DNA from: Cystobasidiomycetes sp. EMM_F5 | Taxonomy: Eukaryota | DNA: 64,000 nucleotides | Direction of reading: 5' to 3' | Assembly (NCBI GenBank): GCA_051047955.1 | Contig: JBPGPT010000026.1 | Span: forward strand, 124,001-188,000 | Part shown: positions 1 through 64,000 of the stretch, one piece after another | Layout of the letters: each line of letters opens with the position of its first letter | Numbering within the stretch: position 1 is the stretch's first letter | The notes under the pieces: model-generated | Told to the model about the DNA's origin: nothing | What the model saw: the letters and a program-made list of their open reading frames with translations, nothing else | Databases searched by the model: none | Program-made: the position numbers and the translations under genes

Positions 1-1072
1 TGACGAGCTCCTCATCGTTTACAGCAATGACATCCGTGAGCGGACCCAATCTTCGCATAGTTCGACCCTCTGCAGCGTCTCGCAAAGGTTGCAGCAGCTC
101 CTCCTTGGACGCGATGGGCTTGCTGAAAGTTACGCTCAAATCGACCATTGAGACGTTATTGACTGGGACGCGCACGGATATGCCGGTGAACTTGCCATCA
201 AGTTCCGGCAGGACAAGTCGAATAGCAGCAGCAGCGCCTGTTGTGCTTGGGATGATGTTTGTTGCGACAGCTCGGCCTAATCGCTTGCTTTTTTTGTTGA
301 ATCCGTCCAATACCTGATTGGACGCAGTGGACGCATGAACCGTCGTCATCAATGCAGATTCAATGCCGAAATTGTCGTTCAGTAATTTTGCTAGCGGTGC
401 AAGACAATTCGTCTGTAGGCATAACAGTTTCAGCATTAATTTATCGGTATGGCTATTGGTCCAGTAACGCACTGTGCAGCTCGCGTTGGATACGACCTCC
501 ATGCTAGGATCATATACTCTCCTGTTCACGCCAACGACGATGGTAGGCGCATCCTTTGATGGAGCGGAGATAACGACCTTCTTTGCTCCTCCTATAATGT
601 GTTTTCGCGCAGATTCGACAGTCGTCATCTTGCCAGTACATTCTGCGATATACTCTGCTCCTGCAGACTTCCAGTCGATGAGAGTAGGGTCTCTCTGGCT
701 GAACAGGGCGATACGTCGGCCTCGAAAGAACAGAGCGCCATCCTCGATTGACAGATCTTTTGAATGTCGGCAGATACCATGCGTAGAATCGTACTTGATG
801 CCGTGCAATAAATGATCAAGTGATGGCGCTGTGTGATTTATTGCAACAACTTCAAGACCAAATATCAGTCGCGTCCCTTGGTTCAAGTGGCGACTGCAAA
901 GTCACCTAGGAGATCACTTCGGTCGAGCGAAGCACGGAAAGCAGCTCTGCCTATTATTGACAGAATCTCAGCTCGTCTCGTCCTTGCTTCATGGATTTGG
1001 TCACCCACCTATTCTTCCAAAGCCATTGATGCCAATGCGGCACGGTTGCTGACTGCCGTTGCTTATTGCCAT
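1..1072 (-). CDS. gpd: Glyceraldehyde-3-phosphate dehydrogenase, divergent paralog (3' end runs off window; spliced)
   Basis: Spliced minus strand reads MAISNGSQQPCRIGINGFGRIG...VVAINHTAPSLDHLLHGIKYDSTHG...VVSNASCT/TNCLAPLAK...NIIPSTTGAA...KFTGISVRVP; Rossmann and catalytic-Cys motifs of GAPDH. Confidence 0.95.
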
Positions 1073-1446
1073 TCTTTAGGTATTACTGCAGCCTTGTATG
1101 GTTGAGAATGTTCGCGCGTGAGTCGAAGAATGCAGACGAGCCAAAGAGCTGCCAGAAAACTTGCGTACAGCTGCAGCCCGGCAGCTCCGAAATGGCCCGG
1201 TGTGGGGAAGAGCGGACGAATCCATCTCCGTCCCCGGCTGCAAGCATCCGAGGGGCGCAATTCGGGTTGTAAGAGGTTCAGCTTGCAAGGATAGTCACGG
1301 GGAACTTGGTGTCAGCGCAGTCTTCGCTCTTGGGGTAACATCAGAGATTGCTGCTGTTGTTGCGTTTGGCCGAAAGTTTCGGATCCTGCCTTGCCTTGCC
1401 AGCAACAACGACAGACCGAGTGTGCATCGAGTACCATCAGCATGCC

Positions 1447-2248
1447 ATGACTGACGTCCAAGCTGGCATGCTGGGCGGCTATGCCGTCCAGTCGACTTCT
1501 GCCCGTCTGGCCGCTGGCACTGATGGGGAGCACGAAGAGCACCCTGTGTTCTCAGACGACGAGGCAGAACAGCCAGACAGCGAGCACAGCCATTCCCTGC
1601 ATTATCATGGTCACCGTGCAGCTACGTTCGTCTCGCACGATATTGACGAGTTGACTGAGCTGAGGGCTCGCCGTGAGTTGACGCATGAGGACAATCTGAA
1701 TATTACAGCAACCACCGTAGCTGAGAGCGACACGGCTTCGCTATCTATGACTCTGCCCGCATACTCTACAGAGCGCACATTCGAAGGGGCATACCAACGG
1801 ACGGCTCTGGGAATGGCGGCCTATGCCATCATAGTCCTCAAAATCTTCTCCGACGCCTTCGCTGCCAGTAAGCCAGCAAGCCTCACTCTGCCATAAAGTT
1901 ACCAACTCGCACACACTTTCTCTCACTCTCCCTACTTTTTTAAGTCGGCATATGCTACGTCGCCATGGCTGCCCTGCTCTTGATCGTTTCTTACGTTCGC
2001 AAGCAGAGGAGCAAACACGATTTCGCGGATGAGAACATGCCTCCCTCGCTGCCTAGTGAAGACACCGCTGGCAGGAAGCCCAAGCGATTGTGGGGTCGCA
2101 ATTTTAGGTGAGTTGGCTGCTTTTTCAACCAAAACATGGGCTGACATCTGCAGCCGACGTCAGAACCGTTGGTAACTTAGTAGTCTTCCTAGTGCTGTGT
2201 ATCGGAGGGCTTGAGGTTGCCATCCTTGTTATACTCATGCGTTTGTAG
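1447..2248 (+). CDS. DUF202-type small membrane protein (spliced)
   Basis: ERTFEGAYQRTALG motif followed by hydrophobic helices; introns near 1867-1944 and 2109-2163. Confidence 0.7.
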
Positions 2249-2620
2249 CAATATTCAATGATCTGAAGCAGACAGTTCATGTTCAAACACTTTAGTCAAA
2301 GCAATAGCAGCTCTTTGGAAAAGGCGGACCACCCTAGTCAGCTAGCAGCAGCAGCAGTAATAGCCAGCCGATTAGAAGTCACTGGCTCTTGCGTTACGAA
2401 CATCTCTATGGAGATAGCAGGCCTAGCTTCTCCGGCAGTCCGGCACATCATACGCACGATTCAGGAACGCCGGCGGCCCCGGGTTTTCTCCGTTCCATCT
2501 GCTACGTTCACGAATGTCAAGGGAAATGTGACACCATGCGCGCTTTAGACCTTGAAGCATCTTCCTCTGAGCCGACTCCGTCTTGCATTTGTGTCTCTAC
2601 TGAGTATTACAGAGCTGACC

Positions 2621-5166
2621 ATGCGACCCCTGAATCTCATCGAGAAGCTCATCCTCAATGCATCAGACGGAACCGGCAGTGTTGAGCTCGGATCTACGAT
2701 TCTACTGAATGTAGACTGGGTCCTGGCTTCCGAGCTTAGCTGGGCTGGGATGGACAAGGGTATGATGCCGCAAACGCAATGTCGCTCCAATACCTAATTT
2801 CTTGCTTCACCAGAGTACAACGCCGTCGGCCGGCCAAAGCTACCACGACCGGAGCGCTTCTGGTTGGCAGCTGATCACATAGTGTGCGTAATTGCGGAAA
2901 ACGATAATAATCCGATAGACACTGACGGTGGGTTTGATCATGACAGGCACCCTTCGTGCGTTCAGGCTGTATATGAGGTCTTCATGCCTGAAATCTGATG
3001 CTCCCGAGCGCAGAATCAACCATGTACCTAAAGTTGCAAAATTCATTGCTGCAGCTGAACGCATCTCGCGCGAACAACCTATCGACTACCACGGGCCCAA
3101 CGAAACCATTATGCACACGGAGTTTGTCCGCGGTAGGGCTGAGCGTCAGTATCCATTCCCATACTGTAAGTTCGCAAGTGCAGTCTGACTTGGACAATCG
3201 AGCAGCGGGCCAAATCATAGTCGGTGCCGACTCGCATAGCTGCAGTGCAGGCTGTCTTGGCGCATTAGCAATGGGGCTCGGCTCAACGGATACCGTTCTG
3301 GCGCTGATCACCCAACGCACCTTTCTTCAAGTGAGCACAATACAATACCCTGCAGTTGTGGCAGTCAACTTGATACCCTACCCAGGTGCCAGAGGTCTTG
3401 TCATTGCGGTTGGTTGGGATACCTCCGCCAGGTCTGGGAGGGAAAGACGTCATCCTATACATCCTGGGTCTGCTCAAACGAAATACAGTCGCTGCAGAGA
3501 GAGCTGTCGAGATTTCCGGTCCTGGCTTGGCTCACCTCAGCATCGATGCTCGATTCGCGATATGCAACATGATGACCGAGTTCGGTGCACTGACTGGCGT
3601 CTGCGTACCTGACGCACTTGTAAGTCGACTAACAATTTTCCTGATCCGCTCGTCAGCGCTGCTGAATAGGAGCAATCTAGACGATGGAGTATGTCAACAG
3701 ACGCGACAATACAGCTTTCACAAGCAATTCGATATGTTTCAAACCTGACGATGGCTGTACTTATGCCGAAACCTACATCATTGATCTCTCGCAAGTCTCG
3801 AGTCTGGTGGCGCTATATCCTTCTCCCGACAACACCACTACGGCCAAGGAAGTCGAAAATGGCCAAGGGCTAAAGCTTGATGGCTGCTTTATAGGCGCCT
3901 GTACCACAGCCTACGAGGATTTGGTCTTAGCGGCGTTGGTACTGGAGCTCGCATTGAGCGACGGTATGACACCAGTCGGAAGAGGTCACCGAAAGGTTCG
4001 TAAAGTCAAAGTAAATGTCATGATCGCGTATGGTTAATCATCGAAACCCTGGCAGGTGACGCCTGGAAGTCGGAAAATCGTACAAAGTCTTGAACAAGCC
4101 GGACTAAGTGATGTCTATCGCAAGGCTGGCTTCGATATCAACGTTCCCGGATGTAGCTACTGCGTGGGCCTAGGAGCAGACAAGGCCAAAGAAGGCGAGG
4201 TTTGGCTATCATCACAGAATCGGAATTTTAAGAATCGGTATGCGAAACAGTGTGTTAATGCTGCGACGGCTGAACGGCGTGAACAGGATGGGCACTGGGT
4301 CTTTTGGTAATCTGGCTTCCGCCGCGACGGTGGCGATTTCTTCGTTTGATATGGTAGTACGAGATCCAGAGCCTTGGCTGCATCGAATAGATCGAAGGCG
4401 GTTCGCGCGGCTATGCGGCGGAGGGAATATGGATCTAATGTTTGATCCTGTCTACAAAGAACCGTCACCTGTCAAAAGTGTCCAATCGACTACTCCCGAT
4501 AGTCGCAATACCCTCAAGAGTCTTGCCCCAATTTCAGGCAAAGTGCAAAGGTTCGGCGACGATGTTGACACAGATGCGATCAGTCCGGGTACGATGCAGT
4601 AGGCTTGGTCGTGATCATTGGCTGATGTTCACGACGACAAGGCGATCTCCTGATGAAGGCAGCGGAAGCCGAAACCTTGGAAGAGGCGGGTGAAGTGTGC
4701 TTCTACCACGAGCGTCCAGACTATAGATTCAAGGTTAAAGCTGGCTACGATATACTCGTGGCTGGTAAAGGCTTTGGTTGCGGTTCATCACGGGAAACTG
4801 GTACGTACAAGGATTGCAGAGGAAGACACACAGAACATTGCTGATCATGTCTCATTAGCTGCGACCGCTATAAAGGGATGCGGCACCAAAGCCATCATCG
4901 CAAAAAGTTACGCCTTCATTTTCCGGAGGAACACTGCGAACAACGCCATTCCGGCACTCATCGTAACGGAGGAGTCCTTTTATGAAGCTCTAGACTCCAT
5001 TGGTCCGGAAGCCGTAGTCAATATCGATTTCGACCAGGCTTCCATCAGTATCAGCACCCTTCCGAATGTATGGCCATACGTCATGAGTGCCATAGATTCA
5101 GATCTCTTGCGCAAAGGCGGCGCCATGAAAGCGTACGAGTGCTTCGGACTGGCCATGTACGACTAG
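2621..5166 (+). CDS. Aconitase-family [4Fe-4S] hydratase/isomerase, fused large+small (LeuC/LeuD-like) subunits; multi-exon
   Basis: ADSHSC, GKDVILYILG, DGCFIGACTT, PGCSYCVG (three cluster Cys), SSQNRNFKNRMG, and swivel-domain GDDVDTDAI and GKGFGCGSSRE motifs; start codon uncertain. Confidence 0.9.
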
Positions 5167-5333
5167 CTGTATCGGCAGGAAGGCGAGTAGGAAGATGGGC
5201 AGTATGCGAAGATGTACTGTGTAAAGATTTGTGAATGCTGAAAGGACGACGCGTTCGTAGAGCGAGGACCGCGGGCAACTTTACGTACATGTTTGAACTG
5301 CCTCTGAAAAGCATGAAAGAACCTTGTACATGT

Positions 5334-8108
5334 CTATGCTAGCAACCAGTCGAATTCGTCATCGGACTGCAGACCCGTGATGAGGGGAGGTTCTACCTCG
5401 GCATGGCTAGGGTGGTCCTGATTCATATATCTCATCAGGTCGTTCGAGAATGCCGTGAGCTCTTCCATCGTCATTTCGAACTGTGTTGTTTGAGGAGAAT
5501 TGGCGTATACTGGAGAAAGATAGCTGTTTTGACCCTTCGAGGCTTCCGGCGGCGGACTGGCATGTTCCAATAAAGGCGCATCCTTCGATGCCTGCTTAAC
5601 CAACGCGACCAATAACGTCTGCGGTGTTTGAGTGCTGGCCGACGCGAGGCGGAGGAGCATGTCGAGAACCCGTAAACACTGCTTTCCAGTCGACCGTATG
5701 ACCTGACTGCTAGATGATGAACCTCGCAAGAATAGCTGCCGAGCAGGCTCTATAACTACAGACAGCCCCTCGTCATGCCCCACCGCGAAATTGCGCTTGA
5801 AGACGCGGTGATAATGCGCGAGAACGATCACTACGACGGCGCTCATGACGTGCTGGTATGACCACCACATGGTATGACTGTATGCCACGACGTGAGCTGG
5901 TGCATTGGCCGCCAGGATGATCTGAGCGCATTGCAAGCATGTATTGGATGAATACTCGAAGCGCTGATCTTGCAGACCACGGAGACTGGCAGAAGACCGT
6001 GATAAGATGGTATGTCCAATCGGGTCTGAGACAACATGGCTTACAAGTATGGTCTGTGAATGCGTAAGAGCTGCGTAGCGTGGAGTAGGCAAGAGGAGCC
6101 GTATAAGTTCGAAACAGTCTCAAGGATGCGGATGAACCTACCCGTGCATGGATACCCGACGCAAGTGTAGCCTTTTGCGGCGCATCGATTGCAGCTTTGG
6201 TCAGATTGCCGAGATTACCAATGTCCAGTCCGGTGAATTCTCGATAGTGAGGTCTCCACAAGGCATCGAGTATACGCACCCGCTCATACGAGGTCGAGTG
6301 CGCCATTGCATTATCCTGAAGCTCAACTAGATAACATTGATACAATGTTCCGTCTGCGTCGCACCATTGACCCGAAGGTAATGGCGGCACCGTTAGATAG
6401 CTGCCGAGGCGGTCTCGATTTGTCCTTGTCGGCAAGGCAGTGATGTCTGTGTTGTAGGCATCAGCATTTTGAACAACAACCGCAAATACGGTCACCAACA
6501 AGATCCTTGTGCTATGTGTCTTTCATGTTTGCGGCCATTGCAGGACTTTGCATCGAGGGCAACTAACGCCCACCACCAACGCCGGGCCATTTCGCAGTGG
6601 AGGGAGCTCGGCCCGTTGAATGGAAGGGCCGGGTCGACGAAGAATGGGCATTCTTCAACCGTAGATGCGGCTGTCACGCGGTGTAATCCTAGCTGACGGG
6701 CTAGAGAGACAGCAGTTCCGATGAGAAGCCTGGCGTGCGCTCCGCCACCTAGATCGACATCCGACGACTCAGAGAAAGACAACGATCCTGAGTAAGAAAT
6801 GTAGTTGACCATTCCAATCAAGGTCTGCGTTGGACCAGTCAGTCTATCTGATGCATCTATTGTAGAAGCCATCACTTACTTGAACAACGTATAGTTGGGG
6901 CTTCTCCGTCCACTGAGCACACACCAAAGCCATCTGACAAGCCGCATACAGCTGTACTTGCAATTCAGGCGGCAGGGAATACGTGGGATTGCGCAGGCGC
7001 ACGGCAGCCGCTCCACGGGCAAGGCAATTCGCATACAAGGCTAGCCACGCGGGATCAAGTTGGTCGTATCTGTGGTAGAAACGCTGATTGTCGAAGTGAG
7101 TGCTCTGACTCCGGAAGCGCTCGATGTCCAAGTATGGTAGCAGGATCTCAACGTGATCGTAGAACGCGTCGAGAAGTATGCGGCACGTCGAGACTTCCGG
7201 GAATCCAGCGACGATGGTCTGCAGCATACTTCCGTGCAGACTATACGAGCTCAAAGCTTGCAACATGCGCGGTGGAGCGCGTCTTGACAATGTTGAATCG
7301 GAGATCGCAGAGGCGGGCTGATTCGTAGCTTGTATGTCAGTACATCGTGACCAAATTTCACAGCGTAGTTCTCACGGAAGGCGCAATTGCAGAATTATCA
7401 AGAACAAAGGGAAGAGCATTGCGTCCAGCCTCGCGCTCAGTCCGAATCGGCTCGCCAACATAGGCCATTGCTATGCTCTCTAGAGATTGCACAGCTACAT
7501 GTATATGCCGGTGTAAGTCTTCGGTTCGCATGCTTCCTCTGATAACACTGACCTTCTTCCAAACCGTCGTCTTCAGCGCTATCCGCTGGAGAAGCAGAAG
7601 GAGCTGCTGCTGCATGCGGCGGTGAGTCGCTGACTGTAGACGTGGCAGCAAAGGCTGCGGACTCTGGAAGCCGAGGTACACTCTTGAGCAATGACTCCAG
7701 AGCAGATACTCTCTTTGCAAGATGTTCCACGACGGCTGCATTGGCTGGATGATACGAGATAGCATTCCCCACATGATATGGCAGCGGCAGATCTCCTTGA
7801 AGTTTGTCAGAATCACGGAAAGCGCCATAGCACAAATTGGCCTCCCCTCGCTTTGTACATTCTACAGTTAGCAATGTCAGTCGCAAGGCTAGCCGTTCCC
7901 ACGAGTGAACATGGAGTACCGCTGCAAGGTATCTGCCTATCGCACTGAAAGTCTGCCGGTCAGCTTGAAAGGACTACTACCACCCACAAACTCTCACTTT
8001 GGCTTTTCTTCTCCTGCACTCTGCACATGCAAGTGGTCTTCTGCACTGTCTCTTGCGTACGGGCTCAGTATTGGTTGCGCTGACATCGAGTTCCAGCAAT
8101 CTCGACAT
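5334..8108 (-). CDS. Zn(II)2Cys6 transcription factor with fungal-specific TF middle domain
   Basis: Spliced N-terminus ACAECRRRKAK/CDRQIPCS/ECTKRGEANLC; LARQLGLHR, EMARRWWWAL and LRIHRPYF motifs. Confidence 0.9.
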
Positions 8109-8526
8109 GCAGCAGCGCACCAGCAGAGAACCGGTACGCTCGCGCAGACTGAGTGGTAGTCAGAGCTGCAACTTCATCAATGTCAGCGCTGCCTTGCGGT
8201 AAGCTGTCGCCCAATGCTGCCGGACCTGATTATACGGACTTCGCCGACGGCCTGGCCTTCCTTGCGAATCGTTCTCTGGTCCCCGGACCAGGCTGACTGA
8301 TGGCTTCTATGCTCATCGATGCTATTCCGCAAGTTTTCCCCGTGGCTGACATGCGCATAGTCCCGCCAGAGCAGTTCCGAGCGGTCCGCCCGGAGATCTT
8401 CAGGACATTAGCGGAGTCTCAACTCAGAAATGTCTGGAGAGATTGCAAGCGGGCGGACATCTGCGTGAAGGCAGGAGGACTCTGCGCGTCTACTCAGACT
8501 TCGTCTCTGACGGTACTTGAGAAGAC
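8109..8526. promoter_or_regulatory. Divergent promoter between the Zn2Cys6 gene and the lyase, rich in CGG/CCG triplets
   Basis: e.g. CGGACCTGATTATACGGACTTCGCCGACGG at 8221-8250 and CCGAGCGGTCCGCCCGGAG near 8377-8395; CGG is the usual Zn2Cys6 half-site. Confidence 0.45.
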
Positions 8527-9883
8527 ATGATTCAATCCACGAATGGTCATCATCACAGTACGGATCCCGCGACGAAGCTGCGCCAGCTCATTTCACGCGA
8601 CGGCATAGTATTCGCTCCCGGAGTGTTCGATGGCATCACTGCGCGAGGTAGCGTATGCGAATCCGAACTGTCACTTCAAATACTAAATGTACCTTATCGC
8701 GTCAGCTGCCGTCCAAACGGGTTTCGACTGCCTCTGTGAGACGATCCGAGACATCCGCGAGCATTCCTTTTCTGACCTCCTCGACAAATGCTGTAGACGT
8801 GAGTGGCGCGGCAGTGACCGCAAGCCGACTTGGTCTGCCGGATCTTGGCTTTGTCGGTATCGACGACTTCGTGGAAATAGCTTCCATGATGGCAGAGATA
8901 CCAGACTGCCCGCCTTTGATCTGCGACGCAGACACTGGCTTTGGAGGTGCTGCGCAAATCGCTCGCATGGTTCAACGCTACGTGAGTGAGCTGCAAGAAG
9001 ATGACGGTGACTGTGAGTATCTGAGCACCTGTGTAGCATCGTGCAGGTATTGCCGGCTTCCACATCGAAGACCAAATTCAGACGAAGCGATGCGGACACC
9101 TTCTCGGCAAACAACTGGTGTCCGAGGACGAATTCGTATCACGAATACGCGCAGCAAAGTTTGGACGTGACTCCGTTCCCGGCGGTTCCAGCATTGTACG
9201 TCTCGCCGTCATACAGAAGCTGGCAAACTCAATAGCTAAAACAGCAGTACAGGTCGTTATAGCAAGAACGGACGCTGTGCAGCTGTATGTACGCATTTTT
9301 CCCTAATTCAAGCCTGTAATTTGATCTTGCAATCTCGCGTTCTCAGTCACGGCATCGACGCTGCTATACAACGCATGAAGTCTTCAGTGGAGGCTGGTGC
9401 CGATGTCGCCTTTGTGGAGGGCGTAGAATCCGAAGACCAGGTACGACAGGTCGTGACAGCTCTCTCTCCGATCCCTGTTCTCGTAAACCTTGTCCACGGC
9501 GGAGTCACTCCTTCCTGGACAGCGAAGCAAGTACAAGAGATGGGCGCAAAACTAGCGGTAAGTCAGAAGTGAGGAGAGAACCGCCTGATCCCTGAATGCT
9601 AACGGTACATATAACCAGATTATGCCAGGTGCTTCACTCAAGCGTGTCGCAGAGGCTGCGCTTATGGCATACAGTAGCGTTAAGTCTATCAACGGCGAGG
9701 ATGGCTGTTTCACATCTCCCACTCTCTCGACCCCGCGAGCGTTCTTTGAATTTGTCGGTGAGGGGTGACGAGTCATGTTCGCAAATGTCGGATTGACGTT
9801 GAGATTATGCTTCTCAAGGTTTAAAGGAAGCTGTAAGGGCTGACGCGGCTGCAGGAGGAAAGCTGTACTCCAACGGTGTGTGA
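8527..9883 (+). CDS. Isocitrate lyase/PEP mutase superfamily enzyme, 2,3-dimethylmalate lyase / oxaloacetate-hydrolase-like
   Basis: APGVFDGITAR, ASRLGLPDLG, DADTGFGG, HIEDQIQTKRCGHLLGK catalytic loop, IARTDA, AGADVAFVEG. Confidence 0.92.
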
Positions 9884-10016
9884 TTAATTTTTATTGAGGA
9901 CAACGTAGCAACTAGGCGCGGAGCATTGAGGGTAGACTGCAAATCAAGACTAGCCATCGGGAGTGTGGGAAATGTAAATTGGAGGTCTGCAAATGCATAG
10001 GCCTTACTGACAAGGG

Positions 10017-10109
10017 CGGTCGCGTTAGCGGTCGTACTAACGGTCGTGCTAGAGGCTTACATGATCCTCAACACCCTTTCAGTGTTTATTTCCCTTTCAG
10101 TGTTTATTT
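10017..10109. repeat. Short tandem repeats: 3 x 12 bp (CGGTCGYRYTAR) and 2 x 18 bp (CCCTTTCAGTGTTTATTT)
   Basis: Read directly at 10017-10052 and 10074-10109. Confidence 0.75.
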
Positions 10110-10125
10110 CTCCGCTTGTGAGCGA

Positions 10126-11148
10126 CTACTTTCCATCGTCCGATGGCAGACTGACGGCCTGGACTGGCCCAGAACCTTGTAGAGGCCCGGTGCGGCTCGG
10201 GGACAGCAATTTGGTCTGCTTGCGATCGTGGATATCCCGTTCCTTCGCAGCAGAATCGTTACTTGATGTTGTTCGCGCCCTTGCGTGCTTGCCGAAAGAG
10301 TCTGGAGGATCAACTCGCGAGCTCGAACTAATGCGTTCTGGTCTGCCGTAGAAGCCAGAATCGTTCAATTGATTGACGTTCTGCTTGATCTGGCCTCGAA
10401 TTTGCGGCGCAGGCAGACGCGCACTTTGTGCAGCCGGTTGTGCAACTGCTTCGGCGAATCGGCGTGAAGGTGTCGCAGTTGTTTGCTCATTGCTCGTAGC
10501 TGTGTACCGTGGGCGAGACAGGCACAAATAAAGGAAGCAGAAGTCAGCAGATTACGTAGCTTGCTCAAATCGGTGCGCACAAAGATTTTCCAATTCGGCT
10601 GCGAGTCGATTTGCACTTTGGAATGCAAGCAATTGTTCAACTTGACTATGAGCCTCCAATGCCGCTCGGCGAAGCTCCCGTTCCCTCTCTCGCCAGGTTA
10701 CTTTGTCCTTCTCGAGCTGATCCAGCTTCGTTGATAACGTATCGATGCACTGTTGATACTCCGCTGCCTTTTCCTCCAGACTCTCGTTCCTTGCTCTGAG
10801 TCCTGCAACCATCTCGAAAAGTTCATCGTTCTTGTCCGTCAAGGCGTCGACCTTTTCCTGCATCCCTTGCTCGTCACCTAAATCGAGCTCTTGCTGCGAT
10901 GCGCATTCACTGTCGCGTTGGACGACGTTCTCCGCGCTCAGAGACGCAATCTCCTCCTGCATTTTCGAAATTTGTTCCACATGGGATTGCTTGATCCGTT
11001 TGTTCTCAGAGAGCAGAGCGTCGTATCTGCTTTGTAGGTCACTGCAGCGAGTCACCGGTTCGCGTTGATCATCCATTGCCAGCTGAGATTCTGGATTGCT
11101 GGTGCGAGAAGAAGTGCTGCGTGTTGGCAGAAAAGTGATCTCGGCCAT
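10126..11148 (-). CDS. Hypothetical coiled-coil protein (orphan, probably 2 exons)
   Basis: E/Q/K/L-rich heptad-like ORF 10552-11169 joins ORF 10126-10527 through a plausible GT..CTGAC..CAG intron; start (11148 or 11076) uncertain. Confidence 0.55.
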
Positions 11149-11228
11149 CGTGACGACTTGGACATACACCCATTTGACATAGAATTCTATCTACCGAGCA
11201 AGACCGCACTACCAAGCAGCTCATCACC

Positions 11229-14216
11229 ATGAACACGACCTTAGAAGCCCGCATTGCGCAGCGCATCCAAGAAATACGTATCAGTCACCGCGAGCGTGCT
11301 TTTCTATTGGGTCTGCCAGATCCGTTTGCACAAGGTCAATAACCAATCTTACGAGTGTTGCAGTATGCTGACAATTGCTTTACAAACTGCCCTTCAGATG
11401 AAGCTCAACACGCGCCTGCCTTATCTCCAGCGTCATCTCCTCCGTTGGCATATTCAATTGACCACAAAATGTAACATAGCTAACTCCCTGTGACTTCCCG
11501 TCCCTGTTCCCCTGTGAACAGACATCTACAGGTCGTAGCGCCGTTGGTATACGACCAGGATCACGACCAAGTGCACGACCAGCAGGCAGACGAAGCCCTT
11601 GCAGCCGAGCCATCCGACTCTGAGGGGATTGAGGATGACGCGCCGGTCCATACGGTCCCAGCACTCGACCTGGCTCTGCCAGATCAGAAGTTTTTCTACC
11701 TGGAAGAGCTACTGAGTCTGGACATGGCTGAAATTTCAGCTTTTGTCAAGCCCTCTCACCGGGAGATGGCCGAGCAGGTGGCATCGTCTCACCTATTTCG
11801 CCGCAATACGGAAGAGTGGTATCAAGACGTGAGTTCGATCGCGTTGGCCTAACGAGCGTATCTGACAAGGAGTCTGTAGGCTGTGCTCAAACTTGAGGGC
11901 CAAAACATCAATGCGGTGGTCAACGAATTACTGAAGATTTTCGAGGGAACTCTGCAGTCCATGACCAGAGATGGCCAATGGTCGCATATAGCAAGCGCCT
12001 ATCATCTCTTCATCGCTCAGTTCTGTACAGGCTATACACACGATTACAAGCCGCGGTTTGGAGACTGTCCAACTTGCCTCGATTTCACCCTCTTGCGACG
12101 GCTAGGACTATCTTCCGAAAATGAGGACATTCTGCAATTACTCGCTGTATCCCAGACTGCCGGCGGAGTGAGCACGACCCGGATCACCCGGCTGAGGAAG
12201 GACGGAGGAATGCCGTTCAGCCTGGTCACACACTATCTCGTTATGAGATTTCCGCAGCTCGTTATCGGACAGCAGCAGGACGAACCTCATGTATTCAAAG
12301 AGGATCGAGCGAACTATATGCTTGGCTCGAAAGCCTGGCGTCCGCTCGTCGATGCATACGAGAGAGTATTTTTGAGCGCTTTCTCTATAGGATATCTCAC
12401 CGAAGGTCTATTACCTGCCACTGCGTATACAGACGTCTTCACGAAGAATGCTCATCTTCCGATCTCAGATTACGAGCAATTACGAGTCATGGCTGGGAAG
12501 ACGAAAGGCTGCGAGATTTATGCGCAGATGACTGCTCACGACTTGAAAGAAGGGATGAAGCTACAAACGGGTAACGCCAAGAGTTTCAAAAGTCACTGGC
12601 TGGATCGTCTGAAGAAGCAGGTCTTAGAGAATGTGATCAAACAAGTGAATTCGGCAATTTCAGGCAATCAAGCCGACCAACTGGCCGAATGGGCTTCTCT
12701 GCGGAACGATCGCCTCTTCTTGGAGAATGTTGAGTCTGAAATGCAGGAGTATCCCGATGTCGCAAACTACCGTCAATTGAGCTGCGCTATTCAGGGCGCC
12801 ACACCTCGTCAAAGCGACTCCATATTACATCTGCAAGCAGCGACTTTCATCACCGATTTCTTCCATTTACAAGAGGATGCGCTCATCCCCGGCAGAGTTG
12901 TGTCTCAATACCGAACGCAAGCAGGCCAAATTGTTCACGGCAGCGCCTCAAACGAACGAGCCATCGATCTGGTCGACAGCATTGCCGAGCGTTTATACGA
13001 CAGTGTTTTCAAACCCATGCTTGATAAAACAGCTGCGCTGTTCCCGCAGGAGAAGGAGACGCCTCGAGCGTACGTGCCTTTGGATGATCGTTCCCAAGAA
13101 CTGACGCCGTATCATATTGCGGGCACTTCTGCGAGCGGAACCGGACGGAGCACACGCATACTCGACACAGGCATAATTGGGCTGGTCCGCAAAACAAACA
13201 TTGACTACGCCGGCTTCGTCACGGCGGATTTGCCGCCGCTGAATGATTCGCAGGATCCGAACCACTTCAAGACTGCGGCAAAGACCGTAGTTGATCTACA
13301 CAGAGCGCTGGATCCTCTGATCGAACAATGGAAGGCGGATCTGGACCGGGTCGCTCAGCCTGTTGTTTCTCAAAAAATCAGTAAACTCTACGACATGTTC
13401 CAGAGGCATAACAACAAGTGGGCTAAAACTGTCGCCAACGAGCGGGTTGATAAACACTGCGATATCGGCGTAAGCGCGATACTGGACATGCGCACCCTCG
13501 TACGACGAATCTTGTCTCACTTGGCTGATGAAAGCGTCATTGAAATGGCATATGTCGAAGATACTTGCCGTCTTTACGATCAGATACTCTGTATATCAGT
13601 CCATCTCCTCAATCCTGGCCTATGGTCTCTTGCCCTCGAGATCCTCCTACAGAAACTTCCGTCATACCCCCGCAGAATGGCGGCGAAAGTCAGAATCGCG
13701 CACGCAGAATTGTTTCTGGCCATGAGACATGGGCTCACAACGGCTTTCAGTCTCTCCGATGGTCAACGCGTGGGTCTCAACTGGACGACGGAAGAGATGA
13801 TTGGCAGACATAAGGACTCCATTCTTCGGTCAATATCTTTCATGGTTTCGGCACAACGTAATTTGTGCGCATGTAAGCACTGTCGCCGACTGCTATATGC
13901 TCACGAAGACACACTGCCCGCGCATCAGATTCTGGGTCCGCGCCAGCTGACCACGTCCTCCGTATACACGCGCATGGGACTTCGCGACATTGTTATCAAA
14001 GGCGCGTGCGGTGTTCCGCCGGCAATCATTCGCAGCTCCCGCGGTCCTTGCCCTTCCACCTACTGGCCGGAGTTCCTTTCCTTGGCGACGCTTGCCGCGC
14101 TGAAACGCATCGCCAAACTTGAGCATCGTTTCTGTAAATATGTGCGAGACCGCCCTTCCCAGGCGCTCATGCTGGCAACGCAACAGGCTCAAGAAGGCTT
14201 CGATGAGGAAGACTAG
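11229..14216 (+). CDS. Large hypothetical protein (~900+ aa, orphan)
   Basis: 777-codon open frame 11883-14216, preceded by a GTGAGT..CTGAC..TAG intron (~11829-11879) and small upstream exons; no recognised domain; CPTC and CACKHC motifs. Confidence 0.65.
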
Positions 14217-15148
14217 ACAAGCGGTGGCTGAGAATGACGAAGAATTCCAGCATCGTGTCGATCTGGCAGACATTCTCCTTGCTGGCAGGACATGTCATAG
14301 GTGCGGACAGAGCTAGCCAACTAGCAAACGTTCTTCTGGATCTGGAGAATCAGACAACTATGTCACCTCTGATCAGCCTTGTAAGAGGGTAGTATGGTAC
14401 TGTTGTCCGAGCGATTACCTGCCTGCGAGAAGACATTACACTTCGAAGTAATCCACATCTGTAGAAAGTGCAGTCACACAGCAGTCGTCTTGAAGCATAC
14501 TACTGAACGTTGTCTACGTCTAAGCTTGCTAGCGCCACCCTTTCCGATGTGCCTCAGCGTCCGAAGCGGCAGTCGGCATTTGCAAGCGCCATGGATGCAG
14601 AGGCGTGGTCAGTTTCTCAGACGACAGCGTCAAACGATCCAGCTCTTCTCGCAAGCGGTACCGTAACGACTTCAGTACTGCGCGTCCCGCTCTCCGACAT
14701 CGATGCCCCGAGGTCAATAGCGAAGCTTCCTGGACCTCGACTGGATACAGACCGTGTCACAGTCTGAATTGTATTAGTTGTGCTCTGTGGCTTTCAGTAT
14801 GCCTTTAAAATGTAGCCTTCCTCGCATTCCCAACGTTAGTCAATTGCCAATCGCTCTGCTCTCGTCGGAGTTGAGCGGGTTTGTGCAACGCACACGCCTC
14901 AGTCATGTCAGCCATGCCATCAGCTCCATGCTGCTTCTGCTTCTGCTTGCTCGCTGGCTGAGTTGCCCGACCGACCACTGGAACTGGAACGGAGATGGAC
15001 CGCATTTACCGGAGTCCGTGAAGTACGGCAATGCGGATATGAAGCAGACGTTCGAAGACGCGGATTGCCGTGCACGCTTTAAACGCGACACTGAGGTTAC
15101 ATTGCATTGGTCGACTATCCGCCTCTTTGAGAAATCGTACAGATCATC

Positions 15149-16872
15149 ATGACAGTCTCCGTTACCAGCCAGCTCACAGAATGGATTCAGGGACTGCAGC
15201 TGGCGCAAGTTCCCCAATACGTCAAGGATCGAACAAAAGCTCTCCTGATGGATGGCTTGGCGTGTGCACTTCTGGGCTCGCACTTGCCGTGGTCTGAGAC
15301 TGCGACTCGGACGATGGTCGACTTTGAAAGCTCAGGACCTTGTAGCGTGTGGGGCTGGACCGAGGTAGGCCTACCATGTCCTTCGATTGTTGATAACTCC
15401 TCACTGAACGCGCCGTGTCGTACTTAGAAATTGGGCCCGCTGTCGGCAGTTGTGCTCAATTCGTCGTTTGTACAAGGATTTGAGCTTGACGGTATGTACA
15501 ATCTAACGTCTGCACGCCACGAATGGAATCCGTCTGAACGCTAATTTCTGCAGACTTTCACCGTGTGGCGCCTGTGCACGGAGTCAGTATTGTACTTCCC
15601 GCGCTCATGGGTGTGGTTGAGCTTGAGGCAGCCAAAGGTACGCGAGCCTTTTCAAGGGGCCAGCAACATGAGCGGTTTCATTGACGACCGGTATTGTGAT
15701 TCAGGCCGTAAAATTTCTGGCAGCGAGTTCCTTCTCGCCGCAATTGTCGGACTTGAAGTATGTCCGCGAATCGGAGCCGGATTGGGGGGCAAGGACCTCT
15801 TAAGTCGAGGAATCCACTCTGGTGCGCTGATGGGTACGCAGAATTCACATGAATATGACGTATCTAGCGAATGACTTTGACCTGTCCTGCAGGACCCATC
15901 GGGGCTGCAGCAGCGAGCGCCAAGCTGCTCAATTTGTCCGCTATACAGATTGAGCACGCTATAGGTACAGCAGCGACCCAATCATCGGGCCTGATGTCTG
16001 CTCAAGCTGGCTCGATGGTGAAGCGAATGCAACATGGTTTTGCAGTTCGAAATGGCCTGTGCGCGGCGCTTCTAGCGCGTGGCGGCTACACAGGCATCGA
16101 GCAGGTCCTTGACGTACCCTACGGAGGCTTCTTCGCGGTATGGACGGCTGGCTCTCGTAAGGAACCGCAATCACAGCCCAACGCGGTCGTCAGTGATCTG
16201 GGGCAAGTGTGGTACATTATGGACTACGTGGTAAAACAGCATGCAACTATGGGAGCAAATCATACTCCAGTCGAATGCTTTGCGGCGTTGCAAGCGTCGG
16301 AACCTCGGGTCAATAAGGCAGACGAAATAGCCAATATTCATATCGAGGTTGCTGATGCAGCATATCACCATGGCTGCTTTCCACTGCCGACTTCTCCCTT
16401 ATCCTCCACTGCGGCTCAAATGTGCATGGGATATGCAATCGCATGTCAGCTGCTGGACAAGCAGGTCTTCGTGGAGCAATTTGCACACGACAAGCTGGAC
16501 CGTCCAGAAGTCCGAAGGATCGTAGATCACATTACCTATGAGAATGCTAGTGACATCCAGTCTTTCAAGAGCAGAATTAAGGTAACCTTTACCGACGGAC
16601 AGCAAGTCCGCCAGGAACTTTCGGCTGCGAAAGCTATCCATCCTGGCCTTAGCGATGCTGATATCCGGTAGGTTTCCGACATCAGTGTTGCTGGGCTTTC
16701 TTGGCGCTGATGAATCGCACACGTCAGTGAGAAAGCTGGTGCAATACTCGCCTTGGTTGTTGACTCGGATTCGAGGGGGAAGATCGAGAGTATGCTTACC
16801 TCGCTCGACATGGTCCAAGACTGTACAGACCTCGCATTACTGTTACAAAGGAACATTGTATGCCCCATATGA
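15149..16872 (+). CDS. MmgE/PrpD family protein resembling cis-aconitate decarboxylase (CadA/ACOD1-like)
   Basis: DGLACALLGSHLPWSE, LNSSFVQGFELDDFH, PVHG, IVGLEVCPRIG, GLMSAQAGSMVKRMQHGFAVRNG and PYGGF motifs, closely paralleling Aspergillus terreus CadA as recalled. Confidence 0.88.
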
Positions 16873-17125
16873 CGTCTAAATGGCGTAAAAGAAGCCGTGA
16901 GAGTCGATGCGACTGCAGTAGGGGAGCTGTGCACGACGAAGGGTGTTTGAGGAGCGTACATAGGAGGATTTTGCAATGACAATAGTCGGTTTATCTGATT
17001 TTCATGAACTGCGGGGATGCATGGGCCATTTGCGCTATGGAATTGGCTGCATCAAGGTTGCTCTGGACTTACTGCAGAACCAGGAGCAACACTGGCGTGG
17101 AGCCTGTCCAGCTACACCAGTCTAC

Positions 17126-19815
17126 ATGTCGTATCCCTATGCAGTGCCACCTGGTAGATCAACTCGTCCGGTATGTCGTCGGGGAGCTTGCACCGTACTG
17201 CGGAGGGAAAGCGTCGGCCCGACTGACATCGGATCTGCTGGACCAGCACGTAGCGAGGGCTTGCGATGCCTGCAGACAGCGCAAGTCCAAATGCGATGGA
17301 CAAGAGGCAAGCTCGGCGTATGGCCGCACTTGCGACTGCTTGGACTGACTCGCTGCCGTCCCTTCCGTTGTCAAGCCGTGCGAGCGTTGCCTGACATTTC
17401 AGAAGGGTGCTGTTCCATCGACTGATCTATGCGGTCCATCTCTGACCTACGTTCTTCGTAGAGTGCGTCTATCAACCCGTATTCCAAAGGAAAGGAAAGT
17501 GCCGCCAAGGCCCAAGATCCATTGAAATAACCTCCGCAATCGTCTCGGTACCGTTGACAGCGTCGGCGCATCTCTTTGACCATCGTGACTCTTCTGTGGG
17601 ACACGATGGAACGGAAGGAAATGTCCGCAGCCTTGAAGATGCTGGTGGAACTGCCACCGCCGTGCGAGATAAGTCTGTCGAAAACAGAGGTAGGAGTATA
17701 GGCAGCTGTCCCGGTAAGTGCTCACGCTAGATTCACGCAGCTGGACACATCATCTGCGACAACATACGAGGCAGCGCTACCCACAATTTCTTGCCGGCGC
17801 AGGCCGACGAGCGCGAAGAGCAGCTGACCAGCGGCTACGAGACAGATCACATGGTTCTTCCGGATCGCCAGACTGCCATGAAATACGTAGACGCCTACTT
17901 CGTGCTCAGTACAACATACCAGTATCTTTCGCGCTTGAACATAGAATCCTTAGTCTCCAACCACCTCAATTTCGAAAGCGCCACACCTCCAGATCCAGAA
18001 GCTAGTGGTCTCATACTCAGCATTATGGCTCTTGGGTCAGTCCGCTATTTCGCTCAGATGACGTCCTAGTACTCAATGTTTGTTCCTGGCGTATAGATGC
18101 CTCGCATCTACCTATCTCGATGCGGATTCAAGACGAATCGGCTCCTCCCTTGCACCGAGCATGAAGCTATACTGCGCTGCCAGATCTCGCCTCAAAAGCA
18201 TCTCTGACATACCGTGTAGATCATTGATGACCGTTCAAGCATGCATCACCATCGTACGTGCACTTTTTTGAATACTGAATTGCGTTATGAACTGTGCATC
18301 ACAACAGTCACAATTCCAGCTTGCGCTTGGATTCTGGCAGTCCGCGTGGTTCTCAATGGGGAGGGCTGTCCGAATAGCACTCATTGTCGGTCTTCATCGG
18401 GCTCGTGATGATGAGTCAATAGAAGAGCAGATCCGGAGGCGTACCTTCTGGTCACTCTATTTGTTGGACAGGCAAGGGCCGTTATTCGATCTCGTTGATG
18501 TCGTCTGACTATGCCAGCAGGTTTGTGTGCTTAAACCTCAACTTGCCGCTCTCCGTACAGGATGCTAGTATAACACAGAAGTTTCCCAGAATAGTTCCGG
18601 ATGAGCTAGGTGGGAGGCGGGTTTTTCCCGCCCGAGCTGGTCCAAGCTCCGCAAACCTCGAAGACGAGATCGCCTTGAGTGGCTTCATAGCGCGTGTCAG
18701 GTCTGTGTAGCCGTATGTGAGAGTAGACGTTTGCGCATCCCTGACTGCTACGCTCAGACTCAGCAGGATTACTGGACGTGTCTTGTCCAAGCTATACTCG
18801 CCTGCAGAGAATGCGGAAAACTTGGAGGCGGAAGAAAGGGACGCAGCCGTGAGCAGTCTAGTCCAAGAACTCAAGGCCTGGGAGATGGATATTCCGCCTT
18901 TCTTCGCGCCTGGCGGGCAGATTGAAACTTCTTTTGCTGACCTCTTCCAGCACGTGCCGTGGGTGCACAAGATGTGAGAGCCTGACGGACTCTATGCCAC
19001 TTTTCCGCACTGAGTAATATCCTTTAGGCAGAAGTGGATGATGACCTCGGCCTACTACCATACCAAGATGATCGTTTATCAGCCTTACCTCTTCCACGCG
19101 CTGCGCAGCGGTTGGGACGCACTCCGCGGAGGCTGTGTCCGGATTGCAAATCCGCCTCAGAGAATAGTAGAGTGCGTGGTGGCTGCTCGCTTCCTGGTCG
19201 CTCAAGCTCTCTCGAGGGAAGACAGCTCACGTAGCGCCCTTTTCTTGGTGAGCACAATCATGCCCAGACACATGTATAAAAGGTCAGGTACTCATTGCTG
19301 CCTGTGCTCACAGAGCTCGACACACTTCGTTTCCAGTGCAGTGGCGGTCCTTCTGCTTTACCTCATTGTCTTTACTGTCCCCGACTCGAACGACATACTA
19401 GAAAGCGTTCAAAAAGTGATGGACGGCTACATCAGAGAGTCTCCTAATTCCAAACAAGTGGCTAAAGGTCTCGAAGTGAGTTATTGCTTGTCCAATAGCC
19501 TTTAGGTGGAGCCGCTGAATTTCTGCAAAGGATCTGAGAGCTGTCCTGGCAGCTGCGATGGTGGATGAACGACAAGACGAAATTATTGGAAATTCAACAG
19601 GAGTTGCTGCATTAAGTCGCCCTACGTCTAGCAATATTACTTACAATCAGCACACGCCTGGCTATATCGTCAATACGATTCCTGAGCAAGCGTTCGACAT
19701 CAACGACCTCTTCTCGGAGACGCTAAACAACGCCTTTGGGTCCACCAATTTATGGAACAACCTGGATCTAGCAGTACCGACTTTTGACTCAGTCAACGCA
19801 GGTGGCTGGTACTAG
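17126..19815 (+). CDS. Zn(II)2Cys6 transcription factor with fungal-specific TF domain
   Basis: ACDACRQRKSKCDGQE/PCERC.../ECVY; AVRIALIVGLHR and EEQIRRRTFWSLYLLDR motifs. Confidence 0.92.
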
Positions 19816-20696
19816 AGAGTCATTGCATGCTGCAATGTTAGCCGGACGAGCAACTACTTCTCTCGACATACGTAAAAAAGAGTAAGCGCGTTCAATTGCG
19901 GAAGGGAGATAGATGATGGTGCGGAAGAGCCTATCATGGAAGAAAGCAATGACACAAAATACATCCCGGCTAGAGCTATAGGTTCGCGGGCTTGTTCGGT
20001 CGTGCGTCATGAAGAGCACAGTCTATCGCCAAGCATAGCGAAAGTGCATCTTCGGCTTTGATTCTTCCATGGCGTCTGGCTAGATCGATGGACAAAGTGC
20101 ACATAAATCCTCGGAACTCTTCGTCAACCGAAAACCGACACTGAGCTTAGCTCATCGTTGATGACTACTTCGTTGAACAGATTAGGTTTGTTCTGTCAAC
20201 GCTTGCTAGATCGCCCACGGACTGTCACCTCCCGGTCTCCGCGAGGTCATTCTTGTTCTCATATGTGATCTCTACTGCTATTAAAACTCGCTTTGTTTCA
20301 CACTTCCACACCTGCTCATCGCCATTCTACTTGCCGTGAACGATTGGCAAACGCCTCCCTGGCGCCCTTCACTACAAAGCTGAAGAATTCGGCCACTAGC
20401 TGTCGGCAAGCAAGTCTGACAGCTCAGTCTGCAAGCACAGCTCACGACACACGAACAGCACTGGTGCTTCGGAGATGCTGTATTGCGGCCCACAGCAATG
20501 CAGTGTGCATTCTCGTCATTTCAATCGTGTTCTGACCTCATACTCTGGCTTGATCCAGATTCTGACGGTCATACTGCTTCAGGAACTCTTGATGGCGACC
20601 TCGTGTTCGAGAGGATGGCCTCCGGCTAAAAGGTTCAATGCCGTCGGCAGTGCTGTGCTTGTGATCAAGGTTCATTGCGTAGGCTCCTTCCGACAT

Positions 20697-21267
20697 CTAG
20701 AAAGCCCTGCATGAACCGCATGGCTGCGTAGACTTGGCTGAGACGGTCCTCTGCATGATCCAGGAGAAGTACGGGATCTTGGATTCATCCACCGTAAACG
20801 GTACAGACTTGATAGTAGCCATCTCCACATCGACTGCCTCTGTTTCATCTTCCAGACACTGCCAATCGTGTTTCGACAATAATGACAGGTTGTCTCTCCA
20901 GAGCACCACCCAGACTGATTCTAGGATTCCGATAGCGGATTGCGCATCAGGCGTGCACCAAGGCTTGATCCGCTGCAGCGATTGAACATAGTGCACGAGC
21001 CTCCTCCGACTGAAAAGAATGGAGAGGCTTGCAGCATCCATGATCTCCTCAGTGATGAGGTTGATGTCGTCAACCAGACCATCAAGTTTGTGTGTATCGA
21101 AAAACAGCCAGGCGGCATCCTCATTAGCATGGGGCGGCAGAAGATGCAACAGCACTCTTGGCGGTCCGGGTCTGCCGAGCAAAGTTCGACTCAGTTTTGG
21201 CCGTGACGCGAAGGAACAAGGTATCTTACAATGTTGCGTCGGCTGACGAGACACTACTATTCGTCAT
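20697..21267 (-). CDS. Hypothetical protein (3' end unresolved)
   Basis: 185-codon ORF with a plausible short first exon from ATG 21267 and a GTAAGA donor; no motif recognised. Confidence 0.35.
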
Positions 21268-21438
21268 GGCTGTTGCATATAGGGGTGTTTTAAGCGCAAG
21301 GCGAAGCAAGAGGAATCGCCGATTCCCGAAAGAATATCATGTTTACTATGTCGAACAGTAAAACGCGAGCGGAACGCGTACGGGCATCAATCCTTCTATA
21401 AGCTACGAAACAAGCAATGCTTTGCATTCCTCTCAGGT

Positions 21439-23144
21439 CTAATAATCTGGTCGTGTCGGGGGCCGGTGCTCAGCATCCCAATCTTCTGGCATCCACTGCA
21501 AAATGCATTTATTGTTATTTAGTTGTGGTACATGCGTGCCACTGCACTTACATGATTATGCCATACCCAGTAGCACTTCTCTTCGCGTGTGTTATCGCAA
21601 AGGGGCTCAAGGTCTTCCTCCTTTTCGTAGATCATTTCAGCAAATTCCGATTCGCCGGCTGGATTATTATGCGGGACGTATTGTGGCCCGTGGATAGGCC
21701 GCCCTTCGCCTACCATTGTCGAATTGATGGCGAAAGCATTCATGTCGATTCTGATGTGCCTTTCGGACCTGCCGCCGTAATGCCACTTTGTCAATTTCCC
21801 GTTCTCGTAGAATGGTCCTTCCCCTGGATATGCGCGCTGTCAGCACGGTGGGCATTGTTGCCGTGCGACTAAACTTACATTCGCTGGGCGCGAAGTCTCT
21901 GTAAAGAGGAAAGTTGCCGGCCTGCCAGGCAATCATTTTCTTGACCTTCCACATACGACGCAATGCCTCTGGCATGAAGTATGCGTCATCATCCACATTC
22001 ACGACAGGACCGTCGCTGCAGCCGTACCACGCTCAGCGTTGCGTTGACCGCGCATTCTGAGTCCATACTCACCCGAAAACCGAGTGCGTCAATACATCAA
22101 CAGCCTTCAGCACAATGTTCCATTGAGCCTTTCCCCATCGGCTGCAATTTGACAGCATCAGCAGTAAGAAGACGAAACAAAGTGATTAGCTTCGACTGAC
22201 TTTGTGGGACCATGAGAAAAGTAGAGATATGGAACATTGCTACTCCGAAGTAGGCGTTCCAGACTTTCGTCGGTCCTGGGCGCGTCCTCTACGACTATCC
22301 AGAGAAGTTGTCGCTCCACGTCTTGGGATGTCCTGCCATCGCCATACCCCTGCTGACGTACTATGTTTGTGTAGTTGCGAATAAGATCAATGTGCCTGTT
22401 CATGTAGCGCATGCGTGTGGCTCCCTTCAGTCGTCCAGCGTCTGCGGTACGCGTATACATGAAAAGTGTAGGAATGTCTGGCTTCAATCCAGCAAAGGAG
22501 AAGGACAGAAGCGAGTCGGGATGCGTCAAGGATCTGTCTAGAAGTTGAAGTCGGACATCATTGGGCAGAAAGACTGCCTCAAAATTGGAGGCCAAAAGCA
22601 CGTTGTGGTGTATATGGCGGAACATGTCCGCTTTTGTGGTAGTATTAGATCGAAATGCATTTTCTGCGGATGTGGCGGAGCTCTGGAGCTGCTGTCGCGG
22701 TAAATAACCTCCTTTCCGTTCATCTGAGCATTCCGAGCAGACTCGCCACGCGGCGTCTATCTGAAGATCGTCTGGTGGGACGTCGAAAGCGAGAGCGATA
22801 TCAGTCGCGATGCCGCCATCAAGATCCTGCACTGCATCGACACTCTTCAGCCTAGACGTCCTGTGAGCGCGCTGCTGGTCGAGCACGCGAAAGGTTTCGG
22901 GCGACGGCAGTCTTGATGCATCATTGCTACTGAAGGGTAAGCCATCCGGTAGCAATGAAGACGAATTACTCGTCCGCCAGCTTGATAAGATCTCGTAGAC
23001 CAGTAACCCTGTGACACACAACGCGGCCCATCGTACGAGCCTGTTGCGATTAGCCAGCGGTCCACTCAATCTGCTGTCCAAGGGGTGGAGACTGCCCATG
23101 GCGTATGCGAGCGAGCACACAGACGGGTAAGCTGGAGCCAGCAT
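21439..23144 (-). CDS. Type II membrane glycosyltransferase, GT43 (glucuronosyltransferase)-like
   Basis: N-terminal TM helix; LLWIVVED, VDDDAY (DxD), IDMNAFAINS and WVWH motifs match the GT43 pattern. Confidence 0.65.
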
Positions 23145-23485
23145 CGATACAGACTGGTGAGCTGCTGAGCAAGCCGCGAAATCAGCGTCAGTTTGGCCGT
23201 GCGACCCTCCGCATCCGGTCAACGACCTCGAGGGGTCATGGCGTAGCCTGTGCTGAAAGCCTTCGAACAGGTGTTAGCAGCATTCCCAGTATTGGTATCA
23301 TGGTGTGTGCTACTGTTGTGCTACTGTCCATTGTTTCGACGATGCTGCTCGCCGTAATAGACACAGCATACATGGTCATCGAGTCTTTCATTTGAGGCTG
23401 AGTTGAGGTGGGGCAAAATAAAAGGCGTGAACCATCAATGATGACGTTACGGGGAAGTCAACAACTAGCTCTGCATCATGACTAT

Positions 23486-24575
23486 CTATGACTCGTCAGG
23501 ACTGCCATCGTTGTAGTCTGAAGCCGCTTCTCCGTCGCTCAGATTGAAGTCGTCATGCTGATGTATGCCAGTGTCCGGCTGATTCGGTAACGCGACACTC
23601 GTCCGCTTGGCGTTGCCAATACGCTGCAGGTCCTGCAGTATGCTGATCTCGTCTTCTCGTTGACATTGCTCTCGATATGCTCGTAAGAACTCAGTAGCAA
23701 TTGCCATTTCTGATAACCTGCCTGTTGACAACACTTGAAGGGCGTCGAGTCGCACTTTCGTAAGCATTGGCTCGTCAGAAAGGCGCTTGCCAAGCTGCGG
23801 AAAAGACTCGAGGAATTGGGTTGCGGCTCTAAGCTTGTCGGGCATATTATCGAGTATAGCCCACGCGGATAAGGGCACATTTTGATCACTGATCCTTGAT
23901 GTTCCAGCTTCACCGGACACCGAGGCAAGTGAAGTGCCAGCCCGGGTCCTCCTCGAGTCGTGTTTGCGTGCCTGAAGAGGCGACACTGGCTGCAACAAGC
24001 TCGCTGCTGCTGTGGAAGTTGTGTCCTCGCCGCCTGGACCAGTGCCGGATCTCAGCGGACTATCACTGTCGCCCGCAGATTCTGCAACGCTTTGATCTGC
24101 ACGTAGCGTAAGCTGCTCCCATGCGCAACTCAATAGCGTGCAAGCATCTCCGGCATCTCCGTCATACCATGGTGCGACTCGCTGTATTTGTTGTATGTAC
24201 TGAGTGAAGGGCCGATAGTGCTGTACGAGCTGCAGAGAAGGAACGTCTAGCAAAGCTGCGATAGCTCGGTGCACCTGTTCGACATCTGCAATCGAGCGTA
24301 GCAGAAGATTGGAGGCTATGTAAGAGTGCTAGGAGCGTAGGGCCGCAGCGCAAACATACCTAGCGGTTCATAAGGATTATATTCGAAGCCTGCATCGGCA
24401 ATATACTCTAGTCCGACGGCGTGAAGGGATCTGTCTATATGGACATGCAGAAGCTTGTCAATGCGTGACGGTGGCTCAAGCGCAGGTCAACCTTACCGTC
24501 CGGAACCGGCTCTTTATATATACGCTGCTTTGCCCAGTCCACATATGTATCATCTCCGTATACTGTTTGCGGCAT
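23486..24575 (-). CDS. Hypothetical protein (3 exons)
   Basis: ATG 24575, GTAAGG and GTATGT donors with an open second exon, leading into the 262-codon ORF; no recognised domain. Confidence 0.55.
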
Positions 24576-24796
24576 GTCGGGGTGTCAGTTGACTCAGTTA
24601 TCTCGGGTCAAGCTGCGTCAGCGGGTGCATCTGAGTGAGTATGCTCCATGCAAGTTGAGTTAGCCTGGAGGAGAGCTGAGCAGTGACCGAGATATAACTT
24701 ATTATTGTTCTTGATCATCCTGGTTCACAGACTGGCAACACACGTAGTCTCTTGCCAGCCAACCAAGTCAGCTCGCAGCCTCGCTACACTTTTGAC

Positions 24797-25514
24797 ATGG
24801 CTGCACGGAACTGGCGGACGATAGACATCGATGCGCTAGACCCAGAGGGTCAATTGACGGCCGACGAGCTGGTCGACCCGGATCCTAGAAGTCCCGCAGT
24901 TGCCTTGGACCAAGCGCGTAGCAAAAGTCAAGAAGCGCGTAGCGCGCTGCAAAGGTGGGGAGCTCTCTTGCGTGGTTTTTGCTCCCCATAATCCTCCCTT
25001 GGGGCTGACGTCGGCCCTGGTAAGGTCGGATCCATCTGGGGCATTAGCTGCAGCCCTAGTCGATGCGCCTTACGGATCAGCATTGGCGGAAGCAAGCGTT
25101 AGTACAGCTGCACGCAAGTTCTTGAGGTCGTTGAGCTCATTTGATCTCGCTGCGTCAGTCGCTTACCCTTCAGACCGTTTTATCGGTCTTGAACACCGTC
25201 CGAGCAAACGACATATCAAAAGTGGTTACAGCGCTGGATCCTAGCACCCAAGACCAGCTCATGAAATATCTCTACAAAGGCATGGCTTCAGTGGAAGAAG
25301 GCAGCAACTGCTCAGTACTGCTGAATTGGCACGAGAAGGTACGCACAGCTCGGTATCGCCTTCCATTTTCCGCTTGATGCGACGACTGACGATATACCCA
25401 CCTTCGGCGCCTTTCTCTGCCTTTGTCACATATTCCCTTGATGCGTCACAGCTTACTGAAGTCGCCGGCATCGGGTGCATCGTGCGAACAATGTCAGATC
25501 ACCGTCGGGCGTAG
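24797..25514 (+). CDS. ARC15: Arp2/3 complex subunit 5 (p16-Arc)
   Basis: NWRTIDIDALDPE, QDQLMKYLYKGM, SVLLNWHEK/LTEVAGIGCIVRTMSD. Confidence 0.95.
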
Positions 25515-26193
25515 ACAGCTGACACGACGTCTCTACGAGTCGGTTGCACGCTGTATCATCATTTAGTGACTGGGAACGCAGGATGCTCATGTGAGGTTCT
25601 GTACGTTAAAGCGAAAGCCTGATGCCACTTCTCTGGAGTTTCCGCGAATGCTTCAAATGAACGTATATCTTCCATCTTTTAGCAGATCTCTGCGGAGGAT
25701 GGGACTGCGTTCTACATGCCTCTGGCGGCGACGCAAACTGCGGGAACATGCGCCGACAGATAGGAGCTGACAGTACAGCCATTCCAAGTCTGAAGCGCGA
25801 TATTGACACGGTGCTTCGCTTAGCAGATGATTGTCAGCTTACAGCAAGATGCACGCTCTCTTATAGTCGAGCTTCGACAATTGTACAATGCTCCTGATTA
25901 GCCGGTGAAGACGATGATCCAGACGGGCTGATCTCAATTACACGAATGAGGGAACAAACTGAAGAGATATTGACTGTTTCTTTCCAGCATTCGCGCGTTG
26001 AAATACCTGTTGGCAACGCTGACTATCCTCGGCTGAGGATGCGCACGTCATTGCACATTTGTTCAGCGTGCATCTTCAACCGAAGACAGGTGAATACACG
26101 CAACACCATCAATTAAAGAAGAAACCGCTGTGCTGTTGAATCTTTCCTGTACATATAACCTCTCCGCTTCATCTCCTAGCCACGGCATGCCAT

Positions 26194-26940
26194 TCAGCAG
26201 TGGGAAAATAGCTTGCCGTAGCCTTCCACACGATGATCGATGCCTTGACGACGAAGTGCGTACCAGTAAGTTGCGACATTCACTGCGATAACGGGCTTCC
26301 CTAGCCATATCTCGGCAGCTGCTGCCACTCTTGCGCAAGGCAAATTTGCGCCAAACTGAATTATGGCCTCAACATCTGGTCCATCGACTGCTTTGATGGC
26401 GTCAATGATCGTCCGACTTGGTGTATGTGCAATCTCTGCTAGACTTGTCACCGGAACAGAGAAGGTTCGAGCTACATCTTGGTTGACTTCGCGGAAAAAG
26501 TTTCGTAGTTCGGCCTCGCCTCGGCTGCCATAGGGATGGATGACTCCGATTTTACCCTTTACACCCAGCGCCTTGAGTGCGGCTGGAAGGGCTTGAGCGG
26601 CTTGCGTTACTGGGATATCGCCGACGATGCCCTTGATCCGTTGTTCGATGTTTGCAGCTGCTTTCAAGCCTCCGCCCCAAATACTTTCGGCAGATATGCC
26701 CAGGATGATGTGATCAGGTCGGCAGGTCTTCACACGCTCGACTGCGTCCTCTAAGGCTGCATCAATTATCGCCAGCACGGAGTGCGGGTCGTCCGTGGTC
26801 GGCCGGACATCGGGCACAAGGATGCCTTCGCAATGATTCACACAGCCTGCAGGCCGGAGGGCATCGTATTCCATTTGTACGACGGTGTTCACCGACGGTG
26901 TTGGAATGCCGAAAACACAGCGGTAGCCAAGCACGCTCAT
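26194..26940 (-). CDS. Asp/Glu/hydantoin racemase superfamily (maleate isomerase / arylmalonate decarboxylase-like) protein, intronless
   Basis: PSVNTVVQMEY, IGVIHPY, DGPDVEAIIQFGANLP, EIWLGKPVIAVNVATYWYALR, GYGKLF. Confidence 0.85.
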   Translation of the reverse strand: MSVLGYRCVFGIPTPSVNTVVQMEYDALRPAGCVNHCEGILVPDVRPTTDDPHSVLAIIDAALEDAVERVKTCRPDHIILGISAESIWGGGLKAAANIEQRIKGIVGDIPVTQAAQALPAALKALGVKGKIGVIHPYGSRGEAELRNFFREVNQDVARTFSVPVTSLAEIAHTPSRTIIDAIKAVDGPDVEAIIQFGANLPCARVAAAAEIWLGKPVIAVNVATYWYALRRQGIDHRVEGYGKLFSHC

Positions 26941-27087
26941 GTGGAAGTGCTAATCTTAGGGTTGGCGACCGAAGGAACTCGTGCGGTTACGGAAAGTGGA
27001 CGGCTTGTCTTGCTTGCAGCTGTAACGAAAAGCACAAGGCAAACCCGCTTCGACTTTGCGGAACCTGGAGGCAGGGCGCAAATCATG

Positions 27088-27110
27088 TCGGAGTGCGGAG
27101 TCGGAACGGA
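27088..27110 (-). promoter_or_regulatory. CGG-rich motif TCCGTTCCGACTCCGCACTCCGA, ~150 bp upstream of the racemase-like gene
   Basis: Near-identical to the motif at 30108-30128. Confidence 0.6.
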
Positions 27111-27460
27111 AACTTGCGGAGAGGCGTTCGGCCGGCCTAGGGTAGATAGAGTGGGGCGGCGAGCTCCATGGCGCATAGAACAGCACAAGTTTGTAGACCA
27201 GCCTAATTTCAGGCGGTAGGCAATGCACGCTCGATGGTGGAGACAACCGCGTACACACAAGAGTTTAGGTGCCGCAAGTGACGCAACGACTGAGTGCAAA
27301 GTTTACGACATCCAGATTTACAGCAAGCACAGCAGTTGGCTGTAGGACAGACTGGGGTGGCAAGCGAGGGAGCTACAGCTACAGCTAGAGCTCATGCTGC
27401 CAACTTGAGCTTCATCCACATCGTTTGAAATTATAGCTCTGAACTAATACTGAACGTGAG

Positions 27461-29993
27461 CTACAAAGCGTAACGGAAGCTGAGATTCTGTCGATCAGTC
27501 AAATCTTCGAAAGCATGACTGCGTGCACTGTTCAGTTCGTGAGGTGCCGAGATAACCTGAACAGACGTACTCCTCTCTGGCTTCATCGCCGATCTTGTCG
27601 CGCCGCTTGTTCTCCGTTGCCAGAAGGAAACGATATGCCAGGCCGACGAAGACGGAAAGGATTGAGCAAATAAGCACAGCCAATACTCCTGGGTCATGCA
27701 ATGCTCATGTGTTAACTGTGCTTGGCGTGAGGATGGGAACGGCACCACGCACCGCTGTTGTAGTCTGGAGCATCGGTGGCTCTGAAGAACAGAGGAGAAG
27801 CAATATTCCCTATTGCACATATAGATGAGGATCGATTCTGCCTGATACCCAAAGATAGCGGCTTACCGGCACAATAGAACACGTACACCACACCGCTGGC
27901 GATGGACTTCTTCGTCGAACCGCCGCAGTTAGTCGGAACGAAAGTGAGGACTTGTCCAATCACTCCGGCGTAACAGTACATGAGGAATCTGTATCGGCGT
28001 TAGACTCTCCGGCCGAGCGACCGGACGGACAGACGACTTACGCTCCAAAGAGGGCTGGTCCAGAATTTGAGCGAGGTACTTTCCAGAGAATCACCAAGCC
28101 GACTATGACGAACTGCGAAGCGAAGTGAGGTGATATATAGTTCATCCCCTGTTTCAATCCGAAACGCTAGGCAATGGAGATTCACCAGCATGCCACATAC
28201 AGCAACATATACCCTAGAGTTGCGGACTTTCATGCCAATATAACCTCTGCAAGAAGAATAGCAATGTCAGATCACGAGAAGGTACGTTTGAAAGTTGCGC
28301 ACGAACCCTAGTATGCCGAAGATTGTGCCGACTACTGCTCCCGGTGCAGACATGACGACAATCGTATAGGTATCGAAACCCATCGAAGTAAAGATGATGG
28401 GTGCGAATGTGGTGGCCATCGCCGTCGGGCATACGACCAGAAAAGTCAAACAGCCAAGAACCCAGACACGCACATCTAGCAGGGTCTCCCAAACTTGGTC
28501 TTTCTTGAAGTGGTGGTTTTGAACGGTGTCCTGGTTCGTTCGCAGTCGTTCGACGGCCTTGGAGCCGTGATGTCCTCGTCAGCGACCCGAGAGAAGCATG
28601 AAGGTCCTCACTCACGATGTAACGCTGGCGTTCAGTAAGACCGCGCATGGTGCCTTGTGAATTTGGGAGAATGAGGTACGCAAGGATGCCCCATGCCATT
28701 GTTACGGCTCCCCAGAATATGTACAGTAACTGCCATATCTTCAATCCGCTCGGTTGGATGTGTACCAGACCGTAGCTGATCACGGTGCCAAGCGCTCCAG
28801 CACTGAAGCCCAGGCTGTACCAAAGGGGATTCCTCAGAGCTTGTTCAGATTTGGTATACCTGTGCAGGCAGCCGTCAGGCTGGAGAACTGATAGCCATAT
28901 TGTTACGCACCACATGCCAATCATCAACCCGTAAGTGGGTAGAACGCCAGATTCAAAAAAGCCTTGGGCGAATCGCTGAGTCATGACGCCAGCATAACTG
29001 CTACACGCTGGAAAGCATATCACAGTGATGCCCTACCTCGATAATTAGCAAGACAACTTTGCTCGGCCCAGGCGTAAATCCCCTACCCAGAACAGTCTGT
29101 ATCTCTCTACATTAGCAACATGTCTTTTGTCACGTGAATTAGTTACAGCTTACGTGTACAGTGAAGCCATCTTGGCTATGGGGTATCGCTGGGCCAGCTG
29201 CGTCAAAGGGTATGCACCTTGGACTTGCAATCAGCTCTAGAAGTCAAAGCCAACCGTCTATTACACATACCAACTAAGTACCCAACATAAAATATCAACG
29301 TGACATTTGCGTAACGGCCTGTATCGATGACTTTCTTGCCGTTGACTTGTGAGACTTGCGCGAGGTCCTAGGAGGATGGACACGCAGACGAAAATGTGGC
29401 ATGTGGAGAGAGATGTGCAGAAGGGATGTAGACAGAGGACTGTTATTCATGCTCATATCTACAGCGCCCCGCGGCCGTGGCGGACTTACCAAACTGTCGG
29501 TAAGAGGTTGTAAGTCAGCAACGAACGCATTGGGATCTGGAAACTGTATTGAACTGACTCTGCGAGAAGACCGAACAGCGTACCAATGCCGATAATAGCT
29601 GTGATTTCATCTTAGCAAGCCACCCAATAGCTTTGTCTTGATTTAATTTGCCAACCCTTGTCTATAATAAAGAGTCCAAAAGTGATTCCCATCTTATCCG
29701 GAGTCAGCTCCACCATTGTTGCAGGAATATCACAAAGTATACTCACAATCGGCATCATGATCCAATCAATCTTTCGAATCACTTGGGCCTCCTCAACTCG
29801 GTCAAACTGTGGACATGCCCGAGTTACAGCTTAATTCAATAAGGTGAGCGATACTCAGACTGACAGCTTGGGCGTTGATGTTGGCTTTCAGAACCTTTGC
29901 TGCTTCTTCATCACCGATGATTGGCGATGTGCTAGCACCCTGCTGGTGCTGCAGCTCTTCGTGTTGGATATCGTAGATTGACGACTTCTCCAT
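27461..29993 (-). CDS. MFS transporter, allantoate permease / anion:cation symporter family; many small exons
   Basis: VIRKIDWIMMP, RFAQGFFESGVLP, YTKSEQALRNPLWY, WQLLYIFWG, NCGGSTKKS, GNIASPLFF, FEDLTDRQNLSFRYAL. Confidence 0.9.
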
Positions 29994-30107
29994 AATGTGG
30001 CCAAAAAGATGTCTTCGAGCGGAGAGAGGTGCATTGATGTGGAGTCGCCGTATTGCGACTGCCTGGAGCACGTCTTGACTATCGTAAGCCTAAGGGATGC
30101 GGCCCCG

Positions 30108-30164
30108 TCCGTTCCTACTCCGCTCCGAATCCGCCCCGTCGGAATCCAAGAACAGGTCCGACGG
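30108..30164. promoter_or_regulatory. CGG-rich motif TCCGTTCCTACTCCGCTCCGA plus inverted repeat CCGTCGGA-N13-TCCGACGG in the MFS/reductase divergent promoter
   Basis: Read directly; motif 30108-30128, inverted arms 30136-30143 and 30157-30164. Confidence 0.6.
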
Positions 30165-30270
30165 AATCGACAATGGCTTCGATGAAACAAGTAGGGGATG
30201 ACAGCGGTACTCTGGACTGTAGGATAGTCAATCTTCAGCCTCCAATATCATCTCGAATATCAACGCAAAA

Positions 30271-31520
30271 ATGAAGGCAGTCTGGGTCACAAAGGACGTC
30301 CGCGAGATTCGTGATTTCGAGATTCCGAAGCCTGGGCCAGATGAGGTTTTGATAAAGAGTAAGAATGCACAGACTATCCTGGATTAGCCTTGCAGCCAGC
30401 TGATCAAATGGCGCGAAAGACATCGTCGTGAGCTCAAACCCCAAGGACTACAAGGTTCCGCTATGGTACAATAGGTCTTCAGTCGAGGGCAGTGACGCTG
30501 CCGGATATGTCGAAGCCGTAGGATCAGGTGTGACTGCTTTCGTGAGAGGCGACAAGGTAACGAAGACTGCCCTCCGACTCATCCAAGTAGACGAAGTCCT
30601 TGCTGACTAATCACCTTGTCTCAGGTTGCTGCTTTCACGAAAATGGGGTAGGCTGACATTTCGCGCCGTGCAGTCACTTTACTGAGCTCGCGACCTGCGC
30701 TAGATCTGACGACAAATATGGAACGTACGCCGAGTACACAGTGTCACCAGACTGGACAACCTTTACACTTGGTCCAAAAACGTCTTTCGAAGGTAAGCTA
30801 AATCATGTAGATATGCGCAGCGGGCTCTCGTTGACAGCAATGTAATCAGACGCTGCTGCACTCCCGCTAGCTTACATGACCGCAGCAATCGGTCTTTATT
30901 GTAACCTTGGGTACGCGCCAGAGTCGAGTGAAGCTCAACGCCCCTTACTCCTGTACGGCGCCGGAACAACCGTCGGAAACTATGTCATCCAGCTTGCCAA
31001 GCAGTCTGGTATACGCGTAATTGGTGTCGCAGGATCCAGCATACAGCAAGCCAAAAACGCCGGCATCGATGTTACCATCGACTATCGCGGAAAGTCAGAG
31101 GACGAAGTTGCTGCCGAAATCACAGAGGCCATCAAAGGCACACCTGTTCACGTCTACGACGCGGTCTCAGTACCTCCATCCACTGAAATTATAGCGAAAG
31201 GCCTCGACCAGGACAGTCAAGGAATCTACACTTACGTACAACATCCGAGCGAAGAGCGCCTCAAGCTGTTACCAGCCGGTTACGTGACTCTGCGCACCGC
31301 AGTTGGAACAGCTCATGCCGAGAATAAGGAGTTTGCTCGTGAGTGGTTCAAGAAGGCGGGCAAGGAGATAGAGGAGGGCATCTTCAAAGCACAGAAGACC
31401 ACCATCATTCCTGACGGACTTGCAGGCGTTAAGGAAGGTCTTAGGAGACTGGAAGCCGGAGAAGTGAACGGGGAGAAATTGGTGTATCGGATAGCGGACA
31501 CACCAGGCATAGTCGCTTGA
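30271..31520 (+). CDS. Medium-chain dehydrogenase/reductase, enoyl/quinone reductase (ToxD/LovC)-like
   Basis: SSNPKDYK, GSDAAGYVEAVGSGV, YGTYAEY, LLLYGAGTTVGNYVIQLAK, GEKLVYRI. Confidence 0.88.
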
Positions 31521-31532
31521 CGCGTTGTTCTA

Positions 31533-33506
31533 TTAATGTCGTTGCTCCAAGACTTCGTCAGCCGAGCGACTGATACTTTCCCAGGCTTGTAAGATGTGTT
31601 TGGACTGTGTGCTATGACCTCCAATGGCCATTCTGACACAGAAAATGCCGCCGATGATGGTAGACGCTGTATTGACAATATCAGCTGTGCTCTGTGACTC
31701 ACAGACTCAGCAGGCATATGCAAACTCACTCAATTGTAGCGACTTGTTCTTGTGAAGATTAGCATATAGTGCTTTGTTCAGATTGTCAAGCTGCTCGGTT
31801 TTTCCCGAAAGGCTTGCAGGAGCCAGGCGAAAGACCACCAGAGCTAGTGATCGGGGTGTTACTAGCTCAAAGCGGTCGTCCGCCTTGACTCGAGCCTCAA
31901 AGTCTTGCGCCAGATTTATGCTGCGCTGCAAATGCGCCTGGAACCCAGAAACACCGTATGAGCGAAGGACAAACAAGAGCTTGAGAGAACGGAAGCGGCG
32001 ACCAAGAGCCAAACCCCAATTACGGTAATCGGTCACAGCCCCTTGATGTGCATGGTTGCGGAGGAATGGCGGCGTGACGTCCAACACTTCCGTCAAAAGC
32101 CTAGAGTCGCGCATGAAGAAGCAGGAGGCATCAAAAGCCACCAGCTGGTCAAAGTATCAGCAAGGCACTATGAGGATAACCTCGCAATCCGACCTACCCC
32201 GCTTTTGTGGGTGTTCGTGCAGAAGCTATGTACCTCTCCGATACTGTCTTCTCCATCAATTTCTCCACGCTTGTTGATGGCATCCAACTGTAGCTGTTTT
32301 CGTAATTCCGGTATGGCCAGATCTGTCACCTACACTCAGTCATTCAATTGCCTCTGGGCATAGGTGATCTTGACTTACACACGCCCGCCCACGCAGCGTC
32401 GACATGCACAAAGACCGAAGGGAAGAGCTTGACTACTGCGACGTCAGATAGAGTCTCGACCACTCCCAGTGTACACTCACCGGTGTCGCATACTTCTGAA
32501 ATATTGTCTACTGCGCCAGAACTGGTGGTTCCGACTGTTGCGACTAGCAGCGGATGTGTCAGCTTGAGCGAAGCACCCTCTACGACAGCTACCGGCGTAC
32601 TGATCATAAAAGGTATGTAGCCTTTCGCGCTGTCCGCCTCGAAAGCGGCTTTCACACTTGCTCCTGTCAGCGCCCAATTATCTTCCGCATATGTTTCGAT
32701 GGATCGGAAGGGCAATCCAAGAATAAGACCCGCTTTAGCTCCGAGACTGTGCGTCTGTGTGGATCCGTACATGACCAGCTGTGGGAGTATGTCGCCTCTT
32801 GACTTTCCTCTGAATGCAGGTCTAGCGAGCGTCATGCGAATGGCACGCTCTCGAGCGGCTACGGCTGCGACAAGAGCCGCCTCAGATGCTGTTGTCTGGA
32901 TGACACCATTCTTGCAGAATGTCTCCGCATCTAGCCCAAGCATTTGTCCAACCCAGTCGGTCATTGCCTGCTCGACCTCAGTGGCAGCGGGGTTACAACT
33001 ATGGTTGAAACCTGGGGTGGACGTTGCAGTTGCATAAATATCTGCGATGATGCTTTCGAATGTACTATTGGACGGGAAGTAAGCAAAGAAGCTGGGGTGT
33101 TGCCAGTGACACTGCAAGCAGGTGGAATATCAGCTTTTGCGCGCTTAGCATTGAATAGCTGGACACTTAGTACTGTTCCCGGCAAAATAATGTCATTGAA
33201 TGAGTTTTGCACAGTCGCAAAATCTTCAGGCTGTTCTGGCGGAGCCTCTGGGTGCACAACAACATCAGATGCCGATAACTTCAGCACGGTTGTGACATAC
33301 TGGCTATCTGTCGCAGTATATCTCCCGGCTGTATTGACGGTGCGACTTGAAAACCATCTTCGCTTGAGCCTTTTTGCAGCTTCTCGTAGTATGCTGCGAC
33401 CTCTTCGATGGCTCTGTGGCCAGCTTTACGGAACCTTTATGGCCAAGCGTCAGCTTCACATCAAGTTTATCCGTAAGGTCACTTCTTCGTACGCGTCCGC
33501 ATCCAT
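31533..33506 (-). CDS. PLP-dependent group II decarboxylase (aromatic-L-amino-acid decarboxylase-like)
   Basis: FRKAGHRAIE, HWQHPSFFAYFP, NPAATEVE, ATVGTTSSGAVD, HVDAAWAG, DYRNWGLALGRRFRSLK. Confidence 0.93.
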
Positions 33507-33845
33507 TGCTGATGTTGGGAGAAGACAGCTCAACGACTCCGCGAAGCTTTCGGACGTCCGTTTCTACACGTCGGTATCTTTCGGACATTTGATACGTGTT
33601 TGCTCCGAACATGCGAGAAGTCGCTGCCGTGACAGCGGAGAAGACACACCTTGCTCTGTAAATCACAACAGCATAACCCCTTGCCCGCCATTCCTACCAA
33701 CTACCGCCTCCGCTACCATTGCTACTGACTACGTTGCAGTACCGCTCAAACTAACCTTACCACGCTGTCCGACCCACTGACCCCGGTTGCGCGTCCCAGT
33801 AACCAATGCAAAATGATGACACCTATCTGCGTACAGAACCGACAA

Positions 33846-34992
33846 TTACGTTGCGACGACAGGCTTGCCAGCAACATCGTCTGTGATCTCCTGGATTTTG
33901 GGACCAGGGGATGAGTTGGATTTGGCAATGAAGCTACGACTCGCGAGAACTCTTAGTACAATGTCATGCAAAGACATCAATATCGCAAGCCCCACCCTCT
34001 GAAAGCGTTCTTGTGCTTTTCATCGCGACTTTTCTCCGCAGCGTCCAGAATCTTGAGCTCGTTGGCAACCGCAGGGTCTGCCGAGTAATAAGGGATGGGC
34101 AGACATGATACAGGTAGACAAAGCCAACTGACCGTCACTCTTCCCCTTCAACTCCACTAGAAGTTGCCGACCTTTGGTAATTTCACCTAATCGAACATAC
34201 GCTTGCGCCTGCCGGAATGCCGCCTGTGCGACGGAGAATAATGAGTCAGGTTTGACGTGCATGGACTGAGCGAGTTTTTCAATGGCCCACCTTGGTGTTG
34301 GCCGGATCTTCCTTCAGGGCTCTGGAAATACGCGAACGCACGCGTGTGAGTAGAAGCGTGTCTCAAGCACAAGCGAGTACACCCACTCGGCGGCATTCCG
34401 CTTGCAAGCCGACCAATTCTCCTTCTTTGCGTGACATGTGGCCATATTGGTGTAGCATTGAGCCAGAGTCTTCTTGATGGCGTCACTAGAGTACTTTTCG
34501 TCGTCTGCTTCCGAAGCGGCCTCATCTGCTTCTGCTTGAGAGCCTTGTTGACTCTCTTCATCTTCGTTCTCAGGCTTCTCTCCTCCGGCAGCATCGTCGG
34601 GAAGCTCTGTTATTGTGGCTTGTGTTGTTGCAACTTTGGGTTTGAAGGATGTTGGGACTGGCAGGTTGCCTGTGTTGAGACCTTTGAGGAGAGTCACGAC
34701 ATTGTAGTATGCCTTGATTGCTGCTGGATAGTTTCCAGACCTGACTGGAAATGGAGACGTGTAAATGCGTTCAGTGGCGCTGGAGGGACCGTGCCGTATT
34801 GGACTGCCTACAAGCGTTGTTGCCTGTGTTCATCATAGTAAGTACACGCGGTACACATGCCATAGCCCGGAACCAGACTGCTCACCTTCCTCCTTGAAAA
34901 CGAGCGCCCTGTCGACCTTTGCCTGAATGATGACGGTTTGTTAATTCGGATGTCGGCTCTGAGCGCAGCACCCATCTCACACGCTGATCCAT
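33846..34992 (-). CDS. TPR-repeat protein (multi-exon)
   Basis: ALVFKEEG, CYTNMATCHAKKENW, AAFRQAQAYVRLGE TPR-like helices. Confidence 0.7.
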
Positions 34993-35642
34993 GGTGGTCT
35001 AAGAGAGCGCAGGACGTTCAGATGCAGTCGGCAGTCGCAAGTTGTCAGAGACCAAACGCGCAAATTGCAGGCAATGGGTGGATTACAAGACTGCCAACAC
35101 GTTGGAGCGTCAGACAGCTGACGGGTAAGGCAGTAACTCGCAAAGGTCTGTATGATAGACAGTGACATTCTTATGATGCACGGTTATGAACTCGTGCACG
35201 CTGCTAAAGAGGTGACTTTAATTCACTTTCGTCATTTCTGCTTACATAGTCTGGCTACGATTCAGATTAAACAGGGCTTCTGCGCAGATTTTGGCGACAC
35301 CCAAACAACTGCGTGTAGTCTTGAGTGTCATAAAAGGCATTTCCATTACAATGATTGCGCAACCAAAGATACCCTCGCCTTGCTTGTTGTGCCTGGCAGT
35401 CGACCATGATCAACGATTGCAATCAAGCAGGTGCACCGAGTTTTGGCAGAGTCGACTGAAAGTATCGCAATTTGCGAGTGATTGCTGCATACATCGGCCT
35501 GTTGCATGTGTCCCATTCCGACGTTTGCTGTGGAATTTGTCAGAGTGTCCCGCGTCCATGCCTTTGCCCTGCCGGCAACTCGCGCTTGACCTTGCTCCCC
35601 CCAATTGCGCAGCCCGTCCAAGAACCAGCCAGAGCCGCCGCC

Positions 35643-38600
35643 ATGGTCGAGCAGAAGGATGCGCCAGCCAAAAGAGGGCGTCGTAGCAAAGCAGAGACTG
35701 CTGGTGCCGCTGCTACTGCTGCGGCTGCCACTGCGGCTGCTTCATCAGCTGCGAGCGTTGCCATTCCTGGACTCGGAAAGACGAGGTGCTACTGGGCCGT
35801 CATGGACAGCAACATGACATTCCGCTACCTCGACCCGGTGCTGCAGTCTCACATGCAAGAGGTGAGCTGCGTGTGTGATTTCATTGCAGAGCCAACCCGC
35901 CCAGCTGCCTGCGGTCCACCCGACCTCGACACAATCGGGATCGGATCAAGAAAAGCTCGACCACGCAATCGGACAGGCCGACACGCTTGACAACGACGGG
36001 CAAAGTAGTCGTACAGCTACGATAGCTCTCGTTCCAGCTTGCACAAGCCATGACTTGTTTGGCTGGTTCAGTCTCCACTCCCGTCCCATCCCGTTCGAAA
36101 ACTTTCTCTCCCCAAACCTCACGCACGGCGCGTTTCTCTTCGCCACATATTCTCCACACCGTTTAAACACACCTCCTTGCGCTGATATGGACGCTCTGTC
36201 TTGATTGATGGTCACAAGCTGACGCGTCTCTGTCTCTTCCACAATTGCTTTGTCATGACTGAACCCCACAGCAAGCGCCGCTGGTCATTGGCAAGAGTCT
36301 TGTCGAATTCATCCATCCTCACGAAAGGCAGGCAGCTGCAGAAGATTTTGCAAAGTTTAGATCGTCCACAACCATCTTTGGTAGCGTGACGAGGTGGGTG
36401 TTGGCCAATTTTCCGGTTTCAAGTAATGCTGATAGCATCGACCCCTTGTGACGCTTGACGAACAGATGTCGCTACGCTCGAGTATCATACGCACGCAAGT
36501 TGCTCGGAGCGGAACAACCAGAGACTGACAAGGTCAGTCCTAACTTGAAGTACTTAGACGACCAGGTGAATCGAGATTACGCACGGTGTACGCACATTGC
36601 ATCATGGAGCTGAACATCATTTTGTCAACAGTGGGTGGCCTTGCGAATTGTCGCCAGTCTGGTGGCAGAGAATACCGTTCTGGTCTTCTTCCATGCTACA
36701 GCGGGTCAGTCATATCTCATGTCGCTTCGTGCATTCTGGTGTATTGACACTAGCATCACTCGACCCAGACGTTGATGAAGCGAAAGACATGGATGATGTG
36801 AATCTCAGCGACTGGACAAACTGGTGTGGGCCTCGAGTGACAGACGTGACACGAGATTACCTCACTCCCGAGCAGAAAGAGAAGCTCAATGCAGCATTCA
36901 CTGCGTGTCAAGCTGAAGCCGAACCAATTAAGGACAATAGCGGCGGAGATGTCAGCGTGTCGGATGGAACGACATCGGGTGGAGGACAGCTCGCTTACGT
37001 CTTCCAGCTGCTCAATAGCTCGTCTGGTGATATCCTCTACACATGGCCGCCAGTCGTGCCGACCGGCAACGAAAAGGATCTGACGCTCCATGGACCAGTA
37101 GAAGAAGGGCAAGAACGCTACGTTCCAACAGATTACTCAAACCTGGCTCGTGCGGTGCTCGATAAACGAAGAGACAAGGTGGGCAATGAGGCAAAGACAT
37201 CCTGTACAAAACGCTTCCAGTCGAGGCATCCGATGTCAGTATTCTCGAGGTGCTGCTCACTCTGACAAGTCTGCTGATATGCTGGACATCTCAACAGCAG
37301 CTTGACAGACGGCGCAATTGGCAACATTGAAAGCGTCGTTGTCACGTATCAGTCTATTGCATTCGTCTGTAAGAGTTGCATCCTCGCTTCGCGGTTCATA
37401 CTTTTGAATACTGATATACTTGCTACACACAGGCTTCCAGACTGGCAACGGCTATCTCAACAGCAAGACTGTCAACCCCGGACCTGTATTGGCCAACTCC
37501 ACGAAACGTCGAGCAGGTGTCGATGATGATCTGGATGCCGATGATGTGATCAAGCGATTGAAAGCCGCAGATGCTAACGGCTCCGGACTTGGGAATTGGG
37601 CAGCCACTCTCGGAAACGATGCAAACGGATACACGGGCATGCCTCCATCTCTTGAGAATTGGGTAGCGGACAACGGTGATGCCTCCCTCAACTCGCCATA
37701 TTATGCTGGAACGGCCTACCCAAATGTCTACGCGTCCATGTACGGCCAAGGAGATGGCAGTACGAGTGGATACATGGGCAACGCAGGGGCCAGTATTCCG
37801 CCCCTACCTGGATCTGTCAATGCCAGCGGAGATGACGGGACAAATTCTGCCTTGACAAACCTAGCGATAGCCAGTTCCGGCTCGTACTATACAGACTATA
37901 CTGGCGCACAGTATCCTGTCGCCAGTGCCTCAGGGGACGGCAAGGTCCCCAATCTCGCTTACATTCCTCATCACCGCGATATCGGAACGGACGGCCAGAC
38001 TCCGACTACGGCTACTACTTCGAGGAGCAACAAGTCTGTTACTCTCGATGAGAATGGTCAGCCGGTGCCCATACTACACAAAGTCAGGAAGGCGGATCGT
38101 AACAGGGTCTGCACGAGCTGTGGTACAAGCAATAGTCCAGGTGAGACCATACATTCCCCTAACTCCTATACGATTCATGCTAATGTTTACTGCTTGCACG
38201 ACAGAATGGAGGAAAGGGCCTAGCGGCATAAAGACGCTCTGTAACGCATGCGGCTTACGTTACTCGCGAGCACAGTCCCGCAAGAACAAGAAGGCTCAAA
38301 AAGAGGCAGATCTGGCTGCAGGCATCACGGGTGGTAGCGGACCCGACAGCGCGAGCGGCACACCTACTACTTCGTATGTTCCCGCTCCACTCTCACTAGG
38401 AGCTACAGGGTCCGCTCCTACGACTCTTGAAGGACAGCCTCCTTCGCCGTACATGCCCCTCCCTGACTACAACAATCCGCATAGCGCACCCCTGCCGCCT
38501 CTCCCGCAGTCGGCTGCGTCGGTCGTTGGCAATGGTGGGGCCGCAGGATTGGGGGCTAGCACTTCCGGACCAAACTACGGCTCGTACGGCTCCTTCGTTA

Positions 38601-38686
38601 ATTATACGCCCTACGACAATTGGTCGCCAGCGAGCAATCAGTCGTTTGCCTCTCAGCAAAACCAGGCTCAACAGGGCGGGGCTTGA
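35643..38686 (+). CDS. GATA zinc-finger transcription factor with N-terminal PAS-like region
   Basis: CTSCGTSNSP/EWRKGPSGIKTLCNACGLRY; N-terminal FRYLDP...VIGKSLVEFIHPHE PAS-like segment. Confidence 0.88.
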
Positions 38687-39009
38687 TTAGATGGCAGGAC
38701 ACCATTTCGAAACTTGTCTGCGGAAGTATGCTTGTACGCCCCATTTTGGTTTCAGCCATGGTGCAAGACACTTGCGGTGCCCTTGCCAAACAGGCGATCG
38801 AACCCATTCTCTTTGTGCCATTCTTCATTAGATGTTGGTAATTTCAGTGCGGAATCTTCTGTTGCTCTAGCTGTACTCTGTAGTCTCCCTTTGGTACTTC
38901 ACGTCATACTGCAATGCATGGACGAACATCTGAGTCCGCCTTCTAAGCTAGTGAGGAGGCTAGGACATCCATAATCCGCATGATACTTTGTACACTCTAT
39001 ATAGTAACA

Positions 39010-40566
39010 TTACACGGCCAGCACGCCCTTTGTGCTCGGCACGTCATTCCCACCGGTGAGGGTGATAGCTTCTCGGAGTGCAAGAGCGAGTGCCTTGAAT
39101 GCCGACTCTGACCTATGGTGATCATTCTCTCCGCGCAGACAGTCGACGTGTAGCGTTATCCCTGCTTCCATTGCAAAGCTGTGAAATATGTGTGGAATCA
39201 TCTCGCATGATAGATCCCCAATCTTTTCGCGACGCTGCGAGTCGAACGAGGTGACAAAGTGAGGATGGTGTAATGAGGAGGGTAAAGTGAATCATAGCCA
39301 TTCAGCATCGATCGGACGGTGAGCGTATGCAGTAAAAGAAGGAGTGGTAAATTGTGGTCAGTTGACCGCATCGGACGTGTAGAGCGTGCCAAGAGTGTAT
39401 GAGAAGGGAGTGCATAATTAGTCAAGATTCCGTAGCTTCACTAAAACCAACACATACCAGCCCCAGCTCCGCCACGCAATACGGTCTGGACGAGATATCG
39501 ACCACTGCTCTACTGAGTGCCTGCATTAATGTCCGTTCAGCGAGTTTGACCTACGCTGAGCTGAGCTAACTCTGCACTCGCCTCGTCGAGTGGAGCATGA
39601 CCAGTCCCATATCGCTTTATTCCCCTCCGTTCTCCTAGAGCCTGCTTGAATGCAGCACCGAGAGCTAGCGCACAGTCCTCTGCGGAGTGATGGTCGTCTA
39701 TCCATAAATCTCCGTTACATTTCAGTTCGAGCGACATGCCTGTTGTTGCAGTGAGACGAGAAGACTAGTCAGAGAAGGTGTGCAAGGATAAATTGTGTGA
39801 AGAACGAGTGAGGTAGCCCACCACCGTGCTTTGCGAGTGCCGTGAGCATCTGTGTCGCGATACGAGCATCCGATGGAGGTGTGACGAGGATTGGAAAGGA
39901 CAGAGTGTACGATGAGAAGTATGAAAAGGATGAAAGGTAGGGCGAGATAGAATGAGACGCAGCATGCGAAGAGTATGCCATACGAAGAGTATGCCGAGTA
40001 TACAAAACATGGCGAGATGGGAAGTAATGGATAAAAGGTAGGGCGAGATAGAATGAGACGCAGCATGCGAAGGGTATAACGAGAATACAAAACATAGCGA
40101 GATGGGAAGTAAAGAATAAAAGATATGGCGAGATAGAATGAAACGCAGCATGCGAAGAGTATGCCATACGAAGAGGATGGGGTATGAGGTACAGCGAGAG
40201 AAGAAAGGGTGCGATGCGACGTAAGGAATACCGAGACGTGAAAAGGACAGAGAATTGAGACATGCGATACAAACAAGGTCAGAAAAGGACAGATACATCC
40301 AACACAACTCGCAAACGACTTGCATGATCCAGAAACCCAATTCCTGTGGCTACCTTTATAGACTGGGGACTATTCACCGACACATCGAGTGCCAGGGTGA
40401 CTGATATGTCTGTTTCGCTACAGATTCACCGCACCATTTCCCATCAGCCAGTCGTTCAGCTCAAATTGCCGTTGCATTCCACCCACGCCGTCTTTCTCGT
40501 CACTGTTGCTGTCCGGATATTCGCTGCTGACGCTGGCTTGTAGGCAGTCTCGGATGAGCCGTTCAT
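39010..40566 (-). CDS. HIS3: Imidazoleglycerol-phosphate dehydratase (6 exons)
   Basis: [69 protein letters not shown]. Confidence 0.97.
39933..40177. repeat. Degenerate minisatellite (~85-100 bp unit, ~2.6 copies) inside HIS3 intron 2
   Basis: Core GGCGAGATAGAATGARACGCAGCATGCGAAG recurs at ~39941, ~40042 and ~40127. Confidence 0.9.
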
Positions 40567-40826
40567 GGTTGTCGGTATTGTAAATTGGTCAGAGCAGAGG
40601 CAGACAGAGAGGGAGAGGGACAGGGAGCGCAAGAGCGAGCAGACAGGCTGAGGGTAGACTACCGAGTGCTCCATTGCAATGCTACAACAGACTGCACTTT
40701 CACACACAAAACGTGCATTGATGGACTGAGACATGACCACTTTACGCGAGTCTGGAGGTAGGGCTGCAGGCTGTAGACTGTGCAGCCAGTCTATGATCCT
40801 CACAGACACCTGCATAATAAGAGTGC

Positions 40827-40850
40827 TGCCTGCCTGCCTGCCTGCCTGCC
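40827..40850. repeat. (TGCC)6 microsatellite upstream of HIS3
   Basis: Read directly. Confidence 0.9.
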
Positions 40851-41486
40851 TGAATGTCTACTTGTTGCTGCATGAATCTCTCCCTCCCCATCCCGCCCCG
40901 TGAATGTTTGCATCGAGTATCCCTCCCGCCAGTCAGTCCCTCCCTCTTGCCAGCCTGGACTGCCCTGGGACCTGGGTACGGGTATCGATATACTTCAATT
41001 GTGACTTATCGGTCAGTGTCCAAGCAGTCATATCACTCTGCACCCTCGTTCAGGACTGATATTTGCCACTCGTCACCTCGCGTCGCAGCAGTTTCAAGTC
41101 GAGTGTACGCTCAGGATACGCAGAGGGTGTATCCAGTCTGTTTGAATATCCAGTATTCAGCCAGTGAGTACACAATATACGATAGCCATTCCACTCGTCC
41201 ACTCTTCACTCGACACCCCCCTATACTCATCGACACGCTCAAGAGACGAGCATTACGAGTATTCTAAAGCAAGAGTCCATCATATATACTGCCTGGACAC
41301 TGCAACCTCAGCACTCGCATCCACAGCACTGACGCCCTCAACGTCGGGCAGTCACTCTGTAATCTGTCACTCCTCAGGGGCAACAGACACGCCAGGCCAG
41401 GTACAGTCAATACTCGAGCGAACATCAAGGGAATGGTGTGGTAGAGTGTACCCAATATCATCACTCTCAATCCATCACACTCCAGC

Positions 41487-44400
41487 ATGTCCTCTGCTAT
41501 CAATCGCAACCCCGCGACGGTCGGAGAAGCTGCCGCCACTCGCACCGTGACTTCGACCCCTCGGCTTGACGTTCCCGCTCCTCTGAGCAGACTCGTTCTT
41601 GCAACCCTCGACACTGCGGACATTGGAGAGGAGGGGTTATTCCAGCATGCACAGAATGCATATGCACTAGTCGGACAGCAGACGAGCGAGCAAGATCACA
41701 CCCGTGCCTACACGGGCACAGCAGAGACCGATCAAGGCCATCCCGAGCGTAGGGGAGAGGAGGGGGAGGAGCAAGTCAGAAACGCACTTCAATATCGCAC
41801 TTTCGACAATCTACAGCCGTCTACAAACAATCTCGACTGGCCCAGCAGCGTAAGTGTTGTTGACACGCACACTCTTACAAACCCTGCCAGAGACGACGGC
41901 ACTCATTCGGAGGAGCAAGTCAGAAACGCACTTCACTATCGCACTGTCGAGACTGTACAGCCGTCTAGAAACAATCTCGACTGGCCCAGCAGCGTAAGTG
42001 CTGTCGACACGCACACTCTAACAAACCCTGCCAGAGACGACAGCACTCACTCGTCTGGCCAGCTAGTCAAGCAAAACCTGCACAGTCACCTCTCTGTCCT
42101 CACTGAAGCCCGCACGCTCACTCTCGACAGTTCGGCCCTCGACGCACTCGCACACTCTGCTAGCCTATCGCCGTTAGCTGCAGAACCGCCAGGCGCAGAT
42201 AGACAAGGGAGGGTAGAGTCTAGGGAGGCAGAGTTTAGGGAGGCAGAGTCGTCATCAGCCAGGCATTATACTCACACACACCACCAGCATCGCTCATCGT
42301 CGCAGTCAGGACATCGTACCTCGTCAAATTCAAGACATCGTACCTCGTCGCATTCAAGACAGCGTACCTCGTCGAGAGATTCGGCAAAGGAGAAAGGGTC
42401 AACATCGACATTGTTTTGGGATTCCGCAAAGGGGTCGACGTCTACATTTGCATCCCGCCCCGTTTCCACCTTTCAAGCATTTCAGTACCCAGACATTTCG
42501 GGTAGCGCAACTCCCCTCATCTACGTCTCTTCTGCAATGGAGCAGCACATCTTTCCCCCGGTCGCGAGCAGGCGACAGAAGCGAAAGCACGAGGCAATGG
42601 CAAATGAAGTGTCGGGGTTTGAGGCGAGTGGAGCGAATGGGCAAGCGACGAATGGGCAAGCGACGAACAAAGAGCGGGGCTCCACATCTGCACCGAATGG
42701 TCCGACATCGGTCGACACTCTTGCTGCAGCTGCACACGTCGCTTCGTCTTCTGGACATGCGTCTTCCAACGCCTCGGGATCAGATATGAATCGGGACGGG
42801 TCAGCAGATGGTGATGCGTCACTGATGAATGACGACGTGGAACTGGAAGAGATTGGAGAATTGGCAAACGACGATATCTACCCGTCGAATGGAGCAACAA
42901 CGTCGGCGTCAAATTCGACAAAGAGGGCAAGAGCCAAAGTGCCAGAAGAGACGACGGCGTTGCGCGCTTCAACGAGAAGAGGAAGAGGCAAGTTGAATAC
43001 CGTGGAAGCGGTGCCTTTGGTCACGCCGTCGCTGCGAGGAACGAGGGGAAGGGGACGAGGGAGAGGAAGAGGGAGAGGAAGAGCAGCACTGGCAAATGCA
43101 AGGGGTGCAGCCGATGAATTGCAGCAGAGCACTGCACAGCGAGCTTCTAGTGCTCAAGAGGACGCAGTCGGAGACGCTGTATCTGATAATCACAATACTG
43201 CGTCTGTCAGTATGGCGCCAACAACTAATGGCCAAACGACGGAAGACGCGCAAGTGGGCGCGAGTGCTAGCGCCAGTGCAGACGCAGACGCAGAAGCTGC
43301 CCCTGACCGGAATGATAATGACGATGGGGACGATGGAGGCGAAGACGAGGTGGATGTTGAGGAGGAAGTTAACAATGACGACGACGAAGAGGACGAGTAC
43401 CGAGCTGGGGCATCTGGCTCGGAAGCGGGAAGCGATTACAATCCAAACGGCAGCGCTACAAAGTCCAACAACAAAAAGCAATCTGGACGAGCACGAGGGA
43501 GTGCGAAACCTGCCGGTGGTGCTGCAAAGAGAGGACGCCCGTCGGCGGCGGCTGCCTTGCAACGCTATCTACAGCCTCCCGCCATCCCGTCGGCTTTGCA
43601 TACCGCTGCTATCGGTACGGTTGCCAGTCTGCAGCCGTTCTATAACGGTGCTAGTGCATATGCTCAGGCGGGGCCTGGTGGACAATACGGTATTCCATCG
43701 TATCCATTTGTTCCGTCTGTAATGGCGTCAGAGTATCAACCCAGTCCCGATGTCGTTTTGCGCAAACCTGCTGCGCCGCGCAAAAGCCGTCCTCGCGAAG
43801 TAGTAGGTGATACGGCAAACGCAGTCGCTGGCCCTTCAGGAACATCTGACGCATCATCTGCGTTGCCAAAGCCAAAAGTTGCGCGGTCAACCAATTCGTC
43901 AAACATTCCAAAATCATTCGTATGTACGGGCTACGAAGGCTGTAATCTCGTCTTTTCGAGATCCGAGCATCTCGCTCGACATATCCGTAAACACACGGGA
44001 GAGAAACCCTTCATGTGTCACTGCAAGCGGACATTTTCGAGAATTGACAATGTGCGTATCCAACGGTAACCTTAGAAAAGGAGAATCCAAGCTGATATAC
44101 ATTATCTCGTTTGCAGTTGAGACAGCATATGGGTACCGTGCATTCCGACAAGGTGGACTACAATGCGCAATGGCTGGAAGAGCAGTGTAATTTGCACAGC
44201 AAGATTTCAAGGGACGCATCAAAGACACATGTCGGTACACGCGATCCCGCGATGCTGGAAGCGCGGCGGCTACAAAAGCAGCGAAAACCGAATGGTTCAC
44301 AAGGCACTCCTGACTTTGACGAGGAGTCCATGGATCAATCGTTTACTCCAGATTTCTCGACGCTGGATGGGAGCATGCAACTCGGACCGAACGGTATGCT

Positions 44401-44851
44401 TGCAATGCCATATGGTGCAATGCCCCTCATGCCGGCTCCAGTCATGTCTAGCGGTCTATCTGCCATGCCCGTCATGCCCCAATTGGCTGGCGAGGGAGGT
44501 TCCTTTGCTTATCCACCAATGCCTGCCCCTTCCTTCACGAACCTGTCAATGCAGATACCAATGCACGAGCTTCCGCCTATGCCCGCACAAATGCCGCAAA
44601 ATCCGCAGCCAATACAGCGGAACGTCGTCGGGCATCACCAGCGGAATTCGAGTTTGGATGGATCTGTGCAAACTACGAACCACATGACGTGGTCCCCGCC
44701 TACGAGCCACCCAAGGTAGATTTAGTATGATGCAAGCATATCAGCGGAACAAGCATTGTTGACGCGTAAACTGTGGTACAGGTCGCCTCCAGCTCCAGCA
44801 GAATCGCGGTATCAGTACCCTCCTGCCCTTGTCGCTATGCCACCAAACTGA
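41487..44851 (+). CDS. C2H2 zinc-finger transcription factor (Usv1/Rgm1-like finger pair) with long disordered N-terminus
   Basis: [56 protein letters not shown] repeats and KRGRP; the true start may lie downstream. Confidence 0.88.
41765..42052. repeat. 144-bp (48-codon) in-frame tandem duplication
   Basis: GGAGGAGCAAGTCAGAAACGCACTTCA... at 41765 and 41909; peptide EEQVRNAL...TNPARDD repeated. Confidence 0.92.
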
Positions 44852-45745
44852 GAAGGGCGTAATTATGACACCATACGCAATGCTTTCCTGGATTTGTATG
44901 CTCTTTCTCTCAGTGCATTAATCGGCAATCGCGCGAAGCGTGTCGGCGAGCATAGACCGGCTTTTCTGCTTTGACGGTTGTACTGTATCCGACTGTCCTG
45001 ATGTGAAATGCTACACTCTCTGCTTTTGTGCAAATGCTGCTCTGCGTGTTGCACTCCGGACTGCTTTTCGCGTTATGTCGACGCTTAATGTTTTCTGGAC
45101 AAACAAACACATCTTTCACGTCTTTGATTCTTTGTATCACCCGCATGCATCATCAAGAAGACTGTCAGGATGACCAACAAGACGCCCCGGAGCGCCGTTA
45201 TGCCTTGTCAAGCCCTACGCAACTCTTCGGACCCCATCAATGAAGCCATACCTCGTTTACCAAAGTGCTACTAATCATACAGCTGCATCAACCTTGAAAT
45301 GCGAGACCTCAGAATCTGACCCTTCAACATTGCCAAGGCTGCAGCTGTCGTAACTGCTGCCTATACATGGGCTGCCGAATAGCTTCCGTACCGAGTATTC
45401 AAGCTGTGGCTGCCCCCAAGAAAAAAACCGGGAGACATCGAAGGAAGCAAAGTCCCTTTTCCCAACCAAGCACGGACGTCTGGCCAATCCTAGACTGCGG
45501 TTTGTGCCATCGCTACAGCACAGCTAAGGTACGGCGCGTCTGTACGCGCCTATTGTCGAGCTGCCCTGTCAGGCAAAGACATTGTTTCTCAAATGCTGCG
45601 ATAGCGACGGGAGCGTGCGGCGGATCTCATGATCAACGAGCCGTCGCATTACCGAGGGCACCGTCAATCTTGTCCTCTTACCTTCGTCTGTTGGTTGACG
45701 CTTTCTGTGTGCGGTGTTTGACGATCTTTATCACAACATCCCACC

Positions 45746-46592
45746 ATGAAATACCTCTCGACTCTCCTAGGTTTCTGCCTTGTTGGGACAAAGTTCTGCT
45801 TAGCAGCCAACCCTGTCACCAAGGCCTATGAGGATTTCGGACCCACGACCAGCGAACTTGGCACGGCTGGCACGATCAACACCCTCAGTGGATTTGTGAC
45901 CGTCTATGATACGCAGCCTAACACTTTGACGGCTGCAAAAGCAGCGTGTTCAGCAAACACAGCTTGCATCGGGTTTCTACTAGCCTACCGTAAGCCAAGT
46001 ATTCAATACTCGACATCCAGGTTTGGCTGATTACAATTTTCCCCCAATCAGAAGCTAATGCTGGTGGTGCTGTATATCAGTTATACTCCTCTCCTGGTCC
46101 TTATAACGGAGTGCCAGCGCCGCCAAGCGTGCAGGTCAACTACTTTAGCTGGCGGTAAGCGACTTCTCATGATGATGGTTTGTACGCAATTAGCTGAAGC
46201 GTAGAGGCCATCACATCAAAAGGTACAATGCTAATCCCGGTACTGGACCGCGATGCAGCAGTTTGTAAGTTGTTGTTCTGCATCCATGCAGTGAATTGCG
46301 AAACGATACTAAACATCGCAACAGAACCGACACCTTCTCTATGAACAACATGTGTAATTGCTTGACCTCGGCGGGCGAGCGTCAAGATCCGAAGAGCAAT
46401 GCTGGCTGCTTATCGATCTTGGGAAGCCCGGTCGTACGCCGTAACTTACTACAGAAGGATCGGCGCGTGCCTGGCAAGGTGCCTAAGCCCTACTTCCTGA
46501 AGGCTCGCCAACCACAATCTTCAGAGTCACTCGTCACACCCACGGGTACACTGACCGCGCCGCAAGCTCCAATTCTGCCAGCACTGTTTTGA
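45746..46592 (+). CDS. Small secreted Cys-containing protein (multi-exon)
   Basis: Signal-peptide-like MKYLSTLLGFCLVGTKFCLA; GTAAGC/GTAAGT donors; several Cys in the mature region; exon joins tentative. Confidence 0.6.
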
Positions 46593-47215
46593 TAATGGGT
46601 CAAGAGTGCCTGCACAGACAGCATTCATAGCGCCGAAACGAGATTTTGTGATGTTCGTGATTACATTGTTTCCACATAACACGGGTAATACTAGACGCGG
46701 AAATTGCATTATTGAGCAGATGTAATTAGCAATGAGTAATTGCATCACTATCAACATTTTTTCAACTCCTCTGCTACTCCGGCCGCTGTCGTTCTGCTGA
46801 ACCGCATCAAATGTGAGCTGACGATACACAAGTCGATGCCAAAAAGGTGTGCCCCCGCACGCGATTTGTGCGATGAATTGTGTCTGTTGTCCGTCACTAG
46901 AAGCTCGCGACGGTCGTTCAGTATGATGGCCGAGTGACGATGTTGCTGACGGGGCCACCAGCCAACACGGCCGAAGCGCTATGTTGCCGATAAGGTTTGG
47001 CAGTATTGAAAAAGGTTTGAAGAGCCCGAGTCTGCTCAACGTCCCTTGAAATTGAAGCCCTTACACAGAGGCTTCGACCTGACATCGGGCTTCGCGAATG
47101 TAGAAGCAGGCGGGCTGATTTCCTTGACATTGCGGGTCACGACGATTTAAGAAGCAAGGAATGCCTCTCCATTGCTTCACAGGTGGCTGTAGCCGTCGCA
47201 GAGCAGCTTCGCCTA

Positions 47216-48682
47216 TCATATTGGCCTTTTCCGTCGTATGCAGCCGCCAGGCAAGAGGTATCTGAATTCGTTCTGGTGATCCAGCAAGTATTCCGGTAGA
47301 CTATCGACATCAGTCGTGTTGGAGATTGGGCGAGTGAAGCGTACGAGACTTGCAAAGTCATATGCCTCTGCATACATGTCGAAGACATCGCGGCCAGAGC
47401 ATATTTTGTTTTGTATTTCGACAGGAGACAGCTGACGATCGTTTGTTACTCTGTCGTTGTGAGAGTAGGATCTGCATTTGTCCTGTCAGCTGCACTCACG
47501 TCACTTCAAGACGGTGTCCGGCTCACGTCATTTTGAAGACGAAGTCCGATATGTATGGGAAGCAGAATGAGCAATGCCATCCTGCTCGTTCGAAAATCGT
47601 GTCTGACACCCTCGAGTGCGTATAGATAGTTTTCCCAGGTGTATAGCGCTTCACGGTAGTTCTCCATTGTCGTGGCCCATGACCAAGACCTTCTCCGTCA
47701 ACTTGGCCGGGCGCGATGCCCTCGAGCAGTTGCAGCTTGGACGGTTGGCGAGCCAACGGATACTCGAATGAGTACATGTACGTAGGCATGCCAAGGTGAA
47801 CAGCTTCTCCCCATCCATCGCATGACCGCAGTAAGCCGATAGCTTCTCTGGACGGAATCTCGTCGACATCGCTCATGATAACGAGGGACTGGTTGCCCAG
47901 ACGCATGGAGTCCAAGGCACGTGTCACACTCGCTCGCATGCGAATCTCGTTCTCCATAGGATCTTCCCGTTTGGTGATGTCTGTTTGTTGCGTCTGTCCG
48001 TCGCCACGTCTGGCCGCCAAGGTTCCCGAGTCTCCAGCACCGTCCGCCGATAAAGGCGCAACATGAAGGCCGTCAACAGTATGGTAGACAAGTTTCTTCT
48101 TGGCCCATTCGAATCTGTGCAGATTTTCTTTGAGCAAAAGAGGCTTTGGCTGACCAGAAAATGTCAATCTGGCTTCGGCCACCAAAAATATGTCTACGAC
48201 GTCCCAGAGCTCCCGCATGCGCAATTCGAGTAGATCTAGCTCTACAGAGAACAGGACGGCATCCACAACTCTAGTCTTGCGGTAGTCGGCCAAGGACGCG
48301 AGCGGCCTGAGTTGATGGGCTGAACAGACTCGTTCCCAGTCAATGTCGTTGACATCTGAGATGGGCGACGCGGTGCCGACCCAGGTTCGAGAGACCAGCA
48401 TACGATCGACGCCGTAGACGTGAGAGAAGCGTTTCGGCGCCCTGTCCCAGATGGGCCGGGTAATGTAGCCTAGATCCTAATTGATAGCGAGCCGAAAATG
48501 GATAATGCACATCAAACGAGCAGCCCTCCTCGACTTTAGAGAATTTGACGACCCACCCTGAGATGGACTGTCCAAACATCGTCCATGTGCAACACGAGTA
48601 ATGATCCAACGACAAGGAAGGGCAGAAGGATAAGCAAGCGTCGATACCGCGCCGGTGCCATCCGAGACAGTAGTTGGCGCAT
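47216..48682 (-). CDS. Glycosyltransferase family 17 (MGAT3/GnT-III-like)
   Basis: N-terminal TM; DAVLFSVELDLLELR, TFSGQPKPL, IMSDVDEIPS, AGWHCSFCF, SYSHNDR, YLLPGGC. Confidence 0.92.
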
Positions 48683-49101
48683 CCTGCTGTATTTCACAAG
48701 CCTTACAGCCCGTCAACAGCTCGAATATTGACGCCAAAGCACAGATTTGATTGGACAGAATACGCTAGGGCATGAGACTGGATGCGACTGTGTCTGATAG
48801 CCGTAACAGCAGAGTATCAGATAACGCAGACGGAGCAATGCAGAGTTGACGACGACAGAATATGGACATGCCAAGTTGAGAGTCGCGTTGGAAGTGATCG
48901 GCGGGGGAGAAGTAGGACTCGTCCGTTAGACAAAGCACTGGCTTTCTGGACAACACGCTGCTTCTTGCAAGAGTCATCCGCTTTTGAATAATATATTTGC
49001 CTTGCGCACTACAAGAAAGCTCCGAATGGAGAATTACAACGACATCAGTGCCATCTATACTGGTCATACAATCTACAACGCTTTAGTGCTGCCCGACAGG
49101 T

Positions 49102-50359
49102 CTACGCTATCACCACCCTCCTGCGATGCGGAGCAGGCACTTTACTCTGCTTGCACACAGCAATGTCCACATAATCACTGGCAGATATGTCATCGAGCGG
49201 CGTCGCCAACTCTTCATCCGATGATGATTCGTATATCTCCTCGTCGTCATCGTCGTCGCTACTGTGCCACTCATCTTGGTCGTTATTGTATTCGATAGCA
49301 TTCGTTCTTTGCGGTTCCTCGATCCTTGCAAGCTCGACAGCCTCGCGCACGCATTTCTCCTCGGCCGCTTCTCGGCTCAGCACAGTGTTCAGAGGATCTT
49401 CGTTGCTTGTCGGATGACGGTACGATCCGCTCATTTTGTCACAAAAAGTGAAAAATTGACCGTAGTTACACGTAAAGTGCAAATGGTGCAGGGTGTGGTG
49501 GGAAGGTCCGTTGATGTGGTCCTCTAAAGGATGCCCAACAATCATGTCCGAGTCATGTATAGCGATAGTCCATAGGTTGACGAAGACAAAGAGGCCGAGG
49601 TAGGTCATGCTATGCAGAGGAAAGAGGTAGGGAAATATATGGTAGGGAAGACTTGCGATATATCCATCCAGAGGATGGAAAGCGTGAGAAGCCCATGGCG
49701 TCGGTATGCCGAACCTATGGTGCGGTTTGTGTATGTGTTTGTAGACCAACGGATGCGAGTGCTCGAAGCGGTGCGTCCAATAATTGACAAAGTCTGTGAA
49801 ACAGATGAAGGCGGGGACCGAGACGGCTATGTACAGCAGACCTAGTGCGAAGCTGCCTTGTCCAAACGGTGAATTGTCGATACCATGGTACAGCTTGGAC
49901 CACCCGCGTGCCTCGCCAATGAACCACGGAGCGGTCAGGATAGACAGAGAAGGAATAATTCGCAGGGACATTCCGATTTCGAGCCATACTTGGCCTTTAA
50001 TGTATCGTGGATGCTTTTTTAGCCGCTTGTCGACTGCAAAGGACGCAAATCAGTTTTGTTATCGAGGCACTTTGATAAGCCAGACATACATAGCAACCAG
50101 TAGCTGCCACCGGAAATGAAGAAATATAACACATGAGTAGCGACGTAGATTATAGCCGTCATCTAGAATGTCCGATAACGAAAGCAGCAAACATTCAGCA
50201 CGTTTCGGAATCGATCGAGCTCCGCTGCTCCCCACTTACGGATATGGTCTGTCTCAGCAGACTGTCGCGAGCCAGTCCATGCAGACTGCTCGGTATCCAC
50301 TGGCTGTTATATACTCTGTCGAAGAAAGTCCCATCGAAGAAGTCGAGGACGCAGTCCAT
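49102..50359 (-). CDS. ERG3: C-5 sterol desaturase, paralog B
   Basis: His boxes YWTHRFEH, KHIHKPHH, HHTLHH; PTPWASHAFHPLDG; NYGQFFT. Confidence 0.9.
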
Positions 50360-51453
50360 TTCGTGAATCGCGTGTTGTTCGGGTCGAAAAGTGGGTTGAT
50401 ACGGGTTGAAGGGAGCAGAAGAAGGGAAGTGCCCGACTTGCAGAGATATAGCAGAGATATGCCTGCACGTATGTGTCCGCGTATCTCCTTCCTTCGATAT
50501 TAATAATTCTGCAAGCACAAATTCTGCGAGTTTGACGGCTTTTCTTGGACTCGGCTGCAGTGGTAGTACCGTACGCCCGATGACTACTGCCGCAAAGAAT
50601 GGAAAGGGAATGGAAATACTGGTCAGCAATCGACGGAAAGCCGTCAGCGTCAGCAGCTGTCACTTCTTTCACGTCAGACATTCAAGGTGTCTCCGGCTCG
50701 TGCCTGGCCAGGGATTCCCCGGAGATACCCAAGAATGCGAGGACCTGCAGCCCATGACTGCCTGTTCTGCTTAACTCCCGTCCATCATCAGAGGTCAGCT
50801 GTAGTATCAATGCACGGATGCCGGAATGTCGCCAGTCTGGAATTCAGCGAGACTGTCGCTCTGACGCGATTCCCAGCTCGCCAGGGTCGGAATGTTCATT
50901 GCGTTGCCGGATTACAGAAGACGTGTCGTTGCACTGTTAGGAAGTCAACAGCTTGTGGTTCCACTAGAAACGGCAGATAGTCGCATGATGCCGCAAATGA
51001 TGCCGCTAGTACAAGTTGCGCGTTTTACGACAAGCTGACGCAATTGATCAGAAGGCTAATAAGGACCAAGCTGAGGCAGGCTCGCGAACCTCTTGCTGCT
51101 CGCTGCTGCGTACCACGCAGAATACGATTTACTACGTATACGCACTTACCTTTGGTGTCTCTAGTTTCCTCTCGATAGGCACATCTCCACAATCTCCACA
51201 AACAGCATCGTGAGTCCCGCTTACAAGATCAGTTTGGGACATATCAATGTTGGCAAGCCTAACGTTTCATGGATTCTCAAGGGCCCTTATGAGCCTCTGA
51301 CTGCCCGCTTCACCTATTGCTCGAGAGCCATCTGTGGTTTCTTTCACAAAGCATGCGCAACACTGCTGCAGGACTGGGACCAACTTGAATCCTGCAGCAA
51401 GCGAGCAACGGAAGGGGGCGATCCACGTCCGCTGACACACACGACAGATCGCA

Positions 51454-52109
51454 TCAGGCTTTCCGAGCTAGGATCCAGAGGAAAGGTACAGTCTTCTTGC
51501 CATCGACGATCTCAATGACTTCTGCTTGTACGACGTAAAAGCCAGCTCTTTCGACCATTGTCCTACTTCCCTCTACACCATGGCCGGACTTGAACATCCG
51601 CGCTCCGAGCCAGTCTGACATGACTGTACCATGGTCTGCTTCGACGTCAAAATTGCATAGCAATAGTCCGCCCGGTTTGAGCCATGTGTGCAGGGAAGCG
51701 AGCATTTGGGGTTGTTCGGAGAGCGGGAGATGTATGATGAGTACAATGCCAAAACAGCATCAAAATGTCCTAGAGGAAACGACAAGCGTGTCATGTCGCC
51801 GAGTTTGAATTCGATATTTGTCTGCCCTGAAAGTTTCCGCTTTGCCATGGCGATTTGCGCAGAGGAAATATCATTGGCGGTGATGTTTCCAACTCTAGGC
51901 GCTAGATGTGCTGTACAGGGTACACCGTTACCGCAACCTAGCTCGAGGATGTAGGCCGAGTTAGAAGAGGGTATTGCAGCAAGCAGCTTGTCGGTCCAGG
52001 CTATGTTTGGCGAGGGGAGTGAGGCTATAAAATCGAGGTAGGATGGCGCGATGTTATCATAACCATCTCTTACGATTGCCTTCTTGTCTTCAGAGTCCGC
52101 TACAGCCAT
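51454..52109 (-). pseudogene. Class I SAM-dependent methyltransferase with a 1-bp frameshift (pseudogene or sequencing error)
   Basis: ILELGCGNG, NDISSAQI, GDMT, FDAVLALYS in one frame; IIHLPLSEQPQMLASLHTWLKPGG continues in another; break at ~51740. Confidence 0.75.
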
Positions 52110-52608
52110 TTCTTTTTGCATAGGAGATGCACGCGCGCGCCACGTCTCGCAAGACGGATCCTCGATACAATGTCGTTAGATGGATTGTAGCAAAGACCGC
52201 GCGCTCGGTGTCAGAACGGTGTCAAGAGAGGCTTTCAGCGGGCGCTGAGCAGAAGCGGCAGAAGTGGAGATGGAGGGTCGACTTTGAAAGCGAAGGCGCG
52301 GAGCCATCAGCAGCCTTGCTGGCTGTATGAAGGTGATGTGCTTTTGATCACGAAAGAGACAACTTAGGATAGGTTGATGTCAGCGCGAAGCATGTACTTT
52401 CAATCGCATGATGGCATAATTTGGAAGAGTCTATGATAGGACTTTTGGGCATCTGGTATTATTGACTAACGACGGTGAATGCTGCGCACAACGAAAGATG
52501 GCCTGCCTTACTATGTACTGCACAACACGATTGACTGCCTAGTCCAAGGAGTGTAAATACCCAACGAATGCACAGGAGAAACCCATAAGCTAGTGGGGGA
52601 TAAACTTG

Positions 52609-54005
52609 TCACTTTAGCCGTCTTTGAAGGATGGCATTATTCCTCTGAGTGGTAGTAAGGCCCGCTGCCATACTCCTCCTCTTTATCGCCGCAGAAGTCT
52701 GCACTGTACTCGTCAAGCCCAGCTTGCCGCTCATGTAATCACCTGCACGACCGTCGTCCATCGGTGTCGCTACTTCATGCTCCGACGCAGATGATACTGA
52801 CGGAGAGCGCGAGGTGTTAGACTGAGCATCGTCGTCGCTACTCGCTCCTTCGCCGTCATCACTCGCTCCGCTAATCACAAGCTCTGGAGTCGTTCGTCCA
52901 GATGGCGTCGAGTTATATACATGCAGAGTCGAAACTGCAGGCTCGGCTGCCGCTTCTTCTTGCTTTATCAGTTCCGCCTTTTCTTGCATATACTTTTCCC
53001 TTGCGGCTTCCCTGCTCAGCACCGTGTTGAGTGGGTCGTCTGCCGCGTTTGGGTGCCTGTATGACCCGCCCATCTTGTCGCACCATGTAAAGTACTGGCC
53101 AAAGTTGCACGTAAAGTACATGTGGTGCAGTGTGTGATGCGCTGGGCCGTTGATGATGTGCTCGAGCGGGTGGCCGACAATCATGTCCGAGTCGTGAATG
53201 CCAATGGTCCACAGATTGACAAAGACAAAGAGGCCGAGATAGGTCATGCCATGCAGGGGGAAGAGGTAGGGGAAAATATGGTAGGGCAGGGACTGCGCGT
53301 AACCGTCGAGTGGGTGGAAAGCGTGCGAAGCCCACGGGGTGGGAATGACCCATCTATGGTGTGGCTTGTGAATGTGCTTGTACATGGATGGCCAGTGCTC
53401 GACGCGGTGTACCCAGTAGATGGCAAAGTCGGTAAACCAGAGGAAGAAGGCTGATGAGAGAGCCATGTAGAGAAGGCCGAGCTTGTAGTTTCCCTGGCCG
53501 AATGGCGAGTTGTCGATACCGTGGTACAGTCTTGCATTTCCCCTCGCTTCGCCGACAAACCACGGAATGGTGAGCATGGTGAGGGTGGGAAATGTGCGCA
53601 GCGACATGCCGACTTCTAGCCATACTTGGCCCTTTATGTAGCGCGGATGCTTCTTCATCCGCTTGTCGACTAAGCGTGGCGGGGGTTGTCTGCGAGTTAG
53701 CCCGCTGAAATGCCAGAGGCAGGTGCGCGGTGCAGCTCACACAGCAGCCAGTATGACCCTCCAGCGACAAAAAAGTAGAGGAGATGTATGCCGACGTACA
53801 CGAGGGTGAACATCTGCCGGGAGTAGCGACAGCACACCGTCAGTCGCGTTGATCCGGCAAGAGCGTCGAAGAGGACAACACCCACCGAACAGGTCTGGCG
53901 GAGGAGGCTGCTTCTATCCAAGCCACGCAGGGCTGCCGGCATCCATTCGCTCTCGTAAGCCCTGTCAAAGGCCAGCCTATCGCACAAGTCTAGTACGATG
54001 TCCAT
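52609..54005 (-). CDS. ERG3: C-5 sterol desaturase, paralog A
   Basis: MDIVLDLCD start, MKKHPRYIKGQV, YWVHRVEH, KHIHKPHH, HHTLHH, NFGQYFTWCD. Confidence 0.93.
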
Positions 54006-54470
54006 TTTTGCTGGCGGCCAAGCGGACCGGAAGAGGCAGATGGCAGATTGTAGTGCGTGTCGAGGTGTGTGCGCTGTAGTGAACGTGCAGGTTGTCGTTA
54101 GATATGTGCTGGCAGTCGCTGTGAGCGCACTCTGGACTCCTGTGTTCAAAATGTTCACACCTCCATCCGCCACCCGTCCGGCTGCCGCTGGCCTGGCCTG
54201 GCAGTCTCGGCTTTCTGCGGCGGACAAAGTCGCACCACCGAGGTGGGCAGAGTGCAATTTGTAATGGATTAGGAATTGGTTGTAATGAGTGGAGTGTAGT
54301 ATATTGTAATGTGATTCCATGCCATAATGCCTATACTCACACCCTTCTCTGCAGACGTTGTTGCCTCTGCCGCTTGTTTGTCCCCTTGGCTAAAACTATA
54401 CAGTTCACCTCGATCAGTCGAATCCACTCTACGCGTCGCGTAAACAGCCAACACACAACACAACCACAAC

Positions 54471-55728
54471 ATGGATATTGCAGACGATGTCTCTGCATAC
54501 GGCGACGAGGAGGGAGTCGGCCAGAGTGGGCAACATGATGTGGAGCAGCTGATGAAGGCATGGATGGACGAGCGGATGGCGCCGGAGCTGCTGGAGAGCA
54601 GGGAGGACGTGGTGAGGAGGATCATGGAGAACTTGGAGCAACAGGTGGGTGGGTGAGAGAAAGGCCTGAGGGCCGAAGGTCCGAAGGCCTGCGTGACGGT
54701 CCTCTCGAAGATTCTGTAGATTGTACATGTATCGTTTCATCTAATCTAATCTCTTCCTCTGCCTCTTCCTCTTCCTCTTCCTCTTCCTCTTCCTCTTCCT
54801 CTTCCTCTTCCTCCGCGTTTACCTCTCCATGCTCTATCCCTATTCATATCTCTCCTCTCCTTCCATGCCCACATCTCATCATCAGACAGAAGCAGCCAAC
54901 ATTCTCTCCAGTCGCGCATCCACAAAGGCAGACGAGCACGAGAGGATACTCCTAGTGCAAGCAGAGATTGAGAGGGTGAGGTGGCTGCTGAGAAGCTACC
55001 TGAGGGTGAGGATGGATAAGCTCGAGCGCTTTAGTGCGTACATCGTGAGGGCTGGTGAGACGGGGGAACGAGGTGGGCAAAGTGCAGTGAGGAGAAAGTT
55101 GTCGGATGTAGAGTGGGGTTATGCAGAGAGGTGGGTGTTTATTCTAAAGTGTACGAGGCTGCTCGTCAGAGGGATGTCTGTGAGGCGTGGCGGTATCTCG
55201 GGACACGCGTCAAGCTCAGCTTGGCGTGGTTTCGAGTCGTCGGGGTTACCGTGAAGCCCGACTTGACGTGACAACAAACTCAACTTGTTTAATGCCTCCT
55301 CCCGCGGAATTACAATACATCACACCCGCCTCATATACTGACTCTCTTCCATAACAGATACGCAGCTCTCGTAAAACAGCATTTCGTAACGAGCGTCACT
55401 CAAAATATCCCAGAAAGGCTAAGGCGGCTCGACGAGGAAGAGATGAGTGCGTCTCGTCCATGAGGTAACCTCAGACATACCATACTTACAATTATCACAG
55501 TCGTCAAGCCAGACCTCGAGGTTGCCGTTTTTGCCAGGGCGTTGAAAAATTGTCCAGCCATACGCTTGCCAGAGTGAGTTGCACTTATTGCATCGGAGTA
55601 TCCGCTGCTGACATATGGATCGTTTATGAAGCGGGGCCGAACTGGAAATGCAAAAGGGCAACATACACATGCTCAGATATAAAAGCATACGACGGCTGCT
55701 GAGGGACGGGGACGTCAGGCTGGTGTAG
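54471..55728 (+). CDS. SLD5: GINS complex subunit Sld5
   Basis: AWMDERMAPELL, QAEIERVRWLLRSYLRVRMDKLE, PDLEVAVF, GNIHMLRYKSIRRLL. Confidence 0.92.
54752..54811. repeat. (TCTTCC)~10 microsatellite in SLD5 intron 1
   Basis: Read directly; lies between the branch point and the acceptor. Confidence 0.9.
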
Positions 55729-55888
55729 CTTTCTGATGACTTCGTATACGATAAATGGAATGTACACATTAATAAATGACTATTCTGTAGCAGGCTTCCA
55801 CTCCCCTTGTCGAGGAAGCGGATAATGGAGTGTAATGAGGGTGTACGCTTTCTGTCTATGCTATATACATGTCTGCGGCAATATCATA

Positions 55889-57240
55889 CTATGATATACC
55901 ATCATCCTCGATTGGAATTGCACTGCCTGCTGTCGTACCATTCTCCGTCTCTTTGATCGCTTCAAGAACCACCTCCCGTAGTTCTGGGTAGAGGACTGTA
56001 TACTCCGAAAACAGCTCGTCTACAAAGTTCTCGGGTCGAATTTGTCGCTTGTAGTCGGCTAGTGCCCGGATCTTGGCAGGCTCCAGCATGAGCTGATGGG
56101 CCAATCGATACACAGACTTTGGTGAAGCCGACAGGTGGCCTTCCTCCACTCTTCCGCGGCTCGAGATTGTTCTCGCTGATTTGAGGCACGCTGCGTCTGG
56201 TCCGTGATTCGATTCGATGTAATGAAGAATAGCGCGGTAGGTACGGTGGCAGTGATGCTTGACGACTACATAGCGCACATGACGCGTTGCTCCACCACTG
56301 GCAGATGCAATATTCATCCACCGCGGTTTGCGGAATCGCCCTGCTGGATTCTGATTACCGTCTGTGTCTGAGTCGTAGCTGCTCAGATGGCACGGGTTGT
56401 TGCTGACGCGATGATCGCCAGTAATGTCGGAGAAGGATTTGAATTGGTTGGCAGTATTGTTGTGACTAGCGCAGAGAGGCGAGCGGAACAGCATCTCAAA
56501 GTATGTTGACCTCTTCGACAAGAGCGACATGTTGGCCCACAATCGCTTTGGAATACGATTGGGCTCGAAGGGGAAAAGGAAGACGATATCGTTTGCCGAT
56601 GCGGCGGGATGGGTAGGCATAGGAGACGGCACTATCGATGCCGTAAATCTTAGCACTTGCACCCGGTTAGCGATATTACACGCACTGGCGAGCTCTGGCA
56701 GTGCAAACTCCATGGTAATAAGGTATTTGACGCTGTGCCAAGCTTTATCAGACTTGTTCGCATATGACAGAGCAATGTGCGTACATGCTGGGACGCTGGT
56801 CAGCGGGGCGCAAGTCCTTTCCGACCAGTTAATGTTAGCTGGCTTTACGTCGCAATGTCGCTTGGCTTTACCTGGCTAAACCCTAACCCTGGTACTGTTA
56901 TCCGGTCGACTTCAAGGTCAGCTCGTGTGAAGGTGTGCGGGTTCAGATTCGTTTGACCGTCCTCGTCTACAAACACTGAACCGCGAGTCCATGTCGATTC
57001 GAGGAGGGGATCCAGTCGGTCGAGCTGAAGTGTCGCGCCATACAAGCTAATCTCGAGATAGAGGTTCTGCTTGCGACCGCCCAAGTCTAGAAGATGCCGG
57101 CTTGGTTGATCAGGTGTAGGCATGACCACCATGTGTCGAGCCTGAAATGCGTTTCCATCTTCCGTGGCTGTGCGTACGGTTCGCAAAGTCCACCAGTATA
57201 GGGAGTATGTGACTGTAGGGCCCGTTTCAGGAAGACGCAT
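55889..57240 (-). CDS. BTB/POZ-domain protein
   Basis: DIVFLF...LWANMSLLSKRSTYFEMLF, TYRAILHYI, ASPKSVYRLAH; 5' exons tentative. Confidence 0.7.
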
Positions 57241-57678
57241 GGTCGGGAATAATTCAGTGTAATGAGCGAAGCGTAAATGCAGCATGACCACCAAAACCGG
57301 GCGAAAAGGATTTCGAGACATCGGTGATGCAGTTGAACCGTAGTACTACTGTGACTTTGAGATGCACGCAATGCCAAGCGACCAGCTTCCATGTCCAATT
57401 GGAATGGAAGCAAGGATCATCTGATTGAAGCGGTCGCGTGCTCCAGCGATGTCGTTAGCCAAATTAGCATTCTGGACTTAGATGTGCCAAGCGTGGTACA
57501 CCGTGAAGCGTCCATCAATATGCGTAGACCGTTTGAAGTGGAAGTGAATTAGACAAGTATAAGCACGTAGGCGAACAATGTTCTGAGTCTGCAGCAGTCC
57601 CGAGACCATGTCGAGCCCGGCTGGGCCAGTCAGCGATGTGAGACTGTCAGCTCCGTCAGCAGAACCCCAACACCCTCG

Positions 57679-59486
57679 ATGGGAGCATCAGAATGGTTCG
57701 CCAATCTCTATTCTCGTACAGCGGACGCTGCCAAAACATCCACCTTTCGGCTATTGGCTACAATAACCGTAACATCAGCATTGACGGCCGTCAGTCTACT
57801 GGGTGTTCAGACTCTGCAGCGACGCACGCAACGACGAGCTCTGCGAGATAACGTCGAGTCTCACTTTCGTACTCCATCGCGGAAGGGCTCCACGGCTTCT
57901 GCTACAGGCAAGAGCGCCGGAGATGATTTCGACGAGGAATTGGAGAACTACCTCGAGGTCCGCCATAATTTGAAACGCAGCACTTCAGAGCTCGAAGTGC
58001 AGACCAAGACCGTCGGCGAGGACATTATCCGCGAACAGCTTGCTCGTAATATCGCTTTCCTGGGTGAGGAAGCAGTCGAGCGGATCCGAAAGAGCTTCGT
58101 GGTTGTCGTCGGACTAGGCGGGGTCGGTAGCGCAGCAGGCAAGTTGAATACAGTGATTGGCACCCCATTTCGAAGCTGATCTTACATCTCGTCCGGCTTA
58201 TATAGCTACTATCCTACTCAGATCTGGCGTGGGGAAACTCCGTCTGATTGACTTTGACCAGGTTACCCTATCGTCGCTCAATGCAAGTCATCTTTGCGGG
58301 GCGTTTCATCCTTCGATACCTCATCTAATGCATACATACACCCACAGAGGCATACTGTAGCTACCCTGGCCGACGTCGGCATACCGAAAGTAACAGCTTG
58401 CAAACGCCAGTTTGCCGCTATCGCACCATGGGTTCAAGTTGACGCGCGGGTCGAGCTGTTCTCGCTGGAGGATGCCGACGCCCTGCTTGAGGGGAAGCCC
58501 GACTGGGTCATCGACTGCATAGATAACATACACACCAAATGCGAGCTTCTCAAATACTGTCACGACCGCCACATCAATGTTTTCAGCGCGATGGGTGCTG
58601 GGGGCAAAGTTGACCCTTCCAGGATTCAGATATCGGATATCTCCGTTACATACGAAGATTCTCTGGCCCGAGCTGTTCGGCAAAATCTCCGCAGAGTCGG
58701 CATCGCATCTGGTATCCCGGTCGTGGTGAGGACATTCTACTGCAATCTGATGCTCCCCCGTCGTAAATGCTAATGATTTCTCAGTACTCAACCGAGGTGC
58801 CGAAGACTCAAGGAAAGCTCCTACCTCTGCCTGAAGAGGAGTTCCAAAAAGGGCTTGTCCACGAGCTATCGGCGCTGGACAAGTTCAGAGTGCGAATCTT
58901 GCCTGTCCTTGGTCCACTGCCTTGCATGTTTGGCCAGGCTGCTGCTGCCTACATCATCGCAAAGTTGGCGGGTAGTGTGGAGATGGAGCCTTTGCCTGTA
59001 AAGTAGGGTTGCATCCCTAATTCCAGTCTAGTAAATGAGCTCATCCGCATGTGCAGAAATCGAACCAAACTTTATCACAAAATGTATCAAGATCTGTTAG
59101 CACGAGAGGTTCGACGCACTGGAGAAAGGTGAGTCTGGTTCAATTAAGACATGCTCGTGGCTCATTGCTATCTTGGTCACTTCAGTAAACTACCGGTCAG
59201 CGAGGAGGACATTGCGTACGTCTTCGAAGAATTGCACAAAGGCCGCTCAGTCGTGGCTCCGGACTACAAGATTTGTGCACGGCCAGCTTTAATGCGCTGG
59301 GAGAAGGATAAGCCTGTTACTTGGAACAATCTGGTAGTCATGGAGCGTGACGAAGCCACAAAGCACGAAAGAGAATGCCTTATCGGCGATAGCTCACCGC
59401 TTCAAGTCTGGTCTGGCGAGACTTGCGCTCTCGTCGCGCAGCGTCAGGAACTTGAGCAACAGACTCGAGACAGGCGCCTGCTGTGA
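57679..59486 (+). CDS. TCD1: ThiF/E1-like tRNA threonylcarbamoyladenosine dehydratase (Tcd1/Tcd2 family)
   Basis: EQLARNIAFLG, VVVGLGGVGS, LIDFDQVTLSSLN/RH, DCIDNIHTK, MGAGGKVDP, FRVRILPVLGPLP. Confidence 0.92.
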
Positions 59487-60263
59487 AAACGGCATCTACA
59501 AGATCCCCTTGCCACCCGCGCAGTTCCCGAGCCCTTTCTCAGCGAGTCCGGCACAGCGTACGCACCGCCAGGAATGTGTGCGTCTGTCTTACAGCGAGGA
59601 GCACGTCTCTTGCTCTCGCTAGTAAAACGCATCGCAGCTATGGCCAGCATCATTTCCTCCTTCCGCGGCATCTTGTCGCAACCTGCAGTAACGCACAACC
59701 GGCTCTGCTATAGATTGGATGAGCCCGCTGGTGACGAGGCTGCTGCTGCTGCATCGTCAGGCCGAGGTCAGTGGCATACTTGTTTTGTAGAGTACAATCG
59801 CTAATTACCATACAGGTACCACTCGACTCTTGCTGCCCGCTGCTAGTATCGCCCGCAGAGCATCGTTGAGTCGCTCCGGTCCGGGCTTCCTCGTCAGCGA
59901 GGTTCGTAATGAGGCCCCTGCCAGCACTGGCTCTGTTGGCGACAGCATTATCCGCAACGCTCTGCGACCCCGCAGTGTTGATGCAGCCGAAACGCATGTC
60001 GCTTCGCAAATTGATTAGCGGCTAGTCTAGGTCGAGTCTTCCTCTCGAGCCTATCGTTGTTAGCCAACCTATAGCTGAGCATTGAATAAAAGCTTGTCGT
60101 TTCCGTCGGCCGAATCCACAACCCATACTGACGCCGAAGTTCCGGCTTGCTTTTCGAAGCATCTCTGAGTCTGAGGAACAACGGACATATGCCTGCACAC
60201 CCATGACGAAAGCCTGCAATCAGTATCTCGACAGGCGGCTTTGAGCCAGTGAGATTGACAGTC

Positions 60264-62531
60264 ATGCAGCGGTTGCAGACGGGCGCCGCCGAGTGGAGTC
60301 GTCATATCCTGGCCCGGGTCAAGGACAACTCAGCATGGCACGGCGTATGGCAGCATCTGCGACAAGGCGTACGACGTGGTATGGACGGACTGGCCAACGA
60401 GCCTGTTGAGCCTGTCCAAGAGCCACGGCGGCAAGCAGCCTCCGGTGGTTCAGGCTTCTACAGCTTTGGGGAGATTGGCCAGTTCTGCGTGTCTAGCTAC
60501 GCTGCCCTCCTCCTCATCGTCGTCTTTGTCAACTTCCGCATCGTCGCGACTGTCCGTGCTAGGATACCGTACCATTCCAGTCCGCGAGCGAGGGCGATAG
60601 TGCGGGCTCCAGCGATATTCCTGCTGGCAAGGTCATGCTATCTTCTAACGGGAATGCTCGTGCGCATGTCTGCGGCAGCGAGCGATGCGCAGATGGAGCG
60701 CTATCACTTCTATCACTCCATCCAGAACAAGATCACTCTGAAAGAGACGTCTAATCATGGCGATGTGCTTTGGAGCTATTTTGTAGCAGCATGCGTCGCC
60801 TGTGCTTCTGAGAGCTTCATTCGAGCGCTGGATCGCGAGTGAGTTACGCCATGTACAGCATCATTACTATGCTGACTTGTCTGTACAACGTCAGTCTAAA
60901 TGGAGTTGTACCGATGAACTTGTTCCATCTCGGCATGCTTCTACACCACCATTCCATACCTGCAGACGGCTTTATAAATGCGCCGACACGAGCAGTATAC
61001 TCTTTCCTCCTCATCAGTCAACTCGAACTTCTTGCCCTGCAAATATCAGCCATACCGCCATGGCGTGTAAAGCTGTGGATTACCGGCGCCTCTACCATCG
61101 CCAGTCGGAGTGCCATGATTTATTGCCTTCGCACATTTCCGCAAGGTATTGTACAACGCGTAACCGGGAAAGCCTCAACAATGCTGACTATGGGAATCGA
61201 TTCCAGATTGGAACATTCTATTTCCCGCTGTTCAGACGCTTGGTAGATTTGCGCCGGAAGGCTTCTTCATCCTCTGTAGTTTACTTGCAGTCTGTCTTCG
61301 CGGTCTGGTCCAGATACTAAGCGAAGGACGGCTAAGTATGGATGTTTTCGGGCACTCTTCCAACTTTCCTCGGCGAGATGACGATTTCGTACTCGCTGTC
61401 ATTCGATATGGTGCAGCTACGCTCGAGTCTACTGCAATGAAAGGTCTCAACAACGAGGTCGCCGGTCTTTCACAGCCATCGTCGACCTGGGTCGAACTCC
61501 GCCCATCTAGCAACAGCTCCCACGCAGCCATCATGGCTTCAAATCCAGACTTCCCAGATATGCCTCAAGCTGTGTATACGTCAAATCCGCTTGCAAACGA
61601 AGTACAGACTATCAAAGCTGTTACCGATTCGCCAATGGAATTAGGCATAAGCGAGTCACCAACGTTGACAAAGGAGATCAAGCGCTTCGCCCGTGCGCTG
61701 GTATTGCTATGGCAGCTGTTTATAGTTGCACCTCTGGCCGACAAGCTTGGCGTGTCCAAATTGTCTGCTGGAAATGGCCGCTTGCCAAAGACTTTGCGAT
61801 GGCTTGGAGTGCGACCGCCTCAGTCGCAAGCGAAAAGAGCTGGCGTTGCGCAAGAGCTTCGCTCTCTGTTCGACGCTAAGACACGGAAACGTGTAGGTGT
61901 GACGCCTAAGGATGATGACGATGTAGACGACTTGGATTACGCTCCGAGCGATACTACCAGTGACGAGAGCGGCGGTACTTCGTCAGAGGATGACGATGAA
62001 TCGGAGTCTTCTGATCAGGACTACGACTTGCACGCCGACTCGAGAAGGTCAAGGGAGGTATCGCCCGCCTTTTCCGAGGCAGATGTAACAGATCTCCTAC
62101 AGGAGGGCGACTATCGAGATCTGACACCAATGCTCATCGCACACATGCAAGCGGGCAACGGCAGTAATTCTCCAATGACACGACAACGCTACAGATCCCT
62201 GATGCCGGGAACGTTTGCCCAAAGCACATCCGAGACGGCGTTGACTACCGCGATTGCTATTCGGCGGCGAAAAGGCACATCGCCAGTACCGCCCATAGGC
62301 AGCACAACGCAGAGGGATGTCTGGGACGACTCGACCTTCCAGACGTCGTCTCTGTGCGTAGTCTGCTGCACGGAACAGAGGAGCATCGTACTCTGGCCGT
62401 GTCGCTGTCTGGCGCTTTGCAACGACTGTCGTTCCGAATTGGCGGCCCGCAGTACGATGGCCGGCGGGATGAACACATGTCCGTGCTGCCGCGCGACTGT
62501 TCAGGGCTACTCTCGCATTCACATCCCGTAG
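60264..62531 (+). CDS. Membrane RING-finger E3 ubiquitin ligase (Asi1/Asi3-like)
   Basis: Several TM segments; C-terminal CVVCCTEQRSIVLWPCRCLALCNDCR...CPCCRATVQGYSRI. Confidence 0.85.
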
Positions 62532-62697
62532 GAAGTGCAGCATATATTCCTGCTTGTATCGCTATTTGTTCCTAAAGACCGATCGTTGGCCTGTCATAAT
62601 TTTATTCTATGCATTACACTTTCATTGCGAAACTGCCATCTCGCTGCTGCGTCTGCTTCTGTGTCCACCATTACAGAGCAGTATAAACCTGCCAGCC

Positions 62698-64000
62698 ATG
62701 ACTTCTGCGCTGGCGAGGCAGTTGGCCAACATTGGCTCGCTCGATGCAGCGCGTTTGCAGAGCTCGTCGAGCAAATCTCGAGACTCGTTTCTCTTTCCAG
62801 CGAGGCAGGCAGCGTCTCTGAGCACCAACGACGTCCACTCTCTCGGGCTGAATGGCTTCCTGGCACTCGCTGCAGACGACTCGCGGCTGGCGAAATTCGA
62901 AAATCAGATATTTAGCGAAAAGGCAAAGACGACAGACCGGACCCTGCTCACCAAGGAGGAGGACGAAAAGCTCGACAGGATAATAAAGTCTCTCTTGAAC
63001 CACTTGGCCTCCCGCTTTCTCGTCAAGAATGCAGCAAAAGTGCTGGAATGGCTCATTCGGAGATTTAGGTTGGTCAATGCTGCAACCTTGCTTCACATTG
63101 CAGGCGCTCAGTGATTGTATCCTCCAGAGTCAATGAATTCAATGCTGAAGACCTCTTCCGGGTCATTTTGCCATATCACGAAACTCCACAATTTGCACAA
63201 ATGCTGCAGATCATAAAGCTCGAGTAGGTCCTAGGCTGCCAACTGGTAGCCATGTGCAATACCCTGACGCTCGCTGGTCTGTGTCTAGTGACGCCAAGTT
63301 TCAGGCATTCAGCGCAGTCAAGCAGGCCCTGCAGCCCTTACCGCGTTTGCACCTGATTACGGCCATGAGAAAATCGCCAGATTTGCTCCGTTTCATCGCG
63401 ACAATGATTAGGCCCGCCCTAGCCGACGCAACTATTTATCCTTCTCTGATAACATTCTGGACTAGCAGCCTGGTCGGGTACCTCGATGCCATTCAACGCA
63501 TCGATGAAGGTGTTATGGCGATATTGCTGCCAACCCTGGTTGACACGCTACAGGCGCGCAACGAGGACGTTCTCCTCGCCGGCCTCATCGTACTCAGTCG
63601 CATGGTAGCCAAAGTACAACTCGCCAGCGATGCCGTCGAGCTCTTCATGACGTGCATTGTTTCACGAAGAACAATGGACCAGAGTCCGGAAACGGTTGAA
63701 GCATGCATCACTGCGCTCATCGTCTTGGTGGAGTCGCAGTCAAATTCCTCGGACATTCCAACAAAAGTGCTCACTGCGTTTATTCGAACAAAGCACGCAC
63801 AGACTGCTTTGACCGAATTGTCAAAGTCCTATTCGGCAAGTCGACTCCTACAGATCTTGTTCCGATCACTGGCCATAGCAGCCGAGGACGACGAAGCTGC
63901 AGCTACAGTTCTGATGGACACGCTGGGTTTCGCTGGGTGTCCCGATCAGATGGTGAATACGGGACTGTCGAGTCTCATAGACTGCTATATCACCTCGGAG
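62698..64000 (+). CDS. UTP10: U3 snoRNA-associated HEAT-repeat protein Utp10 (5' part)
   Basis: MTSALARQLA, SFLFPARQAA, FSEKAKTTDR, KVLEWLIRRFR/VNEFN, ILPYHETPQF. Confidence 0.93.

Follow-up and report, generated by a model that had tools for sequence, protein, structure and literature searches.

A fungal gene group encoding an aconitase-family hydratase, a dimethylmalate-lyase-like enzyme and a CadA-like protein: a candidate module for CoA-independent acid cleavage

Described systems and composition of the locus

The nicotinate fermentation of Eubacterium barkeri employs a LeuCD-like dimethylmaleate hydratase, DmdAB, together with a 2,3-dimethylmalate lyase, Dml. In our searches, operons of the order GntR-LeuC-LeuD-lyase-TctC were found in Burkholderiales and Alphaproteobacteria, and they resemble the E. 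barkeri system in combining an aconitase-family hydratase with a lyase of the PEP-mutase/isocitrate-lyase (ICL) family around an alkylmalate intermediate, without CoA. PrpD, aconitase and PrpB, which close the 2-methylcitrate cycle in its final three steps, belong to the three enzyme families found at the locus considered here and follow a dehydrate-rehydrate-cleave logic. In fungi, the MmgE/PrpD family includes the cis-aconitate decarboxylase CadA of Aspergillus terreus, HadA of A. niger and OryM of A. oryzae, and CadA-like enzymes occur in alkylcitrate and oryzine clusters, as described in PMC7338620 and PMC6162547; in the alkylcitrate case, HadA is described as shifting the output from hexylaconitate to hexylitaconate, that is, as decarboxylating hexylaconitate (PMC7338620). 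Itaconate degradation through Ict, Ich and Ccl (ictA, ichA and cclA of A. niger) takes a branched C5 dicarboxylate to pyruvate and a C2 unit, as the locus considered here might, but proceeds through CoA esters and with enzyme families unrelated to ours (PMC6862759).

The locus lies at positions 1-19815 of the window, the 64 kb stretch of DNA that was analysed, and its genes are fungal and intron-rich (Table 1). All six genes named by a previous sequence-only reading were located there by Pfam searches on stop-free pieces, PDB sequence searches and splice-aware reading. The adjacency of each regulator to an enzyme gene, also proposed then, is borne out: TF1 and the lyase gene are divergent and 418 bp apart, and TF2 lies 3' of the MmgE/PrpD gene. 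Between the lyase and MmgE/PrpD genes, about 5 kb are occupied by two genes absent from that reading, a coiled-coil ORF and an orphan. Transporter genes, and genes resembling CoA transferases or CitE-type lyases (Pfam), are absent from 1-19815.

Table 1. Features of the locus in window coordinates
Feature	Position	Strand	Basis and remarks
Divergent GAPDH gene, truncated at its 3' end by the window edge	1..~1066	-	Pfam Gp_dh_N 58.7 bits, Gp_dh_C 137.8 bits
9-mer ATGTCAGCC	2139..2147	-	~480 bp upstream of hydratase start
Fused large-plus-small-subunit aconitase-family Fe-S hydratase, 670 aa, 10 exons	2621..5166	+	Pfam Aconitase and Aconitase_C in one chain
Hydratase exons	2621-2759, 2814-2883, 2966-3144, 3206-3330, 3386-3619, 3681-3995, 4056-4237, 4287-4588, 4642-4800, 4859-5166	+	
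TF1, Zn2Cys6 regulator	5334..8108	-	Minus-strand reading; Fungal_trans weak (E 0.0018, below cutoff) on 6495-6875; downstream model approximate
9-mer ATGTCAGCC	8344..8352	-	In the divergent promoter of TF1 and lyase, 183 bp before the lyase start
PEP-mutase/isocitrate-lyase-superfamily lyase, fungal OAH/dimethylmalate-lyase class, 313 aa, 8 exons	8527..9883	+	Pfam PEP_mutase, ICL; PDB matches OAH 3lye, DMML 3fa3
Lyase exons	8527-8647, 8706-8735 (30-nt micro-exon), 8797-8981, 9037-9195, 9253-9284, 9347-9557, 9619-9757, 9819-9883	+	Hand model
Coiled-coil ORF, intervening	10555..11190	-	Weak sub-threshold ZapB and SHE3 matches; model approximate, uncertain
Orphan protein, ~900 aa, intervening	11229..14216 (solid ORF 11880-14216)	+	No Pfam family; 5 relatives (see text)
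9-mer ATGTCAGCC	14905..14913	+	~245 bp upstream of MmgE/PrpD start
MmgE/PrpD-family protein, fungal CadA/HadA-like clade, 470 aa, 6 exons	15149..16872	+	Pfam MmgE_PrpD_N, MmgE_PrpD_C
MmgE/PrpD exons	15149-15364, 15428-15491, 15554-15637, 15705-15833, 15893-16667, 16728-16872	+	tblastn with P0121, P0126
TF2, Zn2Cys6 regulator	~17254..19815	+	Pfam Zn_clus 21.7 bits (cutoff 21), Fungal_trans 27.8 bits (cutoff 23); start codon uncertain

Three enzymes outside the housekeeping families

The hydratase, whose gene model was refined by comparison with relatives, retains the three cysteine ligands and the GADSH and GSSRE motifs, is 48–49% identical over its full length to members of a fungal clade and keeps 133 of the 151 columns invariant in that clade. 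It had been taken for a fused LeuC/D-type hydratase; the fusion and the aconitase family hold, but the clade is of the archaeal IPMI/homoaconitase type and not LeuCD proper, the Methanocaldococcus homoaconitase HacA/HacB (M. jannaschii) being its closest solved relative. An ordinary Leu1 or Lys4 is ruled out because the clade scores far below the cutoffs of both models, with 151–164 bits for LeuC (TIGR00170, cutoff 560) and 169–180 bits for Lys4 (TIGR00139, cutoff 529.9). HMGL-like synthases adjoin clade members in 11 of 43 bacterial loci and IPMDH in 6 of the 43, and early-fungal members are fused to IPMDH; these relatives and contexts make an alkylmalate plausible as the intermediate common to the cluster enzymes. 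Relatives in Pezizomycotina carry 120–160 additional residues at the N-terminus, which are missing here, and no N-terminal extension is present in the other two enzymes either, which fits a single compartment, the cytosol.

The lyase retains DADTGFGG and EDQ..KRCGH, so that the KRCGH loop reported earlier is seen in the complete 313-residue model, and it is 52–56% identical to fungal OAH-class proteins. The fold and this loop are common to A. niger 2,3-dimethylmalate lyase (DMML; An07g08390, PDB 3fa3) and fungal OAH (3lye). DMML is the top PDB match of exon 6 (E 3.5e-13), whereas OAH outscores it on exon 3; where OAH has a serine, the window protein, like DMML, has a proline, and an ordinary OAH ortholog was rejected on this substitution. 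Compared with 73 OAH-class relatives, the lyase deviates at 28 of 121 near-invariant columns, and its N-x-x-E stretch reads NLVH where DMML has NMVE and OAH has NSVE. We know of no biological role established for DMML in fungi.

The MmgE/PrpD protein is 38–46% identical to its fungal relatives, retains 79 of 91 clade-invariant columns and has cis-aconitate decarboxylases as its top PDB matches (E 1e-13), with about a quarter of residues identical to the solved mammalian enzymes as read from the alignment. It is not an ordinary PrpD, since the PrpD model NF006943 (cutoff 575) gives 26 bits for the window exon and 28 bits for the relative P0121. On two fungal-like contigs (L244, L247) its relatives adjoin a citrate synthase and a second MmgE/PrpD gene, a layout that matches the alkylcitrate clusters with a decarboxylating CadA-like member as described in PMC7338620, and the designation CadA-like is therefore reasonable by clade context; near the window gene, however, genes for citrate synthase, FAS and PEBP are lacking.

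None of the three proteins is thus an ordinary ortholog of Leu1, Lys4, PrpD or OAH, and their catalytic motifs are intact. All have long branches (for the hydratase, an end branch of 1.72 against a median of 0.16), and their nearest relatives are only about 46–55% identical.

Gene neighbourhoods and competing readings

Bacterial loci provide precedents for the pairings. A LeuCD-like hydratase lies within 7 kb of the lyase in 51 of 80 lyase-centred loci and directly upstream in at least 22, by coordinates read by eye; GntR/UTRA regulators accompany 9 of these 22 and TctC uptake receptors 10. The window hydratase shares only about 30% identity with the operon enzymes and departs from them and from DmdAB in its clade and in being fused into one chain; the window genes also differ in being eukaryotic, intron-rich and associated with Zn2Cys6 regulators. 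The window further adds the CadA-like protein, present in just 1 of the 80 lyase-centred loci. Close members of the hydratase clade have neither lyase nor MmgE/PrpD genes nearby (0 of 43 bacterial loci).

In bacteria an MmgE/PrpD gene may also adjoin the lyase, as in 12 of 79, 3 of 80 and 3 of 80 loci of three sets; in the second of these, no hydratase lies near the MmgE/PrpD-clade members (0 of 80). Three bacterial loci (L135, L322, L323) carry all three families, and the operon L135 unites LeuCD and lyase with three MmgE/PrpD paralogs. Such arrangements, and the fact that the trio represents the families of the last three 2-methylcitrate cycle steps, would suit a copied set of the cycle's later steps acting on a ready-made hydroxy-tricarboxylate: a substituted citrate would be dehydrated by the MmgE/PrpD enzyme, converted to an isocitrate-type acid on rehydration by the aconitase-type enzyme and then cleaved by the PrpB-like lyase. 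We consider this improbable and the least likely of the readings weighed here. The window trio is not orthologous to the cycle enzymes, as the PrpD-model scores illustrate, and has no mitochondrial extension; a synthase gene is absent from the window; and the window protein falls in the CadA/HadA-like clade, to which fungal clusters add a separate, better-scoring MmgE/PrpD protein, presumably the dehydratase.

The GAPDH gene at the left edge has the GINGFGRIG motif in exon 1 near 1024 and one in-frame intron inside the 2-901 piece. Calling it atypical is fair, as the top PDB match (1ihx) reaches only 240 bits over 300 aa, with yeast TDH3 lower; it has no evident role in the pathway in which it had been included. 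It could find a place in a CoA-independent biosynthetic cluster for an acid of the itaconate or alkylmaleate type, in which the lyase would condense a 2-oxo acid with a carboxylic acid to an isocitrate-type acid, the aconitase-type enzyme would dehydrate it and the CadA-like enzyme would decarboxylate the product. Resistant GAPDH copies occur in heptelidic-acid clusters, and the odd GAPDH might be a self-protection copy in a cluster that may extend to the left of the window, whose edge cuts the gene. Aconitase followed by CadA is also the known itaconate route, and the citrate-synthase neighbourhoods of MmgE/PrpD relatives and the alkylcitrate and oryzine clusters agree with such a function. 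Nevertheless, we judge this unlikely: Pfam scans of the whole window were negative for citrate synthase, FAS/PKS, PEBP and exporter genes, lyases of the OAH/dimethylmalate-lyase class are known for cleavage, and the bacterial hydratase-lyase operons, with their uptake receptors and GntR repressors, fit catabolism.

Conserved linkage was found in none of the fungal-like contigs or named fungi examined. Among 80 metagenome loci with MmgE/PrpD relatives, the third of the sets above, only 3 have a lyase and 1 a distant hydratase; the six long eukaryote-like loci (L242, L244, L245, L247, L248, L252) have neither; and the hydratase and MmgE/PrpD relatives listed for Rhizodiscina lignyota, Aspergillus tetrazonus and Cladophialophora immunda sit on contigs of unequal length. 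The relatives used are only 40–57% identical and so may be paralogs rather than orthologs. This pattern agrees with chance adjacency of three independent accessory paralogs, two regulators and lineage-specific genes in a fast-evolving region, with no common pathway. The group is interrupted by two unrelated genes, of which the orphan matches nothing in Pfam at E values as high as 1 and has only 5 relatives at E of 0.001 or lower in a set of 1.84 billion representatives; divergence is region-wide, the best orphan identity (49%) being comparable to those of the enzymes. Zn2Cys6 genes are plentiful in ascomycete genomes, so two close by are not remarkable, and some such trios are expected because this one was selected from a very large scan. 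Against chance, fungal genomes have few members of each of the three families, whose chemistries complement one another, and by a rough, post hoc estimate from the family sizes their meeting within 15 kb is improbable; moreover, bacterial operons repeat the pairings, and a short promoter serves TF1 and the lyase divergently.

The regulators and promoters bear on the same question. TF1 has the motif C-x2-C-x6-C-x5-C-x2-C-x8-C, interrupted near 7998-7850 by two introns, which is why Pfam missed it; TF2 has the motif's first half at 17262-17294, and an intron of the GC-AG type plus a further intron are needed to complete the six cysteines. The 9-mer of Table 1 is present in the promoters of all three enzyme genes and once more in the 64 kb, within an unrelated dehydrogenase gene. 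Any 9-mer was shared in 92 of 4000 random triples and 66 of 3000 shuffles (P about 0.02), with four word lengths tried and promoter bounds set by hand; the word speaks against chance and may weakly indicate co-regulation. Overall, chance adjacency is a serious contender and nearly as likely as the module favoured below.

A possible three-enzyme module

The CoA-independent pathway proposed from the sequence alone gains from the recurrence of the hydratase-lyase pairing in bacteria and from the non-housekeeping nature of the enzymes, but not from conserved fungal linkage. The lack of a transporter gene, the two intervening genes and the long branches of the three proteins also weigh against it. 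That reading had also remarked on the lack of an itaconate-to-citraconate isomerase. To our knowledge, the known CadA products are itaconates, and we know of no LeuCD-type hydratase that hydrates them; the problem of the missing isomerase therefore stands unless the window enzyme yields a citraconate-type product. Aconitate, itaconate and citraconate as substrates are guesses.

We tentatively favour a module in which the CadA/HadA-like enzyme would take CO2 (less likely water) off an aconitate- or citrate-type polycarboxylate, leaving a 2-substituted maleate such as citraconate, to which the IPMI/homoaconitase-type hydratase would add water. The dimethylmalate-lyase-like enzyme would then break the C2-C3 bond of the resulting alkylmalate, releasing pyruvate or glyoxylate as the 2-oxo acid together with a short carboxylic acid. 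We infer the joint action, step order, substrate and catabolic direction from the enzyme families and their bacterial counterparts. With TF1 and/or TF2 activating the genes in response to the acid, the locus may represent a lineage-specific, regulator-controlled cytosolic route by which an aconitate- or alkylmaleate-type acid would be converted to an alkylmalate and cleaved without CoA.

Gene content and promoters of positions 1–19815

Numerous short GT-AG introns interrupt the genes of this stretch, which identifies the window as fungal. Stop-free pieces of positions 1–22000 (146 of the 154 listed) were scanned with Pfam and the matches checked by PDB sequence searches. Gene models were then built with a codon-usage gene finder, corrected by hand and compared with relatives, which served to place the starts and junctions of the lyase, hydratase and MmgE/PrpD genes and the start of TF1; the models of the two regulators, TF1 and TF2, and of the coiled-coil gene are approximate. 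All of the genes that the sequence-only reading had named in 1–19815 were recovered by Pfam, PDB searches and gene models, but its list omitted two intervening genes, the coiled-coil ORF and an orphan protein. The latter belongs to no Pfam family and has five relatives among 1.84 billion representative proteins.

Genes at 1–19815 of the window
Feature	Position	Strand	Description
GAPDH	1–~1066	(-)	cut by window edge; first exon with GINGFGRIG motif
Hydratase	2621–5166	(+)	670 aa, fused aconitase-family enzyme
TF1	8108–5334	(-)	Zn2Cys6 regulator (predicted)
Lyase	8527–9883	(+)	313 aa, PEP-mutase/ICL family, 30-nt micro-exon, KRCGH loop
Coiled-coil ORF	10555–11190	(-)	
Orphan protein	11229–14216	(+)	~900 aa
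MmgE/PrpD protein	15149–16872	(+)	470 aa
TF2	~17254–19815	(+)	second Zn2Cys6 regulator (predicted)

The GAPDH at the window edge is markedly divergent and is transcribed divergently from the hydratase gene; its top PDB match reaches only 240 bits across 300 residues, with the animal enzymes scoring above yeast TDH3. It might belong, for instance as a resistant copy, to a cluster extending further left. Two splicing features are unusual: the micro-exon of the lyase gene (8706–8735), which contributes a portion of the conserved N-terminal strand, and the GC-AG intron of TF2 described below.

As the signature of a Zn2Cys6 regulator we used the pattern C-x2-C-x6-C-x5-12-C-x2-C-x6-8-C together with a fungal_trans middle region. 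In TF1 the full six-cysteine motif is read across two introns, a split that explains why Pfam missed the zinc cluster, and the Fungal_trans match is weak (E = 0.0018). In TF2, Pfam detected both Zn_clus (21.7 bits) and Fungal_trans (27.8 bits), and the full motif is read across a probable GC-AG intron (17306–17376) that lies inside it. Both genes are thus predicted to encode Zn2Cys6 fungal transcription factors. A six-frame search returned no unsplit copy of the motif, and a partial match at 6161–6193 (-) was dismissed because its reading frame differs from that of the TF1 model.

TF1 and the lyase gene share a divergent promoter of 418 bp. Copies of the 9-mer ATGTCAGCC lie upstream of all three enzyme genes, at 2139 for the hydratase, 8344 for the lyase and 14905 for the MmgE/PrpD gene, and the 64 kb contain just one more, at 30651, which was rejected as a promoter-like site because it falls inside a predicted dehydrogenase gene. 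In chance controls, 92 of 4000 random window triples and 66 of 3000 shuffles had a 9-mer common to their members; since four word lengths were tried and the promoter bounds were set by hand, the common word is suggestive only, an indirect hint of possible co-regulation. CGG-type regulator sites are numerous in every promoter, and a post-hoc pattern (CGG, 0–1 base, AGTCCG) with just two occurrences in the window, one upstream of each of the hydratase and MmgE/PrpD genes, was rejected as evidence for being too contrived.

Family placement of the three enzymes

The hydratase carries the Aconitase and Aconitase_C domains on one chain (Pfam matches in five exon pieces between 2992 and 5163), and the complete model aligns with relatives over its whole length. 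Its IGACTT, GCSYC, GADSHS and GCGSSRE segments match invariant columns in an alignment of 17 relatives; we take the three cysteines to be the ligands of a 4Fe-4S cluster, and GADSH and GSSRE to be motifs of the aconitase superfamily. On its domains and motifs the protein is assigned to the IPMI/homoaconitase branch of that superfamily. It is 48–49% identical, over the full length, to a fungal clade whose members are variously labelled aconitase, LYS4 or isopropylmalate dehydratase. Against the Lys4 model TIGR00139 (cutoff 529.9 bits), P0101 and P0014, the relatives nearest to it, reach 180 and 169 bits and one 124-aa piece of the window protein 49 bits, and against the LeuC model TIGR00170 (cutoff 560 bits) the two relatives score 164 and 151 bits. 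With the clade so far under both cutoffs, an ordinary Leu1 or Lys4 ortholog, an outcome that the sequence-only reading had named as fatal to its proposal, is ruled out, and the clade is placed by its scores in neither family.

The solved structure nearest to the hydratase clade is the Methanocaldococcus jannaschii homoaconitase. Bacterial members of the clade, 42–49% identical to the fungal ones, have an adjoining HMGL-like synthase in 11 of 43 loci and IPMDH in 6 of 43. In early-diverging fungi (Mortierella, Coemansia, Glomeromycota, Neolecta) the clade occurs fused behind a full isopropylmalate-dehydrogenase domain, in proteins of 1000–1100 aa (P0012, P0016, P0039, P0042 and about 25 others). 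Taken together, the structure, the fusion and the synthase/IPMDH neighbours suggest that the clade is an alkylmalate isomerase acting in 2-oxoacid elongation. In the window hydratase itself the Fe-S ligands are intact, as are 133 of the 151 columns invariant in the clade. It has a tree branch of 1.72 against a median of 0.16, groups weakly with another long-branch protein, and is without the N-terminal extension of 120–160 residues present in Pezizomycotina members.

The lyase matches PEP_mutase (37.2 bits) and ICL (31.1 bits) in single exons and has both the catalytic loop EDQIQTKRCGH and the metal site DADTGFGG. Fold, K(R)CGH loop and DxDxG site place it in the lyase branch of the PEP mutase/isocitrate lyase superfamily, and it is 52–56% identical to fungal proteins of the oxaloacetate acetylhydrolase (OAH) class. 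An active-site serine was reportedly recognised by Joosten et al. in 2008 as the marker of OAH. At this position the Cryphonectria OAH structure 3lye and the OAH-class relative P0295 have Ser (IFSF in 3lye), whereas the window lyase has Pro (IMPG), as does the Aspergillus niger 2,3-dimethylmalate lyase 3fa3; the comparison was bridged via P0295, as exon 7 of the lyase (46 aa) gave no match as a PDB query. Since this marker serine is replaced by Pro, the protein is predicted to act as a lyase and not to hydrolyse oxaloacetate. It also departs from 28 of 121 columns that are near-invariant among 73 OAH-class relatives. Our criteria for a 2,3-dimethylmalate lyase were Pro at the marker position, which the window protein has, and specificity for (2R,3S)-dimethylmalate. 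The OAH-like fungal enzyme identified as such a lyase has no known biological role.

The third enzyme has both terminal domains of the MmgE/PrpD family on one exon (MmgE_PrpD_N, 79 bits; MmgE_PrpD_C, 70 bits) and is accordingly classed in it by Pfam. Its fungal relatives, 38–46% identical, form a clade annotated as "immune-responsive protein" or "aconitate decarboxylase"; identity to actinobacterial proteins is about 40%. Family membership alone would accommodate a variant of a methylcitrate-like dehydratase, but the PrpD model NF006943 (cutoff 575 bits) gives 26 bits for the 267-aa window exon and 28 bits for the full-length relative P0121. An ordinary PrpD ortholog can therefore be dismissed, the protein is far from 2-methylcitrate dehydratase PrpD, and we regard the variant as decidedly unlikely. 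The top PDB matches are mammalian cis-aconitate decarboxylases, weak at E = 1e-13; in that alignment Lys stands opposite chain K207 and K272, and Met opposite H277, residues that we take to form the catalytic His/Lys set of the mammalian enzyme.

Gene neighbourhoods in bacteria and fungi

Around bacterial members of the MmgE/PrpD clade (loci L001–L080), a lyase is found in 3 of 80 loci and a hydratase in none; the frequent neighbours are a directly adjoining PEBP gene (24 of 80) and isochorismatase (16 of 80). Likewise, none of the 43 close bacterial loci of the hydratase clade has a lyase or MmgE/PrpD partner. A more distant locus from a Burkholderiales MAG, L135, has the order GntR, LeuC, LeuD, lyase, MmgE/PrpD, MmgE/PrpD, MBL-fold protein, MmgE/PrpD. 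When its lyase was used as seed, a LeuCD-like hydratase lay within 7 kb in 51 of 80 loci, by coordinates directly upstream in at least 22, and these 22 include 10 with TctC uptake receptors and 9 with GntR/UTRA regulators. With its MmgE/PrpD protein as seed, 12 of 79 loci had a lyase, 4 a hydratase and 2 both. By these counts the hydratase–lyase pair is a catabolic module common among bacteria, and the trio is real but rare. Operons of the GntR-LeuC-LeuD-lyase type occur widely across Burkholderiales and Alphaproteobacteria (L161–L240, e.g. L162, L185, L211, L219); genes in their vicinity often include a TctC receptor, hydantoinase A/B or a family III CoA transferase.

Linkage in fungi was assessed in one metagenome scan seeded with the MmgE/PrpD clade (80 loci) and in Rhizodiscina lignyota, Aspergillus tetrazonus and Cladophialophora immunda. 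A lyase was present in 3 of the 80 loci and a distant hydratase in 1, and none of these four is eukaryote-like. The six long eukaryote-like loci contain neither hydratase nor lyase. In the three named fungi, the hydratase and MmgE/PrpD relatives are on contigs of unlike size. Among the other relatives, P0001 is a hydratase fragment of 69% identity on a 15-kb contig, and the proteins P0072 and P0131 are each listed with a longest contig of 478,883 bp and may therefore come from a single one. The conserved linkage on which the sequence-only reading had staked its cluster was thus seen neither in these six loci nor in the three fungi, and the window's own gene combination is absent from all fungal relatives in this material. 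The available portions of the literature yielded no description of a hydratase–lyase–MmgE/PrpD combination in fungi. Adjacency of the three genes by chance is nearly as likely as a joint pathway; the lack of conserved linkage in this fungal material speaks for it, and the common promoter word is the hint of co-regulation on the other side.

A Pfam scan of the flanks of the long eukaryote-like loci covered the longer pieces (57 of 120), L245 being omitted because its ORF layout repeats that of L244. L244 and L247 contain citrate synthase, a second MmgE/PrpD gene and an MFS transporter, L244 additionally PEBP; the flanks of L242, L248 and L252 hold unrelated genes. In alkylcitrate clusters, according to the available parts of two papers, the CadA-like HadA and OryM decarboxylate alkylaconitate (PMC7338620; PMC6162547). 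The layout of citrate synthase with a second MmgE/PrpD gene matches these clusters, and the label "CadA-like" given by the sequence-only reading is therefore fair for the clade; we had at first judged it a poor one from the low PDB similarity, and gave up that view once the fungal neighbourhoods had been examined. This clade context supports a putative decarboxylase role for the window protein. That the window genes belong instead to a biosynthetic cluster, possibly extending left of the window, would suit this likeness; we consider it quite unlikely. In the fungal-like L244, the MmgE/PrpD clade gene is near the PEBP gene and next to citrate synthase, and the decarboxylase–PEBP pairing seems to be conserved from bacteria to fungi.

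A possible CoA-independent route

Fungi produce and break down itaconate, citramalate and alkylcitrates, and both the aconitase-type hydratase and the lyase families are promiscuous. The only degradation route described in the literature consulted is CoA-dependent (PMC6862759). The reading we retain, tentatively, is that the three enzymes may act jointly in a short CoA-free pathway, which their chemistry would suit. A CadA-type enzyme would convert an aconitate-type acid to a 2-substituted maleate, an IPMI-type hydratase would turn this into an alkylmalate, and a dimethylmalate-lyase-type enzyme would cleave the product. From the family contexts and the promiscuity of both families, the hydratase and lyase plausibly have a common alkylmalate intermediate. 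The weak points of the joint pathway are that no conserved fungal linkage is seen, that two genes interrupt the cluster and that the cluster has no transporter; a further one, which the sequence-only reading also saw, is the regiochemistry of the decarboxylase step.

A more specific version, which we think unlikely, is a eukaryotic CoA-independent "aconitate-to-alkylmalate" shunt of CadA-type, neofunctionalised IPMI/homoaconitase-type and dimethylmalate-lyase-type enzymes in series. The diverged CadA-type enzyme would decarboxylate either cis-aconitate or some alkyl-aconitate from competing fungi or plants, with a citraconate-type maleate as product instead of an itaconate; the hydratase would then convert the citraconate-type maleate to an alkylmalate, which the lyase would cleave to pyruvate or glyoxylate and a short acid.

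A second metabolic gene group begins about 6 kb right of the cluster, headed at 26194–26940 (-) by an arylmalonate-decarboxylase/maleate-isomerase family member encoded in one exon (PF17645, E = 2e-11) and continuing at 27431–29993 (-), 30097–31520 (+) and 31533–33461 (-) with an MFS transporter, a zinc-type dehydrogenase and a PLP-dependent decarboxylase. To judge from its family, the PF17645 protein could be an isomerase or decarboxylase of maleate-type acids, with a bearing on the isomerase that the sequence-only reading had found missing.

All component families are known, as is the bacterial logic; what would be new, and is so far unproven, is a eukaryotic version. The bacterial LeuCD–lyase modules follow the same logic, whereas the window version would be built from different paralogs. 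If the grouping is due to chance, its value is that of three well-annotated divergent paralogs and no more. The shunt, if true, would give a physiological role to the long-orphan fungal dimethylmalate-lyase class. A working hydratase–lyase–decarboxylase module would provide a pathway for that class, would mean that the bacterial LeuCD–lyase logic is present in eukaryotes, from different paralogs, and would offer CoA-free enzymes for the biotechnology of C5–C6 acids.

Follow-up and report, generated by a model that had tools for sequence, protein, structure and literature searches.

The HIS3 (IGPD) gene of Cystobasidiomycetes sp. EMM_F5 carries a 474-nt second intron in which the only consensus branch motif lies near the donor and the long tail that follows it, up to the acceptor, contains no AG. 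Judged from its sequence and that of its homologues, the intron is real. Its splicing probably begins with early branching at 40279, in a first step that would be independent of AG, and would be completed by scanning to the first AG downstream. Long introns with AG-free tails appear to form a small class in this genome, of which this is one member, rather than being a device specific to HIS3.

HIS3 occupies the minus strand of the window, the 64-kb stretch of the 18.3-Mb genome that was analysed, and is divided into six exons (Table 1). Its spliced product of 215 aa has 177 identities when aligned with P0001, the IGPD of Cystobasidium minutum, a species that also supplies the best named relative of the last exon, at 92%. 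Judging from the span of their matches, most of the 80 HIS3-related metagenome loci that were retained lack introns or are distant. Convergent with HIS3 is a zinc-finger gene (37400-38690, +) with an intron inside the finger, which we take to be of the GATA type. An 874-codon open frame at 41445-44069 (+) contains a 144-nt duplication and Ser/Arg-rich repeats, and ends in what are presumably C2H2-like zinc fingers.

Table 1. Features of the HIS3 gene, in window coordinates.
Feature	Position	Strand	Basis
Exon 1, from ATG	40487..40566	-	Spliced model aligned to P0001
Intron 1, 69 nt, GT-AG; CTGAT, branch A 26 nt from end	40418..40486	-	Spliced model
Exon 2, ending GFLDH	40324..40417	-	ORF list and spliced model
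Intron 2, 474 nt, GC-AG	39850..40323	-	Homology-fixed spliced model
Intron 2 donor GCAAGT, of the GC type; +3 to +6 fit the consensus, CAT on the exon side is weak	40318..40323	-	Gene-finder donor profile
Intron 2 sole consensus branch motif TCTGAC, predicted branch A 40279	40278..40283	-	Motif
Intron 2 AG-free zone, 456 nt, T/C-rich	39852..40307	-	Letter count
Intron 2 repeat, a unit of 85-101 nt in three diverged copies (77-91% identity)	39925..40179		Repeat and DNA search
Intron 2 weak candidate branch CTCAT, A 63 nt from end	39912..39916	-	Motif
Intron 2 weak candidate branch GTCAC, A 32 nt from end	39881..39885	-	Motif
Intron 2 acceptor CAG, first AG past the branch motif	39850..39852	-	Spliced model, gene finder
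Exon 3, 28 nt (MLTALAKHG)	39822..39849	-	Spliced model
Intron 3, 82 nt	39740..39821	-	Spliced model
Exon 4 (IGPD profile 19-70)	39582..39739	-	Profile match and spliced model
Intron 4, 61 nt, also GC-AG (GCGAGT)	39521..39581	-	Spliced model
Exon 5	39458..39520	-	Spliced model
Intron 5, 223 nt	39235..39457	-	Spliced model
Exon 6 to stop (IGPD profile 93-144)	39010..39234	-	Profile match and spliced model

The ends of intron 2 are fixed by conserved IGPD sequence, as the sequence-only reading had proposed. The GFLDH/MLTA junction aligns with P0001 without a gap and the same spacing is found in 99 of 120 homologues, the search pattern being without a match in the other 21; the junction cannot slide. 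Other donors were worked through by hand and rejected: a GT at +5 shifts the frame, and those at +16 or +28 keep it while inserting 5 or 9 residues, of which the 99 homologues have none. Stwintron, recursive and micro-exon arrangements were likewise rejected, since internal AGs occur only at +4 and +15. The length of 474 nt, the GCAAGT start, the CAG end and the 28-nt exon that follows are all as first described, and the donor consensus at +3 to +6, the terminal YAG and the restored conserved frame are those of a U2-type GC-AG intron. No Rfam family matched the region from 38500 to 41500 of the window up to an E-value of 1.

The account of the intron's interior given by the earlier reading also stands. 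A single CTRAY match (40282-40278), which is the single YTRAY match as well, puts the predicted branch A at +45, counted from the donor, with 429 nt between it and the intron end. The dinucleotide AG is found only at intron positions 4, 15 and 473, leaving the 456-nt zone from 40307 to 39852 free of it, and the CTRAY lies 28 nt into this zone. TAA is absent, TGA occurs once (position 43, within the branch motif), and the three minus frames are open across most of the intron, whose T+C content is 71%. These are the sequence features of a distant-branch intron, namely an AG-free zone of at least 100 nt with the best branch motif at its 5′ end and a pyrimidine-rich stretch thereafter. Intron 5 is, from its sequence, a second distant-branch candidate within HIS3: CTAAT lies at +37 (branch A at +40) and CTGAC at +100, the last internal AG is at +21, and the next 199 nt have no AG against about 5.7 expected. 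An AG 3 nt past the branch A of intron 3 is skipped in favor of an acceptor 29 nt past it, and AGs 3-7 nt past a branch motif are likewise skipped elsewhere in this genome.

The absence of AG from intron 2 was first weighed against composition. Base shuffles of the intron contain a mean of 8.6 AGs, with a probability of 6e-5 of containing none. Relative to shuffled sequence AG is depleted, but much of the gap is explained by pyrimidine richness, with a general loss of purine pairs (AA, GA and GG are seen 3, 5 and 6 times against 9-10 expected), and by the repeat, which makes up half of the tail. Allowing for both, a hand estimate puts the probability for this intron at about 0.005-0.1. Because intron 2 alone makes a weak case, the rest of the genome was examined. 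The AG-free run of intron 2 is the longest in the window (458 nt vs 202 nt for the next), and among the 18 AG-free runs of at least 150 nt in 634 kb the two longest measure 630 and 458 nt. Eight further AG-free runs in the window (131-202 nt) were set aside as coding or intergenic by eye, unlike introns built of donor, branch and tail. A 166-nt AG-free run that follows CTAATCTAAT holds a (CTCTTC)10.5 microsatellite at 54751-54813 of the window.

Five long AG-free introns have ends fixed by protein homology: the two in HIS3 and one each in ADE13, a glycoside hydrolase gene and an oxysterol-binding gene. The last of these is a stronger case than HIS3 intron 2. It spans 762 nt (L034:4451-5212; G000:C1:134451-135212, +) in a gene with ankyrin, PH and oxysterol-binding domains, and its flanks meet at residues 100/101 of the C. 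minutum protein P0178, this species also being the source of the gene's best named match. The first CTRAYs, a tandem CTAAT/CTGAC at +135 to +145 with the first at +138, come right after the last internal AG; a further CTRAY stands some 260 nt short of the acceptor, with no other beyond it. From the very first CTRAY onward, 630 nt have no AG, where composition predicts about 22. The tail is non-repetitive by eye, with no listed tandem repeat, GA is common in it, and the loss of AG beyond composition is clear. Read in the frame of the following exon, the tail also offers about 140 codons free of stops, and it is matched by a translation, P0145, in a public Logan assembly that may derive from the same data.

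The remaining examples are shorter. The ADE13 intron (L010:5148-5018) measures 131 nt, is contiguous at residues 60/61 of 5v4l and has GCTGAC at +50. The intron of the Glyco_hydro_cc gene (L179:634-356, 279 nt) lies at profile positions 69/71 with one split codon and has CTAAC near +46 and its last AG at +28; it adds little statistically because only about 3 AGs are expected. A homeobox-like gene has a 389-nt intron (L059:8472-8084, -) that is AG-rich in its first half, with CTGAC at about +195 by eye followed by 198 nt without AG, and a 12-nt micro-exon may lie within it. The junctions of the homeobox, NST1-like and Rsp5-like genes are assumed from reading frame and familiar motifs; neither the flanks of the homeobox, NST1-like and ADE13 introns nor the short upstream exon of the Rsp5-like gene had a usable Pfam match. 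GC donors are seen by eye in the L034 and L059 introns as well. One further gene has two consecutive long AG-free introns of 354 and 283 nt (L006:3657-3304 and 2981-2699, -), each with an AG 4-5 nt past its first branch motif. A predicted intron of 419 nt (L035:2051-2469, +) combines a 350-nt AG-free run with a CTGAC 25 nt from its acceptor. In a peptidase M48 gene (L016:6306-6187, -; Pfam positions 50/53), a 5-nt micro-exon sits between short introns.

Genome-wide trends were drawn from 624 kb, to which a self-trained gene finder was applied; its intron model was zero-order and took no account of the branch. It predicted 831 introns, with a median of 61 nt for the best 379, ten of which have GC donors. 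Although blind to branch motifs, it picked the acceptor at 39850 as well; it is noisy, because in HIS3 it misplaced the donor of intron 2 and, in intron 4, donor and acceptor alike. Among predicted introns of 50-75 nt, CTRAY is present in 222 of 391 and absent from about 43%; where present, it lies a median of 41 nt from the donor (quartiles 39-44) and 18 nt from the end. For the length classes 45-60, 60-70, 70-85, 85-110 and 110-150 nt (n = 211, 153, 56, 24 and 11), the distance from the last CTRAY to the 3′ end is 16, 21, 29, 39 and 81 nt, while that from the donor to the first CTRAY is 40, 44, 44.5, 54 and 50 nt. Branch-to-AG distance therefore grows with predicted intron length up to 150 nt, but the trend is lost above this, where the 20 predicted introns are mostly AG-rich. 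Of 44 predicted introns of at least 110 nt, 13 have no AG after +70, and eight of these 13 have CTRAY at +37 to +60 (HIS3 intron 2 being counted from its homology-fixed donor). Five of the 31 AG-rich long predictions were read; in four of them an exon seems to have been missed between short introns (one of them Pfam-backed).

Motif spacing was counted across the whole genome. The pattern GTRAGT-gap-GCTRAC gives 569 matches against 157 for a reversed control at gaps of 28-38, 231 against 411 at gaps of 50-80, and 285 against 460 at gaps of 120-150, which amounts to 52, 7.5 and 9.2 matches per spacing. Donor-branch spacing is tight, without an excess at 50-80, though much of this would be expected of any genome in which most introns are short. 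The corresponding GC-donor pattern gave 63 matches against 41 in the control and no clear rate. A pattern joining donor, branch and pyrimidine run gave 18 overlapping matches at seven places, of which five were read, two being long tails (279 and 129 nt) and three short introns; dropping the donor left overlapping counts that are uninformative. The earlier suggestion that introns here are defined by donor-branch spacing goes too far: the spacing has a tight mode near 41 nt and is no strict rule, given counter-examples at +138, +195 and +210.

In the mechanism that best accommodates these observations, HIS3 intron 2 would be an ordinary U2-type GC-AG intron whose tail grew by local tandem duplication. 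The three-copy repeat has no second genomic location by DNA search. U1 would recognize the GC donor, and U2 would pair with the sole consensus branch motif at +45, a spacing normal for this fungus. The first step would take place at this branch without need for a nearby AG, and the second would use as acceptor the first AG that lies beyond about 10 nt from the branch, in this intron at a distance of 429 nt. Selection would keep the tail free of AG, because a new AG or a better branch would lead to a shorter intron and so to loss of an essential enzyme, while repeat growth and other changes would be tolerated. The working rule of this genome may then run from the donor to the first good branch motif and on to the first usable AG, with long introns arising either through a stretch poor in branch motifs before the branch or through an AG-free stretch after it. 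The genome has a U2 snRNA with the standard branch-pairing GUAGUA and a U2AF65-like gene, whose separate exons score below the family cut-off; no match to U2AF35 was identified using a sequence motif, which introns could split. The U2 snRNA locus (L178:140-381; G000:C68:218639-218880, +) spans 242 nt against a 192-position model. The architecture proposed by the sequence-only reading, a distant branch followed by a scan to the first AG, thus recurs in unrelated genes and agrees with the genome trends, but branch use, scanning and splicing itself are what we infer from it. We judge the chances evenly poised that the spliceosome of this fungus commits at the first good branch past the donor, carries out the first step independently of the acceptor and then scans processively through 400-600 nt or more of unstructured RNA in constitutive housekeeping introns, perhaps widely among basidiomycetes.

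The strongest alternative, possible though distinctly less probable, is that a weak site close to the acceptor, CTCAT or GTCAC, serves as the branch of HIS3 intron 2. The tail would then be free of AG partly through composition and repeat growth, and partly since an AG after TCTGAC would create a competing short intron. Candidates 63 and 32 nt from the intron end are available, and branch motifs of the CTCAT type are reported for Fusarium in the available part of one study (PMC5677156). Weak branches are in use in the present genome, because CTRAY is missing from some 43% of predicted short introns and from one AG-free intron of 120 nt. Two AG-free introns, moreover, carry CTGAC 25-34 nt from the acceptor. 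The depletion of AA, GA and GG along with AG in intron 2 fits this account, and a conventional long intron with a near-acceptor branch does exist between the C2 exons of an Rsp5/NEDD4-like gene (L182:609-376, -), where 234 nt of AG-rich sequence have GCTGAC 24 nt from the acceptor. However, a weak near-acceptor branch still needs a competent upstream motif, which is most of the preferred explanation. A CTRAY 10-40 nt from the acceptor is found in only two of the 13 AG-free long introns, whereas 57% of the short introns have a CTRAY (a hand calculation gives a binomial probability of about 0.003). The L034 run, being non-repetitive, rich in GA, about 22 AGs short of expectation and begun exactly at a CTRAY, is also poorly explained by composition and repeats.

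An improbable variant keeps the distant branch but has RNA structure loop out the tail in place of scanning, as in the COF1 and UBC13 introns of Saccharomyces. Such looping is established in budding yeasts, according to the part of the work available (PMC3239191), and the centroid fold of HIS3 intron 2 pairs positions of about 5-17 with about 458-470. Against shuffles, though, folding gives z-scores of -1.30 for HIS3 intron 2, -1.46 for its tail and +0.74 for the L034 tail, so that neither tail is structured beyond shuffled sequence, and no inverted repeat was found in the HIS3 tail. Structured yeast tails, as far as that source describes them, hide silent AGs (PMC3239191), whereas the tails here have none.

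A regulated step in histidine synthesis, raised as a possibility in the earlier reading, receives no support and is very improbable. Under it, the weak GC donor and distant acceptor of intron 2 would make retention and decay sensitive to starvation. Within a coding sequence of 648 nt HIS3 does hold a pair of GC donors as well as two introns with long AG-free tails (introns 2 and 5), retention of intron 2 would meet the in-frame TGA at +43, inside the branch motif, and human distant-branch exons often carry regulatory elements in the available account of them (PMC1431707). The same architecture is nevertheless found in the oxysterol-binding, ADE13 and glycoside hydrolase genes, and the tail is a young private repeat without an Rfam match. 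Least credible of all is an assembly error that inflated intron 2: the region does contain a tandem repeat, and one run of DNA reads covers parts of the exons and the flanks and not intron 2, but the repeat copies differ by 9-23% and are resolvable by assemblers, four other long AG-free introns are independent of the HIS3 repeat, and the L034 tail translation occurs in the Logan assembly (P0145, possibly the same data).

How a distant acceptor is found, by scanning or by looping, has been settled differently for mammals and for budding yeast. If early branching and scanning are correct, this fungus would be an intron-rich microbe that routinely performs mammalian-style long-range scanning in search of 3′ splice sites, which budding yeast reportedly does not. 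Its unstructured AG-free tails of 430-620 nt would offer a simple genetic test: HIS3 is selectable, and therefore, if scanning holds, a strain given one inserted AG should come to require histidine. Introns of this kind would be mis-called by fungal gene finders in which the branch is expected near the acceptor. AG-free tails also appear as false open frames, an example being P0145, which was called across the tail of L034.

A branch-acceptor distance of about 430 nt is not unprecedented in fungi. In the available text of Gahura et al. (2011; PMC3239191), distances reach 166 nt in Saccharomyces, 185 nt in K. lactis and 471 nt in Candida glabrata. The introns described here share with those of Saccharomycotina their fungal origin and a long branch-to-acceptor distance, predicted in the present case. 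The COF1 and UBC13 introns, however, depend on a stem, hide silent AGs and are said there not to obey scanning, whereas the tails here have neither AG nor significant structure, so that both the stem and the silent AGs that mark the structured type are missing (PMC3239191). Another fungal parallel is found in the branch-distant introns of S. pombe that depend on Sde2, Cactin and Tls1, in which a longer gap between branch and acceptor needs extra help; in the accessible part of that report the gaps are tens of nucleotides, for example 24 nt (PMC9508853). With typical fungal introns, as portrayed in the available part of the Fusarium study (PMC5677156; Kupfer 2004 cited therein), they share GT/GC-AG ends and a CTRAY branch. 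In Fusarium 83% of pyrimidine tracts lie between donor and branch, unlike the present introns, in which the pyrimidine-rich length follows the predicted branch (PMC5677156). The parts available of three further papers (PMC11913375, PMC12861292 and PMC2219887) give no branch-acceptor distances, and the literature searched, in main text and with few subscription papers among it, yielded no account of basidiomycete AG exclusion zones.

The closest resemblance is to the distant-branch introns of mammals, for which the available text of Gooding et al. (2006; PMC1431707) describes mapped branches 100-400 nt from the acceptor and a scanning process that skips AGs very close to the branch. As in those introns, the branch motif here stands at the 5′ end of an AG-free zone, upstream AGs occur at normal frequency, AGs close to the branch are skipped, and the tail is pyrimidine-rich and unstructured (PMC1431707). 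Unlike them, the introns described here belong to a basidiomycete that has introns mostly of 50-70 nt, and the predicted branch lies near the donor at normal spacing. They also join constitutive housekeeping exons and extend up to about 620 nt in L034, with branches that are predicted here and mapped in the mammalian cases (PMC1431707).
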